Assembly (NCBI GenBank): GCA_963737635.1
Contig: CAVTTL010000001.1
Coordinates: 2,144,001 to 2,208,000, forward strand
Direction: 5' to 3'
Source: an uncultured Methanoregulaceae archaeon
GTDB lineage: Archaea; Halobacteriota; Methanomicrobia; Methanomicrobiales; Methanospirillaceae
Length of the DNA: 64,000 nucleotides
The notes beneath the pieces are model-generated. The model made no database searches, was not told where the DNA came from, and worked only from the letters and a program-made list of their open reading frames with translations. Numbering within the stretch: the stretch's first letter is position 1; each line of letters opens with the position of its first letter. A program made the translations under genes and the position numbers. Of the stretch, positions 1 through 64,000 are shown piece after piece.

Positions 1-297
1 GAATATATTATTTCCCGGAATCCTTCCCTCCATGAAGAAATCACAGGAATGTATAGGGAAAGCCTTGAGGTTATGCGGGATGTTTTCCAAGAGCAGAAAC
101 GAAAGGGAAAGATCCATACTACCATGGAAGAAACCGATCTTGCTTTTCTCTGCGGCGTCGTTGCGCAGGGTCTGATCAATAGCGTGGACATGGGACTGGA
201 CCCTGCTGAAGCAAAACGATTGTGGCTTCTCTGTTTTACAAAACTTTCGGATGTCAGCTTAGGAAAGGAAAAGAAAAAGAAGATTTCCGGGGCATAA
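1..297 (+). CDS. TetR-family regulator, C-terminal part (5' truncated by window edge)
   Basis: Frame open from base 1. Helical C-terminus resembles TetR ligand-binding domains. Lies upstream of a DrrAB-type exporter. Confidence 0.55.
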   Translation, partial: EYIISRNPSLHEEITGMYRESLEVMRDVFQEQKRKGKIHTTMEETDLAFLCGVVAQGLINSVDMGLDPAEAKRLWLLCFTKLSDVSLGKEKKKKISGA

Positions 298-500
298 ATC
301 AATTTTTTGTGAGAAACCTTTTTTTGTCCTATTACCGCTAAATTTTCTTTCACAGTTCGAGTGAATTTCCGCCTAAATTATCGGGATGACTCCAGAATCT
401 TATAGTTCAGATCCCGGAGTAAAACAACCAATAATAGTCCTTTTATTGCCATCGTTTACGGTCCGATATTTCTATCAAATTTGTTAATTCAATTTATTTC

Positions 501-532
501 AGTTACTTTGAGTAACTTTAAATATTTAAAGT
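501..532. promoter_or_regulatory. Palindromic operator(s) in the AT-rich promoter region of the ABC exporter
   Basis: AGTTACT-ttg-AGTAACT (501-517) and perfect 18-bp palindrome ACTTTAAATATTTAAAGT (515-532). Confidence 0.55.
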
Positions 533-649
533 AACAACAATTTTAGAAGCTCATGAAAGTTTTTGCCATGCATCAGATCAGCTATTCACAAAAATCAAAA
601 TCGGCACTTTTCGTCGCAGGAATAATCTTTGCAGGAGGTAAACACAACT

Positions 650-1624
650 ATGAAGAATAACGCAATTTTAGCAGTTGAAGCTCACGGCTTGGTAAAGACC
701 TTTGGTGATAACAGGGCTGTTGATGGAGTGAGTCTGAGTATCCCGACAGGTAGTATCTGCGCTGTACTGGGGCCGAACGGCGCGGGAAAAACTACTACAA
801 TAAATATGCTTGCCACGTTGTCAAAACCGGATGCGGGGAATGTAAAAATATTCGGTTATGATGTTGTTCGCGAAACGCAAATTGTGCGTCAACTGATTGG
901 GTTGACGGGACAATTTGCCTCTATCGACGAGGATCTAACTGCTTTGGAGAATCTTATAATTTTCGGTAGATTGTATGGATATTCTCGCAAAGATTCTAAG
1001 CGCAAAGCGAATGAACTCTTGGAAGAGTTTGGGCTTAGTGATGTGGCGAGCCGCGCATTGTCAAAGTTTTCCGGCGGCATGCGGCGCAGACTTGACCTCG
1101 CGGTAAGTCTGATTTCCCAGCCGCCGCTGATCTTCCTTGACGAGCCGACAACAGGGCTTGACCCAAGGACTCGGACGCAGATGTGGCAGACAATACGCAA
1201 TCTTGTAAAAGGCGGCTCAACGGTACTGCTAACGACACAGTATCTTGATGAAGCCGATCAACTTGCCGACAACATTGTTGTAATCGACAAGGGACGAGTC
1301 GTTGCGAACGATACACCCGACGGATTGAAACGCTCCGTGGGAAGCAGTTCGTTGCACTTGACCGTCAAAGACGCAGATAACGCCGCCAACGCGGCGCAGA
1401 TCATCGAGCGCATACTCGATGCGAAGGTTCATCTTGGGAAAGCCTCTGAGTTGATCGCACCGATAGACAACATCGACAAACTGATCGATGTGTTGACGAC
1501 GCTGAAAGATGCCGGAATAGCGTTGTCCGGGGTAAACATCCTGCAACCTACACTTGATGAGGTGTTCTTCGCGCTGACAGGTGAGGGTTCCAAAGATAAA
1601 ATGGAGGAAAATTTAAATGACTAA
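650..1624 (+). CDS. DrrA-family ABC exporter ATP-binding protein
   Basis: Walker A GPNGAGKT, signature FSGGMRRRLD, Walker B IFLDEPT. GGAGGT RBS before ATG 650. Confidence 0.93.
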   Translation: MKNNAILAVEAHGLVKTFGDNRAVDGVSLSIPTGSICAVLGPNGAGKTTTINMLATLSKPDAGNVKIFGYDVVRETQIVRQLIGLTGQFASIDEDLTALENLIIFGRLYGYSRKDSKRKANELLEEFGLSDVASRALSKFSGGMRRRLDLAVSLISQPPLIFLDEPTTGLDPRTRTQMWQTIRNLVKGGSTVLLTTQYLDEADQLADNIVVIDKGRVVANDTPDGLKRSVGSSSLHLTVKDADNAANAAQIIERILDAKVHLGKASELIAPIDNIDKLIDVLTTLKDAGIALSGVNILQPTLDEVFFALTGEGSKDKMEENLND

Positions 1625-2435
1625 TACAATCATCATACCCGCCGCCGAGCGCAAACTGAAAAATAGAATCGGAGTTGTCACCACAATCAGAAACACATGC
1701 ACGTTCGCGTATCGGGCGCTATTAAAAATGTTCAAAAATCCCGAAATACTTGTGGATTTCGTAGTCTTACCGGTTATGTTCACGCTGCTTTTCACCTTTT
1801 TATTCGGGGGTGCGATTTCGGGCAACATCCCGAACTATCTGCCAATTGTCATCCCCGGCGTTTTGTTGATGTCATCTTTCACCAATTGTACCACCGCGGG
1901 TAGTAAACTGCGCGAGGATGTGAACAAAGGCATAACAAGCCGTTTTAAATCCATGCCGATTGCGCGAATTGCTCCGTTGGCGGGAAGTTTGACTGCCGAC
2001 CTTGTACGATACGTAATAGGGGGAACTACCGTTTTTGTTATGGGATATATTCTCGGTTACAGACCCGAAGCAGGCATTCCCGCGGTCATTTTCAGCATAC
2101 TTTTCATGATGCTCGTTGCCTGGTGTATGAGCTGGGTGTTTGCGTTTATTAGTATGTGCACAAAGACGATTTCAACTGCGTCTGCGATTGGTGTAGTAGT
2201 AATGTTCCCGTTAGTATTCCTGTCGAACGCTTTTGTTCCGGCCGGAACGATGCCGAGCTGGCTGCAATATTTTGTACTGCATATAAACCCGCTATCCACC
2301 GTCGTAACAGTGGTGCGGCAGTTGTTGACTTATGGCACGATAGGCGCGAATTTTTGGTTCGCATTATTCGGCGCTTTGGCGATACTCGTCGTATTCATTC
2401 CGCTGACACTTATTGCGTATAATCGCAAGGCGTGA
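1617..2435 (+). CDS. DrrB-family ABC-2 permease
   Basis: About 6 TM segments, FLSNAFVP..MPSWLQ..NP motif, overlaps ATPase stop. Confidence 0.92.
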   Translation: MTNTIIIPAAERKLKNRIGVVTTIRNTCTFAYRALLKMFKNPEILVDFVVLPVMFTLLFTFLFGGAISGNIPNYLPIVIPGVLLMSSFTNCTTAGSKLREDVNKGITSRFKSMPIARIAPLAGSLTADLVRYVIGGTTVFVMGYILGYRPEAGIPAVIFSILFMMLVAWCMSWVFAFISMCTKTISTASAIGVVVMFPLVFLSNAFVPAGTMPSWLQYFVLHINPLSTVVTVVRQLLTYGTIGANFWFALFGALAILVVFIPLTLIAYNRKA

Positions 2436-2450
2436 TCCTTGCGTAGTTTA

Positions 2451-2529
2451 GGTGCTGATAAATTAACAGGTGATCGTTATTTTTCTCTCTCGTAAATATT
2501 TTCTCACCACCCTTTAACTTATCAGAACC
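2451..2529. mobile_element. MITE-like element (divergent type B, 79 bp)
   Basis: TIR GGTGCTGATAAATTAA / TTAACTTATCAGAACC (14/16 match). Same length as family A but unrelated interior. Confidence 0.65.
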
Positions 2530-2558
2530 GAATTGGGTATAAGGTTGTTTTTTACGCA

Positions 2559-2637
2559 GGTTCTGTCAAGTCTTCGGGTGTTAGCATTAAGCCTACGTCG
2601 AGGAAAATAGGTCACCACCCGCAGATTTTACAGAGCC
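2559..2637 (-). mobile_element. MITE family A copy 1 (79 bp)
   Basis: GGTTCTGTCAAGTCTTCGGG...CCCGCAGATTTTACAGAGCC. Its reverse complement aligns to the other family A copies. Confidence 0.85.
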
Positions 2638-2760
2638 CAAAAAAATACTTTTTTATGAACACGTAGTGGTTTCGTTCAAACACTATATACTTTTGAAAGG
2701 AGATATAGTGCTCATTGAAATATTCTAGAACTCAGATCTACCTTCCGGACGAATCGCATT

Positions 2761-3264
2761 ATGGCACCTGTAAAGGCATCTGCAAATGAAAGATCCTTCC
2801 TCTCCTCATTTGGATCGAAAATCCGGGAAGATCCGGTTCGTGCAGAAATTACACAAATGATCACCTGCATAAAAGCAGCAGATTGCCTTACCGTGGAACA
2901 TACAGCCGATGAAGCTGGTTATTCTGGCGAGAAATCCAGCCGTGGAGAAAATCCAGTAACTATTCATGTCATAGAGTATGTCCTCGTAAAGCAGCCAGTA
3001 TTCATGGGCCTTATAACAAAGGAGATACAGCAGAGTAAACCAATCTGTATAATCCGGTTTGAGGGTTCCATCTGGAAGATAAAAGAAGAAGATATTTTCA
3101 ACACGGAAAAATTATCCGTTTTGTATAGACACCTCAAGTACTATGGTTTAAAAATTCAATTGGAAGGCACTTCAGAGGAGATACTTAATGGGATTTATAT
3201 TGAAGCTCGCAAAGCACGACCTGGAGCCATTGACCGCCCCCTGCCGGATGGCGAAAAGATATAG
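2761..3264 (+). CDS. Hypothetical protein (167 aa), bracketed by two MITEs
   Basis: ATG-start ORF with plausible composition; no recognised motif. Confidence 0.65.
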   Translation: MAPVKASANERSFLSSFGSKIREDPVRAEITQMITCIKAADCLTVEHTADEAGYSGEKSSRGENPVTIHVIEYVLVKQPVFMGLITKEIQQSKPICIIRFEGSIWKIKEEDIFNTEKLSVLYRHLKYYGLKIQLEGTSEEILNGIYIEARKARPGAIDRPLPDGEKI

Positions 3265-3274
3265 AGGAAAGTGT

Positions 3275-3352
3275 GGTTCTGTAAAGTCTGCGGGGGACGA
3301 CATCTTTCCTCGACGAAATCTTAATACAACCGCCCGAAGACTTGACCGAGCC
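3275..3352 (+). mobile_element. MITE family A copy 2 (78 bp), TGT flanking direct repeat
   Basis: GGTTCTGTAAAGTCTGCGGG...CCCGAAGACTTGACCGAGCC flanked by tgt on both sides. Confidence 0.85.
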
Positions 3353-3425
3353 TGTGCTCATACGCGATCTCCTTATTTGTTGTATTCATCACACTTATTA
3401 TAAAAAAGAGAATTCAGATGATCTA

Positions 3426-3647
3426 TCACTTCTTTTCGATTGACGCTTTGATCATCTTCATAGTCTCGATTTTAAACTGGATCTGTTTGATCCAAGCCTC
3501 TTTCATCATGATCTTGCCTTCAAGCATCCGTGCCATGACCATGTTCTTGGTCTTTTCATCGAGCTTCTCCCACATCATTTTCATGTGTTCGGCCATCTCT
3601 TCTGATCCGTGTTCCATACCCTGTTTTGCTTCCATAGTTCGTGTCAT
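3426..3647 (-). CDS. Small Met-rich helical protein (about 70 aa)
   Basis: MTRTMEAKQGMEHGSEEMAEHMKMMWEKLD...IEKK; AAGGAG upstream; start 3647 or 3635. Confidence 0.7.
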   Translation of the reverse strand: MTRTMEAKQGMEHGSEEMAEHMKMMWEKLDEKTKNMVMARMLEGKIMMKEAWIKQIQFKIETMKMIKASIEKK

Positions 3648-3779
3648 CTCCTTGGTGGTGCACCCAAAAGGGCTCACCAGCCACGCAGTATAATCCAATG
3701 TTGAAATACATCCTTTGTGGCAAAAAACAAAATGTGTGACAAAAAACAAAAAATACCTGCATTGCACCGCTTCATGGGA

Positions 3780-3839
3780 GGTTCTGATGCGACTTCGTTT
3801 AAATGCCATTCCTGCTAATATACCAGCATTCTTTTCTGA
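3780..3839. mobile_element. Truncated MITE-like end abutting copy 3
   Basis: GGTTCTGATGCG terminus with no matching right end; family A copy begins 60 bp later. Confidence 0.4.
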
Positions 3840-3919
3840 GGCTCTGTAAAGTCCGCGGTGGACGACCTTTTTTCCTCGACGAAAGTCTTGATGCAACCTC
3901 CCGAAGACGTGACAGAACC
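3840..3919 (+). mobile_element. MITE family A copy 3 (80 bp)
   Basis: GGCTCTGTAAAGTCCGCGG...CCCGAAGACGTGACAGAACC. Confidence 0.85.
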
Positions 3920-3935
3920 GTATAGAGGAATTCCG

Positions 3936-5336
3936 CTATACTTTTGCCAGCACCATGATTTCCCTGTCTGCAATGACAATAAGCAGTCCCACAACGCTGA
4001 GGATCACCATTACTGCAGCAATTGAATGCAGGCTCTGATCACTGACATCTGGATTAAAGAATATCGCGATAAGGGCCGACGATGCAACCGAGCCAAAATA
4101 CCCAAAGGTACGCAACAGGCCTGAGGCGGTACCGATCTGATCTGCGGTGACCTGGGTGTAAAAGGTTGTCTGGTTCGCACTGGCACACATCCCCATGGTA
4201 ATCCCGAAGATCGCCGTGATTACAACTATCCAGATTATCGGAGTCGCCGAGGTAAATAAAAGTACACCCGCAGACCCTATCAGGCAGGCAACGGCAGACG
4301 CAATAAGGGGAGTGCGCACGAGGTTCCGCCGCGAGACCAGCCACGCAAGCGCAATGGATATGAGACTCATTGGCAAAATGATGAATCCTGCATCAGCGGA
4401 TGAAATATTTTTGTCGATCTGAAGCCATTGCGTGACACCATACATTACGGTGTAGACGCACAGCATCGCAAGGGCAAAGCGCACATAGGTGAGTATCAAT
4501 GGCCGGTTCGTTGCCAACAGATGGAGGTCAATAAAAGGCTGGCTCACATGTCCTTCCCACCAGACAAAGGCCAAACCGAGCAGAATAACTACGCCTAACA
4601 CAACCCAATCTGGATCTGGCAGTGACATGAGAAAGACTAGGAGGGCAATCATCGCGCCACTAAAGACCGTGATGCCGGCCAGATCAATGCGGGCTGCCAA
4701 GGTACGGAGCGTCTTTGTACTCCTGCATGGCGGGTCCCGGGGGATCCAGAACACAGCCATAATGAGCGCCACGAGAGCCAGCGGGACGTTAATAAAAAAC
4801 ACGCTCTGCCAGCCCCAGGCGGCGACGAGGAATCCGCCAATGGGCAGTCCTATAACCGCAGTCGCCATTCCCGCAATCACAAGGCCGCCAAGCACTCCTC
4901 CCGGGGGCTCGGTCAGCCCGGCAGATTCGGCTCGCTGTCGGATCAAAAGCATTGCCGAAGGATATCCGGTCGAGGTGCCCACACCAATCAGGACCCGTGA
5001 TACGATCAACGTTGCGAGGTCATGGCCTAAGCCACCCAGCACTCCTCCAACCAGTACAGCGAGAATACCTGCAAGGAACACCCGCCGTGGCCCAAATGCC
5101 CCCGATAATTTTCCGGCTGCCGGCTGGCCAACGATACATGCCATATAAAGTGCCGCGACCAGAACTGCAGTCTGTCCGACCGGAACGTTGATGGCCGCTG
5201 CAATTGGCACCAGCGCAGTGGCAATGAACGAAGTGTTGACAGGATTTAGTGCGGAACCGATGAACAGGGGTGTTACAAAACGCCAATCGAACGCTTTTTT
5301 GCTTTCGGTGGGTTGAGGCAAGTTGGATTTATTCAT
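3936..5336 (-). CDS. MFS transporter (DHA2-like, about 14 TM)
   Basis: Motif A-like GKLSGAFGPRRV, GWQSVFFINVP, many TM helices. Confidence 0.92.
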   Translation of the reverse strand: MNKSNLPQPTESKKAFDWRFVTPLFIGSALNPVNTSFIATALVPIAAAINVPVGQTAVLVAALYMACIVGQPAAGKLSGAFGPRRVFLAGILAVLVGGVLGGLGHDLATLIVSRVLIGVGTSTGYPSAMLLIRQRAESAGLTEPPGGVLGGLVIAGMATAVIGLPIGGFLVAAWGWQSVFFINVPLALVALIMAVFWIPRDPPCRSTKTLRTLAARIDLAGITVFSGAMIALLVFLMSLPDPDWVVLGVVILLGLAFVWWEGHVSQPFIDLHLLATNRPLILTYVRFALAMLCVYTVMYGVTQWLQIDKNISSADAGFIILPMSLISIALAWLVSRRNLVRTPLIASAVACLIGSAGVLLFTSATPIIWIVVITAIFGITMGMCASANQTTFYTQVTADQIGTASGLLRTFGYFGSVASSALIAIFFNPDVSDQSLHSIAAVMVILSVVGLLIVIADREIMVLAKV

Positions 5337-5585
5337 TCATCATCCCCGGGAACCGGCGAGTAATTTCCCATTTAAATCTGTATCCGGAGAAATCAGATAT
5401 CAATCAAATTTTAATTGACCTGTTGTCAGATCTCCCCGTGTTCTCTATCAAATGAAATTTTATCTCCAGCCACAAGGCTGCTAAAACGCTTTGTCAGCTG
5501 ATTTATGTGTATTGCGACAGACCTGTTACGAGGTCCCATTTAAATTTCCAAGACACTCTTCAAATATTCTCAAAAGTCTTCCTTT

Positions 5586-6281
5586 TCATTTTCCCGGGAA
5601 TCCATTTTTTCGAGTATTTCTTTTTGCAAACTCCCGGACCTTTTCCGATGCATCGGGTCTAAGAGGTATTCCATGTCCCGACAGCATGATATCGAAATCA
5701 AGTGCGGCGATTTTATTGATTGATTGTTGTACCTCACGTGTGTCTAATGGCAATGGTCCTATTTCGATTTTACTACCGTTAAACCTCAATAGATCCCCAA
5801 CAAACAGAATTTTTGATGCCGGATCAAAAAGACAAATACTTCCCGGTGTATGTCCTGGTGTATGAATGGATGTGAGACCAGCGATGGTGTCACCATCGTT
5901 GAGCTTTATATCCGGTTCAACAGGTCTTGATCCGAAAAACAAGGGAATGAGGACTTTAACGATCATTCCCTGAGCACCTCTCGGTACAGGCGGGGTTTTC
6001 CTGCCGGAAACGTAGTCCGCATCCGCTTCATGAATGGCCACCTTCGCACCGCTCAGTTTTTTGAGATCGCTGGCGCCGCCCACGTGATCAATGTGAAAAT
6101 GTGTAAGGACGATTGTTTTGATTTCTGAAGGTTTACGTTTAAGAATATCCTGAATATAGGTTACTATTTTTGCGCTGTTTTTGGGCATTCCTGTATCGAT
6201 AAGTGTCAGTTCGTCCCGAACAATAATAAAACAATTACCATTTACACCATCGACTTGGTGAATTCCAGGTACTATCTCCAT
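5586..6281 (-). CDS. MBL-fold metallo-hydrolase
   Basis: THFHIDHVGG, TPGHTPG, GD and SGHG motifs. Confidence 0.92.
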   Translation of the reverse strand: MEIVPGIHQVDGVNGNCFIIVRDELTLIDTGMPKNSAKIVTYIQDILKRKPSEIKTIVLTHFHIDHVGGASDLKKLSGAKVAIHEADADYVSGRKTPPVPRGAQGMIVKVLIPLFFGSRPVEPDIKLNDGDTIAGLTSIHTPGHTPGSICLFDPASKILFVGDLLRFNGSKIEIGPLPLDTREVQQSINKIAALDFDIMLSGHGIPLRPDASEKVREFAKRNTRKNGFPGK

Positions 6282-6393
6282 AATCCTTCAACTCCATTTT
6301 TTGTAGTTCTTGACTACAAAGATCCAAGGTATGTCAATTTATAGTGGATACTAACAATTTTAGCCTGTGCTAACAAAATATATAGTAACTGTG

Positions 6394-6840
6394 ATGACGA
6401 AGAACGATGATTTTTGGCGATGGATCGAGGCTGCTCTCAATGTGATCGGAGGGAAGTGGAAACTGCTGATCGTTCTTGCATTAATGGACGGGACCCAGCG
6501 ATATAGCGAGATCTCGCATAAGCTTCCGGCAATCAGCGAGAGGATGCTCGTTAAACAGCTCCGTGAGATGGAGCACGACGGTATTATCACAAGGACAGTC
6601 TATGCAGTAGTCCCCGCGAAGGTTGAATATTCGCTTACGCAGTCAGGTGAAAAACTGATTCCTGTTTTGATAATTCTCGGTGTATGGCGTATAATCTACC
6701 GTGGATCCGATGTTGTCTGTGAGGGGTTGTCCGAGCCAGTGGATGTAGACCCCGCCAAACTTCGTCAGCTGCTCGAAGATGTCAACAGTATCCTTCAAGA
6801 TGCCGACAAAAAACTGAAACGCGAGGGTAATGCTGATTAA
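6394..6840 (+). CDS. HxlR-family winged-helix regulator
   Basis: IGGKWK..I, ISERML..QLREME.DG, KVEYSLT; divergent from the MBL gene. Confidence 0.9.
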   Translation: MTKNDDFWRWIEAALNVIGGKWKLLIVLALMDGTQRYSEISHKLPAISERMLVKQLREMEHDGIITRTVYAVVPAKVEYSLTQSGEKLIPVLIILGVWRIIYRGSDVVCEGLSEPVDVDPAKLRQLLEDVNSILQDADKKLKREGNAD

Positions 6841-6844
6841 GCCG

Positions 6845-6924
6845 GGCTCTGTAAAATCCGCGGGTGGCGACATATTCTCCTCGACGAAGGTTTAATGCAA
6901 CCACCCCGAAGACTTGACAGAGCC
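6845..6924 (+). mobile_element. MITE family A copy 4 (80 bp)
   Basis: GGCTCTGTAAAATCCGCGGGTGG...CCCCGAAGACTTGACAGAGCC, starting 4 bp after the HxlR stop. Confidence 0.87.
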
Positions 6925-7057
6925 CTTATTTCTTTACCCAAACAGGGGTGATTTCCCCAATACTATTTCGGGAACAGCTTTCCCAGCGAATCCGAAAAAA
7001 GTGCCGGAATCTGGTAAAATAATGAATTATAAATCCTAGGTGGCCTCATACGAGGGT

Positions 7058-7486
7058 ATGGAAAAGATAGCAGTGCTGGTAGATTCCCGGGGAGGACGTA
7101 CCCGGAGTGCCGCTGTCGCGATCGCGGAAGAGTTAGGGGTGAGTGTCGGGGACATTAAAAACCCGATGCCTGATGCTGAGATCCTTTTCCTCGGAAGCGG
7201 AATGTACGGCACCGGTCCGGGGCATTATATGAACCGCCTTCTCCAAGAGGGCACATTTACCGGAAGGAAGGTTGCCTTGTTTGCAACGGCAACGTATCCC
7301 AAGGATGGAGAGTGGATGCTTATCAGTATGGCGGAAACTCTGGAAAAGAAGGGCGCAACGATCCTCGGGAACACCGGAGGTGTCCGGGGCAAATTGATTA
7401 TCAACAAATACCTGCGCCTGCACCCGGAGGATCTGGAAGGTGCGAGGAACTGGGCCCGGGAGATCGTGGGGAATTACCCGCGCTGA
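7058..7486 (+). CDS. Flavodoxin-family protein
   Basis: SRGGRT..A..IAEEL, LFLGSGMYG, GRKVALFAT, ARNWA. Confidence 0.85.
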   Translation: MEKIAVLVDSRGGRTRSAAVAIAEELGVSVGDIKNPMPDAEILFLGSGMYGTGPGHYMNRLLQEGTFTGRKVALFATATYPKDGEWMLISMAETLEKKGATILGNTGGVRGKLIINKYLRLHPEDLEGARNWAREIVGNYPR

Positions 7487-7566
7487 TTGTGCCTTTGGAA
7501 AAGTGGCCGGACCCTCGCTTCGATCCTTCTTACCGCCCATCGGGCTGACAATGGTTGCCTTTAAGA

Positions 7567-7640
7567 GGCTCCGTCTAAGGGCGGTTGCATTAAGCCTTTG
7601 TCGAAGAAAATATGTCGCCACCCGCAGACTCGACAGAGTC
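7567..7640 (-). mobile_element. MITE family A copy 5 (74 bp, short deletion), AGA flanking direct repeat
   Basis: GGCTCCGTC...CCACCCGCAGACTCGACAGAGTC; interior aligns with copy 1; flanked by aga on both sides. Confidence 0.8.
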
Positions 7641-7658
7641 AGAGTATACCCTTTTTAT

Positions 7659-8321
7659 TTACACCGGGTCTTTTTTCGCAAACCTTGCACCCATATCGAA
7701 AGCTTTCTGGCAATCAACGGGGAACTTTTCTTCCCTGCGCTGTTTGGCTTTGGCTGCCGCATCATGCGAACAGACGTATTTCGTGTAATCGTCAAACAGG
7801 TCTGTGCCCGTAACGACCAGCGATTCGGCAGAGCCGAAGATCCGACCCAGGATCATCCCGGTGAGTGCGAAGTGACTGTCGAGCTGCATCGTCTTTATAC
7901 CATCCTCGTCTGCCCCCAAGGTTAAGATGAGCCCGGTCTTGATCTTTTTCGGGAATATCGAGGACCCGAGAATTTCGAGGGAGAAGTACGGGTACGCGGC
8001 CCGCTCGAAGAATGACCTCATCTCTCCGGTGACCGTGCCAAAGTAAATAGGCGATCCTAATATCAAGGCATCAACACCCGGTATCTTTTCCAGCACCGGG
8101 GTGAGGCCATCCTGAACTGCACATTTCCCATAACTTTTCCCGCCCTTCAGTTTGCAGGCTAAGCAGCTGGTGCAACCTTTGAAGTCAAGGTCATATAAAT
8201 GGACGATTTCGGTCGCGGCACCCTGTGATGCAGCGCCTTCGAGTACCTTGTTCAACAGCGTTGCGGTATTCCACGTCTTTCTTGGGCTCCCGTTGATTGC
8301 TAAAACGTTCATTATACCCAC
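7659..8321 (-). CDS. Iron-sulfur flavoprotein (ISF) / flavodoxin-family protein
   Basis: INGSPRK.WNT, CxxCxxC..C cluster motif, GSPIYFG. Confidence 0.9.
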   Translation of the reverse strand: MGIMNVLAINGSPRKTWNTATLLNKVLEGAASQGAATEIVHLYDLDFKGCTSCLACKLKGGKSYGKCAVQDGLTPVLEKIPGVDALILGSPIYFGTVTGEMRSFFERAAYPYFSLEILGSSIFPKKIKTGLILTLGADEDGIKTMQLDSHFALTGMILGRIFGSAESLVVTGTDLFDDYTKYVCSHDAAAKAKQRREEKFPVDCQKAFDMGARFAKKDPV

Positions 8322-9161
8322 GTCACGGTGAGGGATTTGCTGCGCTCCGGGATGCGCACCGGTTTATACTTTGGATACCCGGCCAACAACGCGCCGGCAA
8401 GCTTGCGGTTGTCCGGGATGTGGAGGGCTTCCCTTACGGGACGGTAATTCTGGGCAACACTGACCAACCGGCCAGCCCAGCACGTCCCGAGCCCGAAAGC
8501 CGGGGCGGTAATATCGACATGGGTAAGTGCGATGATCGCGTCGGTCTGTACCAGACCTGTGGTATCCGCCGTGCCCGTGGGAACATGGGCGCAGATAAGA
8601 ACCGGAGCGCCCCGACAGAGAATATCGATCCCGTTATTCCAGTATTCAGTGAGTAAAGGGATGAGTGGAGTGAGAGGTTGATCACTTTTCACCGATTCCT
8701 GTAAATAATCCAACGTAAGTGCGGCGATGGTATGGACTTTTTCAGCACCATTCACGACTACCCATTCGACAGGCTGGTAATTTCCCCCGGTCGCAGCATA
8801 GCGGGCGTTTTCAAGGATCTGCATGAGGGTTTCATTGGCCACCGGTTCGGGACGGTATATCCGGATCGAACGGCGACTTTTGAGGTAGGTACCTGAACTT
8901 CTCCGGACCGACTGATCCGGGTGCTGCTGCACGTTGAAGGTGCACACCTTCCTTGTGTTCGCGGGTCAGCGCCCCTGTTGGACAGAACGCTTCGCAATGC
9001 CCGCAGGACAGACACCATGCCTCCTTCGGGGACGGGATTTCCGGAAGCGCAGTAGAGTTATCAGCCAGTGTTATAATCTGCGTCGTGCAAATCTCCGAAC
9101 AGATCCCGCACCGGGTGCAGAGATCACGATCAACGGTTATTCCGATCATAAGGATAACCAT
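8312..9161 (-). pseudogene. 4Fe-4S ferredoxin-domain nitroreductase, frameshifted near 8900-8945
   Basis: CTRCGICSEIC and CLSCGHCEAFCP in one frame; SRRSIR..GLGTCWAG nitroreductase domain in another. Confidence 0.85.
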
Positions 9162-9268
9162 CCTGAAAATGTGAGATCGGCATTGCCGTCAGTTTCTTCA
9201 ATTTTTCTCACACCAGATTTGAATCGTTTGTGTTGCATACCAAATAGTACGCATAGGCGGGATAAATA

Positions 9269-9287
9269 GTTTGTTAGACTAACAAAC
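9269..9287. promoter_or_regulatory. Perfect palindrome, probable MarR operator for the nitroreductase-ISF operon
   Basis: GTTTGTTAG-A-CTAACAAAC between the MarR stop and the nitroreductase start. Confidence 0.6.
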
Positions 9288-9299
9288 CAATCTGTTGAT

Positions 9300-9740
9300 T
9301 CACTCTTTCTTCTCTGATGAGCAATCAATCATAATCCGAAATGCTTTGATAAGGGTTTTTTGCTGGTTTTCTGTTGTGGTTTTCTCAATCTGCTCTATGA
9401 ATGCCTGAAAAACCCGCTGTTTGTGTTTAAAAACCTGACAACCTTTTTCGCTCAGGGTCAGGAGAAATTTGCGCTGATCAACATCGGATTGGGTCCGGAT
9501 AACGAATCCGTCCTTCATAAGTTTTGTTATCGCGGCGTTAGCTGAAGGTTTTGAGACACCGAGTTTTTGGGCAAGTTCGGTTAGGGTGATACTGTCGTTG
9601 CGTTGGATGCCCCGTAAATAATAGAACTGGTTGAGGGTAAGATCACAAAAACCGATCTTTTCCATTTCGATTCTATCTGCTTCAACGGTAACATGTTTGT
9701 ACCGTTCGATAAACTGAGCAAATAGATCCCTTAAATCCAT
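9300..9740 (-). CDS. MarR-family regulator
   Basis: LTLNQF..L, ITLTELA..LGVSKPS, DQRKFLLTLSEKG. Confidence 0.9.
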   Translation of the reverse strand: MDLRDLFAQFIERYKHVTVEADRIEMEKIGFCDLTLNQFYYLRGIQRNDSITLTELAQKLGVSKPSANAAITKLMKDGFVIRTQSDVDQRKFLLTLSEKGCQVFKHKQRVFQAFIEQIEKTTTENQQKTLIKAFRIMIDCSSEKKE

Positions 9741-9780
9741 AGCAGTACATAGAACCAGTTCAAACATTAAGGTAATGGGG

Positions 9781-9867
9781 GGTTCTGTCGCGTTGACAGG
9801 ACTTAAAGTAACACCGTGGTGAGGACCATTAATTGGTATTTAAACATCCCGTAAATGCAACAGCACC
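9781..9867. mobile_element. MITE-like element type C (87 bp)
   Basis: TIR GGTTCTGTCGCGTTGACAGGA / TCCCGTAAATGCAACAGCACC. Confidence 0.7.
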
Positions 9868-9939
9868 CTCATGCTCGTTTTTGTAGTATGCAGTCGCCCG
9901 GTGCGTGTGCCGGGCGACGGGTTCATGATACCCGCTTCT

Positions 9940-10545
9940 TCAGGGTATCCATTTGAGGATGACGTCGGCATTGCGGGCAGGCGCCGGAAGGGGGCTTTTC
10001 GCCGGGTAGCCGAATATTAACGGTGCGACGAGCTTGTGGTCCTTGGGGATACTTGCCTCCTTCAGGAATGCCTCATCGGAGCCAAGGCCGGCTGCAAGTC
10101 CAATCCAGCAGCTGCCGATCCCCAGCGAATGCGCTGCAAGCATCATGTTCTCTGCTGCGAGGGCGCAGTCGTGTTCATTAAGCGCATCCGGGGAGGCAAA
10201 GACGAGGATGAAAACAGGCGCTTCGTACAGGATCCGGACTTCCGGTTTTGTCAGGTTCTTTGCATAGCCGGCCAGCTCCGGGATGGTCGAGTCCTTGAAC
10301 ATGCTGACGAAGATCTTCTTGGCCCTCTCGTCATACTCATCGATGAGTTTCCTGTTCTTGATGACAACGAATCGCCACGGCTGTTTATTGACGGCGGTCG
10401 GGGCATAGGTGCCTGCCCGGATAATCTCCCGGATAATCTCATCGGGGACGTCTTTGTCGGAATACTTCCGTACGGATCTTCTCCCATAGATAGTATCCAT
10501 GACAGGGTTCGAGAGCGGTTTGTCGGGTTTTTTAGATGTAGTCAT
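9940..10545 (-). CDS. Nitroreductase-family protein
   Basis: RRSVRKY, APTAVNKQPWRF, AHSLGIGSCWIG. Confidence 0.93.
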   Translation of the reverse strand: MTTSKKPDKPLSNPVMDTIYGRRSVRKYSDKDVPDEIIREIIRAGTYAPTAVNKQPWRFVVIKNRKLIDEYDERAKKIFVSMFKDSTIPELAGYAKNLTKPEVRILYEAPVFILVFASPDALNEHDCALAAENMMLAAHSLGIGSCWIGLAAGLGSDEAFLKEASIPKDHKLVAPLIFGYPAKSPLPAPARNADVILKWIP

Positions 10546-10710
10546 TGTTTCACCAATACTGCATCATTCCTTGACGGATATAACCATTGTCAACGATACA
10601 ACAAAAATCAGTGTGCCTTTTTCATTATAATCCATTCATTCTCACGGATATACTTCGATACCCAGTTTCAGCGCAATATTCATTATCGCTCTGAATCAGT
10701 ATAATCCACA

Positions 10711-10802
10711 GGTTCTGTTGCGTCGTCGGGACCTTTACATAATCAATATTGATGGATTAAGACGATACAATTTTCGGCAAGTCCCGATAAGGCAACAGCA
10801 CT
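10711..10802. mobile_element. MITE-like element type C (92 bp)
   Basis: 22-bp imperfect TIR GGTTCTGTTGCGTCGTCGGGAC / GTCCCGATAAGGCAACAGCACT. Confidence 0.7.
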
Positions 10803-10830
10803 TGTGAACACATGAGAACCGCTATATCCA

Positions 10831-11679
10831 TCAGAGAGTTTGTTTCAGGAGAAATTGTCTTATTTTTTCTCCTGTATCCGTTCCGGGTAACGGAGTGAAA
10901 ACCGTCATTTTCAGATGGGTATTATCGGAAACCAGATAACTGGCAATCTCAAAATCCAATGATCCTAACACCGGGTGAATAACCGTCTTAAACCGCTCCT
11001 CCTCCGTTCTGACGTTATGCATTGGCCACAACAAAGCAAACTCCGTGCTTTCGCTTTTCAGTTCATTTACAAAGTGTTCAATCCAGGGATCTTCAGCAAA
11101 TTTACCGCAGGCTGAGCGGAACCTGGCGACCATTCCCTGTGCGGCAGACTCCCAGTCGGGAAATGTCTTTCTGAATTCTTTATTGGTAAACATAATTCGG
11201 ATCACATTGCGCTCGTGAACACTGAATTTACCAAAATCCGCCAGAATTTCTGCAGCCCTGTTCCATGCAATCACATTCCAGCGGGCATCCAAAATAGTTG
11301 CAGGAGAACATTCCAAGCTGTCCAGAACATGCTGCAAGATCGGATTAACCGTTTCGTTGCTGGTGGGAAAAACGGCCGGTGGCGTTTGTTGGGCAAGGTT
11401 GTAAAGATGTACGGTCTCCTGCTTATCAAGCATCAGAGTCCTTGCCAGATTTTCAAGCACCTGTGTGGATACCTGGACAGGACGTCCCTGTTCGATCCAT
11501 GTATACCACGTTAATCCAATTCCCGAAAGAGAGGCAACCTCCTCTCGCCTCAGGCCGGGTGTCCGGCGGCGTGAGCCTTCGGGCAGGCCGATCTGCGAAG
11601 GCAGAATATTTGCCCTGCGTGTTTTTAAAAAATCCCCGAGTTCCTTGTACCTTTGCTTTGGGTTTTCCGGAGTGTCCAT
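10831..11679 (-). CDS. XRE-HTH regulator with MmyB-like ligand-binding domain
   Basis: RRRTPGLRREEVA, WYTWIEQGR, AWNRAA, HPVLGSLDF. Confidence 0.92.
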   Translation of the reverse strand: MDTPENPKQRYKELGDFLKTRRANILPSQIGLPEGSRRRTPGLRREEVASLSGIGLTWYTWIEQGRPVQVSTQVLENLARTLMLDKQETVHLYNLAQQTPPAVFPTSNETVNPILQHVLDSLECSPATILDARWNVIAWNRAAEILADFGKFSVHERNVIRIMFTNKEFRKTFPDWESAAQGMVARFRSACGKFAEDPWIEHFVNELKSESTEFALLWPMHNVRTEEERFKTVIHPVLGSLDFEIASYLVSDNTHLKMTVFTPLPGTDTGEKIRQFLLKQTL

Positions 11680-11702
11680 TTCCTTTCCCTATCAGGGTAG
11701 TA

Positions 11703-11718
11703 ATTATACTAGTATAAT
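11703..11718. promoter_or_regulatory. Palindromic operator between the divergent regulator and SDR genes
   Basis: Perfect 16-bp palindrome ATTATACTAGTATAAT. Confidence 0.55.
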
Positions 11719-11835
11719 CATTTTCCTACCAATAGTATATATCAGAAGGGAATATCAAAACATGCCTGTAACCCACGGACCGGTTTCAGGAGTAAACGTG
11801 ATTGAAATTTAAAAAAAGAAACGAGGCAGGAAAAA

Positions 11836-12630
11836 ATGACAGCAGAACTCTCAGAAAATACAAAGAAACCCGGTACCAGGATCGCTCTCGTTACCGGAGG
11901 AAGCCGCGGTCTTGGCCGTAGCACCGTGTTAAACCTCGCCAAGAGGGGCGTTGACTCGATCTTTACCTATCATACCAACCGTGCGGAGGCCGAGAAGGTC
12001 GCCGGACTTGTGCGTGAGACGGGGCGCAAGGCTGTCGTCCTGCAGCTTGACACGGGTAATGTATCTTCGTTCGATGCGTTTGTGCAGAACGTACGAGGGG
12101 CACTCACTGATTTGGGAGCCGAACGCTTCGATTATCTTGTCAATATGGCCGGTATCTCGCACCACAATTCATTTGCTCAGACGACTGAACAGGAGCTGGA
12201 TAACCTCTACAACGTCCATTTCAAGGGGGTTTTCTTCCTGACACAGAAGCTCCTACCACTTATGAACGATGGCGGCAGGATTGTCAATATTGCGTCAGGG
12301 CTCACCCGCGTCGTGATGCCGGGAAGCTGCGCCTATGCATCCATGAAGGGCGCCGTTGAAATCATGACCCGCTATCTGGCTTTGGAACTGGGTCCCCGGA
12401 GGATTGCGGTTAATGTTGTTGCTCCCGGGGCTATGGCGACCGATTTTAGTGGCGGCATGGTTCGCGATAACCCGGAAATGAATAAACGGGTAGCAGACAT
12501 GACGGCGCTCGGCCGAGCCGGCCTTCCGGAGGACATCGGCCCGATGATTGCCTCGCTGCTCTCCGAGGAGAACCGCTGGATCAATGCCCAGCGTATCGAG
12601 GTCTCGGGCGGCATGTCGATCTCGATCTAA
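11836..12630 (+). CDS. Short-chain dehydrogenase/reductase
   Basis: TGGSRGLG, YASMK, VNVVAPG. Confidence 0.94.
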   Translation: MTAELSENTKKPGTRIALVTGGSRGLGRSTVLNLAKRGVDSIFTYHTNRAEAEKVAGLVRETGRKAVVLQLDTGNVSSFDAFVQNVRGALTDLGAERFDYLVNMAGISHHNSFAQTTEQELDNLYNVHFKGVFFLTQKLLPLMNDGGRIVNIASGLTRVVMPGSCAYASMKGAVEIMTRYLALELGPRRIAVNVVAPGAMATDFSGGMVRDNPEMNKRVADMTALGRAGLPEDIGPMIASLLSEENRWINAQRIEVSGGMSISI

Positions 12631-12701
12631 AAGGGTACTGGTTTTTGTAACCTCCCTTTCTGACAAAATGCCTGGTTACACTGACACTGGTTGAATTTTA
12701 C

Positions 12702-12768
12702 GGTTCTGTAGCGTTGACCGCACGAGACCCAACCGATGTCGACCTAATCGGAGTTAATTATTAGTGGC
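12702..12768. mobile_element. Truncated type C element abutting copy 6
   Basis: GGTTCTGTAGCGTTGAC matches the 9781 left end (GGTTCTGTCGCGTTGAC) at 16/17; no right end found. Confidence 0.6.
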
Positions 12769-12848
12769 GGCTCTGTAACGTCTGCGGGGGGGCACCATTT
12801 TTTCTTCGGCGAAGGCTTAACGCAACCACCCAAAGACTTGACAGAGCC
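12769..12848 (+). mobile_element. MITE family A copy 6 (80 bp), GGC flanking direct repeat
   Basis: GGCTCTGTAACGTCTGCGGG...CCCAAAGACTTGACAGAGCC flanked by ggc on both sides. Confidence 0.85.
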
Positions 12849-12892
12849 GGCGGCACATCCCGGGCTGTCTCTTTTGATCCTTTTGAACAATT

Positions 12893-13639
12893 TCATTTCC
12901 ACTTGGTAAGGATCTCTTCCCTCCGGAATGTGGACACCGAGAGAGAGAAAAGCCCTACATCTACGACAAGGATAATTGCCGAGATGAGGAGGAGATACGG
13001 TATCGTAAGCGGAAACACATCTATCAAACCGAGTACGTAGATCAATGCAAAGGGGATCACGATCAGGGATCCAAGTTGCTGTGCGGTCCGCACATCGTTT
13101 ACCCTGGCCGAGACGATTACGCTCGCCTCTACCGCGGTGATAGCTACCAGCGGCACCAGCAGCAGCATGATGGCCGCCATAACTGTGTTTGGATAATAGA
13201 GATAGCCAAGCAGACCAAAGGTGATGGCGTCGATCAGGCCCATGAAGATCACCCCACCGATCCAGATGGCAACCAGGGGGGGAAGAAGTGCCCCGATGCT
13301 CTTACCGAGCAGGATCTCGCTGTCGGTGGTGGGGGTGGCGAGCAGCGGCTCCAGGCTCTGTTCCTGTTTTTCGCCGACAATACTGAAGGATGCGATCGCC
13401 GTGGGGAGGCTGGCCGCACCCATGATGAAGATAAAGGCGAAGGCATTTATGACGGGGGGAAGGCCAGACTGTACATCTGAAAGGCTGCTGCCGGATTTCG
13501 CTAAAAGAGAGTAGATCAGCAGGGGCAGACCGACGGACACGAAGAGGGGAAAGAGGATTACGCTGTAGAAGATACTTTTCTTTTTCTGGAAAATGCTGAT
13601 ATCCTTCGAAGCGACAATCCACGCTTTTGAAAATCTCAT
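12893..13639 (-). CDS. ABC-2 type permease
   Basis: SIVGEK..SLEPLLATP..ILLGK motif; about 6 TM. Confidence 0.9.
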   Translation of the reverse strand: MRFSKAWIVASKDISIFQKKKSIFYSVILFPLFVSVGLPLLIYSLLAKSGSSLSDVQSGLPPVINAFAFIFIMGAASLPTAIASFSIVGEKQEQSLEPLLATPTTDSEILLGKSIGALLPPLVAIWIGGVIFMGLIDAITFGLLGYLYYPNTVMAAIMLLLVPLVAITAVEASVIVSARVNDVRTAQQLGSLIVIPFALIYVLGLIDVFPLTIPYLLLISAIILVVDVGLFSLSVSTFRREEILTKWK

Positions 13640-14556
13640 AGTGTTTCCCTCACGGTCTTCAGATATACGTCTTCAAGGGTGGGATTGAGTCCCTGGACGA
13701 ACTGGATGCGGCCGCCCGCAGCAGAGATGGCTTCCACCAAACCCGGGTTTTCCTTTTCTGCGTTTATCACATCAATCATCAGCCGATGGTCTTCGACCAC
13801 CACCTTTCCCAAAGTATGGTGTTTCACTGCCGCCACGATCCTGTCGTTGACCTCTTCAAGCTGGATGACCGTTTTACTGCCCCAGAGCGCCTCTTTCAGC
13901 TCATCCGTTGTACCTATCCGGAGCAGATGTGTTTTGAGAATACCGATACGGTCACAGAGTTTTTGCGCCTCGTCAAGGTTGTGCGTGTTGAGGAAGATGG
14001 TCTTTTTCTCTTTTTTCAGTTCCAGTATGAAGTCCCGGACCGTTTTTGCTGCCTCGGGGTCCAAGTTGGCCGTGGGCTCGTCCAGAAACAAAATCTCGGG
14101 GTCGTGCACCAGGGCACGGGCGACGGCCACTTTCTGTTTCATACCTTTAGAGAATGTTCCCACGGGTTGGTCTTTCTTTTCCCAGAGCCCGAGAAGCCTG
14201 AGCAGGCGTTCGATGCTCTCTTTTCTTTGTTGATCGGTACGATCAAACAACTTCGCGTAAAAATCGAGATTTCGATAGGCGCTCAGTTCGCCATACAGGC
14301 CGACATTTTCCGGCATAAAACCGATGATTTTACGAATCTTCAGGGAATCGGCGTCGTCCCCGGTATCATACCCGGCGATCCTTGCCTCACCGCTGGTCTT
14401 GGCGATGAGGCAGCAGAGCATTCGTACCGTGGTCGTTTTTCCGGCACCGTTGGGGCCGAGGAACCCGAAGACCTCGCCTTCATTGACATGGAATGTCAGA
14501 TCGTCGACCGCGGTGAAGTCTCCGAATTTTTTCGTGAGGTTTATTGCATCGATCAT
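13636..14556 (-). CDS. ABC transporter ATP-binding protein
   Basis: GPNGAGKTT, FSKGMKQK, LFLDEPT. Confidence 0.94.
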   Translation of the reverse strand: MIDAINLTKKFGDFTAVDDLTFHVNEGEVFGFLGPNGAGKTTTVRMLCCLIAKTSGEARIAGYDTGDDADSLKIRKIIGFMPENVGLYGELSAYRNLDFYAKLFDRTDQQRKESIERLLRLLGLWEKKDQPVGTFSKGMKQKVAVARALVHDPEILFLDEPTANLDPEAAKTVRDFILELKKEKKTIFLNTHNLDEAQKLCDRIGILKTHLLRIGTTDELKEALWGSKTVIQLEEVNDRIVAAVKHHTLGKVVVEDHRLMIDVINAEKENPGLVEAISAAGGRIQFVQGLNPTLEDVYLKTVRETL

Positions 14557-14933
14557 GTCATATCTCCGAATACTATCACGGAAGTTGCGAGGAGCATTCC
14601 TGCCGGAAAACGTATCGTGTCATGCATTTTTTGCCCCAAGCCAGATTGTATAAAATCTTCCCAGATTCCCACAATTTCACCTTACCTTTGATAGGATTGC
14701 ATGGCCAGTTCCTTTTTTCTCAATGAATAATGCAGGTACCTTCCCGGTCTCACCAACTACATAGAGGCCGTGGGTTGACAATATAAAATGAGCGGTTGTC
14801 GTTCACATTTTCATCACGTCATAGTCTGCCGGATCGAGCTCGCTTCTTCATTTCTCCATGAAGGTATACGCATCCCCGGTCAGGTCCGGTTCTTTCAGGA
14901 CAACCTGCGCTTCTTAGGGACAGGCAAAAATCG

Positions 14934-15011
14934 GGCTCTGGAGAAAACCTCTCTGAAAAGGGTGTACCGACGTTAGAAAGAGCTCAGGTACGGAGAACTC
15001 TTTACAAAGGC
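14934..15011. mobile_element. Degenerate MITE-like element (78 bp)
   Basis: GGCTCTGGAG...CTTTACAAAGGC; length fits the family but the TIR is weak. Confidence 0.35.
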
Positions 15012-15053
15012 TTATTTTCTTGGTGCAATAACTGGGTATTTGGATCGAACTAA

Positions 15054-17612
15054 ATGGCTCTTGACATTCGCACACTGTCCATTGTGGTAGCTGTTGCGAA
15101 CATCCTTCAGACATTGGCAATTGGCTTTCTTTATATCAAAAATAAAAAATACCCCGGGATTCTCTGGTGGGCGCTTGGCAGTGCCATAACAGCAATTGGA
15201 TTTCTGTTGTATCTCGTGCGGGACTTTAGCCAGAGCGCATTGATCTCAATAATCCTGCCAAATGCCCTGACGGTGGCAGGAATCCTGTTTATCTATATCG
15301 GGATCATGCATTTTCTGGAGAGAGAAGAGAACCAGGGACTTGTTTTTTCGGTCTTTGCCGTTTTTATCGCGTTGTATTTTTATTTTACCTATGTCACTGA
15401 CGATATTAATGCACGAACGGTAATTGTATCGGTTGCCTTGATTTTTTATTTGTTGTTAATAGTACAGGCCTTATTAGGGAAAATTCCCACAGCAATAACT
15501 GATTCTTCGCATTTTATCGCGGTAATCCTGTTTTCTGAGGCATGCTTTTTCGTATTTCGTACGTACTCCGTTCTTACGTTTGCGCCCGTTGAAACCCTTT
15601 TTACGCCGACACTCATCCAGACCTTGGTATTCGTGGTGTATTTTGTCGCTGGAATCCTTCTTACCTTTGGCCTGATCTTCATGGTCACCCAGCGACTTCA
15701 TGCAGAGGTGACGGACGCCAAAGATCACTTCGAAATACTCTTTAATACGAACCCCGAGGGAATTGCAATCCATGAAATTGTGTATAGTACTTCCGGTGAA
15801 CCTTTGGAGTACCGTATCCTTGATGTCAATCCCGCGTTTGAGCATATTCTCGGACTGAAACGGGAAGACGTTATCGGAAAAACGAGCAAAGAGGTTTACC
15901 GGGTAGATACACCCCCGTACTTCCAACTATACAGCCGGGTTGCAGAAACCGGTCAAGCCGAAGAGTTCGAATCGTTTTTTGCGCCAATGGAAAAACATTT
16001 TCACATATTAACGTACTCCCCGGAACATGGAAAATTTGCCACGATATTCGAGGATATCACCAAGAGAAAGAGAGCGGAGGAGTCACTCCGGGAGAGTGAG
16101 GCAATGCTACGGACGGTGCTGGACACGATGCCGTCCGGAGTGACCGTCAGGGACGTCCGAACCGGGGAAATCGTTCTTTCCAATCCCCGGAGCAAGGAAA
16201 TCATGGGTGCCCTCGTCGGTAATATCGTCGGGATTGGGAAATATTGTGGAAAATATCCTGATGGCCGCTCCTACCGGATCGAGGACTGGCCAATGGCCAG
16301 ATCTATGGCTACCGGGGAAGAGGTCAATAATGAGGAGATTCAATGCGAACGAAGTGATGGCTCCCGGATAATCCTGAACCTCAGCTCTGCCCCTATCCGC
16401 GACCAGTATGGGAAGATAATCATGGGTGTCGGTATTTTCCATGATATCACTGAACGCAAACAAGCAGAGGAGGTGTTGCAGAATAACATCCGGCTCCTGG
16501 AAAACGTTATGGATAGCAGTCCTTCTCCCATCTTTCTCAAAGATCTCGAGGGGAAGTTCATTTCAATCAATTCGGCTTTGGAGAGAATGCTTGGAAAGTC
16601 ACGGCAGGATCTGAAAGGCAAAACCGATTATGACATTGCTCCAAAGGAGTTAGCCGATTACTGGCGGTCTCATGACAAAACAGTAATCGAGACCGGTACG
16701 GCAATCCAAATTGAAGAAGTGGCTGATCTCCCGGACCGTCAGTATATCTTCCTTGCAAACAAGTTTCCGCTTGTGGATATTCATGGCCACATCTATGGTA
16801 TAGGTGCCATATCTCACGATATCACCGAACGAAAGAAAGCTGAAAATGAAGTGATCCGTAAGAATACGGAACTCAATGCCATAAACGAAGAACTCACAGC
16901 ATCGGAGGAGGAACTTCACCAAAATATCGAAGAACTTGCCCTTCGGGAACAGGAACTACAAGGAGCACTTGCCGAAAAAGAGGTTCTCCTCTCAGAGATC
17001 CACCACCGGGTCAAGAACAACCTGACCGCGTTCATTTCTTTGCTGAGTCTTGATGGTTCGTACGAAGATACCGAAAGTGGTAGGGCACTTCGTAAGGATC
17101 TTCAGAACCGGGCGCGGAGCATGGCCCTGATCCATGAAACCCTTTACCGGACCGGGAAATTTTCAAAGGTCGATATGGGGATGTACCTGAAAAATCTCGT
17201 CGACCAGATTGCCACTTCTTACGGTGTGCGTGAGGATATCCACGTTGTTGTTGAGGTTCATGATGTCACGCTCAGTATCGACAGGGCTACGACAGCCGGC
17301 CTGATAATCAACGAACTGGTGACGAATTCGCTTAAGTACGCATTTCCACCGGGTTTTGATTGTACGGCAGTACGGGGAGAACCCTGCACGATCCGCGTCA
17401 CGCTTACCCATAAAGACGGGATTGATGTATTAATCGTAACAGATAATGGATGCGGGCTTCCGGAAGGTTTCGATCCCCTGAAATCAAAATCATTTGGTCT
17501 CAAGCTGGTGAACTTCCTTACCCGCCACCAGCTCATGGCTGATATTTCGATTCAACGGGATAAAGGAACTGCATTTATATTCCATCTGAAAAACACCGAG
17601 GATACTACATGA
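15054..17612 (+). CDS. Membrane-bound multi-PAS sensor histidine kinase (HisKA_2 type)
   Basis: About 7 TM N-terminus, 3 PAS domains, EIHHRVKNNL, NELVTNSLKYA, DNGCG. Confidence 0.94.
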   Translation: MALDIRTLSIVVAVANILQTLAIGFLYIKNKKYPGILWWALGSAITAIGFLLYLVRDFSQSALISIILPNALTVAGILFIYIGIMHFLEREENQGLVFSVFAVFIALYFYFTYVTDDINARTVIVSVALIFYLLLIVQALLGKIPTAITDSSHFIAVILFSEACFFVFRTYSVLTFAPVETLFTPTLIQTLVFVVYFVAGILLTFGLIFMVTQRLHAEVTDAKDHFEILFNTNPEGIAIHEIVYSTSGEPLEYRILDVNPAFEHILGLKREDVIGKTSKEVYRVDTPPYFQLYSRVAETGQAEEFESFFAPMEKHFHILTYSPEHGKFATIFEDITKRKRAEESLRESEAMLRTVLDTMPSGVTVRDVRTGEIVLSNPRSKEIMGALVGNIVGIGKYCGKYPDGRSYRIEDWPMARSMATGEEVNNEEIQCERSDGSRIILNLSSAPIRDQYGKIIMGVGIFHDITERKQAEEVLQNNIRLLENVMDSSPSPIFLKDLEGKFISINSALERMLGKSRQDLKGKTDYDIAPKELADYWRSHDKTVIETGTAIQIEEVADLPDRQYIFLANKFPLVDIHGHIYGIGAISHDITERKKAENEVIRKNTELNAINEELTASEEELHQNIEELALREQELQGALAEKEVLLSEIHHRVKNNLTAFISLLSLDGSYEDTESGRALRKDLQNRARSMALIHETLYRTGKFSKVDMGMYLKNLVDQIATSYGVREDIHVVVEVHDVTLSIDRATTAGLIINELVTNSLKYAFPPGFDCTAVRGEPCTIRVTLTHKDGIDVLIVTDNGCGLPEGFDPLKSKSFGLKLVNFLTRHQLMADISIQRDKGTAFIFHLKNTEDTT

Positions 17613-17980
17613 CCGGAGAAACCATTCAGATTGTGGAAGATGACGGCCTGATCGCTCTCCATATTGCCGAGACACTGGAAAATGCGGGATACCAGATCGT
17701 AGAACCTGTATGTTCAGGAGAGATGGTGCTTAAAACACTCGAAAAATCACCCAATCCCGATCTCATCCTTATGGACATCGGGCTTGCTGGATCGATTGAC
17801 GGCATCGAAACCGCCCGGCGGATACGGCAACAGTATGATATCCCGATCCTCTTTCTTACGGCATATCCTAACATAGCCAAAATCGAAGAGCTGAAGAGTG
17901 TCTCATTCTGTGGCTATCTTAACAAACCGTATCTGGAAAACGAGCTCCTGACCGCAATCGAGAATTGCTTGCACACGTAA
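17609..17980 (+). CDS. Single-domain response regulator
   Basis: IVEDD, LILMDI, FLTA, KPY; overlaps kinase stop (ATGA). Confidence 0.93.
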   Translation: MTGETIQIVEDDGLIALHIAETLENAGYQIVEPVCSGEMVLKTLEKSPNPDLILMDIGLAGSIDGIETARRIRQQYDIPILFLTAYPNIAKIEELKSVSFCGYLNKPYLENELLTAIENCLHT

Positions 17981-18084
17981 TCGTTCGCCATCACATGAGA
18001 TCCCCTGTTTTCTGTAACAAAAGGAAACCGGGGGCAGTACCACATTATCAAGGTAGAATTACGGTCTCATACGAACGATACCTC

Positions 18085-18708
18085 TCATTCCCACCTTCCC
18101 TCGTCCCACACTTTAAGAATATCAAGATCACGCTTCAATGTTGCCCTGCTCAGTGCCTGTGACCGGCTCAGCATCCTCTGCTGGATAAAATCGTATTCGC
18201 AGAGAATTTTGGAATTCCGGAGCAACGTTGCCCTGATCGGATGGTGCCGGTAAATGATACTTTCCTGTCGTCTGAAATGCCATTTTATTCTCTGGAAGGT
18301 GAGCCAGTCAAGTTTCATGGCCAGCGTCGCGTGGAACCTGAATTCATCTGCAGAATCCAGATCATATTTCCGTAAGGAGCAGTACGGCAAAAGCGCCTGG
18401 GACAGCTGATGCCGAAATTGTTTCAGGTTCGCATCGGGCGTAATAGTGACAAAAACGACCTTTGTGTCATCAAAAAATCCGTACCCGCCAACCTCATATT
18501 TCGGAATCTCCTTTTGGTTCGAACTTATTCTGGTGAAATCTTCGATGAGTTTTTTTTCGTCATGAGTCGAAAAGGGCCCGGCCAGAGTGATGTGTGGGAT
18601 GACCTGGTTGTCCCCGAGATTAAATTTCTGCTGTAACTGATCGCTTAAATGGCGAATCTGGCGCTTCACGGATCCCATCAGGCGGATATCTATCAGATAG
18701 TGAGTCAT
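18085..18708 (-). CDS. 2H phosphoesterase (2'-5' RNA ligase family)
   Basis: Two HxT motifs, PHITL and FHATL. Confidence 0.85.
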   Translation of the reverse strand: MTHYLIDIRLMGSVKRQIRHLSDQLQQKFNLGDNQVIPHITLAGPFSTHDEKKLIEDFTRISSNQKEIPKYEVGGYGFFDDTKVVFVTITPDANLKQFRHQLSQALLPYCSLRKYDLDSADEFRFHATLAMKLDWLTFQRIKWHFRRQESIIYRHHPIRATLLRNSKILCEYDFIQQRMLSRSQALSRATLKRDLDILKVWDEGRWE

Positions 18709-19025
18709 TCTTCCCCGCTCCGTAGTACAACTGCCTATCCGACAACCTCATGTGCAGATTTCAGGTAAAAGGGAATAATTCTGTTGTGCATGTATGATAC
18801 GATAATCAATAGTCCATGGTATGCTGCATTAACAGAACGTAAAGAAAAACTCGTAGAAACGCTTTATCGCTCCTGCTTAGTTAATGGTGCCTCTGCCATC
18901 GCTGTTTGTGTATGCTCGACGTATTCCACAACAAGACCGTCAGGGTGCTTCGCGGAGAGCCCGCGAGGCCAAGGCAGAAACAGCCGCTCCCTTTCAAGAT
19001 AGGGCAGCCGATACCACCGCGTCAC

Positions 19026-19286
19026 CTAGCTCCTGTCGCAGAAGTGGCCGATAACAAGGTTGTTCTTGTCAAAGATCTCGCAGGCCGGGCAGAAGCAGCG
19101 ATCCTCTTTCATTTGCGGGGCATTCGATATGCCGCGTGAGCAGAAGAGGCTCTCAGGCTGGTGCTGTTCAAGGTTGTTCTTCCGGTAGCTCGGGCATGCG
19201 CCGCAGTACTTCATGCAGATCTGCCGGTTCTCACTGGTATCTTCAACGGCAACCGTGCTGCTTTTCATGATGAATGATGGTACCAC
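19026..19286 (-). CDS. Small Cys-rich protein (DUF2769-like)
   Basis: C..YCGACPSY...LFC.RG...CFCPAC...FC. Confidence 0.8.
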   Translation of the reverse strand: MVPSFIMKSSTVAVEDTSENRQICMKYCGACPSYRKNNLEQHQPESLFCSRGISNAPQMKEDRCFCPACEIFDKNNLVIGHFCDRS

Positions 19287-19339
19287 CGGAATTAATAGGC
19301 TTCCTTGTCCGGGCCGGTAGACCGTATCCGGTGAAAACG

Positions 19340-20749
19340 TTAGTCCAATAATTTCAGTGCGACGCGGATATTTGTCTCGTTGAAGGGTTTGAGGATATAG
19401 CCATCCGGATCGACTTCCTTTGCCCGGTCAAGGGTATTCTTGTCGCAGCAACTGGTGATAAAAATAATGCGTGTATCCGATCGTTTCTTGATCTCGCGTG
19501 CCGCAGCAATCCCGTCCAGTTTTCCCGGCATGTTGACATCCATGAATATGAGATAGGGTTTTTCTTCCTCTGCAATCTTCACGGCTTCATCGCCGGATTT
19601 TGCCAGAACACAGTTCTCATACCCGAGATCGCTGAGCCGCTGGGATAACAGGCGCCGGATGAGCTCGCTGTCATCAACGACGAGAATTTTTATGTTTTTA
19701 TTCCTGGTATCCCCGGATTCGGGCGTTGACGATACGTCTTTCTGACGGATAGAGGATATGCTATCCCTTGGTTTCGCCGGGCTTCCGGTTTTCTTATCCA
19801 CCGGCATACCTTTATCATTCTCAGCCGGTACAGGGAGATTTTCCGGCGGTTTGGCACCACCCTCACCCGTTGCGGGCGCCGGGGGTTGACCATTCGTGAC
19901 CGTTTTGTGCTGGAGAGCCCGGTTCTCCCGCAGTCGTGTTGAGATCTCGGTAAATGCCTCGAGGCCGTTTCTCCCCATCTTGTTCTGGGCCATGACTTGG
20001 CGGAGATCCTCTTTTGAGAAAACGTTCTCTATCGCGTCAAGGTCATAGGTGCTGAGATTGCCGATACTCAGAATAGAGAAGAGGACAGGTAACCCGTTGC
20101 CGTCAAATACGGTGGAGAGCAGGTGTTTCCCCGCCTTCTCGATAAGGACAGGACGTATGCTTTTGTCGCATGCCTGAGTGAGCAGGTGGATCGCAGGCAC
20201 GCCATCCTGTTCAATTTCCGCCAGATCCTTAAGGTCGGCAATCATAATGAGTGCCGCCCGGTTGATCTTCCCGCCTTTTTTTATCACATTAAAAACGAAC
20301 TTACCACTCCGTGCACAGTCGGCTTTAACCACGTTACGGAGCATCGCCTGGTTTTCCCTGCTGATCTTATGGATCTCGCACTGAACGTCCATGCTTGATA
20401 AAAAGAGGGAAGAGAACAGTACACCCCATGCGGAGGTAAGTATGCGGGGATCCGCATTTTTGGATCCCGGCTTCAGGGAGGATTCGAACAGTTCAAGCAG
20501 CTGCGCGGGGGTAGAACTCTCAAGCGAGGAGAACAGGGAATGCGGTATGGGTGTATGGAGAAGAGACCCCTCAGGGGATTTGGGAAAGACTGCCTTTTCG
20601 ATCACTTGGATCTTGGACTCAAGTGCTGCCAGTCTGGCTTCGTACTCTTTCCTGATTCGCTCCACATCTCTCGCGGAATACGTGACCGTAGAAGATGGGC
20701 TCCTCTCGTCCTTGGTGTTTTCGCCGGTTTCCGGTATTCGTTTTTTCAT
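19340..20749 (-). CDS. Protein with C-terminal receiver domain and unknown N-terminal region
   Basis: ILVVDD, IFMDV, KPF at C-terminus; Pro-rich linker. Confidence 0.85.
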   Translation of the reverse strand: MKKRIPETGENTKDERSPSSTVTYSARDVERIRKEYEARLAALESKIQVIEKAVFPKSPEGSLLHTPIPHSLFSSLESSTPAQLLELFESSLKPGSKNADPRILTSAWGVLFSSLFLSSMDVQCEIHKISRENQAMLRNVVKADCARSGKFVFNVIKKGGKINRAALIMIADLKDLAEIEQDGVPAIHLLTQACDKSIRPVLIEKAGKHLLSTVFDGNGLPVLFSILSIGNLSTYDLDAIENVFSKEDLRQVMAQNKMGRNGLEAFTEISTRLRENRALQHKTVTNGQPPAPATGEGGAKPPENLPVPAENDKGMPVDKKTGSPAKPRDSISSIRQKDVSSTPESGDTRNKNIKILVVDDSELIRRLLSQRLSDLGYENCVLAKSGDEAVKIAEEEKPYLIFMDVNMPGKLDGIAAAREIKKRSDTRIIFITSCCDKNTLDRAKEVDPDGYILKPFNETNIRVALKLLD

Positions 20750-21043
20750 GGCAGGTAAAAGCAGCCGTATTTAGTGAGTGATAGGGTGATTTTCCACGGT
20801 AAAGATAAGGTGATTTCCCAAAGTAAGAATATCTTTCGGGAGGTTAGGATACCATCTGAAGGAAAATGTCAGTACAAACGACATCTATGGTATATAGTAA
20901 TCAGGATGTTAAAATGAAATGTGCCATGTACTCCCGGCAGAGCTGAACTGTACTACCTTCGGGTCGTACCCCGGGTCTGCACTTCCTCACGCCAGCACAC
21001 GTTACCGGCCAAGGGTCAAGACCCCAAAGAAAGAAGAAATACT

Positions 21044-21292
21044 CTATCTTCTCACGCAGTAATATCCGCCGCGGAGATGATGTTTCGTGAAGAGCTCGCA
21101 GGCCGGGCAGAAGCAACCGATCTCTTTCATATTCTGGGCACAGGACGGCCCGCGGGCGCAGAAAAGCTCTTTGGGCTCGTTCCGGTTCAGATCATGCCGC
21201 TTGTAGTTCTGGCATATCGTGCAGTATTTCCTGCAGATCTGCTTGTTCTCTTCGGTGTCCGGTACAACAGGGGCCTTGGCTGATTCAAACAT
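21044..21292 (-). CDS. Small Cys-rich protein (DUF2769-like), paralog of 19026..19286
   Basis: Same Cys pattern; ENKQICRKYC vs ENRQICMKYC. Confidence 0.8.
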   Translation of the reverse strand: MFESAKAPVVPDTEENKQICRKYCTICQNYKRHDLNRNEPKELFCARGPSCAQNMKEIGCFCPACELFTKHHLRGGYYCVRR

Positions 21293-21380
21293 GCAAAAAC
21301 AGGTTGGTAATGATGATTATTAGATCTTTTGTTTTTTACAGGAGAGAGGCCGGGGCAGCCTGTTGCCCCGGCCGGCATTC

Positions 21381-21940
21381 TCATTCCCGGCATAATGCAC
21401 AGAACCGTTCCACTACCTGGTCGTTTCTCACCTCGGGGTGGAACATAACCCCAAAGAGCGGCCGGTCCGGTGCCGGACGGCCTGGACACACCGGTCCGAG
21501 ACAGCCGTCACTTCCCAGCCGGGCGGTGGGTCACAGGCAAAGGAGTGCAGTTCGTAGGCCTCGAATACCGCCAGATCGCCAAGGAGCAGGTCAGGTTCGG
21601 TGACCCGGACCGCGGTCATCCCGATCTCACATGCCGAACGAAGGGCGCCTCCGTGAACGAGGCAGAGGGCCTCCATCCCGGCGCAGATCCCAAGGACGGG
21701 GACGCTAATGTCCCGGAGCCACGCGAACTCGTGCACCTTCTCGGCAAAGACGTTGTCTTTCAACGCCGTCCCGCAGAGGATGATCCCACCGGCACCTTTG
21801 AGATCCTCACCGGATATTCCGGAAAAATGCACCTCGCGCCATTCCAGCCCTGACCGGGAAACAATCTGTCCGACCGGACCCACAAACTCGTCGCGGGAGA
21901 GGGAGCCGGCCTTCCACGAGAGATCTACGAGAAGGATCAT
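21381..21940 (-). pseudogene. Class I glutamine amidotransferase, frameshifted near the 3' end
   Basis: PVLGICAG nucleophile motif; GVMFHPEVR continues in another frame to TGA at 21381. Confidence 0.8.
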
Positions 21941-22617
21941 TTTGCCTCCAGTACTGCACGTTTGATCCGCAGGATGCCCCGGAAATTCGCGTACTCTTTC
22001 CCGGCTTCCAGGATAACGAGCCTCTTGGTAAAGAGAGGAGCGTCCACGACTAGCGTCTCGTACTCCCCACCCTCACCGGTGAGGGTGATCCGGTGCGATC
22101 GCACGTACTGCTGCAGGCCGGAAAACGCCTCCCGGTCGATCTCCCTCCCCAGCCAGTCCGCAGTGAAGGGAGCGGCAAAGACACCCGTGATGATGGCCCG
22201 GAAGCCGGTGGTGATCAGCTCCTTCAGGTAGAGCTCCGGGTCCACGTACCAAAGCGGGTTGAAACACCAAAGATCGAGGTCTTGGCAGATGCGCTGGACC
22301 CGGGTGGCCTGATATACCGAAAGAAGGGCACCGGTCACCACGCCCTCGATGCCATATTGTTCCACGGCAAGGCGGATGGCGCGGGAAAGATCCTCAAGCT
22401 CGGCCTCTTTGATCCCCTCGGTCTCGACCGTGACCAGCGGGAGACCGGCCGCCTCTGCCTGCAGCGGCACGAGGTGCGTATTGGGCGTGTGGAACATATA
22501 GCTCTCTTCGTTCCGGGACCGGACTGAAATAAGGCAGGCAACCTCCTCCTTCTGCATGGCGAGATGGCAGGCAAACCACGAGTCCTTGCCCCCGGAACAG
22601 AGAACACCGAGTTTCAT
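21937..22617 (-). CDS. dph6: Diphthine--ammonia ligase (PP-loop ATPase)
   Basis: SGGKDS, SYMFH, PLW, GEGGEYET. Confidence 0.88.
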   Translation of the reverse strand: MKLGVLCSGGKDSWFACHLAMQKEEVACLISVRSRNEESYMFHTPNTHLVPLQAEAAGLPLVTVETEGIKEAELEDLSRAIRLAVEQYGIEGVVTGALLSVYQATRVQRICQDLDLWCFNPLWYVDPELYLKELITTGFRAIITGVFAAPFTADWLGREIDREAFSGLQQYVRSHRITLTGEGGEYETLVVDAPLFTKRLVILEAGKEYANFRGILRIKRAVLEAK

Positions 22618-22696
22618 TGCGTAAAGTACTCGTCCTTCCGGCTTCTTGAATCTCTCCCTTCCAAAAAAAATCCGACCGGATCAAGCTCATGGAGTA

Positions 22697-23332
22697 TTAT
22701 TCACGCTTCTTTCCGGTCATCAAAAAAATGGTAAATGTTCGCATCTCCCCAGAGGGGCTTGGCTTTTGGGCGACTGCCGCCGTCCGGTTCCGCACCTCAC
22801 AAAAACCGGCGGTCTCGAAGTACTTCATCATCGCACACCGGTCAAACCCGTTATGGAACACGCCTTCATGCGTATCGTGGAATTTCCCTTCATCGGAATC
22901 GAGATCGGCAATGGCAACCCGGCCCGAGGGCTTGAGGACGCCGGCAATCCGGTCGAGCAGCATCCCAACGTCCCGGATATGGTGAAAGGTCATGCTGCTG
23001 ACCACCAGATCAAATTGCCCTTCCAACCTGCCCCCTTGTTCCAGATCCACGACTTGGGTCCGGACATTCGCAAACTTCTGCGCCCGGACCTTCGCATCCA
23101 GGACATCAAGCATGCCCTGCAAGCTGTCGACGGCGGTAATTGAACGAACGTGAGGGTGGAGCGCGAGGGTCAGGAGACCGGTCCCGGCACCGAAGTCCAG
23201 AACATCTATATCCGGTCCTGGCTTCACCGTCTCGATAATTGCCCGGGCCACGTCATGTGCCAGTTTTACCCTGCCCGGGTTCTCGTCCCATGTTGCCGCT
23301 TCTTTGTCAAAATTGCATTTTTCACCGGCCAT
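22697..23332 (-). CDS. Class I SAM-dependent methyltransferase
   Basis: VLDFGAGTG, FDLVVSSMTFHH, LKPSG. Confidence 0.92.
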   Translation of the reverse strand: MAGEKCNFDKEAATWDENPGRVKLAHDVARAIIETVKPGPDIDVLDFGAGTGLLTLALHPHVRSITAVDSLQGMLDVLDAKVRAQKFANVRTQVVDLEQGGRLEGQFDLVVSSMTFHHIRDVGMLLDRIAGVLKPSGRVAIADLDSDEGKFHDTHEGVFHNGFDRCAMMKYFETAGFCEVRNRTAAVAQKPSPSGEMRTFTIFLMTGKKRE

Positions 23333-23525
23333 ATCAGTGACCGGACTGTGGGCAGGATAAACGGAAATAATGCACGGATCGGTATAACCCCGGAGTTATC
23401 CCTTTTACCCGCGAGGAACAGGGTCAGAAACCCGATCATCGGGTCAATACATAAGGAGACCGGGTGAAGGATGGATCACAGTGCATGGATAACGAGAGCA
23501 TCATGCAAAAGGAGGGGAAAAACCT

Positions 23526-23672
23526 TTGAGGATATTCAGATGCGAATGCTGCAAAAAGCCCTGTATGTTGACCACACTCGACAACGAAGTCATGAAATTT
23601 TGTCCGGTCGACAGTAAACCGGTAGAGTGGAAACAGATCGGCCAAGACCAGAAGATCGCATGTGCAACCTGA
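23526..23672 (+). CDS. 48-aa Cys-rich microprotein (not in ORF track)
   Basis: TTG start after GGAGG; MRIFRCECCKKPCMLTTLDNEVMKFCPVDSKPVEWKQIGQDQKIACAT. Confidence 0.6.
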   Translation: MRIFRCECCKKPCMLTTLDNEVMKFCPVDSKPVEWKQIGQDQKIACAT

Positions 23673-24048
23673 ACGAGAAAACAGACTGCGGCACAGGTGA
23701 AACATGAGGTACCGGCATCAGAGACCGAGAATGTCCTGTCCCCGCCAGTCACGGTCGAGGCGGACGGGACGAATACTACGATCCACCTCGGGAAAAAGAA
23801 AGGCGAAAACCCGGGCGGGACAACAACATCTTTTTCTTTAATACCTGTAATCGTGAAGCAGGCATACAAAATAGATCCAATTCTTACTGCAATTTTTAAC
23901 GAAACAGGAGAATCGCACCGGAATTTCAACCAACGTTCATATACCGGCACGACCTGACCTTCATGGTAGTACTTTTGTTATTTCCCGTCAGGGGTATCGG
24001 CTATTTCATCTCACCCGTGCAACCTCACATGTCACAAATGCGATCATC

Positions 24049-25146
24049 ATGATTCGGGCTCCTGCTGCCATCTTCAAACGGGATTTCAAAAAGTTCCTGA
24101 GTAACCCGGCCGTCGTCGTGATGACGCTCCTGTTTCCTCTCCTGTACCTGGTGGTCTTCGGGAATGCTCTCGGGGGCACGATCAGCCACATCCCGGTCGG
24201 GGTCGTCCAGGAAGTCCCGCCATACAATGACACGCCGCTTTATACGAGCGCCGTCTACCAGCTCAACCACATCGGCCAGGGCAGCCAGAACGATGCCCAG
24301 AAACAGCTGGATGTTACCACGTACACCGATGAAGCCCAGGCAAAACAGGATCTGCAGAACGGGAAAATCTCTGCGGTTATTGTATTCCCATCAGCTGTTT
24401 CAAGCGATCACGCTGTCCGGGTCTATGTCGACAGACTCGGATTCCATAACACCCCCGCTCGTTGAGGCCGGGGTAACCCAGGTCCTGCGGAGCCTTGGAG
24501 CGCACAACCCGGTCATCATCGATAAGATCTACGGCGATATCACGTATCTCCAGTTCTTTGGGGTGGGCGTTATTATGATGGCCATCTTCACCTCAACCAT
24601 GTTCGGAAGCGGCATGGCACTTATCCAGGATCGGGAGAACGGTGTCCACGAAGGGTACTGGTAACACCGGTGAAGCGATCGAGTATCATTTTTGGCATTA
24701 TTTTAAGCGGTACCATCAAGGCATTTATTGCGGGATTTGCCCTTTTCTGGATCGACTTGTTGATCACCGGCATCACCCTCCAGAGTGCCCAGGACTTCGT
24801 GCTGGTCGTGCTGGTTATCTTGTTAACCTGTATCGGGTTGACGAGCCTTGTAGTCTCTTTTGCATCCCGGTTTACCACACAACAGGCGTATTCATCGGTC
24901 ATCGCATTTTTCAACTTTATTCTTTTTATGACCTCTGGGGTATTTTACCCGGTGATCGGTATGCCCGGCTGGCTGCGCTGGATAACAGTCATCAATCCGG
25001 AGTACTACAGCATCCATGCATTGAGAAGCATCATCCTGAGAAACCAGAGTTTTAACGTGATCGGCATCGACCTTGTTGCCCTCCTGATCTTCTCATCGGC
25101 GATGATTATCCTCGGGATCGTCACTTTCCGCCGTACCATGGAATAA
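24049..25146 (+). pseudogene. ABC-2 permease split by two frameshifts (near 24435 and 24657)
   Basis: Three consecutive ORFs join into one permease: TM plus extracellular domain, DRENGVHEGY/LVTP, FMTSGVFYP..NP. Confidence 0.85.
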
Positions 25147-25237
25147 AGGTACCGTTGCAAGGGCAGTTGCCGGGGATTTTCACGAAGAAAATGAGTTAGG
25201 ACCGGTTCTGATAGGTTCGGAACCAGCCATCCGATTA

Positions 25238-26374
25238 TTAGATCCTTTTTATCTCGCTCACTTTCAGGATATCAGTTCGGGTTACAATGCCGACGATCTT
25301 ACCGTCTTGGACTATCGGGATCCTCCCGATGTTACGTGCTGACATGATCCTGAATGCGTCCATCACCGGTGCGGACGGAGGGAGGGTGATCGGGTTGTGG
25401 GACATGATCTCGCTGACATGTATTGCCTCGTGATTGGCTTGCGGGATACGGTTCACATCCACAAGCGTAATCATGCCTACGAGTTTATCCTGTTCGACGA
25501 CCGGGAAACCGAGGTGCTTGGTTGTCAGCATCATCTCGATCACCTTTGAAAGCGGCAGGGTCGGTGTCACAACCGTCACCGGAGAACTCATCGTGGTACC
25601 CACAGTAACATCATGCAGCAGGTAGGTGAACTGGTCCATGGTGGATTCAGAGCTAGCCCCAATATAGACAAAAAGGGCGATCAGGATCAGGAATGGGTTC
25701 AGAATGAGAAGACCGACAATGCCGAAAATAATCGCAAAAGCCTTGCCAATATTGGCAGCGATTCGGGTCGCCTTATGGATAGGCATCCGTTTTGCCAGCA
25801 TCGCCCGGAGCACCCTGCCGCCGTCCATGGGGAAGGCAGGAATCATGTTAAATGCAAAGAGGAGGACGTTAAGCACTGCGAGATAGCCGAAGATAAAAAT
25901 GAGGACGCCGGCGGTTGCGGTGTCTGTAGTTATGTCGGGTATAAAGTAGACGATAACGCCGCAGACTATACCGAAGAGAAGGCTGGTGAGCGGCCCGACA
26001 AGTGCCATCGGGAACTCGACTTTGGGATCCGGTACTCCTACATCTTCCATCTGGGAGACGCCACCGAAGATCAGCAGGGTTATGCTCTGGATCTTCACGC
26101 CATTTTGCCGGGCGATGATGCAATGGGCTATCTCGTGGACCAGGACGCCAAAAAAGAGACCAAGGGCGACGATGGTCCCGAGGATCCAGGGCATGAATCC
26201 CGCCGTGATCAGTGATGGATCTATCGGGACCTGAAAGAGACCCCTGATAGTATCTGTCGTCAGTGAAATTTGGCTGCCGATGATCCAGGCTAAAAGCGGG
26301 ATCACGATTAGAAATGTGTAATGGATAAGAATAGGAATGCCGAATATCCGCCCGATTTGATATGACCCTTTCAT
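25238..26374 (-). CDS. Site-2 protease (M50) with CBS domains
   Basis: HEIAH, NMIPAFPMDGGR, two CBS domains. Confidence 0.93.
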   Translation of the reverse strand: MKGSYQIGRIFGIPILIHYTFLIVIPLLAWIIGSQISLTTDTIRGLFQVPIDPSLITAGFMPWILGTIVALGLFFGVLVHEIAHCIIARQNGVKIQSITLLIFGGVSQMEDVGVPDPKVEFPMALVGPLTSLLFGIVCGVIVYFIPDITTDTATAGVLIFIFGYLAVLNVLLFAFNMIPAFPMDGGRVLRAMLAKRMPIHKATRIAANIGKAFAIIFGIVGLLILNPFLILIALFVYIGASSESTMDQFTYLLHDVTVGTTMSSPVTVVTPTLPLSKVIEMMLTTKHLGFPVVEQDKLVGMITLVDVNRIPQANHEAIHVSEIMSHNPITLPPSAPVMDAFRIMSARNIGRIPIVQDGKIVGIVTRTDILKVSEIKRI

Positions 26375-26513
26375 GATGTATGGATTATCATCAACATAGT
26401 AATACCTTCGGGAATAGACACCGGGAGTTTCATCCTGAACTCACTTCTCAATCTCCGGGCAGGCACAAACACTTTATTCAGTATCGAAGAACCATCCTCA
26501 AAGGAGGATACCT

Positions 26514-26963
26514 GTGGCTGAAGAAAGTATTGCAATGCGTGACGTGGATCACCGCATCCACCTGATTCCGGTAAAAAAGGTGCTGATGCTCAGTATCGAA
26601 CATTCCGCTATCAAAAAAGGGGAAATTGAGCAGTATGAAATCTCGTGCACGCTCAGACTTTCTTCGGAAGGAGGAGCGCACCAGTTCGAAGATACGATCC
26701 GTCTCTCCTTCGCTGCAGCCCGGATGCCTGGCCAGCAATTTATGACTGAACTGACGTTTGTCCAGAACCACATCATAAAAAATGCGTTTGATCAGATATT
26801 GTCCGGAGAACTATGCAGCTGTAATCCTGACGACCCTCTCGCAAAGGAATGCGGGGTTTCCCTGGCCTCGATTGTCATGGCTCGGATGAATACCTCCAAG
26901 ATGCTCAAAGAAGTACTTGCCCATCACGGTGGGCTGCCGGATTCGATGGTTTTCACCCATTAA
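26514..26963 (+). CDS. Hypothetical protein
   Basis: GGAGG RBS before GTG; 149 aa with coding-like composition. Confidence 0.7.
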   Translation: MAEESIAMRDVDHRIHLIPVKKVLMLSIEHSAIKKGEIEQYEISCTLRLSSEGGAHQFEDTIRLSFAAARMPGQQFMTELTFVQNHIIKNAFDQILSGELCSCNPDDPLAKECGVSLASIVMARMNTSKMLKEVLAHHGGLPDSMVFTH

Positions 26964-28156
26964 GTGCTAGTGCTCACGGATCTCTTATCGCGGCGCGACA
27001 TATCTTCACCGGGGGCTTTCCCACTTCCGTCCCCGCGTCCACGAGTACCCTGAACCCATGCCCGGTTCTTCCAGAGCGCACACCCACCGTTTGTCTCGGT
27101 AAGGAGATGATGGTTAGACCGTATTGTGTAGAGCAACGGGGACCTGAGGGCTTCGCGGAGAGAGACCCAGGCCAGGTTCATATCCGAGAATGGCGCTGCC
27201 GGGCAGGCTTCGAGATCGCCGGAGGGGCTGACGTGAATAAAGCCCCGGCCGGCAGCAAGGCAGCCCCCAAAAGCAGTTTCGTCTCCGGGAAAACCAACGA
27301 AGAGTGCGGGATACTTCTTATTGAGCGCAGAAATGCAGTTGTGCAGTACCTTCTGCCGGTCGGAACCGAGAACAAGATCCTCGGTAGCAGGGTCAACCGG
27401 CACGTACTGGACATAGACAAAAACCCGGACACCGGCATCCAGCATCTCCCGGACAAACAGGTCCGAGGTCACGAGATCCGCATTGGATCTGGTAACAGTC
27501 ACCGAACAGCCAAAGAAGATGCCATTCTTTTTGAGCCGGGAACAAACGCCAAGCAGCCGGTCGTAAACACCGGTACCCCGGCGCTCGTCAGTCTCGTCCC
27601 GGAACCCTTCGAAGCTGATCATCGGGACGATATTTTTTGTTGCCCCAAGTTCCTGCGCAGTGGCCTCATCGATCATAAGACCGTTTGAGAAGACCGGGAA
27701 GAGGATCCGAGGGTACATCCGGGCAAGACTGCTAATCTCTGTTTTCCGGATCAAGGGTTCTCCACCGGCAAGAACGATAATCGAGACCCCGAGCCCGGCT
27801 GCCTCGGCAACAAGGGAACGGAGTTGTCCGGGGTCCAGTTCCCGGGCCGGACCAGCGTGGGTGCCTCGCATGTAGCACCCACGACAGGCAAGGTTGCACT
27901 GTGAAGTCACGCTCACGAACACGGCAGGGGGAACCAGCAGCCCCTCTTTCTCCTGTGCACTGCGCAGAGCTGCCGCTTTGTGCTGCCACGCGAGGATCCG
28001 CGTACCGGCAAACACCAGTGACGAATCGGCAGCTATGATGCGGAGGGCATGGCTAAGGGCGTCTGATATGGAGTCGTCAAGAAGCCCCCGGTAGTGCCGG
28101 GCTGGTCCCGGCGATCCCTTAGGCACATGAGCTGAGCGCTGTTCCATGAACCACAC
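26960..28156 (-). CDS. Radical SAM protein (SPASM/twitch-like C-terminus)
   Basis: CNLACRGC, GGEP, GCLAAGRG..G...CP. Confidence 0.9.
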   Translation of the reverse strand: MWFMEQRSAHVPKGSPGPARHYRGLLDDSISDALSHALRIIAADSSLVFAGTRILAWQHKAAALRSAQEKEGLLVPPAVFVSVTSQCNLACRGCYMRGTHAGPARELDPGQLRSLVAEAAGLGVSIIVLAGGEPLIRKTEISSLARMYPRILFPVFSNGLMIDEATAQELGATKNIVPMISFEGFRDETDERRGTGVYDRLLGVCSRLKKNGIFFGCSVTVTRSNADLVTSDLFVREMLDAGVRVFVYVQYVPVDPATEDLVLGSDRQKVLHNCISALNKKYPALFVGFPGDETAFGGCLAAGRGFIHVSPSGDLEACPAAPFSDMNLAWVSLREALRSPLLYTIRSNHHLLTETNGGCALWKNRAWVQGTRGRGDGSGKAPGEDMSRRDKRSVSTST

Positions 28157-28169
28157 TACCTTGGAATGA

Positions 28170-29002
28170 TCACTGCTCCATTCCGGTCGATGCGTCCTGA
28201 CGCGATCGCCCTTTCTGGACTTTCATGTCACTAAGTTTGAGGCCGGGATGACGATACCTACCTCGTCCTTTTGTTCCCTGCATCATGGCAAGCTGGATGG
28301 CCTCGACCGGGCAGAAATGAAGGCAGGCGCAGCAGAGTTCGCACCGGTGCTGCCATACCGGCCGGCCCTGTTCCATGACAATATTTCCCACCGGGCAGAC
28401 CGCGGCACAGGTGCCACAGGACGTGCAGGCGTCAGAGGCCGAGAATTTCTTGTCAATTTCATGAACGCCCCGGGAGAACGGGCCATACAACGCCATCCTT
28501 ATCAGGGATGATAAGGGCGAGAACCCGGGCGGGACAACAGCTCCCTTTTCGATCTGTCCCGCGATCGCCGCGAGGCGTACATCTGCTGCTGCAAGGATCT
28601 GATCCCGCTTTTCACCCACCGGAGGCCGGCCGACCGGAGGAAAATTCCCGGGCATCTTGACGATAAAAGCGGCATCAAGCTTCTTTCCCTGCCGTTTTTC
28701 GAGGATATGGTTGAGCTGGTGTAGCGCAGAGACCCCGGTCCCGCCGAGCGTCACAATGGCAAAGCTGTACTGGGCCTGATAGAGGTCGAGCCGACCGGCA
28801 AATTCTGCCACGATGACCGGGACGCCCGAATCATAGACCGGGCAGACGATCCCGACACGTTCGGCCGGCGGTACGATATCACCGGTGGTATCCTTCAGCG
28901 ATGCGATCGGTACAGCTCGCAGCTCCCAAGAGCTGCAGCGATCTTCTGTGCAGCGGCAAGCGAGTTGCCGGTGCCGGTAAAATAATAGATAATCGTCTTC
29001 AT
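28170..29002 (-). pseudogene. EFR1-type flavodoxin-ferredoxin fusion, frameshifted near 28910
   Basis: MKTIIYYFTGTGNSL from ATG 29002, then a frame switch to GIVCPVY...CTSCGTCAAVCP...CELCCACLHFCP. Confidence 0.85.
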
Positions 29003-29890
29003 GAGGAATCTTCCATGGATTTCTCCGGTACGGACCGGGTGTATGCTGATATAATTTCAACGATTAGTTCGTTGTTCTTCTGCATATCGTCGATCTCTTT
29101 TTTTGTCAGGCTGACCTGGCCGCAGACACGGACTCCCCGTTTCTCCAGCTTCTTTTCCAGGAGGGAAAGCCCCTCCCCGGGCTCTTTGAGGCAGGTGGTA
29201 AAGATCACGGCTTTTTTTCCTTCGCACCCGTCGAGCGCGGCAACAGCCGCATTCATCGCTGGTGCGGGTTTCCATGCCCACACCGGCGTTCCGATAACGA
29301 GAAGATCAAAAGAAGTGACGTCAATGACCTCCGGATATACCGGGTCGCATTTCTCCTGCCGTGACCTTAGGACACCTTTGGTATATGCCGTGAACGTACC
29401 TGTACGTGTCGCGGGTTTTTACTTCGATCAACTTCCCGCCGCAGGAACGCTGGATCTGTGCGGCGATGCCCCGTGTTATACCAGTGTAAGAATAATAGAT
29501 CGTGCAGATGTTCAGGGAAGGTTGTTGCGTTGCCTTCCGGATCAGGTCCATGTCGCACTTGTCCATCACACTCGTGTACATGAGGTTGAATTGGTCCCTG
29601 AACGCCACCAGCCGTTCACGATTGAGGGTATAGTAAACATAAAATCCCTCGCGGCGGGAGTCAACAATTCCCTCGCCTCTCAGGTTTTTGAGGTGCTGCG
29701 AAACTGCCGGTTGCGAGATACCGAGCCTTTCAGCGAGATCGGAGACCCCAAGTTTTCCGGAAGTATCCGTTGCAAGCAGGCAGATTAACTGGAGCCGGGT
29801 GGGATCCCCAAGAGCCTTGAATACCTCCGCCATCGCCGGGACCATCTCGCAGAGATGGTTGCATTCCTCGCACCGGTGACATTCGTCCAT
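28999..29890 (-). pseudogene. ArsR/SmtB regulator fused to a flavodoxin domain, frameshifted near 29400
   Basis: FKALGDPTRL, SQPAVSQHL; YYSYTGIT then GTPVWAWKP in the second frame. Confidence 0.8.
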
Positions 29891-29898
29891 ATGAACTA

Positions 29899-29916
29899 TA
29901 TAAGTAATTGCTTATA
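29899..29916. promoter_or_regulatory. Probable ArsR operator
   Basis: Near-perfect palindrome TATAAGTAATTGCTTATA 8 bp upstream of the ArsR start. Confidence 0.6.
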
Positions 29917-30015
29917 CATTTATATAATTTTTTCTAGGACTTGCGTGGATAATCAAATATGGCGTAAGATAAATCGGGTAATTCAACAAATTTAAAAAAA
30001 AGTTTTGCTGGCTAT

Positions 30016-30519
30016 TTAAGACTTCGCGAGCGATTCCCGGACAAATGCCGGGATATCTGCCGGTTTTCTGCTCGAAACAAGGTTCCCGTCAACCACGACT
30101 TCTTCATCAACGTACTCTGCGCCGGCATTTTTAATATCCTGCACAAGCGACATCCACCCGGTGACGCGCTTACCTTTCAGTACCTGGGCCGTGATGAGGA
30201 GCTGTGCTGCATGGCAGATGGCAAACACGGGTTTCTTTTTTGTGAAGAACTCCTTGGCAAACCGGACCGCATCAGCATCGACCCGGAGCCGGTCAGGGGA
30301 ATAGCCCCCCGGGATGAAAAGGGCATCAAAATCGTCTGCCGAGACATCACGGACTGCCTTTTCGATCTGTACCGGTGTCCCGTATTCCCCTTTCACCGTT
30401 GATCCTGCAATGAGTCCCACGTGGACGAGGGTGTGACCCGCTTTCCGGAACGCATCCGCCGGAAGCTGGTACTCTACGTCCTGGAACATGTCTGTCAGGA
30501 TCACTGCAATCTTTTTCAT
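30016..30519 (-). CDS. PfpI/DJ-1 family protein
   Basis: IPGGYSPD, AICHA, VVVDGNLVSSR. Confidence 0.92.
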   Translation of the reverse strand: MKKIAVILTDMFQDVEYQLPADAFRKAGHTLVHVGLIAGSTVKGEYGTPVQIEKAVRDVSADDFDALFIPGGYSPDRLRVDADAVRFAKEFFTKKKPVFAICHAAQLLITAQVLKGKRVTGWMSLVQDIKNAGAEYVDEEVVVDGNLVSSRKPADIPAFVRESLAKS

Positions 30520-30716
30520 TCTCGTGCCTCCCTCGTTCCAGGCCCGTCTTTGGCCCGGGATCACGTGAAGCATCCCCCTTTCCGCAGATAAAGACATTTA
30601 TCGTACTCAGTTTTTCACAGGAACTTGCCAAGGTCAATGGGTTTTTTACCTTTGAGGTTTAGTATCATCCACCGGAATCAGGTTTTTACGACAGACACGA
30701 AGCCGGAGGATTAAGG

Positions 30717-31124
30717 ATGGCTGAAAATCACCGTATCGAACAGGACGTTATAGAGGACCTGCTGGTCCGGCTCTCGGAAAAGGGCAGGAAAGGAAAGGAA
30801 GCCGCCATAGAGGCCCTTGCAGTGAGTACGGAGGATGACGGCTGGAGGCCGGACGAGCTCATCAGGCAGGGAGGGATAAAGATCGTCAAAAACATGCTGC
30901 AGGAAAAAAACCTGCATATTGTTTTTTCCACCCTGAAAATTATTATCGCCATTGCGGCCTCCGGGGAGACAGAAGTACTTATCGAAGAAGGCGTTATTGC
31001 CTGCCTCGATGCGATGCAGGATCATAAGAAGCCAGCCATCCGGGAAAAGGTCCGGGAAGCGCTCGCCCTCCTCCAGCCTGATGTAGAGGAGGTCGTGACA
31101 TCAAAACCGCAGGATGAGTACTGA
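30717..31124 (+). CDS. HEAT/ARM-repeat-like hypothetical protein
   Basis: Repeated helical pattern (LIRQGGIK.., LIEEGVIA.., IREKVREAL). Confidence 0.7.
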   Translation: MAENHRIEQDVIEDLLVRLSEKGRKGKEAAIEALAVSTEDDGWRPDELIRQGGIKIVKNMLQEKNLHIVFSTLKIIIAIAASGETEVLIEEGVIACLDAMQDHKKPAIREKVREALALLQPDVEEVVTSKPQDEY

Positions 31125-31191
31125 CCGGTGTCCCGGCGATTGTGCTGCCGTCTATGAAACGGGAGTGTGTTTTTACTCAGCAAAGAACCGT

Positions 31192-33081
31192 CTATTCCCG
31201 GTCCTGCCCGGTCATCTCCCTTATGGTCCCCATGTTTGCCGGGTGTCCTCTGTAAAGAATAAGTCCGGCATCCAAGAAAACAGGGACACGGGTTGTACCA
31301 TCGCATTTGAGGAGCCTGCACTTGTAGTTTTCAGGTGCGGCCTCACCGTTTAGCCGGCGAATAGCCCACTCAATTACCTGGCTCCTGTCCTCAGGTACGA
31401 TGAATTCATCGATGGTGTGCATGATGAAATCCGCCGGCACACCACCGAGGATGCAGGCGAATGCCGCGTTGACGTACAGGATCTGGTGAGCCTGTACAAC
31501 GAATACCCCAATCTGGCTGTGTTCGACGAGAGTCCGATATTTTTCTTCCGAGAGCCGGAGCGCTTCAGTCAGACTCTTGCGCCTAGTGATATCACGGAAT
31601 ACCACCTGGATTGAAAGTTGGCCGTCATCCATGAACGAAGTCGCCATGACCTCCACGTCGACGATCTTCCCGTCAGGCCTCACGAATTTTTCTTCAAACG
31701 GATCGACGACGGTTGTTTTCCCGCTCAGCATCACTTCCATGCGCTCTTTAACAAGAGTCCGGTAATCCGGATGGACAAAATCGAGCATCTTCTTTCCGAT
31801 AAGTTCCTCGGATGACGCCGCACCGCTGAGATCAAGTGCCGCCTGGTTTACCACGGTAACAATGCCGTTCCGGTAAACAACGACTGCATCGAACGAACGC
31901 TCGAGGAGCCTGCGATACCGTTCCTCACTGCTTTTGAGAGACTCTTCTGCCTTTTTGCGCTCTGTAATATCACGCGATATGCCAAGTACAGCCCGGACCG
32001 ATCCATCAGAGTTTTTGAGCGGCACAAGGATATGATCGTACCACCGGATCGTTCCCTGGAACTCCATTGCATTCTCACTCCGGCTTGGCTTGCCGGTGGA
32101 AAAAACCCGGTCCAGGAAATCCTTCTGTCGCTGGTTTACGTCAGAAAAGAAAAAGGATCCCCTCGCGGTACCGATAACCTCTTTATGGAGCTTTTGCAGT
32201 GAATCCGCGGCGCGCTTGTTTAGGTACTCGACCCGGTCCTCCACATTGATGACAAAGATCATATCCTCCGAAGTTTCAGCGAGGGATCGGTAGAGCTCTT
32301 CATTCTTCCTGAGCGCCTCTGCTGTCCGTTTCCGTTCGTTAATAGACCGGGTGCTTATGACGATCCCGTTTACCCCGGGGACATCTATGAGGTTGTTAGC
32401 TACCGATTCAACCCAGACGTATTCTCCATCGAATGTTCTCAACCGGTGCTCATAGGGCGTTCCCTCAAGTTTCTTTTTAAATACGTCGTTCAGAGCATTC
32501 TTGATGCATTCCCGATCTTCCGGATGAATGAAATCGAGGGGGTCCTTTCCGATAAAAAAGCCCTCGGGAGTACCAAGAATACGCGAGGCGGCCGGCGAGG
32601 TATAGAGAAGACGGCCATTCTGATCGATTATACTGATAATATCGGAGGTATTCTGGATGAGGGCCCGGAACCGCGTTTCGCTTTCTTTTAACGCTTGCGC
32701 CGATTTGCGTTGTTCCACTGATTTCTTGATTTTATGGGAAAGTTCTGCAAACTGCGATTTGAGATCGCCGCCTTTCTGCACATAAAAATCAGCGCCATTA
32801 TCGATTGCGGCAATCGCAATCTCTTCGCGTCCTCTTCCGGTGAAGATTATGAAAGGCAGATCCTGATGTTCTTTCCGGAGGCGTTTTAAGAGCTCGATAC
32901 CGTCCATTCCGGGCATCTGATAATCGGATATAATCGCGTCATAGGTACTGCCCCGTATGGTATCCAGTGCTTTTTGGGGCGAGCTTTCGGTCTCTATGGA
33001 AAATTCACCCGTTCTTTCAAGAAAATGTTTGCAGAGATCAAGAAGGGAGGGTTCGTCATCGATATACAATACTGACATCAT
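31192..33081 (-). CDS. Receiver plus four PAS domains, no kinase domain
   Basis: VLYIDDE, ISDYQMP, repeated PAS/PAC. Confidence 0.9.
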   Translation of the reverse strand: MMSVLYIDDEPSLLDLCKHFLERTGEFSIETESSPQKALDTIRGSTYDAIISDYQMPGMDGIELLKRLRKEHQDLPFIIFTGRGREEIAIAAIDNGADFYVQKGGDLKSQFAELSHKIKKSVEQRKSAQALKESETRFRALIQNTSDIISIIDQNGRLLYTSPAASRILGTPEGFFIGKDPLDFIHPEDRECIKNALNDVFKKKLEGTPYEHRLRTFDGEYVWVESVANNLIDVPGVNGIVISTRSINERKRTAEALRKNEELYRSLAETSEDMIFVINVEDRVEYLNKRAADSLQKLHKEVIGTARGSFFFSDVNQRQKDFLDRVFSTGKPSRSENAMEFQGTIRWYDHILVPLKNSDGSVRAVLGISRDITERKKAEESLKSSEERYRRLLERSFDAVVVYRNGIVTVVNQAALDLSGAASSEELIGKKMLDFVHPDYRTLVKERMEVMLSGKTTVVDPFEEKFVRPDGKIVDVEVMATSFMDDGQLSIQVVFRDITRRKSLTEALRLSEEKYRTLVEHSQIGVFVVQAHQILYVNAAFACILGGVPADFIMHTIDEFIVPEDRSQVIEWAIRRLNGEAAPENYKCRLLKCDGTTRVPVFLDAGLILYRGHPANMGTIREMTGQDRE

Positions 33082-33283
33082 GGATAAAAACGCCCGTCAT
33101 CTGATCCTGACTAAGGACTGATGAGTTTTTCAAATACTTTAAAACATACGCTCCTTTAAGGGTTCTTTTTAAATAATATCTGATGAAATCCTTAAATAAC
33201 GTTCGCTACAGCTCCTTTCAAAACATAAAGATTAATATAAAATGAAAGGGATTTCGACAAAATGTTATAAATGGCGACCGTCT

Positions 33284-35494
33284 TTATTTTCGGGTTTCGG
33301 TGAACCGGTACCCTTCTTTCGGGACAGTTATCTCAAACCGCGCACCATTTCCCGGCGAACTGTTCTCCGCTATAGTGATACCGGTGATCGAAAGGATCTC
33401 GCGGGACAAAAACAGGCCAAAACCGGTATTTTTCCCAAAACCTTTTGTAAAGAGGTGTTGTTTATCCCCCGGGGAAATCCCTATCCCGTTGTCTTCGCAG
33501 ATAATCGTAAGCCCGATTCGCGATTCCTGATGTGACACGCGGATAGTGGTCATCTGGTCGCCGCCATATCTGAGCGCGTTGTCAAAGAGGTTGTAGAACA
33601 CTTTTTCAAAAAGCGGATCTGCATATACTTTGATACCGGTGACTGTGGCAGAGACCTGAATATCCCGCATAGGCAGGATTGCAAGAGATTTCTGCAGGCA
33701 GACATAAAGGTCCTGCCAGATCGGGGCATCGCCACCCAAATCCTCATAATCCCGCGTAAAGATGAACTGGCGTTCGATCGCGGTCACGGCCTGCTCTTCC
33801 ATACCAATATACTCGCGAATCCGGGCAGCGTCGCCAAGGGATCCTTTTGAGAGTTCAAGACAGGACTTTAAGGCAAAGATCTGATTGCAGACATCATGCC
33901 GGGTTATACTAGAAAGAATTTTGAGTTTTTTGTTGGCATTGATAAAGGCATCTTCTACCCGTCGCTGGTCCGTGATGTCAACAAGAGATGCGACCGACCG
34001 TTTCGTCCCCGGGATGATATCGATAGTGAGAACAATGTTCCGGATTTCGCCGGATCGCGTCAGGAAATGGAACGTATAGTGTTTCAGTGACGACTCATTA
34101 TTTTCCCGGCGTCTCCGGTGCTGGGCAAGCATCCGGTCGAGGTCTTCCTTCACGACGGTGTCCGTCCACTTCATCTTTCCCTCTAGTTCAGATTTGGTGT
34201 ATCCCGAGAGATGTTCAAACTCTGCATTAGCAAGAGAGATAGTTGTGTCTTCATTGATGAGAACCATTGCAGTCCCGGTATTCTCAAAGACCGTCCGGTA
34301 CGCTTCCTCGCTTTCCCGGAGGGCGTCGGTGACCAACCTGATATCGGTGATGTCCTGGATTGATCCGTGACACCGGTAAGAGTCTTTACCCGGACCTTTG
34401 TAGAAACGGAGCCGCGCGATAATATGCCGGATCTTACCATCTCTCCGGACCACCCGGTGCTCCCGTTGCAGGATAATTACCGGACCCGATTCTTTTAAAA
34501 ATACTTCTTCAATAGTGGAAAACACGGTGCGGTCATCGGGATGGATAAACTCACGAATATACACCTCGGCAGGCATCAGGATGCCGCCCTCCTGCCGGGC
34601 GGTCGTTCCCAGAATGTAGTAGAACCGTTCATTAAAGGTAAACATTCGTTTCCCGATATCAAACTCCCAGTCCGCCATCCGGGCGAGATCCATTGCTTCA
34701 TAGAGGAGGTTCCGGCCTTTTTTGAGTTCTTCCTCTTTGTGGATACGATCGGTGATATCCCGACCGACTGACTGGTACTCCCGCACCTGACCGGATTCGC
34801 CGAAGATCGCCCGGTCGCTCCATTGCTGCCACCGGACCTCGCCATGCTGCATCTGGAGCGCGTGTTCCATGGTCGCTTCGGGATGTTCAACGGTAAGGGC
34901 CCCGAGATGGTCCCGGATGGCCCGTTTATCCTCGGGGGAGATGGACGGGTGGAACTTGGTTCCCAGAATCTCTTGTGCTGTTTTGGAGAAATAACGGCAA
35001 TACGCTTCGTTAACAAAGATGTGGGTCCCGTCCGGGAGGAAGCGTGAGATGAGTTCGGTCTGGGTCTCGACAACAGCCCGGTACCGGTCTTCACTTTCCC
35101 GCAAAGCCCTGACTGCCTTTCTGCGATCGATTGCGTTCCTGATCCGGTGACTCAGCTCTGCGAATTGAGCGGTCGACTCCCCACCCTTCTGGACATACGA
35201 ATCCACATCGTAATCGATGGCCTCGATAACAACTTCCTCCCTGCCCCGGCCGGTAAAGAGAATAAACGGGAGCTCGGGATGCATCGCACGAATGTATTTG
35301 AGGAACTCAATTCCGTTCATCCCGGGTATCTGGTAATCGGAGACAATGCAATCGAACGAGGTTGTTTTTAGTTTCTCGATCGCCTCCAGTGTGGAAAGCG
35401 CGGTATCGATACGAAGGAAACCGGACATTTCAAGGAACGTCCTGCCAAGATCGAGAAGGGCAGGTTCGTCGTCAATATAGAGCACAGAAAACAT
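33284..35494 (-). CDS. REC-PAS histidine kinase
   Basis: N-terminal REC, 3 PAS, ITRHDV H-box, NLFDNA, DNGIG, GFGLF. Confidence 0.92.
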   Translation of the reverse strand: MFSVLYIDDEPALLDLGRTFLEMSGFLRIDTALSTLEAIEKLKTTSFDCIVSDYQIPGMNGIEFLKYIRAMHPELPFILFTGRGREEVVIEAIDYDVDSYVQKGGESTAQFAELSHRIRNAIDRRKAVRALRESEDRYRAVVETQTELISRFLPDGTHIFVNEAYCRYFSKTAQEILGTKFHPSISPEDKRAIRDHLGALTVEHPEATMEHALQMQHGEVRWQQWSDRAIFGESGQVREYQSVGRDITDRIHKEEELKKGRNLLYEAMDLARMADWEFDIGKRMFTFNERFYYILGTTARQEGGILMPAEVYIREFIHPDDRTVFSTIEEVFLKESGPVIILQREHRVVRRDGKIRHIIARLRFYKGPGKDSYRCHGSIQDITDIRLVTDALRESEEAYRTVFENTGTAMVLINEDTTISLANAEFEHLSGYTKSELEGKMKWTDTVVKEDLDRMLAQHRRRRENNESSLKHYTFHFLTRSGEIRNIVLTIDIIPGTKRSVASLVDITDQRRVEDAFINANKKLKILSSITRHDVCNQIFALKSCLELSKGSLGDAARIREYIGMEEQAVTAIERQFIFTRDYEDLGGDAPIWQDLYVCLQKSLAILPMRDIQVSATVTGIKVYADPLFEKVFYNLFDNALRYGGDQMTTIRVSHQESRIGLTIICEDNGIGISPGDKQHLFTKGFGKNTGFGLFLSREILSITGITIAENSSPGNGARFEITVPKEGYRFTETRK

Positions 35495-35674
35495 GGGACC
35501 AAATCCCCGGCACTTGAAGCAAGTAATATGGGTTCTCATTATATTTTAAGCGACTGAAAACAGGAAAACGCTCGATTCCCCGTCGATCTAATGTATCGGG
35601 ATTATTGAAACGATGTTTCATGGCCTGCACAGTCCCGCAAGTCTTATGTGCGCTGAAACGAAGAGCACCCGAAT

Positions 35675-36355
35675 ATGGGTGAGGTTATCGATAATCCCCT
35701 ATTGCGGGAACGGCGGTTTGTTTTTTCCGACCGGCACGATGCAGGAAGACAGCTCGGAGTATTTCTCAAATCCATACCTGACCTTCGCGACCTGCTTGTC
35801 CTTGCTATCCCGGCCGGTGGTGCGCCGGTCGGCAGGGAAGTCGCACACGCGCTCACGGCCCCGCTCTCGCTTGCCATAGTGCGCAAGATACGGATTCCAG
35901 GAAGCACGGAGTCTGGATTCGGTGCCGTAACGTGGGACGGGCAGGTGCTGATCAACGAAGAACTGCGTGCCGCCCTTGATCTGTCGGCAGATGAAGTCGA
36001 ACGCGCAATTGCCGAGACCAGGGAAAATGTCAGCGAACGGGTGGCCCGGTTTACCGGGAACGGGAATCTCCCCGATTTCGAGGGGAAAACCGTAATCCTG
36101 ACCGATGACGGGCTCGCTTCAGGTTTTACGATGCTTGCCGCGATACAGAGTATCCGGCACAAGAGCCCTCTCCGGATCATCTGTGCTGTTCCCACCGGGT
36201 CGTCATCAGCTGTGCGTCTGGTCGCTGAGCACGTAGATCTGGTTGCCTGCTTAAACATCCGGAGCAGTCGGATGTTTGCTGTCGCCGATGCCTATGAAAA
36301 ATGGTATGACCTCGACGACCGGGAAGTCCTCACGGAACTCGAAGGTGTACGATGA
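35675..36355 (+). CDS. Phosphoribosyltransferase-family protein
   Basis: F.DR.DAG, VILTDDGLASGFTM. Confidence 0.88.
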   Translation: MGEVIDNPLLRERRFVFSDRHDAGRQLGVFLKSIPDLRDLLVLAIPAGGAPVGREVAHALTAPLSLAIVRKIRIPGSTESGFGAVTWDGQVLINEELRAALDLSADEVERAIAETRENVSERVARFTGNGNLPDFEGKTVILTDDGLASGFTMLAAIQSIRHKSPLRIICAVPTGSSSAVRLVAEHVDLVACLNIRSSRMFAVADAYEKWYDLDDREVLTELEGVR

Positions 36356-37527
36356 CGACCGTTTTGAACCAGTCTGCAGCGGCGCAGGACCTTATGCGGG
36401 ACTTTGCGGAGCTGACCGGGCTTGACCCCACCAGCAGCCATCCCAGGCGCTATCTCTGGACAGATGCATTTGCGGTCTGTAATTACCTGGGCTTTTTTGA
36501 AGCAACCGGTAACGCCGCTTTCCGGGACCTGGCCCTGCACCTTGTAAGACAGGTACACGGCACGCTTGGCCGGCACCGGGACGACGATACGCGGGGGGGC
36601 TGGATTAGCGGCCTCTTATCCAAAGAGGGTGAGATGCACCCTACCGCCGGGGGCCTGCGGATCGGAAAAATGCTTCCTGAGCGCAGCCTGGCCGAAGAAG
36701 ACGACGATCGGGAATGGGACCGGGACGGGCAATACTACCACTACCTGACCAAATGGATGCATGCACTCAACCGGGTGAGCAGGGTGACCGGTAACCAGGA
36801 CTGTTTCAGCTGGGCAGTCGAGCTCGCATGCACTGCCCATGCCCGGTTCACGTACTTCCCTCCGGGGGGTCGTACAAAACGCATGTACTGGAAGATGAGT
36901 GTGGATCTCACCCGTCCGCTTGTGCTCTCCATGGGCCAGCATGACCCCCTCGATGGTTTTGTTACGTATAATGAGCTGCAGCTGGCGGCGTCCCGGAGAA
37001 CCGGCTTTAGCCGGGAGCAGGTCCTTACCAGCGAGATCGCGGACATGGACGGGATCTGCCGGGGTATGGACATGGCAACGGACGATCCTCTCGGTATCGG
37101 GGGCCTCCTGTGCGACGCGTTGCGGATCACGTTACTTGGAGCCCGGGGAGGGCCGGTATATCCCGGCCTGCTCGAAACCGTTCTTGGTTCGGCGCTTACC
37201 GGTCTTACCTCCTTTGAGAGATCCGGTCTCCTTGCGGCGCCGGCCCGGTACCGGCTTGCGTTTCGCGAGCTCGGCCTCTCAATCGGCCTTGCAGCAGTCG
37301 AGATGCTGCCGGACCATATCAGGGAAAACTCTGAGGGATTCGCTGGGAGGGAATCCCTGCAGCACAAGGTGCAGGCTATCCGGGACTATATGCCGCTCCG
37401 CGAAGAGATCGAAGGGTTCTGGCTTGAAGAAAAGAACAGGAAGGCTGGCAGCTGGAGGGATCACCGGGAGATTAACCTGGTGATGCTTGCCACCAGTCTC
37501 GCACCGGCCGGATTTTTGGGATTTTGA
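36352..37527 (+). CDS. Hypothetical protein (391 aa)
   Basis: Coupled to PRTase (ATGA); motif-like RYLWTDAFAV, DGQYYHYLTKW, RLAFRELGL. Confidence 0.8.
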   Translation: MTTVLNQSAAAQDLMRDFAELTGLDPTSSHPRRYLWTDAFAVCNYLGFFEATGNAAFRDLALHLVRQVHGTLGRHRDDDTRGGWISGLLSKEGEMHPTAGGLRIGKMLPERSLAEEDDDREWDRDGQYYHYLTKWMHALNRVSRVTGNQDCFSWAVELACTAHARFTYFPPGGRTKRMYWKMSVDLTRPLVLSMGQHDPLDGFVTYNELQLAASRRTGFSREQVLTSEIADMDGICRGMDMATDDPLGIGGLLCDALRITLLGARGGPVYPGLLETVLGSALTGLTSFERSGLLAAPARYRLAFRELGLSIGLAAVEMLPDHIRENSEGFAGRESLQHKVQAIRDYMPLREEIEGFWLEEKNRKAGSWRDHREINLVMLATSLAPAGFLGF

Positions 37528-37547
37528 AAGAATTCCTTCCACCTGCA

Positions 37548-38972
37548 TCAGCCTTGTTTTTCCTTCCGGCCGGGGAAACGGTACGCCCCTCTGGGGATGA
37601 TAATCTCAAACCGGGCACCCTTTCCGGGGGTCCCGGTCTCCCGTATGGTAATACCGGTGATCTCGAGGATTTCCCGGGCAAGGAAGAGCCCGATAGATCT
37701 CGTTTTCTGGAAATCCGGTGAAAAGATCCGGTCCCTGATCGTGTCGGTAATCCCTACACCATCGTCTTCAAAGAAGATGGTGACTGCTTCCGCATCTTCA
37801 GTATACCGCAACGTCACCTGCGTGGCCGTCTTCCCATGAACAAGAGTATTATCGGCAAGAATCACTAGGACCTGCTCAAGCAGCGGATCGGAAAAGATCT
37901 CAAGGCCATCCAGCTGGATCACGTGTTTCATCGTGAGGAAATCCAGGTGAGAGATTGCCAGAAGGAAAACCTGCTTCACATCCTGCCAGAGCGGTGGCTT
38001 GAGTCCGAGATTCTGGTAAGCCTGTGCAAATTTCAGGGACTGGGAGATTTGGTTCAGAAGTTCTTCTTCTTTTACAAAAACTGAACGCACTGGGCTTTCT
38101 GTTATCCGGTCCTTTACGAACTGCTGGAATCCCCAGAGAGTGAAGAGCGCATTCTGGATCTCGTTGAACGTGACATAGTTTAGGAGATGCAGTTTCTTCT
38201 TTGCCTGATCGAGGGCTTTTTGCTCCTGCATCCGTTCACTGATATCCCTGACCACGTGGATGGCACTTACCAGATTTCCGGTACTGTCAAAGACCGGGTC
38301 CACGGTGACCTGGAGCCAGCCTTTTCCCTTCGGCTTCGGCATATCCATAGTCTCCCTTTGCCTGCTTTCAAGCATCCTGATCCGTGGACATTCCGTGGTC
38401 GGGCACGAAGTGCCATGGACAAGCTCAAAACAGTTCCTGCCGATGGCTTGGTCAGCGGGGATGCCCACCAGAGATTCGATCCCGCGGTTCGTTTTGAGGA
38501 TCCGGCCATCCGGGGAGATCAGGCTGACCCAGTCAGATATGGCGTTATAGGTCGTTTCCCATTCAGCCTTGCCGCGCGCAAGATCTTCATACTGGATCCG
38601 CAGTTCATCTTCCCGGGCCCGGATCTGTTCGTTGGAGACCCGCAGCTCTTCACTCTTTTCCTGCCACTGGCGGGTGAAGTGCCGGATAAGCACGAAGAGA
38701 AGGAGCGCCATGACAAGGATAAAAATAATGCCTTTTACTGACTGGAGTATGGCGTACTCTCTTTCATCTGGGACAAGCGCGAGAAGTACCCAGTCTGAGC
38801 AGAGGATCCAGATGAAGCCCAAAACAAGGTAAATAAGGGCTATTTTCAGTGGGTCCAGGGTAAAGATCCGGTCCTTGTGAAACCACGAAGAGATCGTTTG
38901 AGTGACTGAAGTATCCTTTTCCGGCACATGAGACTCCATATCCGGCCCCCCCGATGTTCGGTACGTCATCAT
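37548..38972 (-). CDS. 2-TM PAS histidine-kinase-like protein lacking the phosphoacceptor His
   Basis: VTFNEIQN where the paralog has ITRHDV; HATPase DDGVG, GLFL, GARFEI retained. Confidence 0.85.
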   Translation of the reverse strand: MMTYRTSGGPDMESHVPEKDTSVTQTISSWFHKDRIFTLDPLKIALIYLVLGFIWILCSDWVLLALVPDEREYAILQSVKGIIFILVMALLLFVLIRHFTRQWQEKSEELRVSNEQIRAREDELRIQYEDLARGKAEWETTYNAISDWVSLISPDGRILKTNRGIESLVGIPADQAIGRNCFELVHGTSCPTTECPRIRMLESRQRETMDMPKPKGKGWLQVTVDPVFDSTGNLVSAIHVVRDISERMQEQKALDQAKKKLHLLNYVTFNEIQNALFTLWGFQQFVKDRITESPVRSVFVKEEELLNQISQSLKFAQAYQNLGLKPPLWQDVKQVFLLAISHLDFLTMKHVIQLDGLEIFSDPLLEQVLVILADNTLVHGKTATQVTLRYTEDAEAVTIFFEDDGVGITDTIRDRIFSPDFQKTRSIGLFLAREILEITGITIRETGTPGKGARFEIIIPRGAYRFPGRKEKQG

Positions 38973-39116
38973 CGGTGAATAATACCTACTTCAGTACACC
39001 TAATAAGATTGCCGTTTTAATCCGGGATCTTTTATATGAAGATGTTTTTTCTCTGCCTTTGAGCAGGTATACCACAAAAAGAGTGGTTAATCCCTGATTT
39101 TCGGATCAAAGACCGC

Positions 39117-39542
39117 CTATTGCCGGTGTCCCCTTTTGAGGCTTTTGCACCGGTTGAAATACGTTTCGCCCCAGACCCAGGGCTGGTATGTGCAGCACAT
39201 CTCGGGTTTGATTGTATGGATCCCGCAGAGATACCGTTCTTTTGCGACCCGGCGCAGGAACGGGCAGGCTGTGACATACCCGCCGGTCTCCGGGTCGCGC
39301 ATCTCAAAGACCACCACATTCCCAAGATCGCAGGCGGCGAGGTTAATACAGTTGACCGGTGTACTGCCATTCTCGAGAAAAGCGACAAACCAGCGCAGGA
39401 TATCGGTCCGCCCCTGTTCGATCCAGGTATATACATTTGCGACAGTCGGTGCTATACCAGGGCCGAAGATCCGGCAGCAGAGCCCGCACTGTTCGCAGGG
39501 CTCCACTTCGGAGATAGGGTCATCCATCGTGCTTCCTTCCAC
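39117..39542 (-). CDS. YkgJ-family Cys-cluster protein
   Basis: CEQCGLCC, CPFL, CGIH..KP..C..Y. Confidence 0.85.
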   Translation of the reverse strand: MEGSTMDDPISEVEPCEQCGLCCRIFGPGIAPTVANVYTWIEQGRTDILRWFVAFLENGSTPVNCINLAACDLGNVVVFEMRDPETGGYVTACPFLRRVAKERYLCGIHTIKPEMCCTYQPWVWGETYFNRCKSLKRGHRQ

Positions 39543-39623
39543 TATTCACCACTGATGGATAAGAGTTTGCCGACAGGGTGACAGAAATGTAATGGGTGAT
39601 TCCCGAAGGAAGAATGCCCTGTT

Positions 39624-40580
39624 TTACCCATAATTGGTGATCACCAGTTCGTTTACCGGGCCGCGCCGGGCCCCATTGCAGTTGATCGTCCGCCTCGCTG
39701 GCACCCGCCGGATGGAAAAGCCCCCGTACAGCTCATCAAAAAAGGAGTCCCCGGGATCGGAGTTGCTCAGCATAACCATCGCATCTTTCCGGTCCAGATC
39801 CCGGAAAAATTTTGCAAGGCGTATCTGATCGGATTCGGAGAACCCGTTGCGGGAATAGGAAGTAAAGGAGGATGTCGTGTTGAGCGGGCGGTAAGGAGGG
39901 TCGAGATACACGAAGGTCCGGTCGTCAACAGCGCTCCTGCACCGGGTGAAATCGCCGCACATGATCCGGGAGTTTTTAAGCAGTGCTTCGACTTTTCCCA
40001 GGTTATCAGCATTGAGGATCTCCGGGTTGCGATACTGCCCGAACGGGACATTGAAGCCGCCACTCCGGTTGACGCGGAACAAGCCGTTGTAACAGGTATG
40101 GTTGAGAAAAATAATCTGTGCCGCACGCTTAACCCACCGTTTATGGTAATGTCCGAAATTGACTGCCGCAAGGTCCTCGTTGAATGCTGACCGGACCTCA
40201 TAATAATACGCTTCCTGTTGCGAACCGTTCTTTGCATGGTACACAGACTCAAGCAGTGCCAGCTCTTTGATAAGCTGGGGGAGAGACGTCCGGATTACCC
40301 GGTAGGTCAGGATCAACTCCTCGTTAATATCGCAAAGGGTACATGTTTCAAACGGGAATATCCGGTTCAGAGAGAAAAATACTGCACCGCCTCCAATGAA
40401 CGGCTCGACATACCGGGTGATCGTCCTGTCGTTTAATACTGTGGGTGGCAGGTATCGGGCAAACTCGCCAAGTAACTGTGATTTTCCCCCGGCCCATTTC
40501 AGGAAAGGCCGTGCCCCGGGACTCCGGTCGTCTGAGTGTACCATAGGGATCGTTTGCACCGCGCTTCTATCAGGTATCAC
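39624..40580 (-). CDS. dam: Dam-family (D12 class) N6-adenine DNA methyltransferase
   Basis: PFLKWAGGK, YVEPFIGGG, YNGLFRVN..G.FNVPFG, YLDPPY. Confidence 0.9.
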   Translation of the reverse strand: MIPDRSAVQTIPMVHSDDRSPGARPFLKWAGGKSQLLGEFARYLPPTVLNDRTITRYVEPFIGGGAVFFSLNRIFPFETCTLCDINEELILTYRVIRTSLPQLIKELALLESVYHAKNGSQQEAYYYEVRSAFNEDLAAVNFGHYHKRWVKRAAQIIFLNHTCYNGLFRVNRSGGFNVPFGQYRNPEILNADNLGKVEALLKNSRIMCGDFTRCRSAVDDRTFVYLDPPYRPLNTTSSFTSYSRNGFSESDQIRLAKFFRDLDRKDAMVMLSNSDPGDSFFDELYGGFSIRRVPARRTINCNGARRGPVNELVITNYG

Positions 40581-40773
40581 GCTAATCGGTTATCATACCT
40601 CGGCATCCGGACTAAAAAAACCAACAATTGCGCATCCGGCCAACGCTCCCGGAAGTAGAGGGTACTGTTCGAGATCGTTTTTAACCCATTAAATACAGAC
40701 AAGGGAATACGAGGTTTGCAAAGGTGGGGGGATAACATTTTTGAGCCAAAAGACCGGTCCACAGCCGTCAGGA

Positions 40774-41736
40774 ATGAGATTCACGAAAGCGCTTGACGTC
40801 AGGATACTTATCGGTCTTATTTTGTGCGCCATCGCCTTTGCTGTTATAACCGGCCCGGCAGCAGCCGAACGTGAGGCAAACGTGTCGGCACTGTTGCCCA
40901 CACCGGCCCCTCAGGTTGTATACATTGGTGTGTATATCGTGGATTTTAAACAATTTAGCGTCGCGGATGGAACGTACGAGACCGATTTTTACCTCAATCT
41001 CATGTCGGATGCCAATATATCGTTAAATGATCTCGAATTTATGAATGGGCATGTATCATCTGTGGATACCATTACGGATACACCTCACGAAAAGAACTAC
41101 CGGATCTATGCATTGATGACCGCAAATCCCGATCTCCGCCGTTATCCCTTCGATAAACACACCCTTCCCATTATCGTCGAGCCGAAGGTTCTCACTGAGA
41201 ATGACATGGTTCTTGTTATCGACGAAAACAATACCGGCCTCGATACGGAGGCCGACCTTCCGGGGTGGAGCTTAAGCGGCATGTCCTCCCAAATCACTAA
41301 CAGAACCTATGTGGCAGGGGAGGTCCCGTATTCCCGAGCCATCTTCAACTATGGGATTGAACGGGATATCGCTTCAACCATTCTGAAATTCTTCCTCCCG
41401 ATCGCCCTTATCGTGACCGTTTCACTCGCATCGCTCTTGATGAAAGTCTCGTCAAGGCTGGGACTGAATGGATCGATGTTCCTGGCAGCGGTGCTCATCC
41501 ACTGGCGTATCGCAGATGCCATTCCTCTTGTCGCGTATGCAACCTTCCTCGATTTCTTTATGATCATTACGTATGCTACCCTGGTAATGGTCCTCATCTC
41601 AGGGATCCTGATCATTAAGTTCACTGAGGACAAGGACACACGCCGGATCGAACGGGTCAATCGCTGGTCTATTCGTATTATACCGGCGCTTTCGATCTCG
41701 TTGTATTTCCTGGTCTTCCTTTCGCTCTTTATATAG
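40774..41736 (+). CDS. Prokaryotic pentameric ligand-gated ion channel (Pro-loop, GLIC/ELIC-like)
   Basis: Signal peptide, beta-rich extracellular domain with DLRRYPFDKHTL, GW, ER before four TM helices. Confidence 0.85.
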   Translation: MRFTKALDVRILIGLILCAIAFAVITGPAAAEREANVSALLPTPAPQVVYIGVYIVDFKQFSVADGTYETDFYLNLMSDANISLNDLEFMNGHVSSVDTITDTPHEKNYRIYALMTANPDLRRYPFDKHTLPIIVEPKVLTENDMVLVIDENNTGLDTEADLPGWSLSGMSSQITNRTYVAGEVPYSRAIFNYGIERDIASTILKFFLPIALIVTVSLASLLMKVSSRLGLNGSMFLAAVLIHWRIADAIPLVAYATFLDFFMIITYATLVMVLISGILIIKFTEDKDTRRIERVNRWSIRIIPALSISLYFLVFLSLFI

Positions 41737-41961
41737 GTGCCTTGGTGGAGCCCGGGGAAAATCTCCCCAGTTTATTCACCGGTGAGGAACAGGACACTAA
41801 AAGAACGGCCCGCTGCCTTCGTAGGGAAGGTGCATACGTCAGGCAAATGCGTAAGCGGGGCTGTTTTATCTTCAATACCGACGGGTGGATCAGAACCCTC
41901 CCTTTTTATGCAGGTGAAACTGATGTACAGAGCAGGAAGAGCAACCGCCCGGCTGTATACC

Positions 41962-42879
41962 ATGAGCATATTTACCAGGATTAAGGACGCTGGATCGACG
42001 ATCAATCTCAGGCTCTTTTTGGTGTATCTCGGTATTGTGCTCATTATCCCGGCGATCTCTACTATCATCGAGTACCTCATCTCAGTCTATCCCGGACTTC
42101 GTTCTGCCCTCCTAGTCGACCTGCAGAACTTCCATGTCTACCAGCTCTTCACCTCTTCGTTCGTTCACCTGAACTTTGATCATTTTCTGGCAAATGTCAC
42201 CGCTTACCTGCTGATCGCTATCTATGGCCTGGTACTTGCTACTCTTATAAACCGGAAACGCCTGTACGTTGTACTGAGCAAGATAATTGTCGTGATATTC
42301 CTCATCTTCGGGGCAGTTTTCGCCGTGTTCAATGCGACGACAACCTATTATGTCGGTCTCTCAGGTATCGATTCGGCCCTTGCCGGGCTGCTGCTCATTT
42401 TCTGGCTGGTGTACCTTGAGCATACCTCCCAAAAGAGGATGCGCACCTATTACGGGCTTGTCCTCTGCTGTGTCCTTGCACTCTCCGCCGGAATCATTGC
42501 ACGGTACATACTTCTTTACCATACCGAGCGGAGTGTCCCGTTTCTTGCGGCGCTTATTACGGTTACCGGCATCCTGGTACTGGCTGTCATCCTGTACCGA
42601 CAGCAGTTTTATGATCTGTACAGGGTCCTGCAGGGCTTTACCTGGTCTGCCCGGCTCATCACTGTTGCGATAGTCCTCATTTTTGCGTACTTTATCTGGA
42701 ACCTGTTCCCGGAACGCCTTGCAAATTCGACTCGTACGGTAAGCATTTCGCTCCACCTTGCCGGTATCGTAATCGGCATCCTTGCCGGGTATCTCTTCCT
42801 GGTGTACCTTGAAAAGATGGCCTACTTCAACGGTGAAAAAGAGGTGGTCTCCGGGAAAATTTCCGGTAAGGTACCGTGA
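41962..42879 (+). CDS. Rhomboid-family intramembrane protease-like protein
   Basis: YQLFTSSFVH...HFLAN, GLSG, HLAG...G. Confidence 0.75.
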   Translation: MSIFTRIKDAGSTINLRLFLVYLGIVLIIPAISTIIEYLISVYPGLRSALLVDLQNFHVYQLFTSSFVHLNFDHFLANVTAYLLIAIYGLVLATLINRKRLYVVLSKIIVVIFLIFGAVFAVFNATTTYYVGLSGIDSALAGLLLIFWLVYLEHTSQKRMRTYYGLVLCCVLALSAGIIARYILLYHTERSVPFLAALITVTGILVLAVILYRQQFYDLYRVLQGFTWSARLITVAIVLIFAYFIWNLFPERLANSTRTVSISLHLAGIVIGILAGYLFLVYLEKMAYFNGEKEVVSGKISGKVP

Positions 42880-42903
42880 AAGATTCCTGACCTTGCGGCG
42901 TCT

Positions 42904-43476
42904 TTACCTAATCGCACCGAGTATTTCATCCGTTGTGCGCACCCGCCCCATTCTCCTGAATATGAAGTTGATTGCAGCATGGTGCTGCTCTGCCGACATC
43001 GAGGACATCGCATCCTCGGCAAAAACCTGCTGAAAACCAAACTCATACGCGAACCGCGCTGTGCTCTCGACACCGTAATCAGTAGCAATCCCACACAAGA
43101 CCATTGTATCCATCCCTCTTCTTCTCAGCTGGAGTTCGAGATCGGTGCCATAAAACGCTCCCCATTGTTTTTTTCCAATAACAATGTCAGAATCGATGGG
43201 GGCGATCTCCGGGATAAACTCGGACCAGTCCGGGGGCATGGGCCCGGTCCGGGAGAAGGTGGCGTCACTTTTCATTTTGAGCATCGTCTCCGGTGTCGAA
43301 ACGACATGCACGAGGAATACCGGCATCCTGTTTTTCCTGAACGCCGTTACAAGCCTGGCTGCATTCCGGACAACTTCCTGCGAAGAATGCGGCTGCGTGG
43401 GCTGTCCCGCTATACCTTTCTGGAGATCGATGACAACAAGGGCAGTGGAGGTTTTGTTTATTTCTAATTCCGGCAT
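42904..43476 (-). CDS. Isochorismatase-family hydrolase
   Basis: LVVIDLQ, KKQWGAFYGT, GIATDYGVEST. Confidence 0.9.
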   Translation of the reverse strand: MPELEINKTSTALVVIDLQKGIAGQPTQPHSSQEVVRNAARLVTAFRKNRMPVFLVHVVSTPETMLKMKSDATFSRTGPMPPDWSEFIPEIAPIDSDIVIGKKQWGAFYGTDLELQLRRRGMDTMVLCGIATDYGVESTARFAYEFGFQQVFAEDAMSSMSAEQHHAAINFIFRRMGRVRTTDEILGAIR

Positions 43477-43533
43477 GGGTTCATCATGCGAACATAGGAT
43501 GTCGGCTTCTATTTATGGGCTGCGGTGCGGCAA

Positions 43534-45162
43534 TCACGGAGACATCTGTAGGTGTTTCATCTTCTCTCCAAGCCAGGGCAGAAAATCCTTTTTCCTTGAC
43601 ATCACACCGGGGAGCCGGGCCGGCAGGGTTTCATCGAAGAGTTGGTGCAGGAGGATGGTGTCACCGGCCCCGTAGAGATCGCTTGCGTTTTCCAGCACGT
43701 TGGTAAACAGCGCAAAAGAAAGGGAGGCTCCCACTGAAGAGCGGGCCGTTTCCAGTGCCTCCTTGATCTCCGTGTCCCGGGAGCGGTTCCATGCAAACAC
43801 CGGCACCATCACCTGCGCGATCTGCACGCTCTTACCCGACAGGGTGAATAGTTTTGTGTCACGGGAAAGGAGAAGGTCGAGAGATATTCCCGAAAGATCC
43901 ATGCCTCGTTCAAGGAGCGCGACACCGAGTTTTTCCGGATCTTCCCCGGCAAGAGGGGCGAGGTAGCTCACTGCCTTTTTGTCCTGGTGAGTTGTTGTGG
44001 ACATCCGTAGCGAAAGGGTGTCGGAAAGGATACCGCAAAGCAGGACGCCGGCGATTTCCCGGGAAGGGGTAAGACCGGCCTCCCGGTACTTCATAGCGAT
44101 AATGGTGGACGTTGCCCCGACCGGATCGTTGAAAAACCGGATTGGCCGGAGCGTCGTGATCGCCCCGAGCCTGTGATGGTCGATGATCTCGACTACGTCG
44201 GCCTCTTCGATTCCGGGGACGGCCTGTGAGGCCTCGTTATGGTCGAGCAGGACGACAGGCCGACGCACGTCATCGAGCAGCGTTGTCCGTGTCAGGATAC
44301 CGATGAGTTTTCCCTCACCTGAGACCACGCATGCGGCCCGGAACATCGAGCCCGACACCACCTGCCGGGCACGGGCAATCGTCTCGGTACATGCGAGAAC
44401 CGGGACATTGGTTTCCATCACCTCCCGGGCGGGAAGCGAGAGATTGATCATTTTGCCAACCCCAAACGCGTCCAGTTTTGTCGAGAGGACCGAGACCCTT
44501 CTTTGTTGTGCGGCGGCAATGACCCGGTTGCCGACCGGCGCCCCCTCAGCGATTATCAGGGCTGCAATTCCCGCCGAGACCAGTGCAAGCTGGGCCGGCT
44601 CGTTATCCCCGACAACCGCGATGTCCTTTTCGGTCATTTTTGCGAGTGTCACGTGCAGCGCATCGATGGCGATGTAAACGCGTCCTTCAAGGATCGGGTG
44701 GGCGGAGACAAGGATCTCTGCACAGAGGACGCGAGCAAGTGTCCCGATCGGTACCGGTATCACCGAGAGGGCAGCAAGATGCAGGGTCCCGATATAGGCA
44801 TTGGCAAGCGCATGTTCGCCGATCATCCCGGAAGGCTTCCCGTCTGCATCCGCAATGACTACATTGCGGATCCCCTCTTTCGCCATAAGGGTGGCGACAT
44901 CGACGGTTGGCACATCCTCCGGCAGGGCAAAGACCGGTTTATAGGTAATATCGGCGAGGGTTGGCTCTACCGAGGGGACAAAAAGTGGCGCAGCGACGCC
45001 GTACCGGTCGAGCATGAATTGGGATTCGGCGTTGATCTCACCGCACCGGGCCGGGACGTACTTACCCGGCTCAGAACGGTTTTTAAAATCCGCATACCCG
45101 ATCACGCTTGCGATGCTGTCAGTGTCAGGCTGGCGGTGACCGAAACAATAGATCTGGCTCAT
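43534..45162 (-). CDS. ppaC: Mn-dependent inorganic pyrophosphatase with CBS-DRTGG-CBS insert
   Basis: GHRQPDTD, LLDHN, IIDHH, SDT, SRKKD. Confidence 0.92.
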   Translation of the reverse strand: MSQIYCFGHRQPDTDSIASVIGYADFKNRSEPGKYVPARCGEINAESQFMLDRYGVAAPLFVPSVEPTLADITYKPVFALPEDVPTVDVATLMAKEGIRNVVIADADGKPSGMIGEHALANAYIGTLHLAALSVIPVPIGTLARVLCAEILVSAHPILEGRVYIAIDALHVTLAKMTEKDIAVVGDNEPAQLALVSAGIAALIIAEGAPVGNRVIAAAQQRRVSVLSTKLDAFGVGKMINLSLPAREVMETNVPVLACTETIARARQVVSGSMFRAACVVSGEGKLIGILTRTTLLDDVRRPVVLLDHNEASQAVPGIEEADVVEIIDHHRLGAITTLRPIRFFNDPVGATSTIIAMKYREAGLTPSREIAGVLLCGILSDTLSLRMSTTTHQDKKAVSYLAPLAGEDPEKLGVALLERGMDLSGISLDLLLSRDTKLFTLSGKSVQIAQVMVPVFAWNRSRDTEIKEALETARSSVGASLSFALFTNVLENASDLYGAGDTILLHQLFDETLPARLPGVMSRKKDFLPWLGEKMKHLQMSP

Positions 45163-45299
45163 AAAAACCTCAGGGAGGCTGTTGCTGGAATAACTGGGAT
45201 GTCCGGGTTCATAAGCTCTGGCAGGCTTATGGGTATCTGCCAAACCCTTTTATCCTGACCGATCCAACCGGATAATCAGTACGGAATAGAACTATTTCT

Positions 45300-45785
45300 A
45301 TGACCAGCCTGTTCACATTTTCGACCCATAGCGGAAAATCAAGGAGTTTGCTTGCGCTCTATATCCTCCATACACTCCGGCACCGGCAGAAATCAGGGTA
45401 CGATATTCTCCGGGAAATCGACGAAATTACCGCAGGGGAATGGACCCCGAGCAAAGGTACGCTCTATCCCCTGCTCCACCAACTTGCTAACGAAGGGCTC
45501 ATTGTCGCAGCCCCGACCGGGTCACGGTCGCGGACCGGGTTTATGCTGACACCCGCGGGACAGGAAATTCTTGAGAAAATTCTTGCGATGAGCGCGGAGT
45601 CCCATAAAAAGATGGCGCACCTCAGGCACCTCGTCCTCGCAATCTTTGGCACCGGGACCTGCCCGGTCAAAGGCATTTTGTTTGAAATAAAGATGCTTGT
45701 CGATGACATGCCGGCCGGGACGGAACGAGAGGTTGGGGAGATCCTCGAACACTGTCGCGATAAACTTAAAAAATGTGTGATCTGA
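45300..45785 (+). CDS. PadR-family regulator
   Basis: GYDI..I, PSKGTLYPLL..L. Confidence 0.88.
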   Translation: MTSLFTFSTHSGKSRSLLALYILHTLRHRQKSGYDILREIDEITAGEWTPSKGTLYPLLHQLANEGLIVAAPTGSRSRTGFMLTPAGQEILEKILAMSAESHKKMAHLRHLVLAIFGTGTCPVKGILFEIKMLVDDMPAGTEREVGEILEHCRDKLKKCVI

Positions 45786-45786
45786 C

Positions 45787-46773
45787 ATGACTGTAGCACT
45801 CCATGTAGCGGACCTGACCCGGCGCTTCGGCGATCTCGTGGCCGTGGATCGCATCAGTTTCGATATTGAGCAGGGCGAGATCTTCGGCCTTTTAGGTCCC
45901 AATGGCGCCGGGAAGACCACCACGCTCTCGATGCTCTCAACCATGCTGGAACCGACTTCCGGTACTGCCACGGTCATGGGTATCGATGTGACCAAAGACC
46001 AGGACGGCGTCCGAAAGGCCATCGGGATCGTCTTCCAGGACCAGAGCCTCGACGAGGAGCTCACCGCGTGGGAGAATATGGACTTCCACGGCCGGCTCTA
46101 CCGGATCCCAAAAGAGACCCGGGAACAGCGGATCGACGAGCTCCTCAGGCTTGTCGAACTCTTCGACCGGAGGAACGATATTGTCAAAACGTTCTCCGGG
46201 GGAATGCGGCGGCGCCTTGAGATCGCCCGGGGACTCCTGCACCATCCGGCCGTCCTGTTCCTCGATGAACCCACGCTCGGCCTTGACCCTCAGACAAGAA
46301 ACCACCTCTGGCAGTACATCGAGACCCTTGCCCGGGAAAAGAACATCACGATCATCCTGACGACCCATTACATGGAGGAAGCTGACCGGCTCTGCAACCG
46401 GATCGCCATTATCGATCACGGGAAGATCATTGCGCTGGACACTCCTGCCCGGCTCAAGGACTCCCTTGGGGGCGACGTCGTAACCATCCAATCACCGGAT
46501 ACCGCAAAGATCGCCGCCATTTTTGCCGTACCGTGGATCAACCGGATAGAAACCCATGACAGGGAAGTGATCCTTACCCTTAAAAATGCTGAGCAGTACC
46601 TCAGCATGATCGTGACCCGGATGAACGAAGAGAACATTTCCATCACATCTGTATCGATCCATAAACCGACGCTTGAGGATGTTTTCCTCTCGTTTACCGG
46701 GAAGACCATCAGGGAAGAGGATATAAGCAGGAAGGATGCGATGAGGATGCATTTCCGGATGATGAGGCACTGA
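45787..46773 (+). CDS. DrrA-family ABC exporter ATPase
   Basis: GPNGAGKTT, FSGGMRRRLE, FLDEPT. Confidence 0.94.
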   Translation: MTVALHVADLTRRFGDLVAVDRISFDIEQGEIFGLLGPNGAGKTTTLSMLSTMLEPTSGTATVMGIDVTKDQDGVRKAIGIVFQDQSLDEELTAWENMDFHGRLYRIPKETREQRIDELLRLVELFDRRNDIVKTFSGGMRRRLEIARGLLHHPAVLFLDEPTLGLDPQTRNHLWQYIETLAREKNITIILTTHYMEEADRLCNRIAIIDHGKIIALDTPARLKDSLGGDVVTIQSPDTAKIAAIFAVPWINRIETHDREVILTLKNAEQYLSMIVTRMNEENISITSVSIHKPTLEDVFLSFTGKTIREEDISRKDAMRMHFRMMRH

Positions 46774-46775
46774 AT

Positions 46776-47525
46776 ATGGATATCGTTTATACCATCTGGC
46801 TGCGGAGCATGAAGCGTTACGTCCGGTCTAAGAGCAGGATTGTCGGCAGTATCGCAATGCCGCTGTTCCTTCTTGTCTTCCTTGGTTTTGGCCTCAACTC
46901 GGTGGTGAATGCCACATCACTTGGGCAGCAGTATGTCATCTTCCTGGTGCCCGGGATGGTCGCCATGAGCGTGCTTTTTACCTCGGTTTTTTCCGGCATC
47001 CAAATCATCTGGGACAAGCAGTTTGGGTTTTTGAAAGAGACCCTGATTGCACCGGTGACAAGAATTGAGATCATGTTCGGCATGACGGTCGGGGGTGCTA
47101 CAACGGCGGTAATCCAGGGGATCATCCTTATGGTGCTTGCGGTGTTGCTCGGTCTGCGGATCACAAACCCGGTAGGTTTTTTGGTAGCGCTCGGCTTTAT
47201 GGTTCTTGTCGGGATCTCGTTTACGGCATTTGGGATCGCGATCGCTTCAAGAATGGAGGACATGACCGGTTTCCAGCTCATCATGAACTTTGTCGTCTTT
47301 CCACTCTTTGGCCTCTCGGGAGCACTTTTTCCTATCAGCTCCCTTCCCCGGTGGCTTGAGCCGGTCACCCTTATCGATCCGCTCACGTACGGGGTGGAGG
47401 GAATCCGGTACGGCCTGACCGGGGTCTCGCAGATTAACCCGCTCATCAGCGCTGCGGTTATTGCAGGCTTCGCGGTGGCGATGACCGTGACCGGCGCCTA
47501 TCTCTTCCGCAAAGTAACGGTATAA
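46776..47525 (+). CDS. DrrB-family ABC-2 permease
   Basis: DKQFGFLKE..AP, LSGALFP...P.W...DPLTY. Confidence 0.93.
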   Translation: MDIVYTIWLRSMKRYVRSKSRIVGSIAMPLFLLVFLGFGLNSVVNATSLGQQYVIFLVPGMVAMSVLFTSVFSGIQIIWDKQFGFLKETLIAPVTRIEIMFGMTVGGATTAVIQGIILMVLAVLLGLRITNPVGFLVALGFMVLVGISFTAFGIAIASRMEDMTGFQLIMNFVVFPLFGLSGALFPISSLPRWLEPVTLIDPLTYGVEGIRYGLTGVSQINPLISAAVIAGFAVAMTVTGAYLFRKVTV

Positions 47526-47606
47526 GTACATGCGGGTCGGGCGCGGTCGGTCCCCTCTTTTCCGGACGGATTGCTATTTAGAGATCCTCGGCCAATACCG
47601 TAACCG

Positions 47607-47978
47607 GTGAAATCAGTGAGTGACGAAATCATTGTTGTCAGCACGCCGTACATTTCGGGTTACAGGATTACAAAGACGCTAGGGTTCACATGGGGCCTTA
47701 TTGTCCGGAGCCGGGGTCTTGGCCGAAACATCACTGCGGGCTTACGCTCGCTTGCCGGTGGCGAGATCCATGAATATACGCAGCTCCTTAACCAGTCACG
47801 GCAAGAAGCGCTTGCCCGTTTAAAAGAGCATGCAGCATCCCTCGGCGCCAATGCGGTTATAGGTGTCTCATTCGATTCATCTGAGACCGGCGGTGTGATG
47901 ACCGAGGTACTCGCCTACGGGACAGCGGTCGTCGTCGAAAAGGACACAGCTGCAGCAAGCCCGGTCCGGCTTGGATAA
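47607..47978 (+). CDS. YbjQ/UPF0145 family protein
   Basis: GGEI.EY..L...R, LGANAVIG, AYGTAV. Confidence 0.9.
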   Translation: MKSVSDEIIVVSTPYISGYRITKTLGFTWGLIVRSRGLGRNITAGLRSLAGGEIHEYTQLLNQSRQEALARLKEHAASLGANAVIGVSFDSSETGGVMTEVLAYGTAVVVEKDTAAASPVRLG

Positions 47979-48144
47979 GAAAAGCCGGTCGCCAAGGTGT
48001 TATTTCGAATCACTAGAAGTGTTCCGTGTCGTCTGCAGGTGGAATGCAAATTCTTTTCGAGGGGAAAACAAGGCAACCTGTACCGTAAGAGATCTTTTGG
48101 ATGCTTCAGGATAGGATCAGAAATAATTTCCCTCAGGTTACCTG

Positions 48145-48632
48145 ATGAGCAAAATCCACGCCGGGCTGGATATTGGTATATCTGTCGCAGCATCCGACGA
48201 CCTCGACTCCATCCTCGCACTTCAGAAAATCGCATTCCTGAGCGAAGCTGCTTTGATCGATGATTACACAATTCCTCCGTTAAAACAGGATATCACTGAA
48301 TCCGGGATGAATTCCGGCACAGTCACTTTCTCAAAGCTGAAATCGATAAACAGATCGTCGGTTCAGTTCGAGCGGAAGTACATGGAGGAACCTGTTTAAT
48401 AGAGAAATTAATAGTTCACCCGGATTACCAGAATCGCGGGATTGGTTCACTACTCCTGACACACATTGAACAACGTTTTCCCCACATTAAGAGATTTGAA
48501 TTATTCACCGGCAGGGAAAGCAAAAGAAACAATGCGTTCTATATCCGGCGTGGGTACAAACCATTCAAAGAGGAAACGATCAATGAAAAACTGACTCTGG
48601 TCTGTTATGAAAAAACGAATTTTTCCGATTAA
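48145..48632 (+). pseudogene. GNAT acetyltransferase, frameshifted near 48300
   Basis: LQKIAF..EA..IPPL in one frame; VHPDYQNRGIG...ELFTG in the next; stop at 48632. Confidence 0.8.
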
Positions 48633-48756
48633 TTCACTCCCTAATTTGGTCTGCGGTGGAGCATTCATGAAGTGCTGTCAAAAATCGGGAGTTTATAAGG
48701 TACTTTAGATAACTGACAATTACCGAGTATCATTTACAAAAGGGCTTTAAAAAAAA

Positions 48757-49953
48757 TCATTTGTTGATGTGCACGACTTTGGCGGGGGGGAACCCGTTGA
48801 AGTACGTGGACGAGGCAATCGAGTAGGCCCCGATATTTTCTGAGTAAACAAGATCCCCTATCTCCAGCTCCGGCAAGTCTGCCGAGAGCGTAATCGTGTC
48901 AAAGGCATCGCAGGTAGGCCCGAATACCGCCGAGATCTGTGTTGGCCCTTCTTTGAAGGCGCGTACCGGGTACGTGCAGTGGTCAAAGACCTGTCCCGAG
49001 TAGGTATGATAAACGCCGTCGTTGATGTAATAACAAGGCTTGCCGTCACGGTACGCCTTCCCGACGACCTTTGCAACAAGCGTGCAGGCATTTGCGACGA
49101 GGAACCTGCCGGGTTCGGCAAGGATCTCCATGTCACACGGGAAGAGCCGGGCAATCTCGGCATTGAGTTTTACCGCCAGTTCCTCGATAGACCGGACCTC
49201 AGGGTTGTATTTGACCGGGAATCCACCACCGATATCCAGGATCCGGATCTTTTTCCCGAGCCGGTTTTCAGTCTCTGCAATAATGTCGGCCGCTATCTGG
49301 AGCGCTACGACATAGTTTTCGAAGTTGGTGCATTGGCTTCCCACGTGGAAACTCAGGCCTTCAACCACAAGACCAAGGTCAAATGCTGCACCGATCAGGT
49401 CAACAGCCTCTCCCGGGTCGGCGCCAAATTTCGAAGAGAGCTCAACCATGGATCCGGTGTTTGGAACCCGGAGCCGCAAGACAAGACCGGCCTGCGGAGC
49501 ATGGGCCCGGATCTTTTTGAGTTCCTCAATATTGTCAAAGGTCACGAGTGGCTTGTACTGGTTAAGATCTTCCAGGGTTTCGATGGGCTTGATCGTATTT
49601 GCGTAGATGATGCGATCCCAGATCCAGTCCTGGCGTTCCTTGTCCGGCATGTCCTTGATGAAATTATGGACAACCATGAATTCGGGCATCGATGCAACAT
49701 CGAAACTTGCTCCCATATCCATGAGCGTCTTCACAATCTCAGGGTTTGAATTTGCCTTGACGGCAAAATACACCTGGATTTTCGGCATATTCTTCTTAAA
49801 TTCGCAATAATTCTCGCGGATCTTCTTATGATCGATAATAAAAATAGGCGTTCCCTGAGTGCGTGCCAGTTCCTGGAGCATCTGACGACTTCCACGATCC
49901 ATATGGGAGACCGTATCGTCCTGCCTGCATGCGGTGGTAGCGTTCACATCCAT
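48757..49953 (-). CDS. PLP-dependent ornithine/lysine decarboxylase (fold type III)
   Basis: FAVKAN, FDVAS, SFHVGSQ, DIGGG, EPGRF, GPTCD, GAY. Confidence 0.92.
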   Translation of the reverse strand: MDVNATTACRQDDTVSHMDRGSRQMLQELARTQGTPIFIIDHKKIRENYCEFKKNMPKIQVYFAVKANSNPEIVKTLMDMGASFDVASMPEFMVVHNFIKDMPDKERQDWIWDRIIYANTIKPIETLEDLNQYKPLVTFDNIEELKKIRAHAPQAGLVLRLRVPNTGSMVELSSKFGADPGEAVDLIGAAFDLGLVVEGLSFHVGSQCTNFENYVVALQIAADIIAETENRLGKKIRILDIGGGFPVKYNPEVRSIEELAVKLNAEIARLFPCDMEILAEPGRFLVANACTLVAKVVGKAYRDGKPCYYINDGVYHTYSGQVFDHCTYPVRAFKEGPTQISAVFGPTCDAFDTITLSADLPELEIGDLVYSENIGAYSIASSTYFNGFPPAKVVHINK

Positions 49954-49981
49954 TCCTCTGCTTTGTTGGTACACAAATGAT

Positions 49982-51423
49982 TCATCGCACAAATAAGAAG
50001 TTTTTGAATTGCCAGACATCAGTACGGTCGTAGGTGTTTTCAGGATTCTCCCGGAAATACACGGTACGGTTCTTGAGAGGTGTCCAGTCTGACGGCCCGG
50101 ACCAGAATTCTCCAAGATAGGGTTTTGCTATATCCAGGACAAATTCATGAGGCAGGTCATCGGGCAGACAGAAACCTTTTTTCGGGTTTTCGATCATCCA
50201 CATCACTGCAGAGACAACTCCGAGTGCCACCTGGATCGTGGTCGCATTCTGTCCCGGCGCAGCTTCCGTGCTTCATCGATCGAGAGAATGCTCCCGGTCC
50301 ACCACGAATTGTACGGGTGGCCCATCAGGAGCGCACCGAGGATATCTGAGCCGCTTGAGATTTCCCGGTCGTTCATGATCCGGAGCTTGGGCTGGAGCTC
50401 GTAGTTTTTGCCCCGCAGCTCATGAAGAGACGCGATGGTTGCATCGCAGGGCATATACGCATAGTTCACGGTCGGCCGGTAGATCGCTTTACCGTCGCGC
50501 CAGACCGTCCAGCGATCGGAAATACCAAACGCCTCCCCGTGCCGGATCACCATGCCCACGATCTCCTGTTCCGGTACCCAGGACCGGACCCACGTATTGA
50601 TTCCCATGTGGGGGAGCATAATCGCATTCTTGGGACCAGAGGCGGGAACATGAGCGTCAGGAGGCAGTTCTTTTTCGTGAGTGCCCCACCCGATCTCTGC
50701 CGGGGCCGTACCCTCTTCGAGCAGCCCCTCGATGCACCAGGTACCGACAAACTCGTCCATCTTCTTTGGCGACCGGGATATCTGGGTGTCACGCTCGGAA
50801 CAGTGAATGACCCGGATCCCGACCTCCATGGCAAGTTCGTTGAACTTCTTCTCGGCAATCAGGCGTTTAAACCGGGCCGGGTCCTGTGCTTTCCCGTCCT
50901 CAATCATCTTGTAGGCAATATCCACCAGTCCCTGTTTTGTCATATGCGAGATCAGGCCCGGGTTTGCCCCGTGATCGACCACACACGTGGTGGAATCTTT
51001 CCAGTCCCCGGTAAGCTCCCGCAGTTTCATCTGCCGATAATACAGGGACTTTTCGACCGGGCTTGCCGTATACCGTTCACCGAGGGGGTCCCATGCTTCT
51101 ACGGACGTATTCACATACAGCACGTTGTGATCGTGACACCACTGGATAATCTCGCCGCAGTCAATATTCCAGGCAAGATCGATCAAAAGCCCGCCCTCGG
51201 CCAGGGTCTCGCTGAGGATGGATCCCAGGTTTGCCGGGGTGATCTTTCGCTTCAGGAACCGGAGACCCCGGGTCGTATACGCTTTGAGATCCTGGGTTTT
51301 TTCCTTAAAGTCGACGATAGTGATATTTTCAAGGGGTATATTGACATGCCGAAGCAGGATGGGGAGCGTGCATTTGGACACCGCGCCATAACCGATAATG
51401 AGTACTTTGTTTTTGAATTCCAT
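49982..51423 (-). pseudogene. hss: Homospermidine synthase, frameshifted near 50260
   Basis: IGYGAV, DHGANPG, YRPTVNYAY.PCD; QNATTIQVA..PDDLPH..WQF continues in the shifted frame. Confidence 0.85.
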
Positions 51424-51571
51424 CCCAACCCTCCCGGGGGTTACCTTCTCTCTCGTGTGTATTTTACGCGCTTTTACGTTATAAAATATGAGAAAATGCT
51501 CCCTTATCTGCAAATCCCAAAAAAGCGGTTACTTATTTGGGGATAGTGACAATATACCGGCAGGCGATCTT

Positions 51572-51754
51572 ATGTCAAAACGGGCAGTTGACCTGGTCTT
51601 TTCCGCGACGTACATGCTTACCGATCTCCGTATGATCCTGCGCGAGACCGCACCGACGCACGAACTGGACGAGCAGCAGCGGGCGGAGGCGGCCCGGCTG
51701 CTCGAGAACCTCGAACGGCAGGTCGGGTCCTTAAAGCAGGAGATGCTGAAATGA
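51572..51754 (+). CDS. 60-aa protein coupled to SepCysS (possible SepCysSn-like partner)
   Basis: Helical peptide overlapping the pscS start by ATGA-type coupling. Confidence 0.65.
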   Translation: MSKRAVDLVFSATYMLTDLRMILRETAPTHELDEQQRAEAARLLENLERQVGSLKQEMLK

Positions 51755-52932
51755 AGTGCGGTAGCGGGATCGAGGCCCGGCAGGTAAACGAGCTCTTCAT
51801 CAACATCGACCCGATCCAGGCGGGGGGACGTCTCACGGGGGACGCGATCAAAGCGATCATCGCTTATGGCGACGGGTATTCGGTCTGCGATAACTGCAGG
51901 AAGCCTAACCGGCTCGACTGCATTTCAAAACCCCCCATTGCCGAGTTTCACAAGGATGTCGCGGCATGGCTCAACATGGACACCGCCCGGATGATGCCCG
52001 GCGCCCGGCGGGGATTCCAGGCGGTTGCAAACACCTACGTCGAGAAGGGCGACCCTGTCCTCCTGACGTCGCTCTCGCACTACACCGAGTTCCTTGCGGT
52101 CGAGGGGGCGCAAGGAGTTGCCTGTGAGATCCCGGCAGACAGCCGGCATAGTGTTACACCCGATGCCGCGGCGGCAAAGATCGAGGAAGTCAAGAAGAAA
52201 TTCGGGAAATATCCGGTCCTTGCCCTGATCGATCACGTGGATTACCAGTACGGTAACCTGCACGATGTCGCCGGCATCGCAAAAGCGGCGCACCAGTACG
52301 ATATCCCGGTGCTCTGTAACGGCGCTTATACCGTCGGCACCATGCCAGTTGACGGAAAAGCGCTGGGGGTCGATTTTGTAGTCGGCTCAGGTCACAAAAG
52401 CATGGCAGCACCTGCCCCGTCCGGCGTCCTTGCCGCTACTGCAGAGAGGACAAAAGAGATCTTCCGAACCACTGCAATCGAAGGTGACGTCACCGGACGC
52501 AAGTTCGGCGTCAAGGAGCCGGAGCTGATGGGCTGCACGCTCATGGGTGCGACGCTCGTCGGCATGATGGCCTCGTTTCCTCACGTCAAGGAGCGGGTAA
52601 AGCATTTCGACCGGGAACTCGAAAACAACCGGGTTGTTACGGAGGCTTTGCTTTCCATAGAAGGGACAAAGATCCTCTCCGAGTACCCGCGAAAACACAC
52701 GCTCACCCGGGTCGACACTACTGCATCATTCGACAAGATAGCAGAGACCCACAAGAAGAAGGGATTCTACTTCTCGTCTGCCTTAAACGACAAGGGGATC
52801 TTCGGCCTCATCCCAGGCGCTACCCGGGTCTGGAAGTTCAATACGTATGGCATAACCGCAAAACAGGCCCGGTACCTTGCCGATGCTTTTGTCGCGGTGG
52901 CCCGGGAGAACGGGCTTATGGCTCATCCGTAA
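51751..52932 (+). CDS. pscS: O-phospho-L-seryl-tRNA:Cys-tRNA synthase
   Basis: INIDPIQAGG, DGYSVCD.C, GSGHKSMAA..PSG, ELMGCT. Confidence 0.95.
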   Translation: MKCGSGIEARQVNELFINIDPIQAGGRLTGDAIKAIIAYGDGYSVCDNCRKPNRLDCISKPPIAEFHKDVAAWLNMDTARMMPGARRGFQAVANTYVEKGDPVLLTSLSHYTEFLAVEGAQGVACEIPADSRHSVTPDAAAAKIEEVKKKFGKYPVLALIDHVDYQYGNLHDVAGIAKAAHQYDIPVLCNGAYTVGTMPVDGKALGVDFVVGSGHKSMAAPAPSGVLAATAERTKEIFRTTAIEGDVTGRKFGVKEPELMGCTLMGATLVGMMASFPHVKERVKHFDRELENNRVVTEALLSIEGTKILSEYPRKHTLTRVDTTASFDKIAETHKKKGFYFSSALNDKGIFGLIPGATRVWKFNTYGITAKQARYLADAFVAVARENGLMAHP

Positions 52933-53068
52933 CCGGTTTATCTTTTTTTGCAGACGTTATGAAAAATAGGTTAAGAGGGAATTATCATCGGTAGCCCTCA
53001 AAGAAGGTTTTCGTCTCAGGGCTTCTGGATCGGGAATTACGGTAAATGAACCCCGGCAAAAAGGGAGA

Positions 53069-54205
53069 TTATTTATTTTTCCTGATCAGGATCGCACCAC
53101 CGCAGATCCCAAGAGCACCCACGGCGATAACCGGGGAAAGCCCTGCCTTTGTTGGCTGTGAAGAGGCAGTTGGCTGCGAACCGGGGGATTGCGAGGAGAC
53201 TGTTGGCTGGGCAGCAGGAGTAAGTGTTCCCGATACCTGCGTGTAACTGCCTGCAGTTACCGTTACCGATGACGTCCAGTTCTGGTACCCGTTCGTGCTT
53301 ACCAGGAGCGTGTGGCTCCCTTGGGGTATATTTGAAAGAACCATGGGGGTAATGCCTTTGTACGTATTATCAAGGAAGATAGTGGCTCCTGATGGAGATG
53401 AGCCCACGTTGATCTGGCCGGTCGTATCCGGCGTCGGGCCTGGCGTTACGGGCACCATGGTTGCCCAAATGTCCGTGATAATGCCCGGCTGGACCTGGGC
53501 AGTCTGGGTATACGTCTGATAGTCCGGCATAGTGAGAACGACGTTATAGGCTCCCGTGTTAAGCTGCGTAACGTAGACGGCGGAGCCTGAGGGCGTGGTA
53601 CCCTCATAATTGTTATTCACGTAGACTGCTGCTCCCCCAGGCGTCGAGGATATCTGCAGATCGCCGTACCCGGAATCATATGAATACGGGGTCATACCCG
53701 GCGTCGTGGTCGTGGTCTGGCCGGCAGTAATCAAAAACGTAGTTGTGTAATCATAGTAGCCGGCTTTCTGGAGTTCGAGCGAGTGGCTCCCCGGGGAAAG
53801 GGCGACACCGCTCGCACCGTTTCCATAGTATACCCCGTCAATCCAGATGTCCGCTCCGTTCAGGTTGTTGACGTCCAGCCACCCGACAGCGGAGGGAGTA
53901 GGTACCAGTTGTGCGTACACATCGGATGTCGTGCCGTCGCTTCCTGCCCAGTCATCCTCGCTCCAGGTCTGGTAACCGTCCAGATACACGGTGAAGGTAT
54001 GGTGACTGAACGCGGTCACGGCCCATGTTTCCGGGGTATAGTCACACGAATAATAGCCATCCATACAGACATAGGCACCCGAGGGGCTTGACGTTACATC
54101 AAACCATGCGTTGCCAGCCGCAACCGGTGCGATACACACAAGAATGACAAGAAGAAAAACCCCGGCAAATACCGGTACTCGCTTATTTTGGAAAATGTGT
54201 TGCAT
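53069..54205 (-). CDS. Secreted PEGA-domain protein with C-terminal TM anchor
   Basis: Signal peptide, repeats of SSPSGA.VY.D...G.TP, Thr/Pro linker, TKAGLSP-TM-RKNK tail. Confidence 0.88.
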   Translation of the reverse strand: MQHIFQNKRVPVFAGVFLLVILVCIAPVAAGNAWFDVTSSPSGAYVCMDGYYSCDYTPETWAVTAFSHHTFTVYLDGYQTWSEDDWAGSDGTTSDVYAQLVPTPSAVGWLDVNNLNGADIWIDGVYYGNGASGVALSPGSHSLELQKAGYYDYTTTFLITAGQTTTTTPGMTPYSYDSGYGDLQISSTPGGAAVYVNNNYEGTTPSGSAVYVTQLNTGAYNVVLTMPDYQTYTQTAQVQPGIITDIWATMVPVTPGPTPDTTGQINVGSSPSGATIFLDNTYKGITPMVLSNIPQGSHTLLVSTNGYQNWTSSVTVTAGSYTQVSGTLTPAAQPTVSSQSPGSQPTASSQPTKAGLSPVIAVGALGICGGAILIRKNK

Positions 54206-54323
54206 ATATGCCCTTTTAAATCTCCATATAAGAATTTTTTTATTTCGTGGCAAAATGCTATGATTTTCCAGATTTTCTGCAAAGCCGGTTTGGGGGATTC
54301 AACGATTCATCTTACCGGGTTAA

Positions 54324-54513
54324 AGAAACCCACAAAAAGACGGGATCCTACCTCTCGCCCATGTTGAACGATATGGGAATCTTCGGTAGTATGCCCGGAG
54401 CTACCCGGATCTGGCTGTTCAATACCTATGGCATGACCGCAAAACAGGCCTGGTACCTTGCGGATGCCTTTATCGCAGTGGCCCGGGAGAACGGGCTCGC
54501 GGTTACTCCCTGA
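54324..54513 (+). pseudogene. Diverged duplicate of the last 190 bp of pscS
   Basis: Colinear with 52743..52932: ETHKK.G.Y.S..LND.GIFG..PGATR.W.FNTYG.TAKQA.YLADAF.AVARENGL. Confidence 0.85.
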
Positions 54514-54549
54514 CCGATATTTTTGTCTGTCTCCCATAAAAAGGGAGAC

Positions 54550-55083
54550 TTACTTTTCGTTGGCAGCAGAAAGTATGAATTTATCAAGAAATGCGAGAAT
54601 CCCATACATGCCGGTAGCGACAATGAGCTCCGCAAGAGTGAGAATGATCAAATCCAGCCTCATCTGAAATGCGATATTACCTGAATACATCACCTCTCCT
54701 CCAATCATCCCGAAAAGTGCAAGGATGAAATAGGTCCCGATACCCGCGACGAGAACGACAGCATATGAGGGAATATTCGAATAAAATCTCCGGAACACCG
54801 GCAATGGCGTAAGAATGAGAAATGCAGCAGACAGCAACGCGGAAACCAGATCAGTTGCCCAATGCTGGCCGTAAGACTCCGGTGTTTCAAGATGGCCGGT
54901 ATGAAGGAAGGACCAGACGAAGGAAGCTACAACAATCGCAGGAGGAATAAGATATGCCGCCTGCCGAAAAGGAAGCCGGTCAAAGAGGATTTGAATGACC
55001 AGCGCGATCACGGCGATGGCAAGTCCGAAGGGTGCAAGAAAAAGAGCGATCACCACATTTCCCGGATCAAAAAAGAACATCAT
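54550..55083 (-). CDS. Hypothetical membrane protein
   Basis: About 5 hydrophobic segments. Confidence 0.7.
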   Translation of the reverse strand: MMFFFDPGNVVIALFLAPFGLAIAVIALVIQILFDRLPFRQAAYLIPPAIVVASFVWSFLHTGHLETPESYGQHWATDLVSALLSAAFLILTPLPVFRRFYSNIPSYAVVLVAGIGTYFILALFGMIGGEVMYSGNIAFQMRLDLIILTLAELIVATGMYGILAFLDKFILSAANEK

Positions 55084-55223
55084 AGTGAAAATTTATTTTG
55101 ACGCTCTAATATTTTTTTGTTTATGGATCAGATGATCGAAAAAGATACCCTATGCTCTAGTCTGCCGCCCGGCACGGAAAAAAGGGGCCCACAGATTCTC
55201 CTGTTCCGGTATAAGGATAGTTT

Positions 55224-55673
55224 TCAGGGAAAGTGAACCCCGACATCGCCGTTTATCCGGCGTTTCCCAAAGTGGAATGTTATCCTGCTCTGGCAGAAAT
55301 AGTTCCAGAAAAAGGTGATAATAACGGCAAGTACCTTTCCAAGAAGGTAATTGACCAAGAAAACCTCTACTGCGAGATAGAGAATCACCAGGGTCAGGGC
55401 GAGGCCTATAAAGGAGATGATCGCAAACGAGAGGAACTGCCGGACATAATCGCGGCTCGTATCACGGAAATTGAAAAATTTGTTCAAGAGAAAATTGACC
55501 CCCATCCCGCAGCAGTACGAAACGGTCGCCGAGGCGATATACCATATGCCGAAGTCAGTCGTGAAAAGATACAAAAGGCCGACATCGATAAGGGTGGAAA
55601 CTATCCCGATGACGAAAAACCCGATAATCTTTTCCCGGGAAAGAGCAGTAAAAAACGTATTTCCCAGACTCAT
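55224..55673 (-). CDS. GtrA-family protein
   Basis: F.VIG..STL.D, NF.LNK.F.F, WNY...RITF. Confidence 0.85.
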   Translation of the reverse strand: MSLGNTFFTALSREKIIGFFVIGIVSTLIDVGLLYLFTTDFGIWYIASATVSYCCGMGVNFLLNKFFNFRDTSRDYVRQFLSFAIISFIGLALTLVILYLAVEVFLVNYLLGKVLAVIITFFWNYFCQSRITFHFGKRRINGDVGVHFP

Positions 55674-55702
55674 CCCACAACGAACGGTCATACGATAAAG
55701 GC

Positions 55703-57845
55703 TCAGGGACCGGCTGCGCCGGCGCAATCATACAGGGACCCGGTGGTGCGGACACCCGCCCCTAAAGCGCCGGCCGGGGTGACGCTGGTTTCATTTCCAG
55801 AGGACAGGTTCACGGCAGTGCAGTGGTCGGTCACCCAGCTGAATAGTTCACTGTTGCCGCCACTCATCCCGCCGACACCTGTGCCACTGGTGAGGAAGTA
55901 CCGGACTTTGCCCTCCCGGATAAGAGTTGTGAGTGAACTCAGGTTCAGGATCCGGTCGCTGCCGGAAAATCCACCAATTGCCATGACCGGCTTTCCTGTC
56001 TCGATGATCAGGTCTGCCCCGGACTGGCTGCTTGGGACAGCAAGTATCCAGGTCTCATTGGTAGTGTTGGCAAGCAGGTAATTGGCGAGCCCGGACGTTG
56101 CTGCTGCTCCTGTACCCGGCGGGGTCAGCATACCCCGGCCAAAGGTATAGCTTGCATTCCCCAGACCGGACAGTCGTTCCCGGCCGCCGTCCCCGGCAAA
56201 TCCTGCCCGGTCAAGACCAGCCGGCATAATCCCGGCCGCCATTCCCCCAATCCGGGCGGATGGGGGTCCCACAGTGGCCTGGGTGTCCCCGTACAGGATG
56301 GGAGTGCAGGACCAGACCAGTGGGGCGATAAAGAGGAGGGCGATGGCTGCTGTAGCTACACCCGTTTTAAGGTTCGGTGATATCCCATGTCCCTTCAACC
56401 GGAACCAGCCGAGTACCCCGGCGCAACCGATGGTTCCCAAAAGTACAATCGGGACAAGGGGCCCGGACCACTGGGCATCGTACGACAAAAAGAGGGCCTG
56501 CAGGAGCCCGGTTACCAGGTACTGCCCCGACAAAGATCCAGCCTTTCCAGCCTTCGGCCAGGTACTCGCGGAACATTGCGACGACGCCGATCCCAACAAG
56601 AGCGGCAAGAGGTGGCGCAATGGTCGCAATATAATACGTGTGTCCGAATGCGGTCGAATAGCTGAAGAACAGCAGGCCGGGTACGAGCCAGAGCAGCATC
56701 GCTGTAAGAGTGAGCCCCCGCTCCCCGGTAATGCCGGTGTCCTCAAAGCCTTTGAGGGTGAGAGATGCCGGTCTTCGTACCCACGCAAGAAGCCCGATCA
56801 AGGCAAGAGGAAGGAGCCAGGAGAACTGGCCTGCGAGCTGTTCGCCTAAGAAACGGGTAATTCCGGGCGTACCCTCCCCGTTTGCTGTCCCTCCGGGGGC
56901 ACCATCCCGAGCAGCAGCCATATCCCCATACTGACCTGCACCAGCTGTTCTCACGCCGGTTGCCGGAGATTGCCTGAGAGCGCCGGTCCTCGGGTCTCCT
57001 GCACCATCGCCGCCGGCGAAGGCCATTCCACGGTTTTCCAGGCCCAGGCGCTCGAGTCCGTTATAGTTGACGATGAGACCAAGTACCGTATTGTCCCCGC
57101 TCCCACCGATATAGGGGCGCTCGCTTGCAGGCACCATATCGACAGCGACTGCCCAGGAAAGGGAAACGCCGACGAGGACGAGGACAGCGATTCCCAGGTG
57201 AAGTGTTCGTTTTTTCCAGGAAAAGCCGGTGGTGCCAAGGAGATAGACAATAAGAATGGCGGGGACAACGACAAACGCCTGGATCATCTTGATGTTGAAA
57301 CCGATCCCGACCAGGATGACCGAGACCAGAAGCCATGGCAGGGATTGCTCCCGTGTTGCCTTGAGGACTGCCCAGACCGCGAGGAGGAGAACGAAGATGA
57401 GCTGGGTATCCATGGTGCCGTTCCTTGACACAGCGACGAGGATGGGAGTAACTGCAAGGGCAAGGGCCGCAACAAGACCGGCCGGTTTCCCAAACGGCCG
57501 GGCAACGATGAAATACGTGAGGGCAACTGAACCGATCCCGGCGAGTGCCTGCGGGAGGACGAGAACCCATCCCTTAAAACCAAGCACTGCTGCAAACGCC
57601 GCCTGCACCCAGAGACCTACCGGTGGCTTGTCTACGGTGACAAATCCTGCGGGATCAAAGGAGTTAAAGAAGCCGGCGGCAGGGTTGACGAGCGTGCTCT
57701 TGACTGCCGCCGCGTAAAAGGTGTTCGTAAATCCCTGGTTCCAGATGCTCCAGATGTTGAGGAACGCAGATACGATGAGGATTCCGGCGAGGAGAATCTC
57801 TGCCTTGTATTTCAGGATAACGTCCCGGTCGATCAGATCAATCAC
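55703..57845 (-). pseudogene. GT39/ArnT-like membrane glycosyltransferase, frameshifted near 56515
   Basis: FYAAAVKS, TVDKPP, GFNIKM; C-terminal PVMAIGGFSG in another frame. Confidence 0.85.
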
Positions 57846-58008
57846 CCTGCGACGCGGCAGGACGCTCGTTCGTAGCCTTCCTGCCCGGGCATGTTTTGTA
57901 ATGTTTATTGAACATATTGTAATATATTGTTAACCGAAGAGGCCAAAAACCCGTTCCATACAGGATCCCAAAAGACGAGGGTTCTCAGGCACAGCCAATT
58001 GCATTCTT

Positions 58009-59199
58009 TTAGAGAATCTTCCCGTTGCGTGCGGTTACATACCGGACCCGGGAGAGTACGGTATCCAGCAGCTCGTCGATACCGAGCACGGCTTCGCTCT
58101 CCCTGACCGCAAGACCCGAAGCGGCAGTCGCCGGCATACGCGGCACCGCCCGGCAGGCAAGATCGCCCTGTTTACCCATAAATGTCCCGATCTTCCGGGC
58201 AAGGTCGATCGTCTCAGCCTTGTCGTAGGTGATAAGAGGCCGGAGCACCGGGAGAGTGGTGGCATCGGTGATCACCGCAAGGTTTGCCAACGTCTGGGAA
58301 GCCACCTGCCCGAGATTTTCCCCGGTGAGAATGGCCTGTGCACCCTCCCGCCCGCACAGGTTCGCGGCAGCCCGGAGCATGAACCGCTTGCAGAGTACGC
58401 ACCTGAGCCGGGCCGGGATACGGTATTCCTGCATCCGGTCATAGAATGGTTCGGTGTCGGCGACGATCATCTGCAGATCAGCGCCCGGACACCAGAGTGA
58501 CAGCCGCCTGAGGTTCTCGATCGCTGTTTCCCTGACGTCGCTACCCGCCCACCGGCCGCCGTCCATGTGCAGGTACGATACTTCGCAGCCCCGTTTCATT
58601 GCAAGCCACGATGCAACCGGGGAATCGATCCCCGATGAGAGCAGGCAGAGCACCTTTCCCTGTGACCCCCACGGGAGCCCTCCCGGCGCCGGGATACGTG
58701 CATCGTAGACAAGCCCGCCACAGTCCCGGACCTCCACAAACAGTTCGTACTCCGGATCCGTGAGATCGACCGAAAGTCCGGGTATCGCATCGTAGATGGC
58801 AGAACCGACATACTCACCCAGCTCCTGGCTGTTCATGCCCGTCTTGCTCTGGCGTTTTGCCCGCACCGCAAACCGGCAGGGAGGGTGCAGCCGGGAGGTG
58901 GCAAGGGCGACTGCCGCGTCGCGCAGGGCCTCAGGTGTGGCCTCGACCCGGGTGCCGACACTTACGTCGACAACGCCGAATACCCGTGCGATGATTCCTG
59001 CAATCTCTTCGGGCTTTTCACCAAAGACAAAGATCCTTCCCCGGGGGCTCTCGAACCGGCAGGAGTGGCCGGCTGCTTCCAGTGCCCGCCGGATATTGCG
59101 CAGCAGGATACCGATGAAATGGTACTTGACCGGATCACTTTTCAGGAAAAGCTCGCCGTAGCGCACCATCACGAGTCTTTCTAGTTCCTGCCCCGCCAT
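58009..59199 (-). CDS. thiI: tRNA 4-thiouridine synthase
   Basis: VRYGELFLK, THUMP domain, SSGIDSPVA, CVLCKR, GENLGQVASQT. Confidence 0.93.
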   Translation of the reverse strand: MAGQELERLVMVRYGELFLKSDPVKYHFIGILLRNIRRALEAAGHSCRFESPRGRIFVFGEKPEEIAGIIARVFGVVDVSVGTRVEATPEALRDAAVALATSRLHPPCRFAVRAKRQSKTGMNSQELGEYVGSAIYDAIPGLSVDLTDPEYELFVEVRDCGGLVYDARIPAPGGLPWGSQGKVLCLLSSGIDSPVASWLAMKRGCEVSYLHMDGGRWAGSDVRETAIENLRRLSLWCPGADLQMIVADTEPFYDRMQEYRIPARLRCVLCKRFMLRAAANLCGREGAQAILTGENLGQVASQTLANLAVITDATTLPVLRPLITYDKAETIDLARKIGTFMGKQGDLACRAVPRMPATAASGLAVRESEAVLGIDELLDTVLSRVRYVTARNGKIL

Positions 59200-59352
59200 A
59201 GTTATCCTAGATATTGGAAGGCATGAGCTGATAACCGTTGGTGGACACCCTGATGTCAGCCAAACCGGGATCATTTTCCACCAGCGACTCCTGTACTTTG
59301 CACGCAGGGGAGAACGAAACTCTTTAATCGGCGAAGCGAATAGTGTACTGAA

Positions 59353-59984
59353 ATGGCAAAAAAGGCGAGCAAAAAGGCAGAAGAGGAACCACTGAAGCTC
59401 TTCTACATCTTCTACAACCAGGAACGCTGGGACAACTGGGTAAAATCGCTTGGCGAAGCAAGCTTCGAGATCGATCCCAAGAGCGACGAGATGCCCGAAG
59501 GTTTCCGGGTGCTCGATAGTTTCTCGGTCGACATTACGCTTGAAGTGCTCAAGATCATCAAGCTCTTCCAGAACAAGCGTTTTTCGAGTGATGATGCGCA
59601 GGAAAAGCTGTACAGGTCGAGGCAATCGTTATGTCTGCCGCACCTGAGGGTGATCTCGAAGAGATCATCGAGATCCTCCAGCTCCCGAAGCTCGTTCTCT
59701 TTGCGTCCTGCCGCAAGTACCTGGCCGGCGGGTTTGACAAGGATATAAAAACACTGGTGAAAAAGGGCAGGGAAGCTATCGACAAGGATATGGAACAGGC
59801 GCTCGGGATTGCGTCTGATATCGGTGCCAGCGTTATCGATGGCGCAGCCTGCTGCGGGAAGTACGTGAAAGACGATCTTGAGAACCCGACCCTGTTTGAT
59901 GAGTGGCTCATCGAATGCGAGAGAATGTTTGAAGCGATGGGTTCCCTCAAGAACTTTGATGAGTCGACGGGAGAAGACGATTGA
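59353..59984 (+). pseudogene. Conserved methanogen protein (DUF2150-like), frameshifted near 59612
   Basis: FYNQERWDNW N-terminus continues into the 59631..59984 frame. Confidence 0.75.
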
Positions 59985-60433
59985 TTGCAGGCAGGGCACG
60001 GTTCCGTCACGCAAAAAAGATCGAGCGTCTCGCTGGCTACCGGGTGCCCGAGTTCGCCTTTTCCCCGGTAATGCTTGAGACCATCACCACCCATTTTAAT
60101 TTCGATGCGCTTGATTACGCCATCCGCGAACAGTTATTACATTTTTTTAACGATTTTCTCCGGTGCAAGTGCAAGAACTCACCGCTATGCGGCTGCCCGG
60201 AAAAAAAATTTGCAAAAAAAGTCATTGAACTGCGTGAAAACGGCCTCGACCACCGGCAGATTGGAGCCTACCTTTCCGATGAATACGGGATCGAGATCTT
60301 TCCCGCTGATGTGCTCTCTTTTCTGGAAGATTCCGTGCATGTGCTCGAAGCAATCTCGGATGTGGCGCACCTGAGTGGCGAGGATGTCCTTGCTGCAAAG
60401 ACCGTGGAGCATATCCGACTTATCGAGCGTTAA
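59981..60433 (+). CDS. Stand-alone domain resembling the C-terminus of archaeal DEAD/DEAH helicases (DUF5814-like)
   Basis: DFLRCKC..SP.CGC, ELRE.G, YGI...P.D. Confidence 0.7.
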   Translation: MIAGRARFRHAKKIERLAGYRVPEFAFSPVMLETITTHFNFDALDYAIREQLLHFFNDFLRCKCKNSPLCGCPEKKFAKKVIELRENGLDHRQIGAYLSDEYGIEIFPADVLSFLEDSVHVLEAISDVAHLSGEDVLAAKTVEHIRLIER

Positions 60434-60480
60434 GCGGTTTACCTATCGATTTTCATGTGCTCCGGCGATCCGCCCAGAAA

Positions 60481-60503
60481 GTTTATATTACAAAATGTAA
60501 TAT
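60481..60503 (+). promoter_or_regulatory. TATA-like box with overlapping palindrome
   Basis: GAAAGTTTATAT followed by or overlapping ATATTACA-AAA-TGTAATAT (60485-60503). Confidence 0.55.
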
Positions 60504-60839
60504 CTACTTTACATGGTGTTGTTGATTCAGCAACACCAGCATGAACAATAACCGGAGAGAGATCCACCCGTCATGCAAAAAAGGAACCTGCCGGCTCCGG
60601 AGGCAGGTTCTAACAGGATCGACCAGTAAGGAGATGATACCCAGACGCGACGCTCATCACGAACTTCCGTTTGCCAGAAATGGCAGACACGATCTCAAGA
60701 TCCAAGCAGGACTCCTCCGGACCGGTAAATCCTCACCCGATGCACACCGGCACCGCGTGGAGAAACTGCCACACGATCCAAAGACAAGACAAGTACCTCT
60801 TCATCAGAACCATTAACCCTGAAAGATCCAGCCTAATAA

Positions 60840-60870
60840 AGCGGGAAGAAAATCTCCCGCTGTCTTTTTT
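60840..60870 (+). terminator. Hairpin plus T-tract terminator
   Basis: AGCGGGA-N8-TCCCGCT then gtcTTTTTT. Confidence 0.55.
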
Positions 60871-61472
60871 GGTATCCCTTTTGGCAAACCGGACCGTATT
60901 CTGCCAGTTCCTGGAAGAGATCTGGCGCCTGAAGTCAGCTTTGCTTCTCTCTTTTTCATTAAATGAAACGTTCCGATTGATTTTGTAAATGGAAATATTT
61001 ATATATTACAATGGGGTAATAAATCATTGTGCAGTATTTGATCAATCCCTCTGCACTCCTCCGCATATTTGAACACATCCCTCAAGCATAAGACCCCATT
61101 CTTTTAAAAGCGGGAATCTCTCCATCCCGCTTTCCCCCATAGTACGACTCCTGTATGATCCGATGGCATGGCCTCAGGGTCCCGACCTTGAACCCTCCAC
61201 TCGCCATACGCGGGTAGTCTCATATGCACCTTTGTTGTCCTATAGGTAAATCATAAAAGGAATTGATCGGGGGCACCAATACCACAGAGTAAGGGATGCC
61301 CGCGAGGGATACAGGCAGGTAATGACCGCAAAGGGACAGCTGTAGATACTAATCTACCAAGAGAGATCAAAAAACCCCAGGGAATGCCCTCACCATAGCC
61401 ATCTTTTGGTAGATCTCAGGGCAATAAGATTCGTATGGGTAAAATGGAAAGAGGGGCGATTTTGACTTATTA

Positions 61473-61546
61473 AGCCTAAGGCGAGATTTGAACTCGCGAC
61501 TTCCTCCTTACCAAGGAGGTACTCTGCCGGGCTGAGTCACTTAGGC
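61473..61546 (-). tRNA. tRNA-Thr(GGT), CCA not encoded
   Basis: GCCTAAG acceptor stem, anticodon arm CCTCC-TTGGTAA-GGAGG, T-arm GCGAG-TTCAAAT-CTCGC. Confidence 0.95.
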
Positions 61547-61566
61547 ACGTGGTATTCTTGCATCTT

Positions 61567-61638
61567 TCCTATATGGGAAGCGGTCGTTTTTCCTTCGTCC
61601 TTACCAAGGAAGTACTCTACCGGCTGAGCCACACAGGC
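61567..61638 (-). pseudogene. Degenerate tRNA-Thr(GGT)-like element
   Basis: GCCTGTGTGGCTCAGCCGGTAGAGTACTTCCTTGGTAAGGACG: D and anticodon arms kept, T-arm lost. Confidence 0.75.
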
Positions 61639-61723
61639 TGGTTGCCTAGATACATTGTCGGTGAATATTATAAAATATTGCGGAGACCTTTACCAATCCG
61701 CATCCGTGATAGTGACCATTTAG

Positions 61724-62437
61724 TTAAAGCATTCTCTCAAGAAGGCGCATACTTTCAACTGCGCCCTCGAAGTCCTCTACTTCAATCACCGGGGATCCGC
61801 CGCCCTTCTTTATGGTCGCCATTACGGGCTTAAAATCAATGGTACCTTTGCCAACGGCCCAGTGGGAGTCTGCAGTACCATCGTTGTCGTGCAGGTGGTA
61901 GTGCTGCGCCGGGACTGCGAGGAACTCTTTAAGATAGTGGTTCTGGTGGGCATGACCCACATCGAGGGTGAAGTTGTAGCCTTCGATCAGTGGGAGCTCC
62001 TCCGGAGTCTTAAGGAAGAAATACTCCCAGTCGCCCATATTCTCGACAGAAAACGATACGCCATATTCACGTGCGGCGGCAGAGAGCTCCGTAAGAGAAC
62101 GGGTGAGCTGTTGTTCAGCTGGCGCCCGCTCCTCAGGCCATGCAAAGTAACCGGGGTGCACAACGACCTCTGCGCCCACCTCAGCTGCGATGGCGAAACA
62201 CTCCTTCATCACGGTAACGCTTCCCCGGCGGATCGGCTCGAGTGTGCTTGCAAGGTTGGTCCCCCGGCAGGGTGCGTGGATGGAGAACATGCATGAATGG
62301 GAGAGGAGGGGTTCAGCGGTTTTGAGGAAGTGGAGACCCTCATCCATGATCTCGATCGAATCGGTAACCTCGGCAATCTTTGCAAGCGCCAGCGGGAGCG
62401 GTTCATGGTGGAGACAAAGGGTAGAGAGCCCGAGCAT
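61724..62437 (-). CDS. Sugar phosphate isomerase/epimerase (AP endonuclease 2 TIM barrel)
   Basis: SIHAP, VVHPG, VENM, LDVGHA, HLHDN, D.H, IE. Confidence 0.88.
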   Translation of the reverse strand: MLGLSTLCLHHEPLPLALAKIAEVTDSIEIMDEGLHFLKTAEPLLSHSCMFSIHAPCRGTNLASTLEPIRRGSVTVMKECFAIAAEVGAEVVVHPGYFAWPEERAPAEQQLTRSLTELSAAAREYGVSFSVENMGDWEYFFLKTPEELPLIEGYNFTLDVGHAHQNHYLKEFLAVPAQHYHLHDNDGTADSHWAVGKGTIDFKPVMATIKKGGGSPVIEVEDFEGAVESMRLLERML

Positions 62438-62560
62438 TATCTTGAAATGTGTCGGCAGGTGCCCATAAACGTGCTGATCTGTCCCGGGTGCAGTTAAGAG
62501 GCGTAAAGCTGCGGCAGGTAAGGAAGCACTCCCTGCGGTAAAACGATCCTGAAAAAGAGA

Positions 62561-63592
62561 TTATTGCTTCATCCGGACTTCGAGCTGCGGGAACGGGATC
62601 TCGATTCCTTCGGCTGCGAACCGTGCCGCGATCCGGACATTGAGGGCATCTTTGACCTCGTCCGGGATATTGTAAGCCTTTGCCCAGACATAGATCACAA
62701 ACTTGAGACTTGAATCCCCGAACTCCTGGAAAAAGATCCTTGGCGCCGGTTCAGCAGCAAAATAATCCGTATTGTTGATCGCATCGGTGACTACCTCGAA
62801 AAGTACTTCCTTGACCCGGGCGATATCGGTGCCGTACGCGACCGTGACCGGGATCGTGTACCGGATTTTTGGGTCTGGTTCCGAGTAGTTGACCACACTC
62901 CCGGAGGTGATCTTATTGTTAGGGATGGTGACGATCTTTCCATCAATAGTCTTGATCCGGGTGCTCCGGGTACCGATCGCGACGACGTCACCGTAAAACG
63001 TGTCAACCTCGATACGGTCACCTGCTTTGAATGGTTTGTCGACCGTGATGATCGCGCCGCCAAAGAAGTTGGAGATCAGGTCCTGGGCAGCGAGCGCAAA
63101 GGCCAAACCGGCGATACCGGCACCGGCAAGGAAGGGGGTGATGTTGATCTCGAGGTTGACAAAGACCAGCATGATCCCGACAAACCAGACTACATAACGT
63201 ACGGCAAGTTCGAGGAGATCGACGATACGGTCATCGGTATCTCCTTCGGTTAACTCGGCCAGCTGGCGTCCGTAGATCCGGATGATGTCGTGGAGAAGGG
63301 AGGAGGCGATCCAGGTCCCCAGCAGGATATAGATCGAATTGAGCACCTTGTCAGAGAGGATCCACGCATACTGCGCCGGGACGATGTTGAAATCCTTGAG
63401 GGCGATATACACCGAGATTGCAACAATACCGACCTGGACGGGCGTGCCGATGGCGGCGACGATGATATCGTCCCATTTTGTCTCGGTGGTCTCGGCAAAC
63501 TTCTCCAGCCACCGCACGATCATACGTGCGATTCCTGCCACGGCAAGACCGGCAAGAATGGTCAGAATGGCGAAGAACAGGCTGTCATCCAT
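62561..63592 (-). CDS. mscS: Small-conductance mechanosensitive channel
   Basis: AGIAGLA.ALAAQD...NF, PFK.GD, IPN, GIEIPFPQ. Confidence 0.92.
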   Translation of the reverse strand: MDDSLFFAILTILAGLAVAGIARMIVRWLEKFAETTETKWDDIIVAAIGTPVQVGIVAISVYIALKDFNIVPAQYAWILSDKVLNSIYILLGTWIASSLLHDIIRIYGRQLAELTEGDTDDRIVDLLELAVRYVVWFVGIMLVFVNLEINITPFLAGAGIAGLAFALAAQDLISNFFGGAIITVDKPFKAGDRIEVDTFYGDVVAIGTRSTRIKTIDGKIVTIPNNKITSGSVVNYSEPDPKIRYTIPVTVAYGTDIARVKEVLFEVVTDAINNTDYFAAEPAPRIFFQEFGDSSLKFVIYVWAKAYNIPDEVKDALNVRIAARFAAEGIEIPFPQLEVRMKQ

Positions 63593-63637
63593 ACACGTAA
63601 ACTTATGTTGCAGGGTTCTAAATAAGTATAAGATAGC

Positions 63638-64000
63638 ATGGCGACGGGAAACGAGATAGCAGCAACTCTCCGCGGACTGGTGGACCGGGATATGACTTTT
63701 ATGCACATCTGCGGTACGCACGAGGCTGCGATTGCCCGGACCGGCCTGCGCAGTATCCTGCCCCCACAGTTAAAGATCGTTATGGGCCCCGGCTGCCCGG
63801 TCTGCATCACGCCACAGGGTGAGATCGACGCCGCTCTCGATCTCGTGGAAAAAGACTGCATTATTGCAACTTATGGTGACCTCCTCCGGGTTCCCGGCTC
63901 TAAAGGATCCTTGGAATCCTGCGGCGGGGACGTGCGAATCGTGCAGGGGATCCACAAAGCCGTTGAGATCGCCGGGAAGACCGACAAGGAGGTTGTCTTT
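63638..64000 (+). CDS. hypD: Hydrogenase maturation protein HypD (3' truncated by window edge)
   Basis: MHICGTHE and GPGCPVC read directly from ATG 63638. Confidence 0.93.
   Translation, partial: MATGNEIAATLRGLVDRDMTFMHICGTHEAAIARTGLRSILPPQLKIVMGPGCPVCITPQGEIDAALDLVEKDCIIATYGDLLRVPGSKGSLESCGGDVRIVQGIHKAVEIAGKTDKEVVF

Follow-up and report, generated by a model that had tools for sequence, protein, structure and literature searches.

A 17-kb array of IS6-like MITEs among accessory gene modules in a methanogenic archaeon

The window analyzed here is a 64,000-bp stretch (positions 2,144,001 to 2,208,000) of contig C1 from an uncultured Methanoregulaceae archaeon (genome G000); coordinates are those of the window unless preceded by C1. 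Based on Pfam, which confirmed the gene labels of a preliminary description of this DNA, the window opens with a TetR-DrrAB module (1-2435, + strand), in which the TetR gene begins upstream of the window and the genes for an ABC ATPase (629-1624) and an ABC-2 permease (1617-2435) follow. Next to it are a 167-aa orphan ORF (2761-3264, + strand) that matches no family and has 71%-identical DNA elsewhere in genome G020, and a gene for a 73-aa Met-rich protein (3426-3647, − strand), the DNA of which is 77-81% identical in other members of the genus. The MFS-MBL-HxlR module (3936-6840) comprises genes on both strands for an MFS protein (3936-5336, −), an MBL-fold hydrolase (5586-6281, −), and HxlR (6367-6840, +), and contains what remains of an ABC ATPase gene at 5428-5470. 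It is followed by a gene for a flavodoxin-like protein (7040-7486, +); an FMN reductase-nitroreductase-MarR module (7659-9767, −; 7659-8321, 8312-8947, and 9300-9767, respectively); a second nitroreductase gene (9940-10545, −); a module (10831-12630) with genes for an MmyB-like regulator (10831-11679, −) and an SDR (11836-12630, +); and an ABC-2 permease-ABC ATPase pair (12893-14556, −). The modules thus consist of one to three genes for efflux pumps, MBL-fold hydrolases, nitroreductases, and flavoproteins, and most have their own regulator.

Interspersed with these modules are nine complete elements of 75-96 bp, all present where the preliminary description had placed them. They have inverted ends of the GGYKCTG type that agree at 17-20 of 24 positions, and lack coding capacity, in agreement with the proposal that they are non-autonomous. 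Six of them form a core subfamily, in which the interior is conserved (82% mean column identity over these six and two further copies): 2559-2637 (−; nhmmer E = 6e-24), 3275-3352 (+; 11 bp past the stop codon of the orphan ORF), 3840-3919 (+; 17 bp from the MFS stop codon), 6845-6924 (+; 4 bp past the HxlR stop codon), 7566-7642 (−; element 7568, eroded at one end, between the genes for flavodoxin and FMN reductase), and 12769-12848 (+; the last of the array). The elements at 2451-2529 (GGTGCTGATAA subfamily; 16 bp past the stop codon of DrrB, ends agreeing at 19/24 positions), 9781-9867 (GGTTCTGTYGCG ends; 13 bp in front of the MarR start codon), and 10711-10802, given without strand, have only the ends in common with the core copies and belong to other subfamilies. 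Based on nhmmer, element 2451 has weak relatives elsewhere in the genome, and the subfamily of element 10711, the ends of which match those of a 4-kb transposon at C1:425105-429100, is dispersed, with ~9 further copies scattered over C1.

The array extends beyond the window, beginning 4.1 kb upstream of it, where core copies lie at C1:2139869 and 2143480 and elements of other subfamilies at C1:2140098 and 2141417. This ~17-kb zone (C1:2139869-2156848) is the densest MITE stretch of the 2.46-Mb genome. MITE 2559 is the sister of C1:2143480, with which it has derived variants in common, and these two copies bracket the TetR-DrrAB module in inverted orientation relative to each other; MITE 12769 is the sister of the first copy, C1:2139869. 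Elements abut or are nested at at least four places. In contigs of an independent study (run X2), seven of the elements are spanned in unchanged order with 0-1 differences, arguing against an assembly artefact. The two half-elements of the preliminary description (3780/3781-3839 and 12702-12768, no strand) abut MITEs 3840 and 12769, respectively, and do carry the left-terminus motif; because they have this motif alone and are single-copy by nhmmer, we treat them as candidate elements rather than as members of a repeat. The degenerate element described at 14934 is a member of another repeat family and stands outside the MITE family proper (14905-15011, no strand; copies at C1:785266 and 855609). 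A search of 15012-64000 identified no elements, as had been described for these 49 kb.

A comparison of ORF tables with element coordinates places most elements at a distance of 3-45 bp from stop codons, and no array element interrupts an ORF in this genome; both observations had been made before, and the second holds for this genome, while G020 and G044 have a gene truncated at an element. The proximity to stop codons, the interior of the core elements, which is well conserved across species, and the position of element 9781, which places the MarR promoter in or beyond this element because only 13 bp separate it from the start codon, would be compatible with domesticated elements that function as terminators, promoters, insulators, or regulator-binding sites and are kept at module borders by selection. 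Nevertheless, we consider domestication improbable. We observed no covariation (term +1.83; compensatory pairs 1/24), no Rfam family was matched, the hairpins are weak, with element 3840 folding no better than 165/200 shuffles, and the elements occur in both orientations. Moreover, the core copies resemble a single consensus in a star-like manner, as expected after recent copying rather than under selection; they are 83-95% identical to a near-consensus copy. The array contains three MBL-fold genes, two nitroreductase genes, and two ABC pairs, as might be expected if it had grown by segmental duplications that copied modules along with their elements; this origin is refuted by the low protein identity of the paralogues (26-35%) compared with the identity of the core MITEs to the near-consensus copy.

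The preliminary description also proposed an integron-like platform, driven in trans by a transposase or recombinase. In a platform of the site-specific kind, the elements would be the sites on which a tyrosine or serine recombinase acts. Integrons have been reported in Archaea too; like the array, they consist of serial small modules split by short imperfect palindromes, and the punctuated, cassette-like layout as well as the absence of target duplications (see below) would suit such a platform. Phage_integrase matched the genome at just two loci, C1:273900 and C1:1459787, both over 680 kb away from the array. The eight strong core copies are oriented + + − + + + − + along the array, and the modules run in both directions with their own regulators. 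Additionally, the ends of the elements equal those of a DDE transposon, and the weak folds, together with the lack of covariation, provide no attC-like feature. Thus, the array differs from integrons in integrase, common orientation, attC-type structure, and, judging from its DDE-transposon-type ends, chemistry, making an integron-like platform highly improbable; an IS26-type array or pseudo-compound transposon is the better analogy.

To map the elements genome-wide, the six core copies were used as an nhmmer query against the entire 2.46-Mb genome. Eight strong matches (E < 1e-19) were identified, all within C1:2139869-2156848 and two of them upstream of the window; the next distinct loci reached E values of only 4e-4 and 1e-3. 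The core subfamily is, therefore, extremely clustered, and by our own arithmetic the chance of eight points falling within 0.7% of the chromosome is ~1e-14. An end-based scan, which ignores the element interior, identified 21 MITE-like elements on C1, of which nine are inside the 17-kb zone, and none in the reversed sequence used as a control.

An archaeal IS6-like transposon family gave rise to the array elements, which are MITEs and fall into several subfamilies. According to PMC7986276, ends of the IS6 family carry GG at their tips and CTGT at positions 5-8, the target duplication is 8 bp, and the family forms arrays, with intramolecular transposition removing flanking repeats; the array ends match these motifs, supporting the IS6-like ends of the preliminary description. 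The transposase gene with the same termini that it had called for is present ~230 kb from the array in a 3.2-kb element (C1:2385539-2388757) that encodes a 382-aa IS6-like DDE transposase in an intact frame. The core MITE ends (left, GGCTCTGTAAAGTCTGCGGG; right, GGCTCTGTCAAGTCTTCGGG) correspond to those of this element (left, GGTTCTGTAAAGTCTGCGGGG; right, GGTTCTGTCAAGTCTGCGGGG), and the same A/C difference distinguishes left from right in both. Based on these sequences, the core subfamily is best explained as an internally deleted form of this element type.

The transposase contains a DDE_Tnp_IS240 catalytic domain (PF13610, 49 bits; 49-60 bits among cognate-type transposases of 382-421 aa; cut-off 27) and N-terminal SWIM and zinc-ribbon motifs. 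Its best NCBIfam model is that of the IS6 family, with a full-length match of 114 bits against a cut-off of 125. A related element (C1:425105-429100; 3996 bp) ends in perfect terminal repeats of 54 bp and is flanked by an equally perfect 8-bp target duplication (GACTAACG), the flanks of C1:2385539-2388757 match at 5/8 positions, and no target duplication was found in the flanks of the full element of G085. The ends of the full elements (GGTTCTGT...) have GG tips and the CTGT motif, as in the IS6 family, and their terminal repeats of ~54-60 bp, longer than the short repeats of that family, are accompanied by a second internal repeat. With lengths of 3.2 and 4.0 kb and extra ORFs, the full elements do not match the typical single-gene IS6 element of ~0.7-0.9 kb. 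Six of 100 other genus genomes encode a transposase of at least 63% identity, and five of the six carry the MITE; the complete genomes of G020, G077, and G115 contain MITEs and no such transposase, and a search of G020 at E ≤ 1e-60 gave no match.

Target duplications were not evident at the MITEs: none of 12 array elements and none of 16 dispersed copies of other subfamilies reached five of eight matching flank bases, and none of 29 copies scored at fetched loci, a set that leaves aside two further copies at contig edges, reached six of eight. No 8-mers common to the flanks of different array copies exceeded the null expectation, so neither a cointegrate nor an inversion signature was found. 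The predicted circular module-plus-element intermediates, and joints, were absent from the assembled contigs of four runs, which drop rare forms.

Judged by nucleotide identity, four modules have recently been exchanged between Methanoregula species. Compared with G020, G044, and G077, the MFS gene is 94-95% and MBL-HxlR 88-92% identical (88-95% for the MFS-MBL-HxlR module against G020 and G044); nitroreductase-MarR is 87-93% identical, as is the module with FMN reductase against G020, G044, and G077; and the flavodoxin gene is 83% identical to a G020 locus, 2 Mb from the counterparts of the other modules. The background identity between G020 and G000 is 65-81% (blocks of at least 300 bp in a 120-kb G020 region). 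In G020 and G044, nitroreductase-MarR, MFS, and MBL-HxlR are contiguous in this order, unlike in this genome, and the junctions are the outer edges of elements 9781 and 3840. Homology to G020 and G044 begins 9 bp beyond MITE 3840, and homology to G041, G114, G020, and G044 ends 4-24 bp before MITE 6845. Moreover, G020 and G044 have a 103-bp MITE after the nitroreductase gene and an FMN reductase gene cut to 14 nt, a related element occupies the position of 9781 in G077, and the end of another element lies at the 7568 site in G020, which also has a 2.6-kb native block between two core MITEs, apart from its G000 neighbours. Module reordering between genomes is, therefore, evident, and several breakpoints are at element edges as had been suggested; however, others (5366/5563, 5428, and 8110) are away from elements, and the coincidence is inflated because elements fill almost every intergenic gap, so that any block ending with a gene is bound to have one nearby.

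MITE matches were found in 25 of 100 other genus genomes, and support clustering only in part. Of 86 copies in these genomes, 16 have a neighbor within 5 kb compared with 2.2 expected, an ~7-fold excess, and small MITE-flanked modules were also found in four other genomes; however, 65 of the 86 have no neighbor within 10 kb, and copies are mostly dispersed in the complete genomes of G077 and G115. These isolated copies, the dispersal of the other subfamilies across this genome, and the breakpoints away from elements would fit ordinary MITEs that accumulated passively in a fast-evolving accessory zone that tolerates insertions, where they mark gaps and gene traffic has other causes. We regard passive accumulation as unlikely, if worth serious consideration. 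Consistent with it, element flanks are AT-rich like any intergenic DNA (61% versus 48% in the genome), the GC content of the array is at the 10th percentile among 20-kb windows, no joints were found in the contigs of four runs, and parts of the G020 MITE cluster match DNA adjoining this array, which suggests a common plastic zone. Passive accumulation leaves unexplained that all eight copies of one subfamily are in 0.7% of the chromosome, that target duplications are totally absent, that elements abut one another, that junctions are exactly at outer element edges with a gene truncated at an element, and that close pairs are over-represented across the genus.

We favor, with modest confidence, that the locus is an IS26-style array built of MITEs and not of full insertion sequences and driven in trans, and we infer that the elements probably have a causal role in gene capture. 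In this model, the intact transposase encoded at C1:2385539-2388757 would act on MITE ends in trans, and the array would grow and reshuffle by IS6-style reactions at these ends. Intramolecular replicative transposition would generate adjacent deletions and inversions, incoming DNA would fuse with the array at MITE ends, and insertion may occur next to an existing element end; homologous recombination between element copies could contribute. Reactions of this IS6 type leave no flanking target duplications, favor short-range events, and produce arrays. We counted against this model the lack of target duplications, the isolated copies (65/86), and the mixed orientation, as well as the missing transposase in MITE-bearing G020, G077, and G115, the NCBIfam score below the cut-off, and the size of the full elements (3.2-4.0 kb). 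More tentatively, and as a rather doubtful extension, we speculate that, in Methanoregula, the 80-bp MITEs are portable sites at which an IS6-like transposase recombines DNA in trans, such that any segment of one to three genes with MITEs at its borders could be excised, passed between species, and re-inserted beside another MITE.

The array resembles the bacterial IS26/IS6 arrays, pseudo-compound transposons, and translocatable units in several respects. As described in PMC7986276, these have GG tips and CTGT in common with the array ends, and in both cases repeats without flanking duplications lie among accessory genes, adjacent truncations occur, and elements stand beside elements; the family's 8-bp duplication is also made by the full-length relative C1:425105-429100. 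In contrast, IS26/IS6 arrays consist of 0.8-kb insertion sequences rather than 80-bp MITEs, and IS26 translocatable-unit arrays have direct orientation, whereas the core copies are mixed. In addition, the host here is an archaeon, the putative cognate transposase is 230 kb away, and the transposases (382-421 aa) have SWIM and zinc-ribbon motifs and score below the NCBIfam IS6 cut-off. In MITE-flanked composites, such as integron mobilization units and the MITE-bounded resistance genes of Acinetobacter, paired elements are mobilized in trans. As here, two small non-autonomous elements bracket a gene; however, the composites are single pairs with target duplications, while the array has a dozen elements in series and no target duplications. 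According to PMC7986276 and PMC6807381, ISfinder lists only two IS6-family MITEs, MITEBth2 and MITEHarch3 (227 and 336 bp). As described there, they are non-autonomous and have IS6-type ends like the array MITEs, and one is archaeal, judging by its name; the array MITEs differ by their size (75-96 bp), their several subfamilies, and their dense arrangement.

The routes by which methanogens gain and rearrange accessory genes are poorly understood. At this locus, modules for stress responses and detoxification are common to Methanoregula species at up to 95% identity compared with the 65-81% background. If the MITEs are the agents, IS26-like array building, which is what makes IS26 important in antibiotic resistance, operates in Archaea and 80-bp ends suffice for it. 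In that case, the search strategy for such arrays would change because transposase-based annotation misses MITE arrays. If the portable-site reading were true, the array would be a transposase-driven functional counterpart of integrons without a resident integrase or full insertion sequences. Young copies without target duplications also bear on the mechanism of this transposase family, which is large (4365 database proteins at E ≤ 1e-20) and is named in NCBI records only as "DDE-type integrase/transposase/recombinase".

The source genome (2.46 Mb in four contigs, 51.6% GC) encodes McrA, and the host is thus a methanogen, as had been assumed. All nine complete inverted-repeat elements of the preliminary description were found at their places (2451, 2559, 3275, 3840, 6845, 7568, 9781, 10711, and 12769; bare numbers are window positions, those preceded by C1: contig positions, and the window is C1:2144001-2208000). 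Six of them (2559, 3275, 3840, 6845, 7568, and 12769) have a conserved 33-nt interior and ends in common and form a core subfamily, to which two copies just upstream of the window (C1:2139869 and C1:2143480) also belong; the mean column identity of these copies is 82%. Elements 2451, 9781, and 10711 have only GGYKCTG-type ends in common with the core and represent other subfamilies; the gap between 2451 and 2559 is 29 bp. The two half-elements listed earlier are each a terminus motif only and single-copy, and the supposedly degenerate element at 14934 belongs to another repeat, also present at C1:785266 and C1:855609. On its upstream side, the array reaches 4.1 kb beyond the window. The copies at C1:2143480 and 2559 share derived bases and are inverted around the TetR-ABC genes, and the first (C1:2139869) and last (12769) copies share derived bases and are in direct orientation; each of the remaining array copies is nearest to the family consensus and not to another copy. 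Because contigs from X2, a sequencing run of a different study, span 3275+3840, 6845+7568, and 9781+10711+12769 with 0-1 differences, the array layout is not an assembly artefact.

The gene labels of the modules were borne out by Pfam. The modules comprise TetR with an ABC ATPase and an ABC-2 permease; a 167-aa ORF without a family match; a Met-rich protein of 73 aa; MFS, an MBL-fold hydrolase, and HxlR; a flavodoxin-like protein; FMN reductase, nitroreductase, and MarR; the second nitroreductase of the array; an MmyB-like regulator with an SDR; and the second ABC-2 pair. Further array genes, beyond the upstream edge of the window, encode an NMT1-type binding protein, two further MBL-fold proteins, and PadR. 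Segmental duplication as the builder of the array was ruled out, the array paralogues having only 26-35% protein identity.

Using a profile built from the six core copies inside the window, we found eight strong matches genome-wide (E < 1e-19), all of them in C1:2139869-2156848; the next-best loci were C1:1669551 (E = 4e-4) and C1:1931413 (E = 1e-3), and a covariance model search of the genome gave the same picture. By our own arithmetic, the chance of eight points falling inside 0.7% of the chromosome is ~1e-14. Based on the element ends only, a scan of the contig, which is strict and missed known copies such as 3840 and 7568, returned 21 elements, nine of them inside the 17 kb, and none in a reversed-sequence control. 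The core subfamily is strongly clustered, with 8/8 strong copies in 17 kb, and the profile and covariance model searches and the ends-only scan found no element in the remaining 49 kb of the window, consistent with the initial impression. Two more zones, C1 ~1613390-1669630 and ~2358392-2388757, contain many MITE-like elements from other subfamilies. It is common for elements to adjoin one another, as 2451 and 2559 do. In the former zone, element C1:1613390-1613468 abuts a truncated element, and termini are nested at C1:1616873 and C1:1616882; the latter contains the transposon described next.

The DDE_Tnp_IS240 domain occurs at four loci of the source genome. An enzyme encoded outside the array had been proposed to act on the elements, and a transposase gene with matching termini was found in the 3219-bp element C1:2385539-2388757, hereafter the cognate transposon. 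Its left end is GGTTCTGTAAAGTCTGCGGGG and its right end GGTTCTGTCAAGTCTGCGGGG; those of the core element are GGCTCTGTAAAGTCTGCGGG and GGCTCTGTCAAGTCTTCGGG, and in both elements the left end differs from the right by the same single A/C exchange. Judged by its sequence, the core element looks like an internal deletion derivative of this transposon. The 382-aa transposase frame is intact and has SWIM-like and zinc-ribbon motifs N-terminal to the catalytic domain; among NCBIfam models, that of the IS6 family matches it best, over the full profile, with 114 bits against a cut-off of 125. A second transposase, 41% identical, lies inside the 3996-bp element C1:425105-429100, whose 54-bp terminal repeats and 8-bp duplication (GACTAACG) are both perfect and whose ends match the dispersed subfamily of element 10711. 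According to the available text of a review, IS6-family features are GG tips, a CTGT motif, and an 8-bp duplication (PMC7986276). The suspected likeness of the ends to those of IS6/IS26 holds in that they have GG tips and the CTGT motif, with the 8-bp duplication on the relative C1:425105-429100. Altogether, the elements are very probably MITEs of IS6-like type whose cognate transposase, apparently intact, is encoded by the same genome. Transposase homologues in public databases are named Methanoregula sp., and 6/6 matches among public records with the same element bear the name Methanoregula or Methanoregulaceae, so that the host genus is probably Methanoregula.

Besides its 406-aa SWIM+DDE transposase, element C1:425105-429100 (locus L086) encodes two cargo proteins, one of GmrSD_N restriction type (379 aa) and one of HEPN RiboL-PSP type (228 aa). 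It is an IS6-like element with defence cargo; only two MITEs and one cargo-carrying member are known for the IS6 family as far as the available text of the review goes (PMC7986276). Two full-length-type ends, at C1:2385528 and C1:2385539, are 10 bp apart: the end of a second full-length-type element (C1:2385503-2385539), with terminal and subterminal repeats, adjoins the left end of the cognate transposon, and no transposase remnant was found to its left.

None of the 12 array elements has a target duplication (0-4 of 8 flank bases match), nor has any of 29 copies in the fetched loci (maximum 5 of 8), among which near-consensus and therefore young copies were included and beside which two further copies at contig edges were unscored. 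The same was true of 16 dispersed copies of other subfamilies. No 8-mers common to the flanks of different array copies, split or inverted, were found beyond the sampled null, and the flanks show no conserved target motif beyond a general AT richness and a weak bias towards G at position -1 (17/36 copies). An RNA gene was ruled out: Rfam identified one tRNA only in the window and nothing matching the elements, whose hairpins are weak to moderate, and RNAalifold detected no covariation. The array is also not the integron-like platform of the preliminary description. The genome has only two tyrosine recombinase genes, at C1:273900 and C1:1459787; orientations are mixed, the modules bring their own regulators, and the ends are of the DDE transposon type.

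Four array modules are shared with other genomes of the genus (G numbers) at identities well above the background of 65-81% between the source genome and G020 (blocks of >=300 bp in a 120-kb sample). These are MFS (94% in G020, 95% in G044), MBL+HxlR (88-92% in G020, G044, G041, and G114), nitroreductase+MarR (90% in G020, 93% in G044, 87% in G077), and flavodoxin (83% in G020); none of the 100 genomes searched has a high-identity match to the remaining modules. The 231-aa MBL-fold gene (5586-6281) occurs in at least 15 of the 100 other genomes at 88-94% DNA identity and in varied contexts, and its contig depth is several-fold above that of its neighbours in the soil runs X2, X3, and X8; it looks like a widely exchanged gene.

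The order of the shared modules differs. In the source genome, MFS-MBL-HxlR is followed by an element, flavodoxin, an element, FMN reductase-nitroreductase-MarR, and an element, while G020 and G044 have nitroreductase-MarR (8299-9784), MFS (3929-5366), and MBL-HxlR (5563-6821) in that order. On one side, their MarR/MFS junction falls at the outer edge of element 9781 and on the other at or within ~9 bp of the outer edge of element 3840, with just a handful of bases separating the two homology stretches. Homology to G041, G114, G020, and G044 ends 4-24 bp short of element 6845, past which the sequences are unrelated. The flavodoxin block of G020 runs from 42 bp past 6845 to 10 bp short of 7568, where G020 has the end of another element, and G077 carries a related element at the exact position of 9781. 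Next to a 103-bp MITE that comes after the nitroreductase gene, G020 and G044 retain just the first 14 nt of the FMN-reductase gene, an element-adjacent truncation. G020 also has a 2.6-kb native block, separated from its neighbours in the source genome, between two core MITEs. The expectation that breakpoints coincide with elements thus held at the MarR/MFS junction and the edge of 6845 and failed at 5366/5563, where G020 and G044 have an internal deletion; at 8110, in G077; and at 5428, where ~45 nt between MFS and MBL (5428-5470) are kept from the 5' end of an otherwise missing ABC ATPase gene. G041 and G114 have the intact gene beside MBL, and the remnant is the scar of an older junction away from any element. 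Breakpoints away from elements speak for the main rival explanation, that MITEs accumulated passively in a plastic zone, which we regard as possible but rather doubtful. Because elements occupy nearly every intergenic gap, block ends at gene ends are often near one; we counted as informative the MarR/MFS junction, the truncated gene, and the shared element positions.

The best-supported mechanism, an inferred one that we hold at least as probable as its negation, is instead that the MITEs drive module traffic in an IS26-like manner. In intramolecular replicative transposition by IS6 elements, the DNA between element and target is deleted or inverted and flanking repeats are lost, and the family forms arrays, as stated in the available text of the review (PMC7986276). 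Such transposition would fit the missing duplications, short-range clustering, mixed orientations, and truncation; however, the split 8-mers that it predicts were not found. No joints were present in contigs of runs X2, X3, X5, and X8 (uncovered bins, in the numbering of this contig comparison, 4670-5336 in X5 and 12674-13340 in X8), and a single X5 row, joining 8796 to 1395 in that numbering, connects one MITE copy to another, an artefact of repeats. Loose contig ends lie exactly at element outer edges at 12425 (X2 and X5) and 15368 (X8) of locus L070; these are no more than hints, and other organisms may be their source. Each of the two components of this array is known already, the IS6-family MITE as well as the IS26-type array. 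We found no description in the literature of MITE arrays in methanogens or Methanoregula; supplementary tables might list such elements.

The core element is present in 25 of the 100 other genomes by model search. Among 86 copies transcribed from that match list, the nearest neighbour is no more than 5 kb away for 16 and no more than 10 kb away for 21, compared with 2.2 and 4.3 expected if uniform; in the source genome, 8/10 copies have a neighbour, compared with 0.7 expected. The other 65/86 copies have no neighbour inside 10 kb. Among complete genomes, the copies are fully dispersed in G077 and mostly dispersed in G115, and 5/6 copies of G020 lie inside 38 kb. Because the G020 core copies are too eroded for its strict filter, the ends-only scan finds one element in 120 kb around that cluster and is unusable for counting there. 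Of the 100 other genomes, six encode a transposase with >=63% identity to the cognate one, and 5/6 of these have the MITE, a co-occurrence given without a test statistic because related genomes are not independent; G020, G077, and G115 have MITEs and no such transposase. Small MITE-flanked modules are also present in G111, G080, G058, and G066, with different cargo (an XhoI-type endonuclease, a flavodoxin-domain protein, and proteins without a family match). Beside MITE clusters at eight loci in six other genomes, the only array-protein homologues are an ABC ATPase and a weak TetR match, and the clusters are therefore without common cargo.

Just 13 bp separate element 9781 from the start codon of MarR (region 9767-9867), so the promoter of its operon must be in or beyond this element; at the matching site, G020 and G044 have an AT-rich, TATA-like stretch and no element. 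The array is bracketed by inverted, paralogous PAS/HisKA_2 histidine kinase genes (9654-12701 of locus L005, minus strand; window 15054-17612, plus strand), whose products are ~85% identical over the C-terminal ~220 residues and 47% over a 539-residue alignment; homologous recombination between them could invert the whole zone. A 668-aa ORC-CDC6-like (PF24389) protein is encoded ~6 kb to the left of the array (L005:6005-8011), and the surroundings may be a wider variable region.
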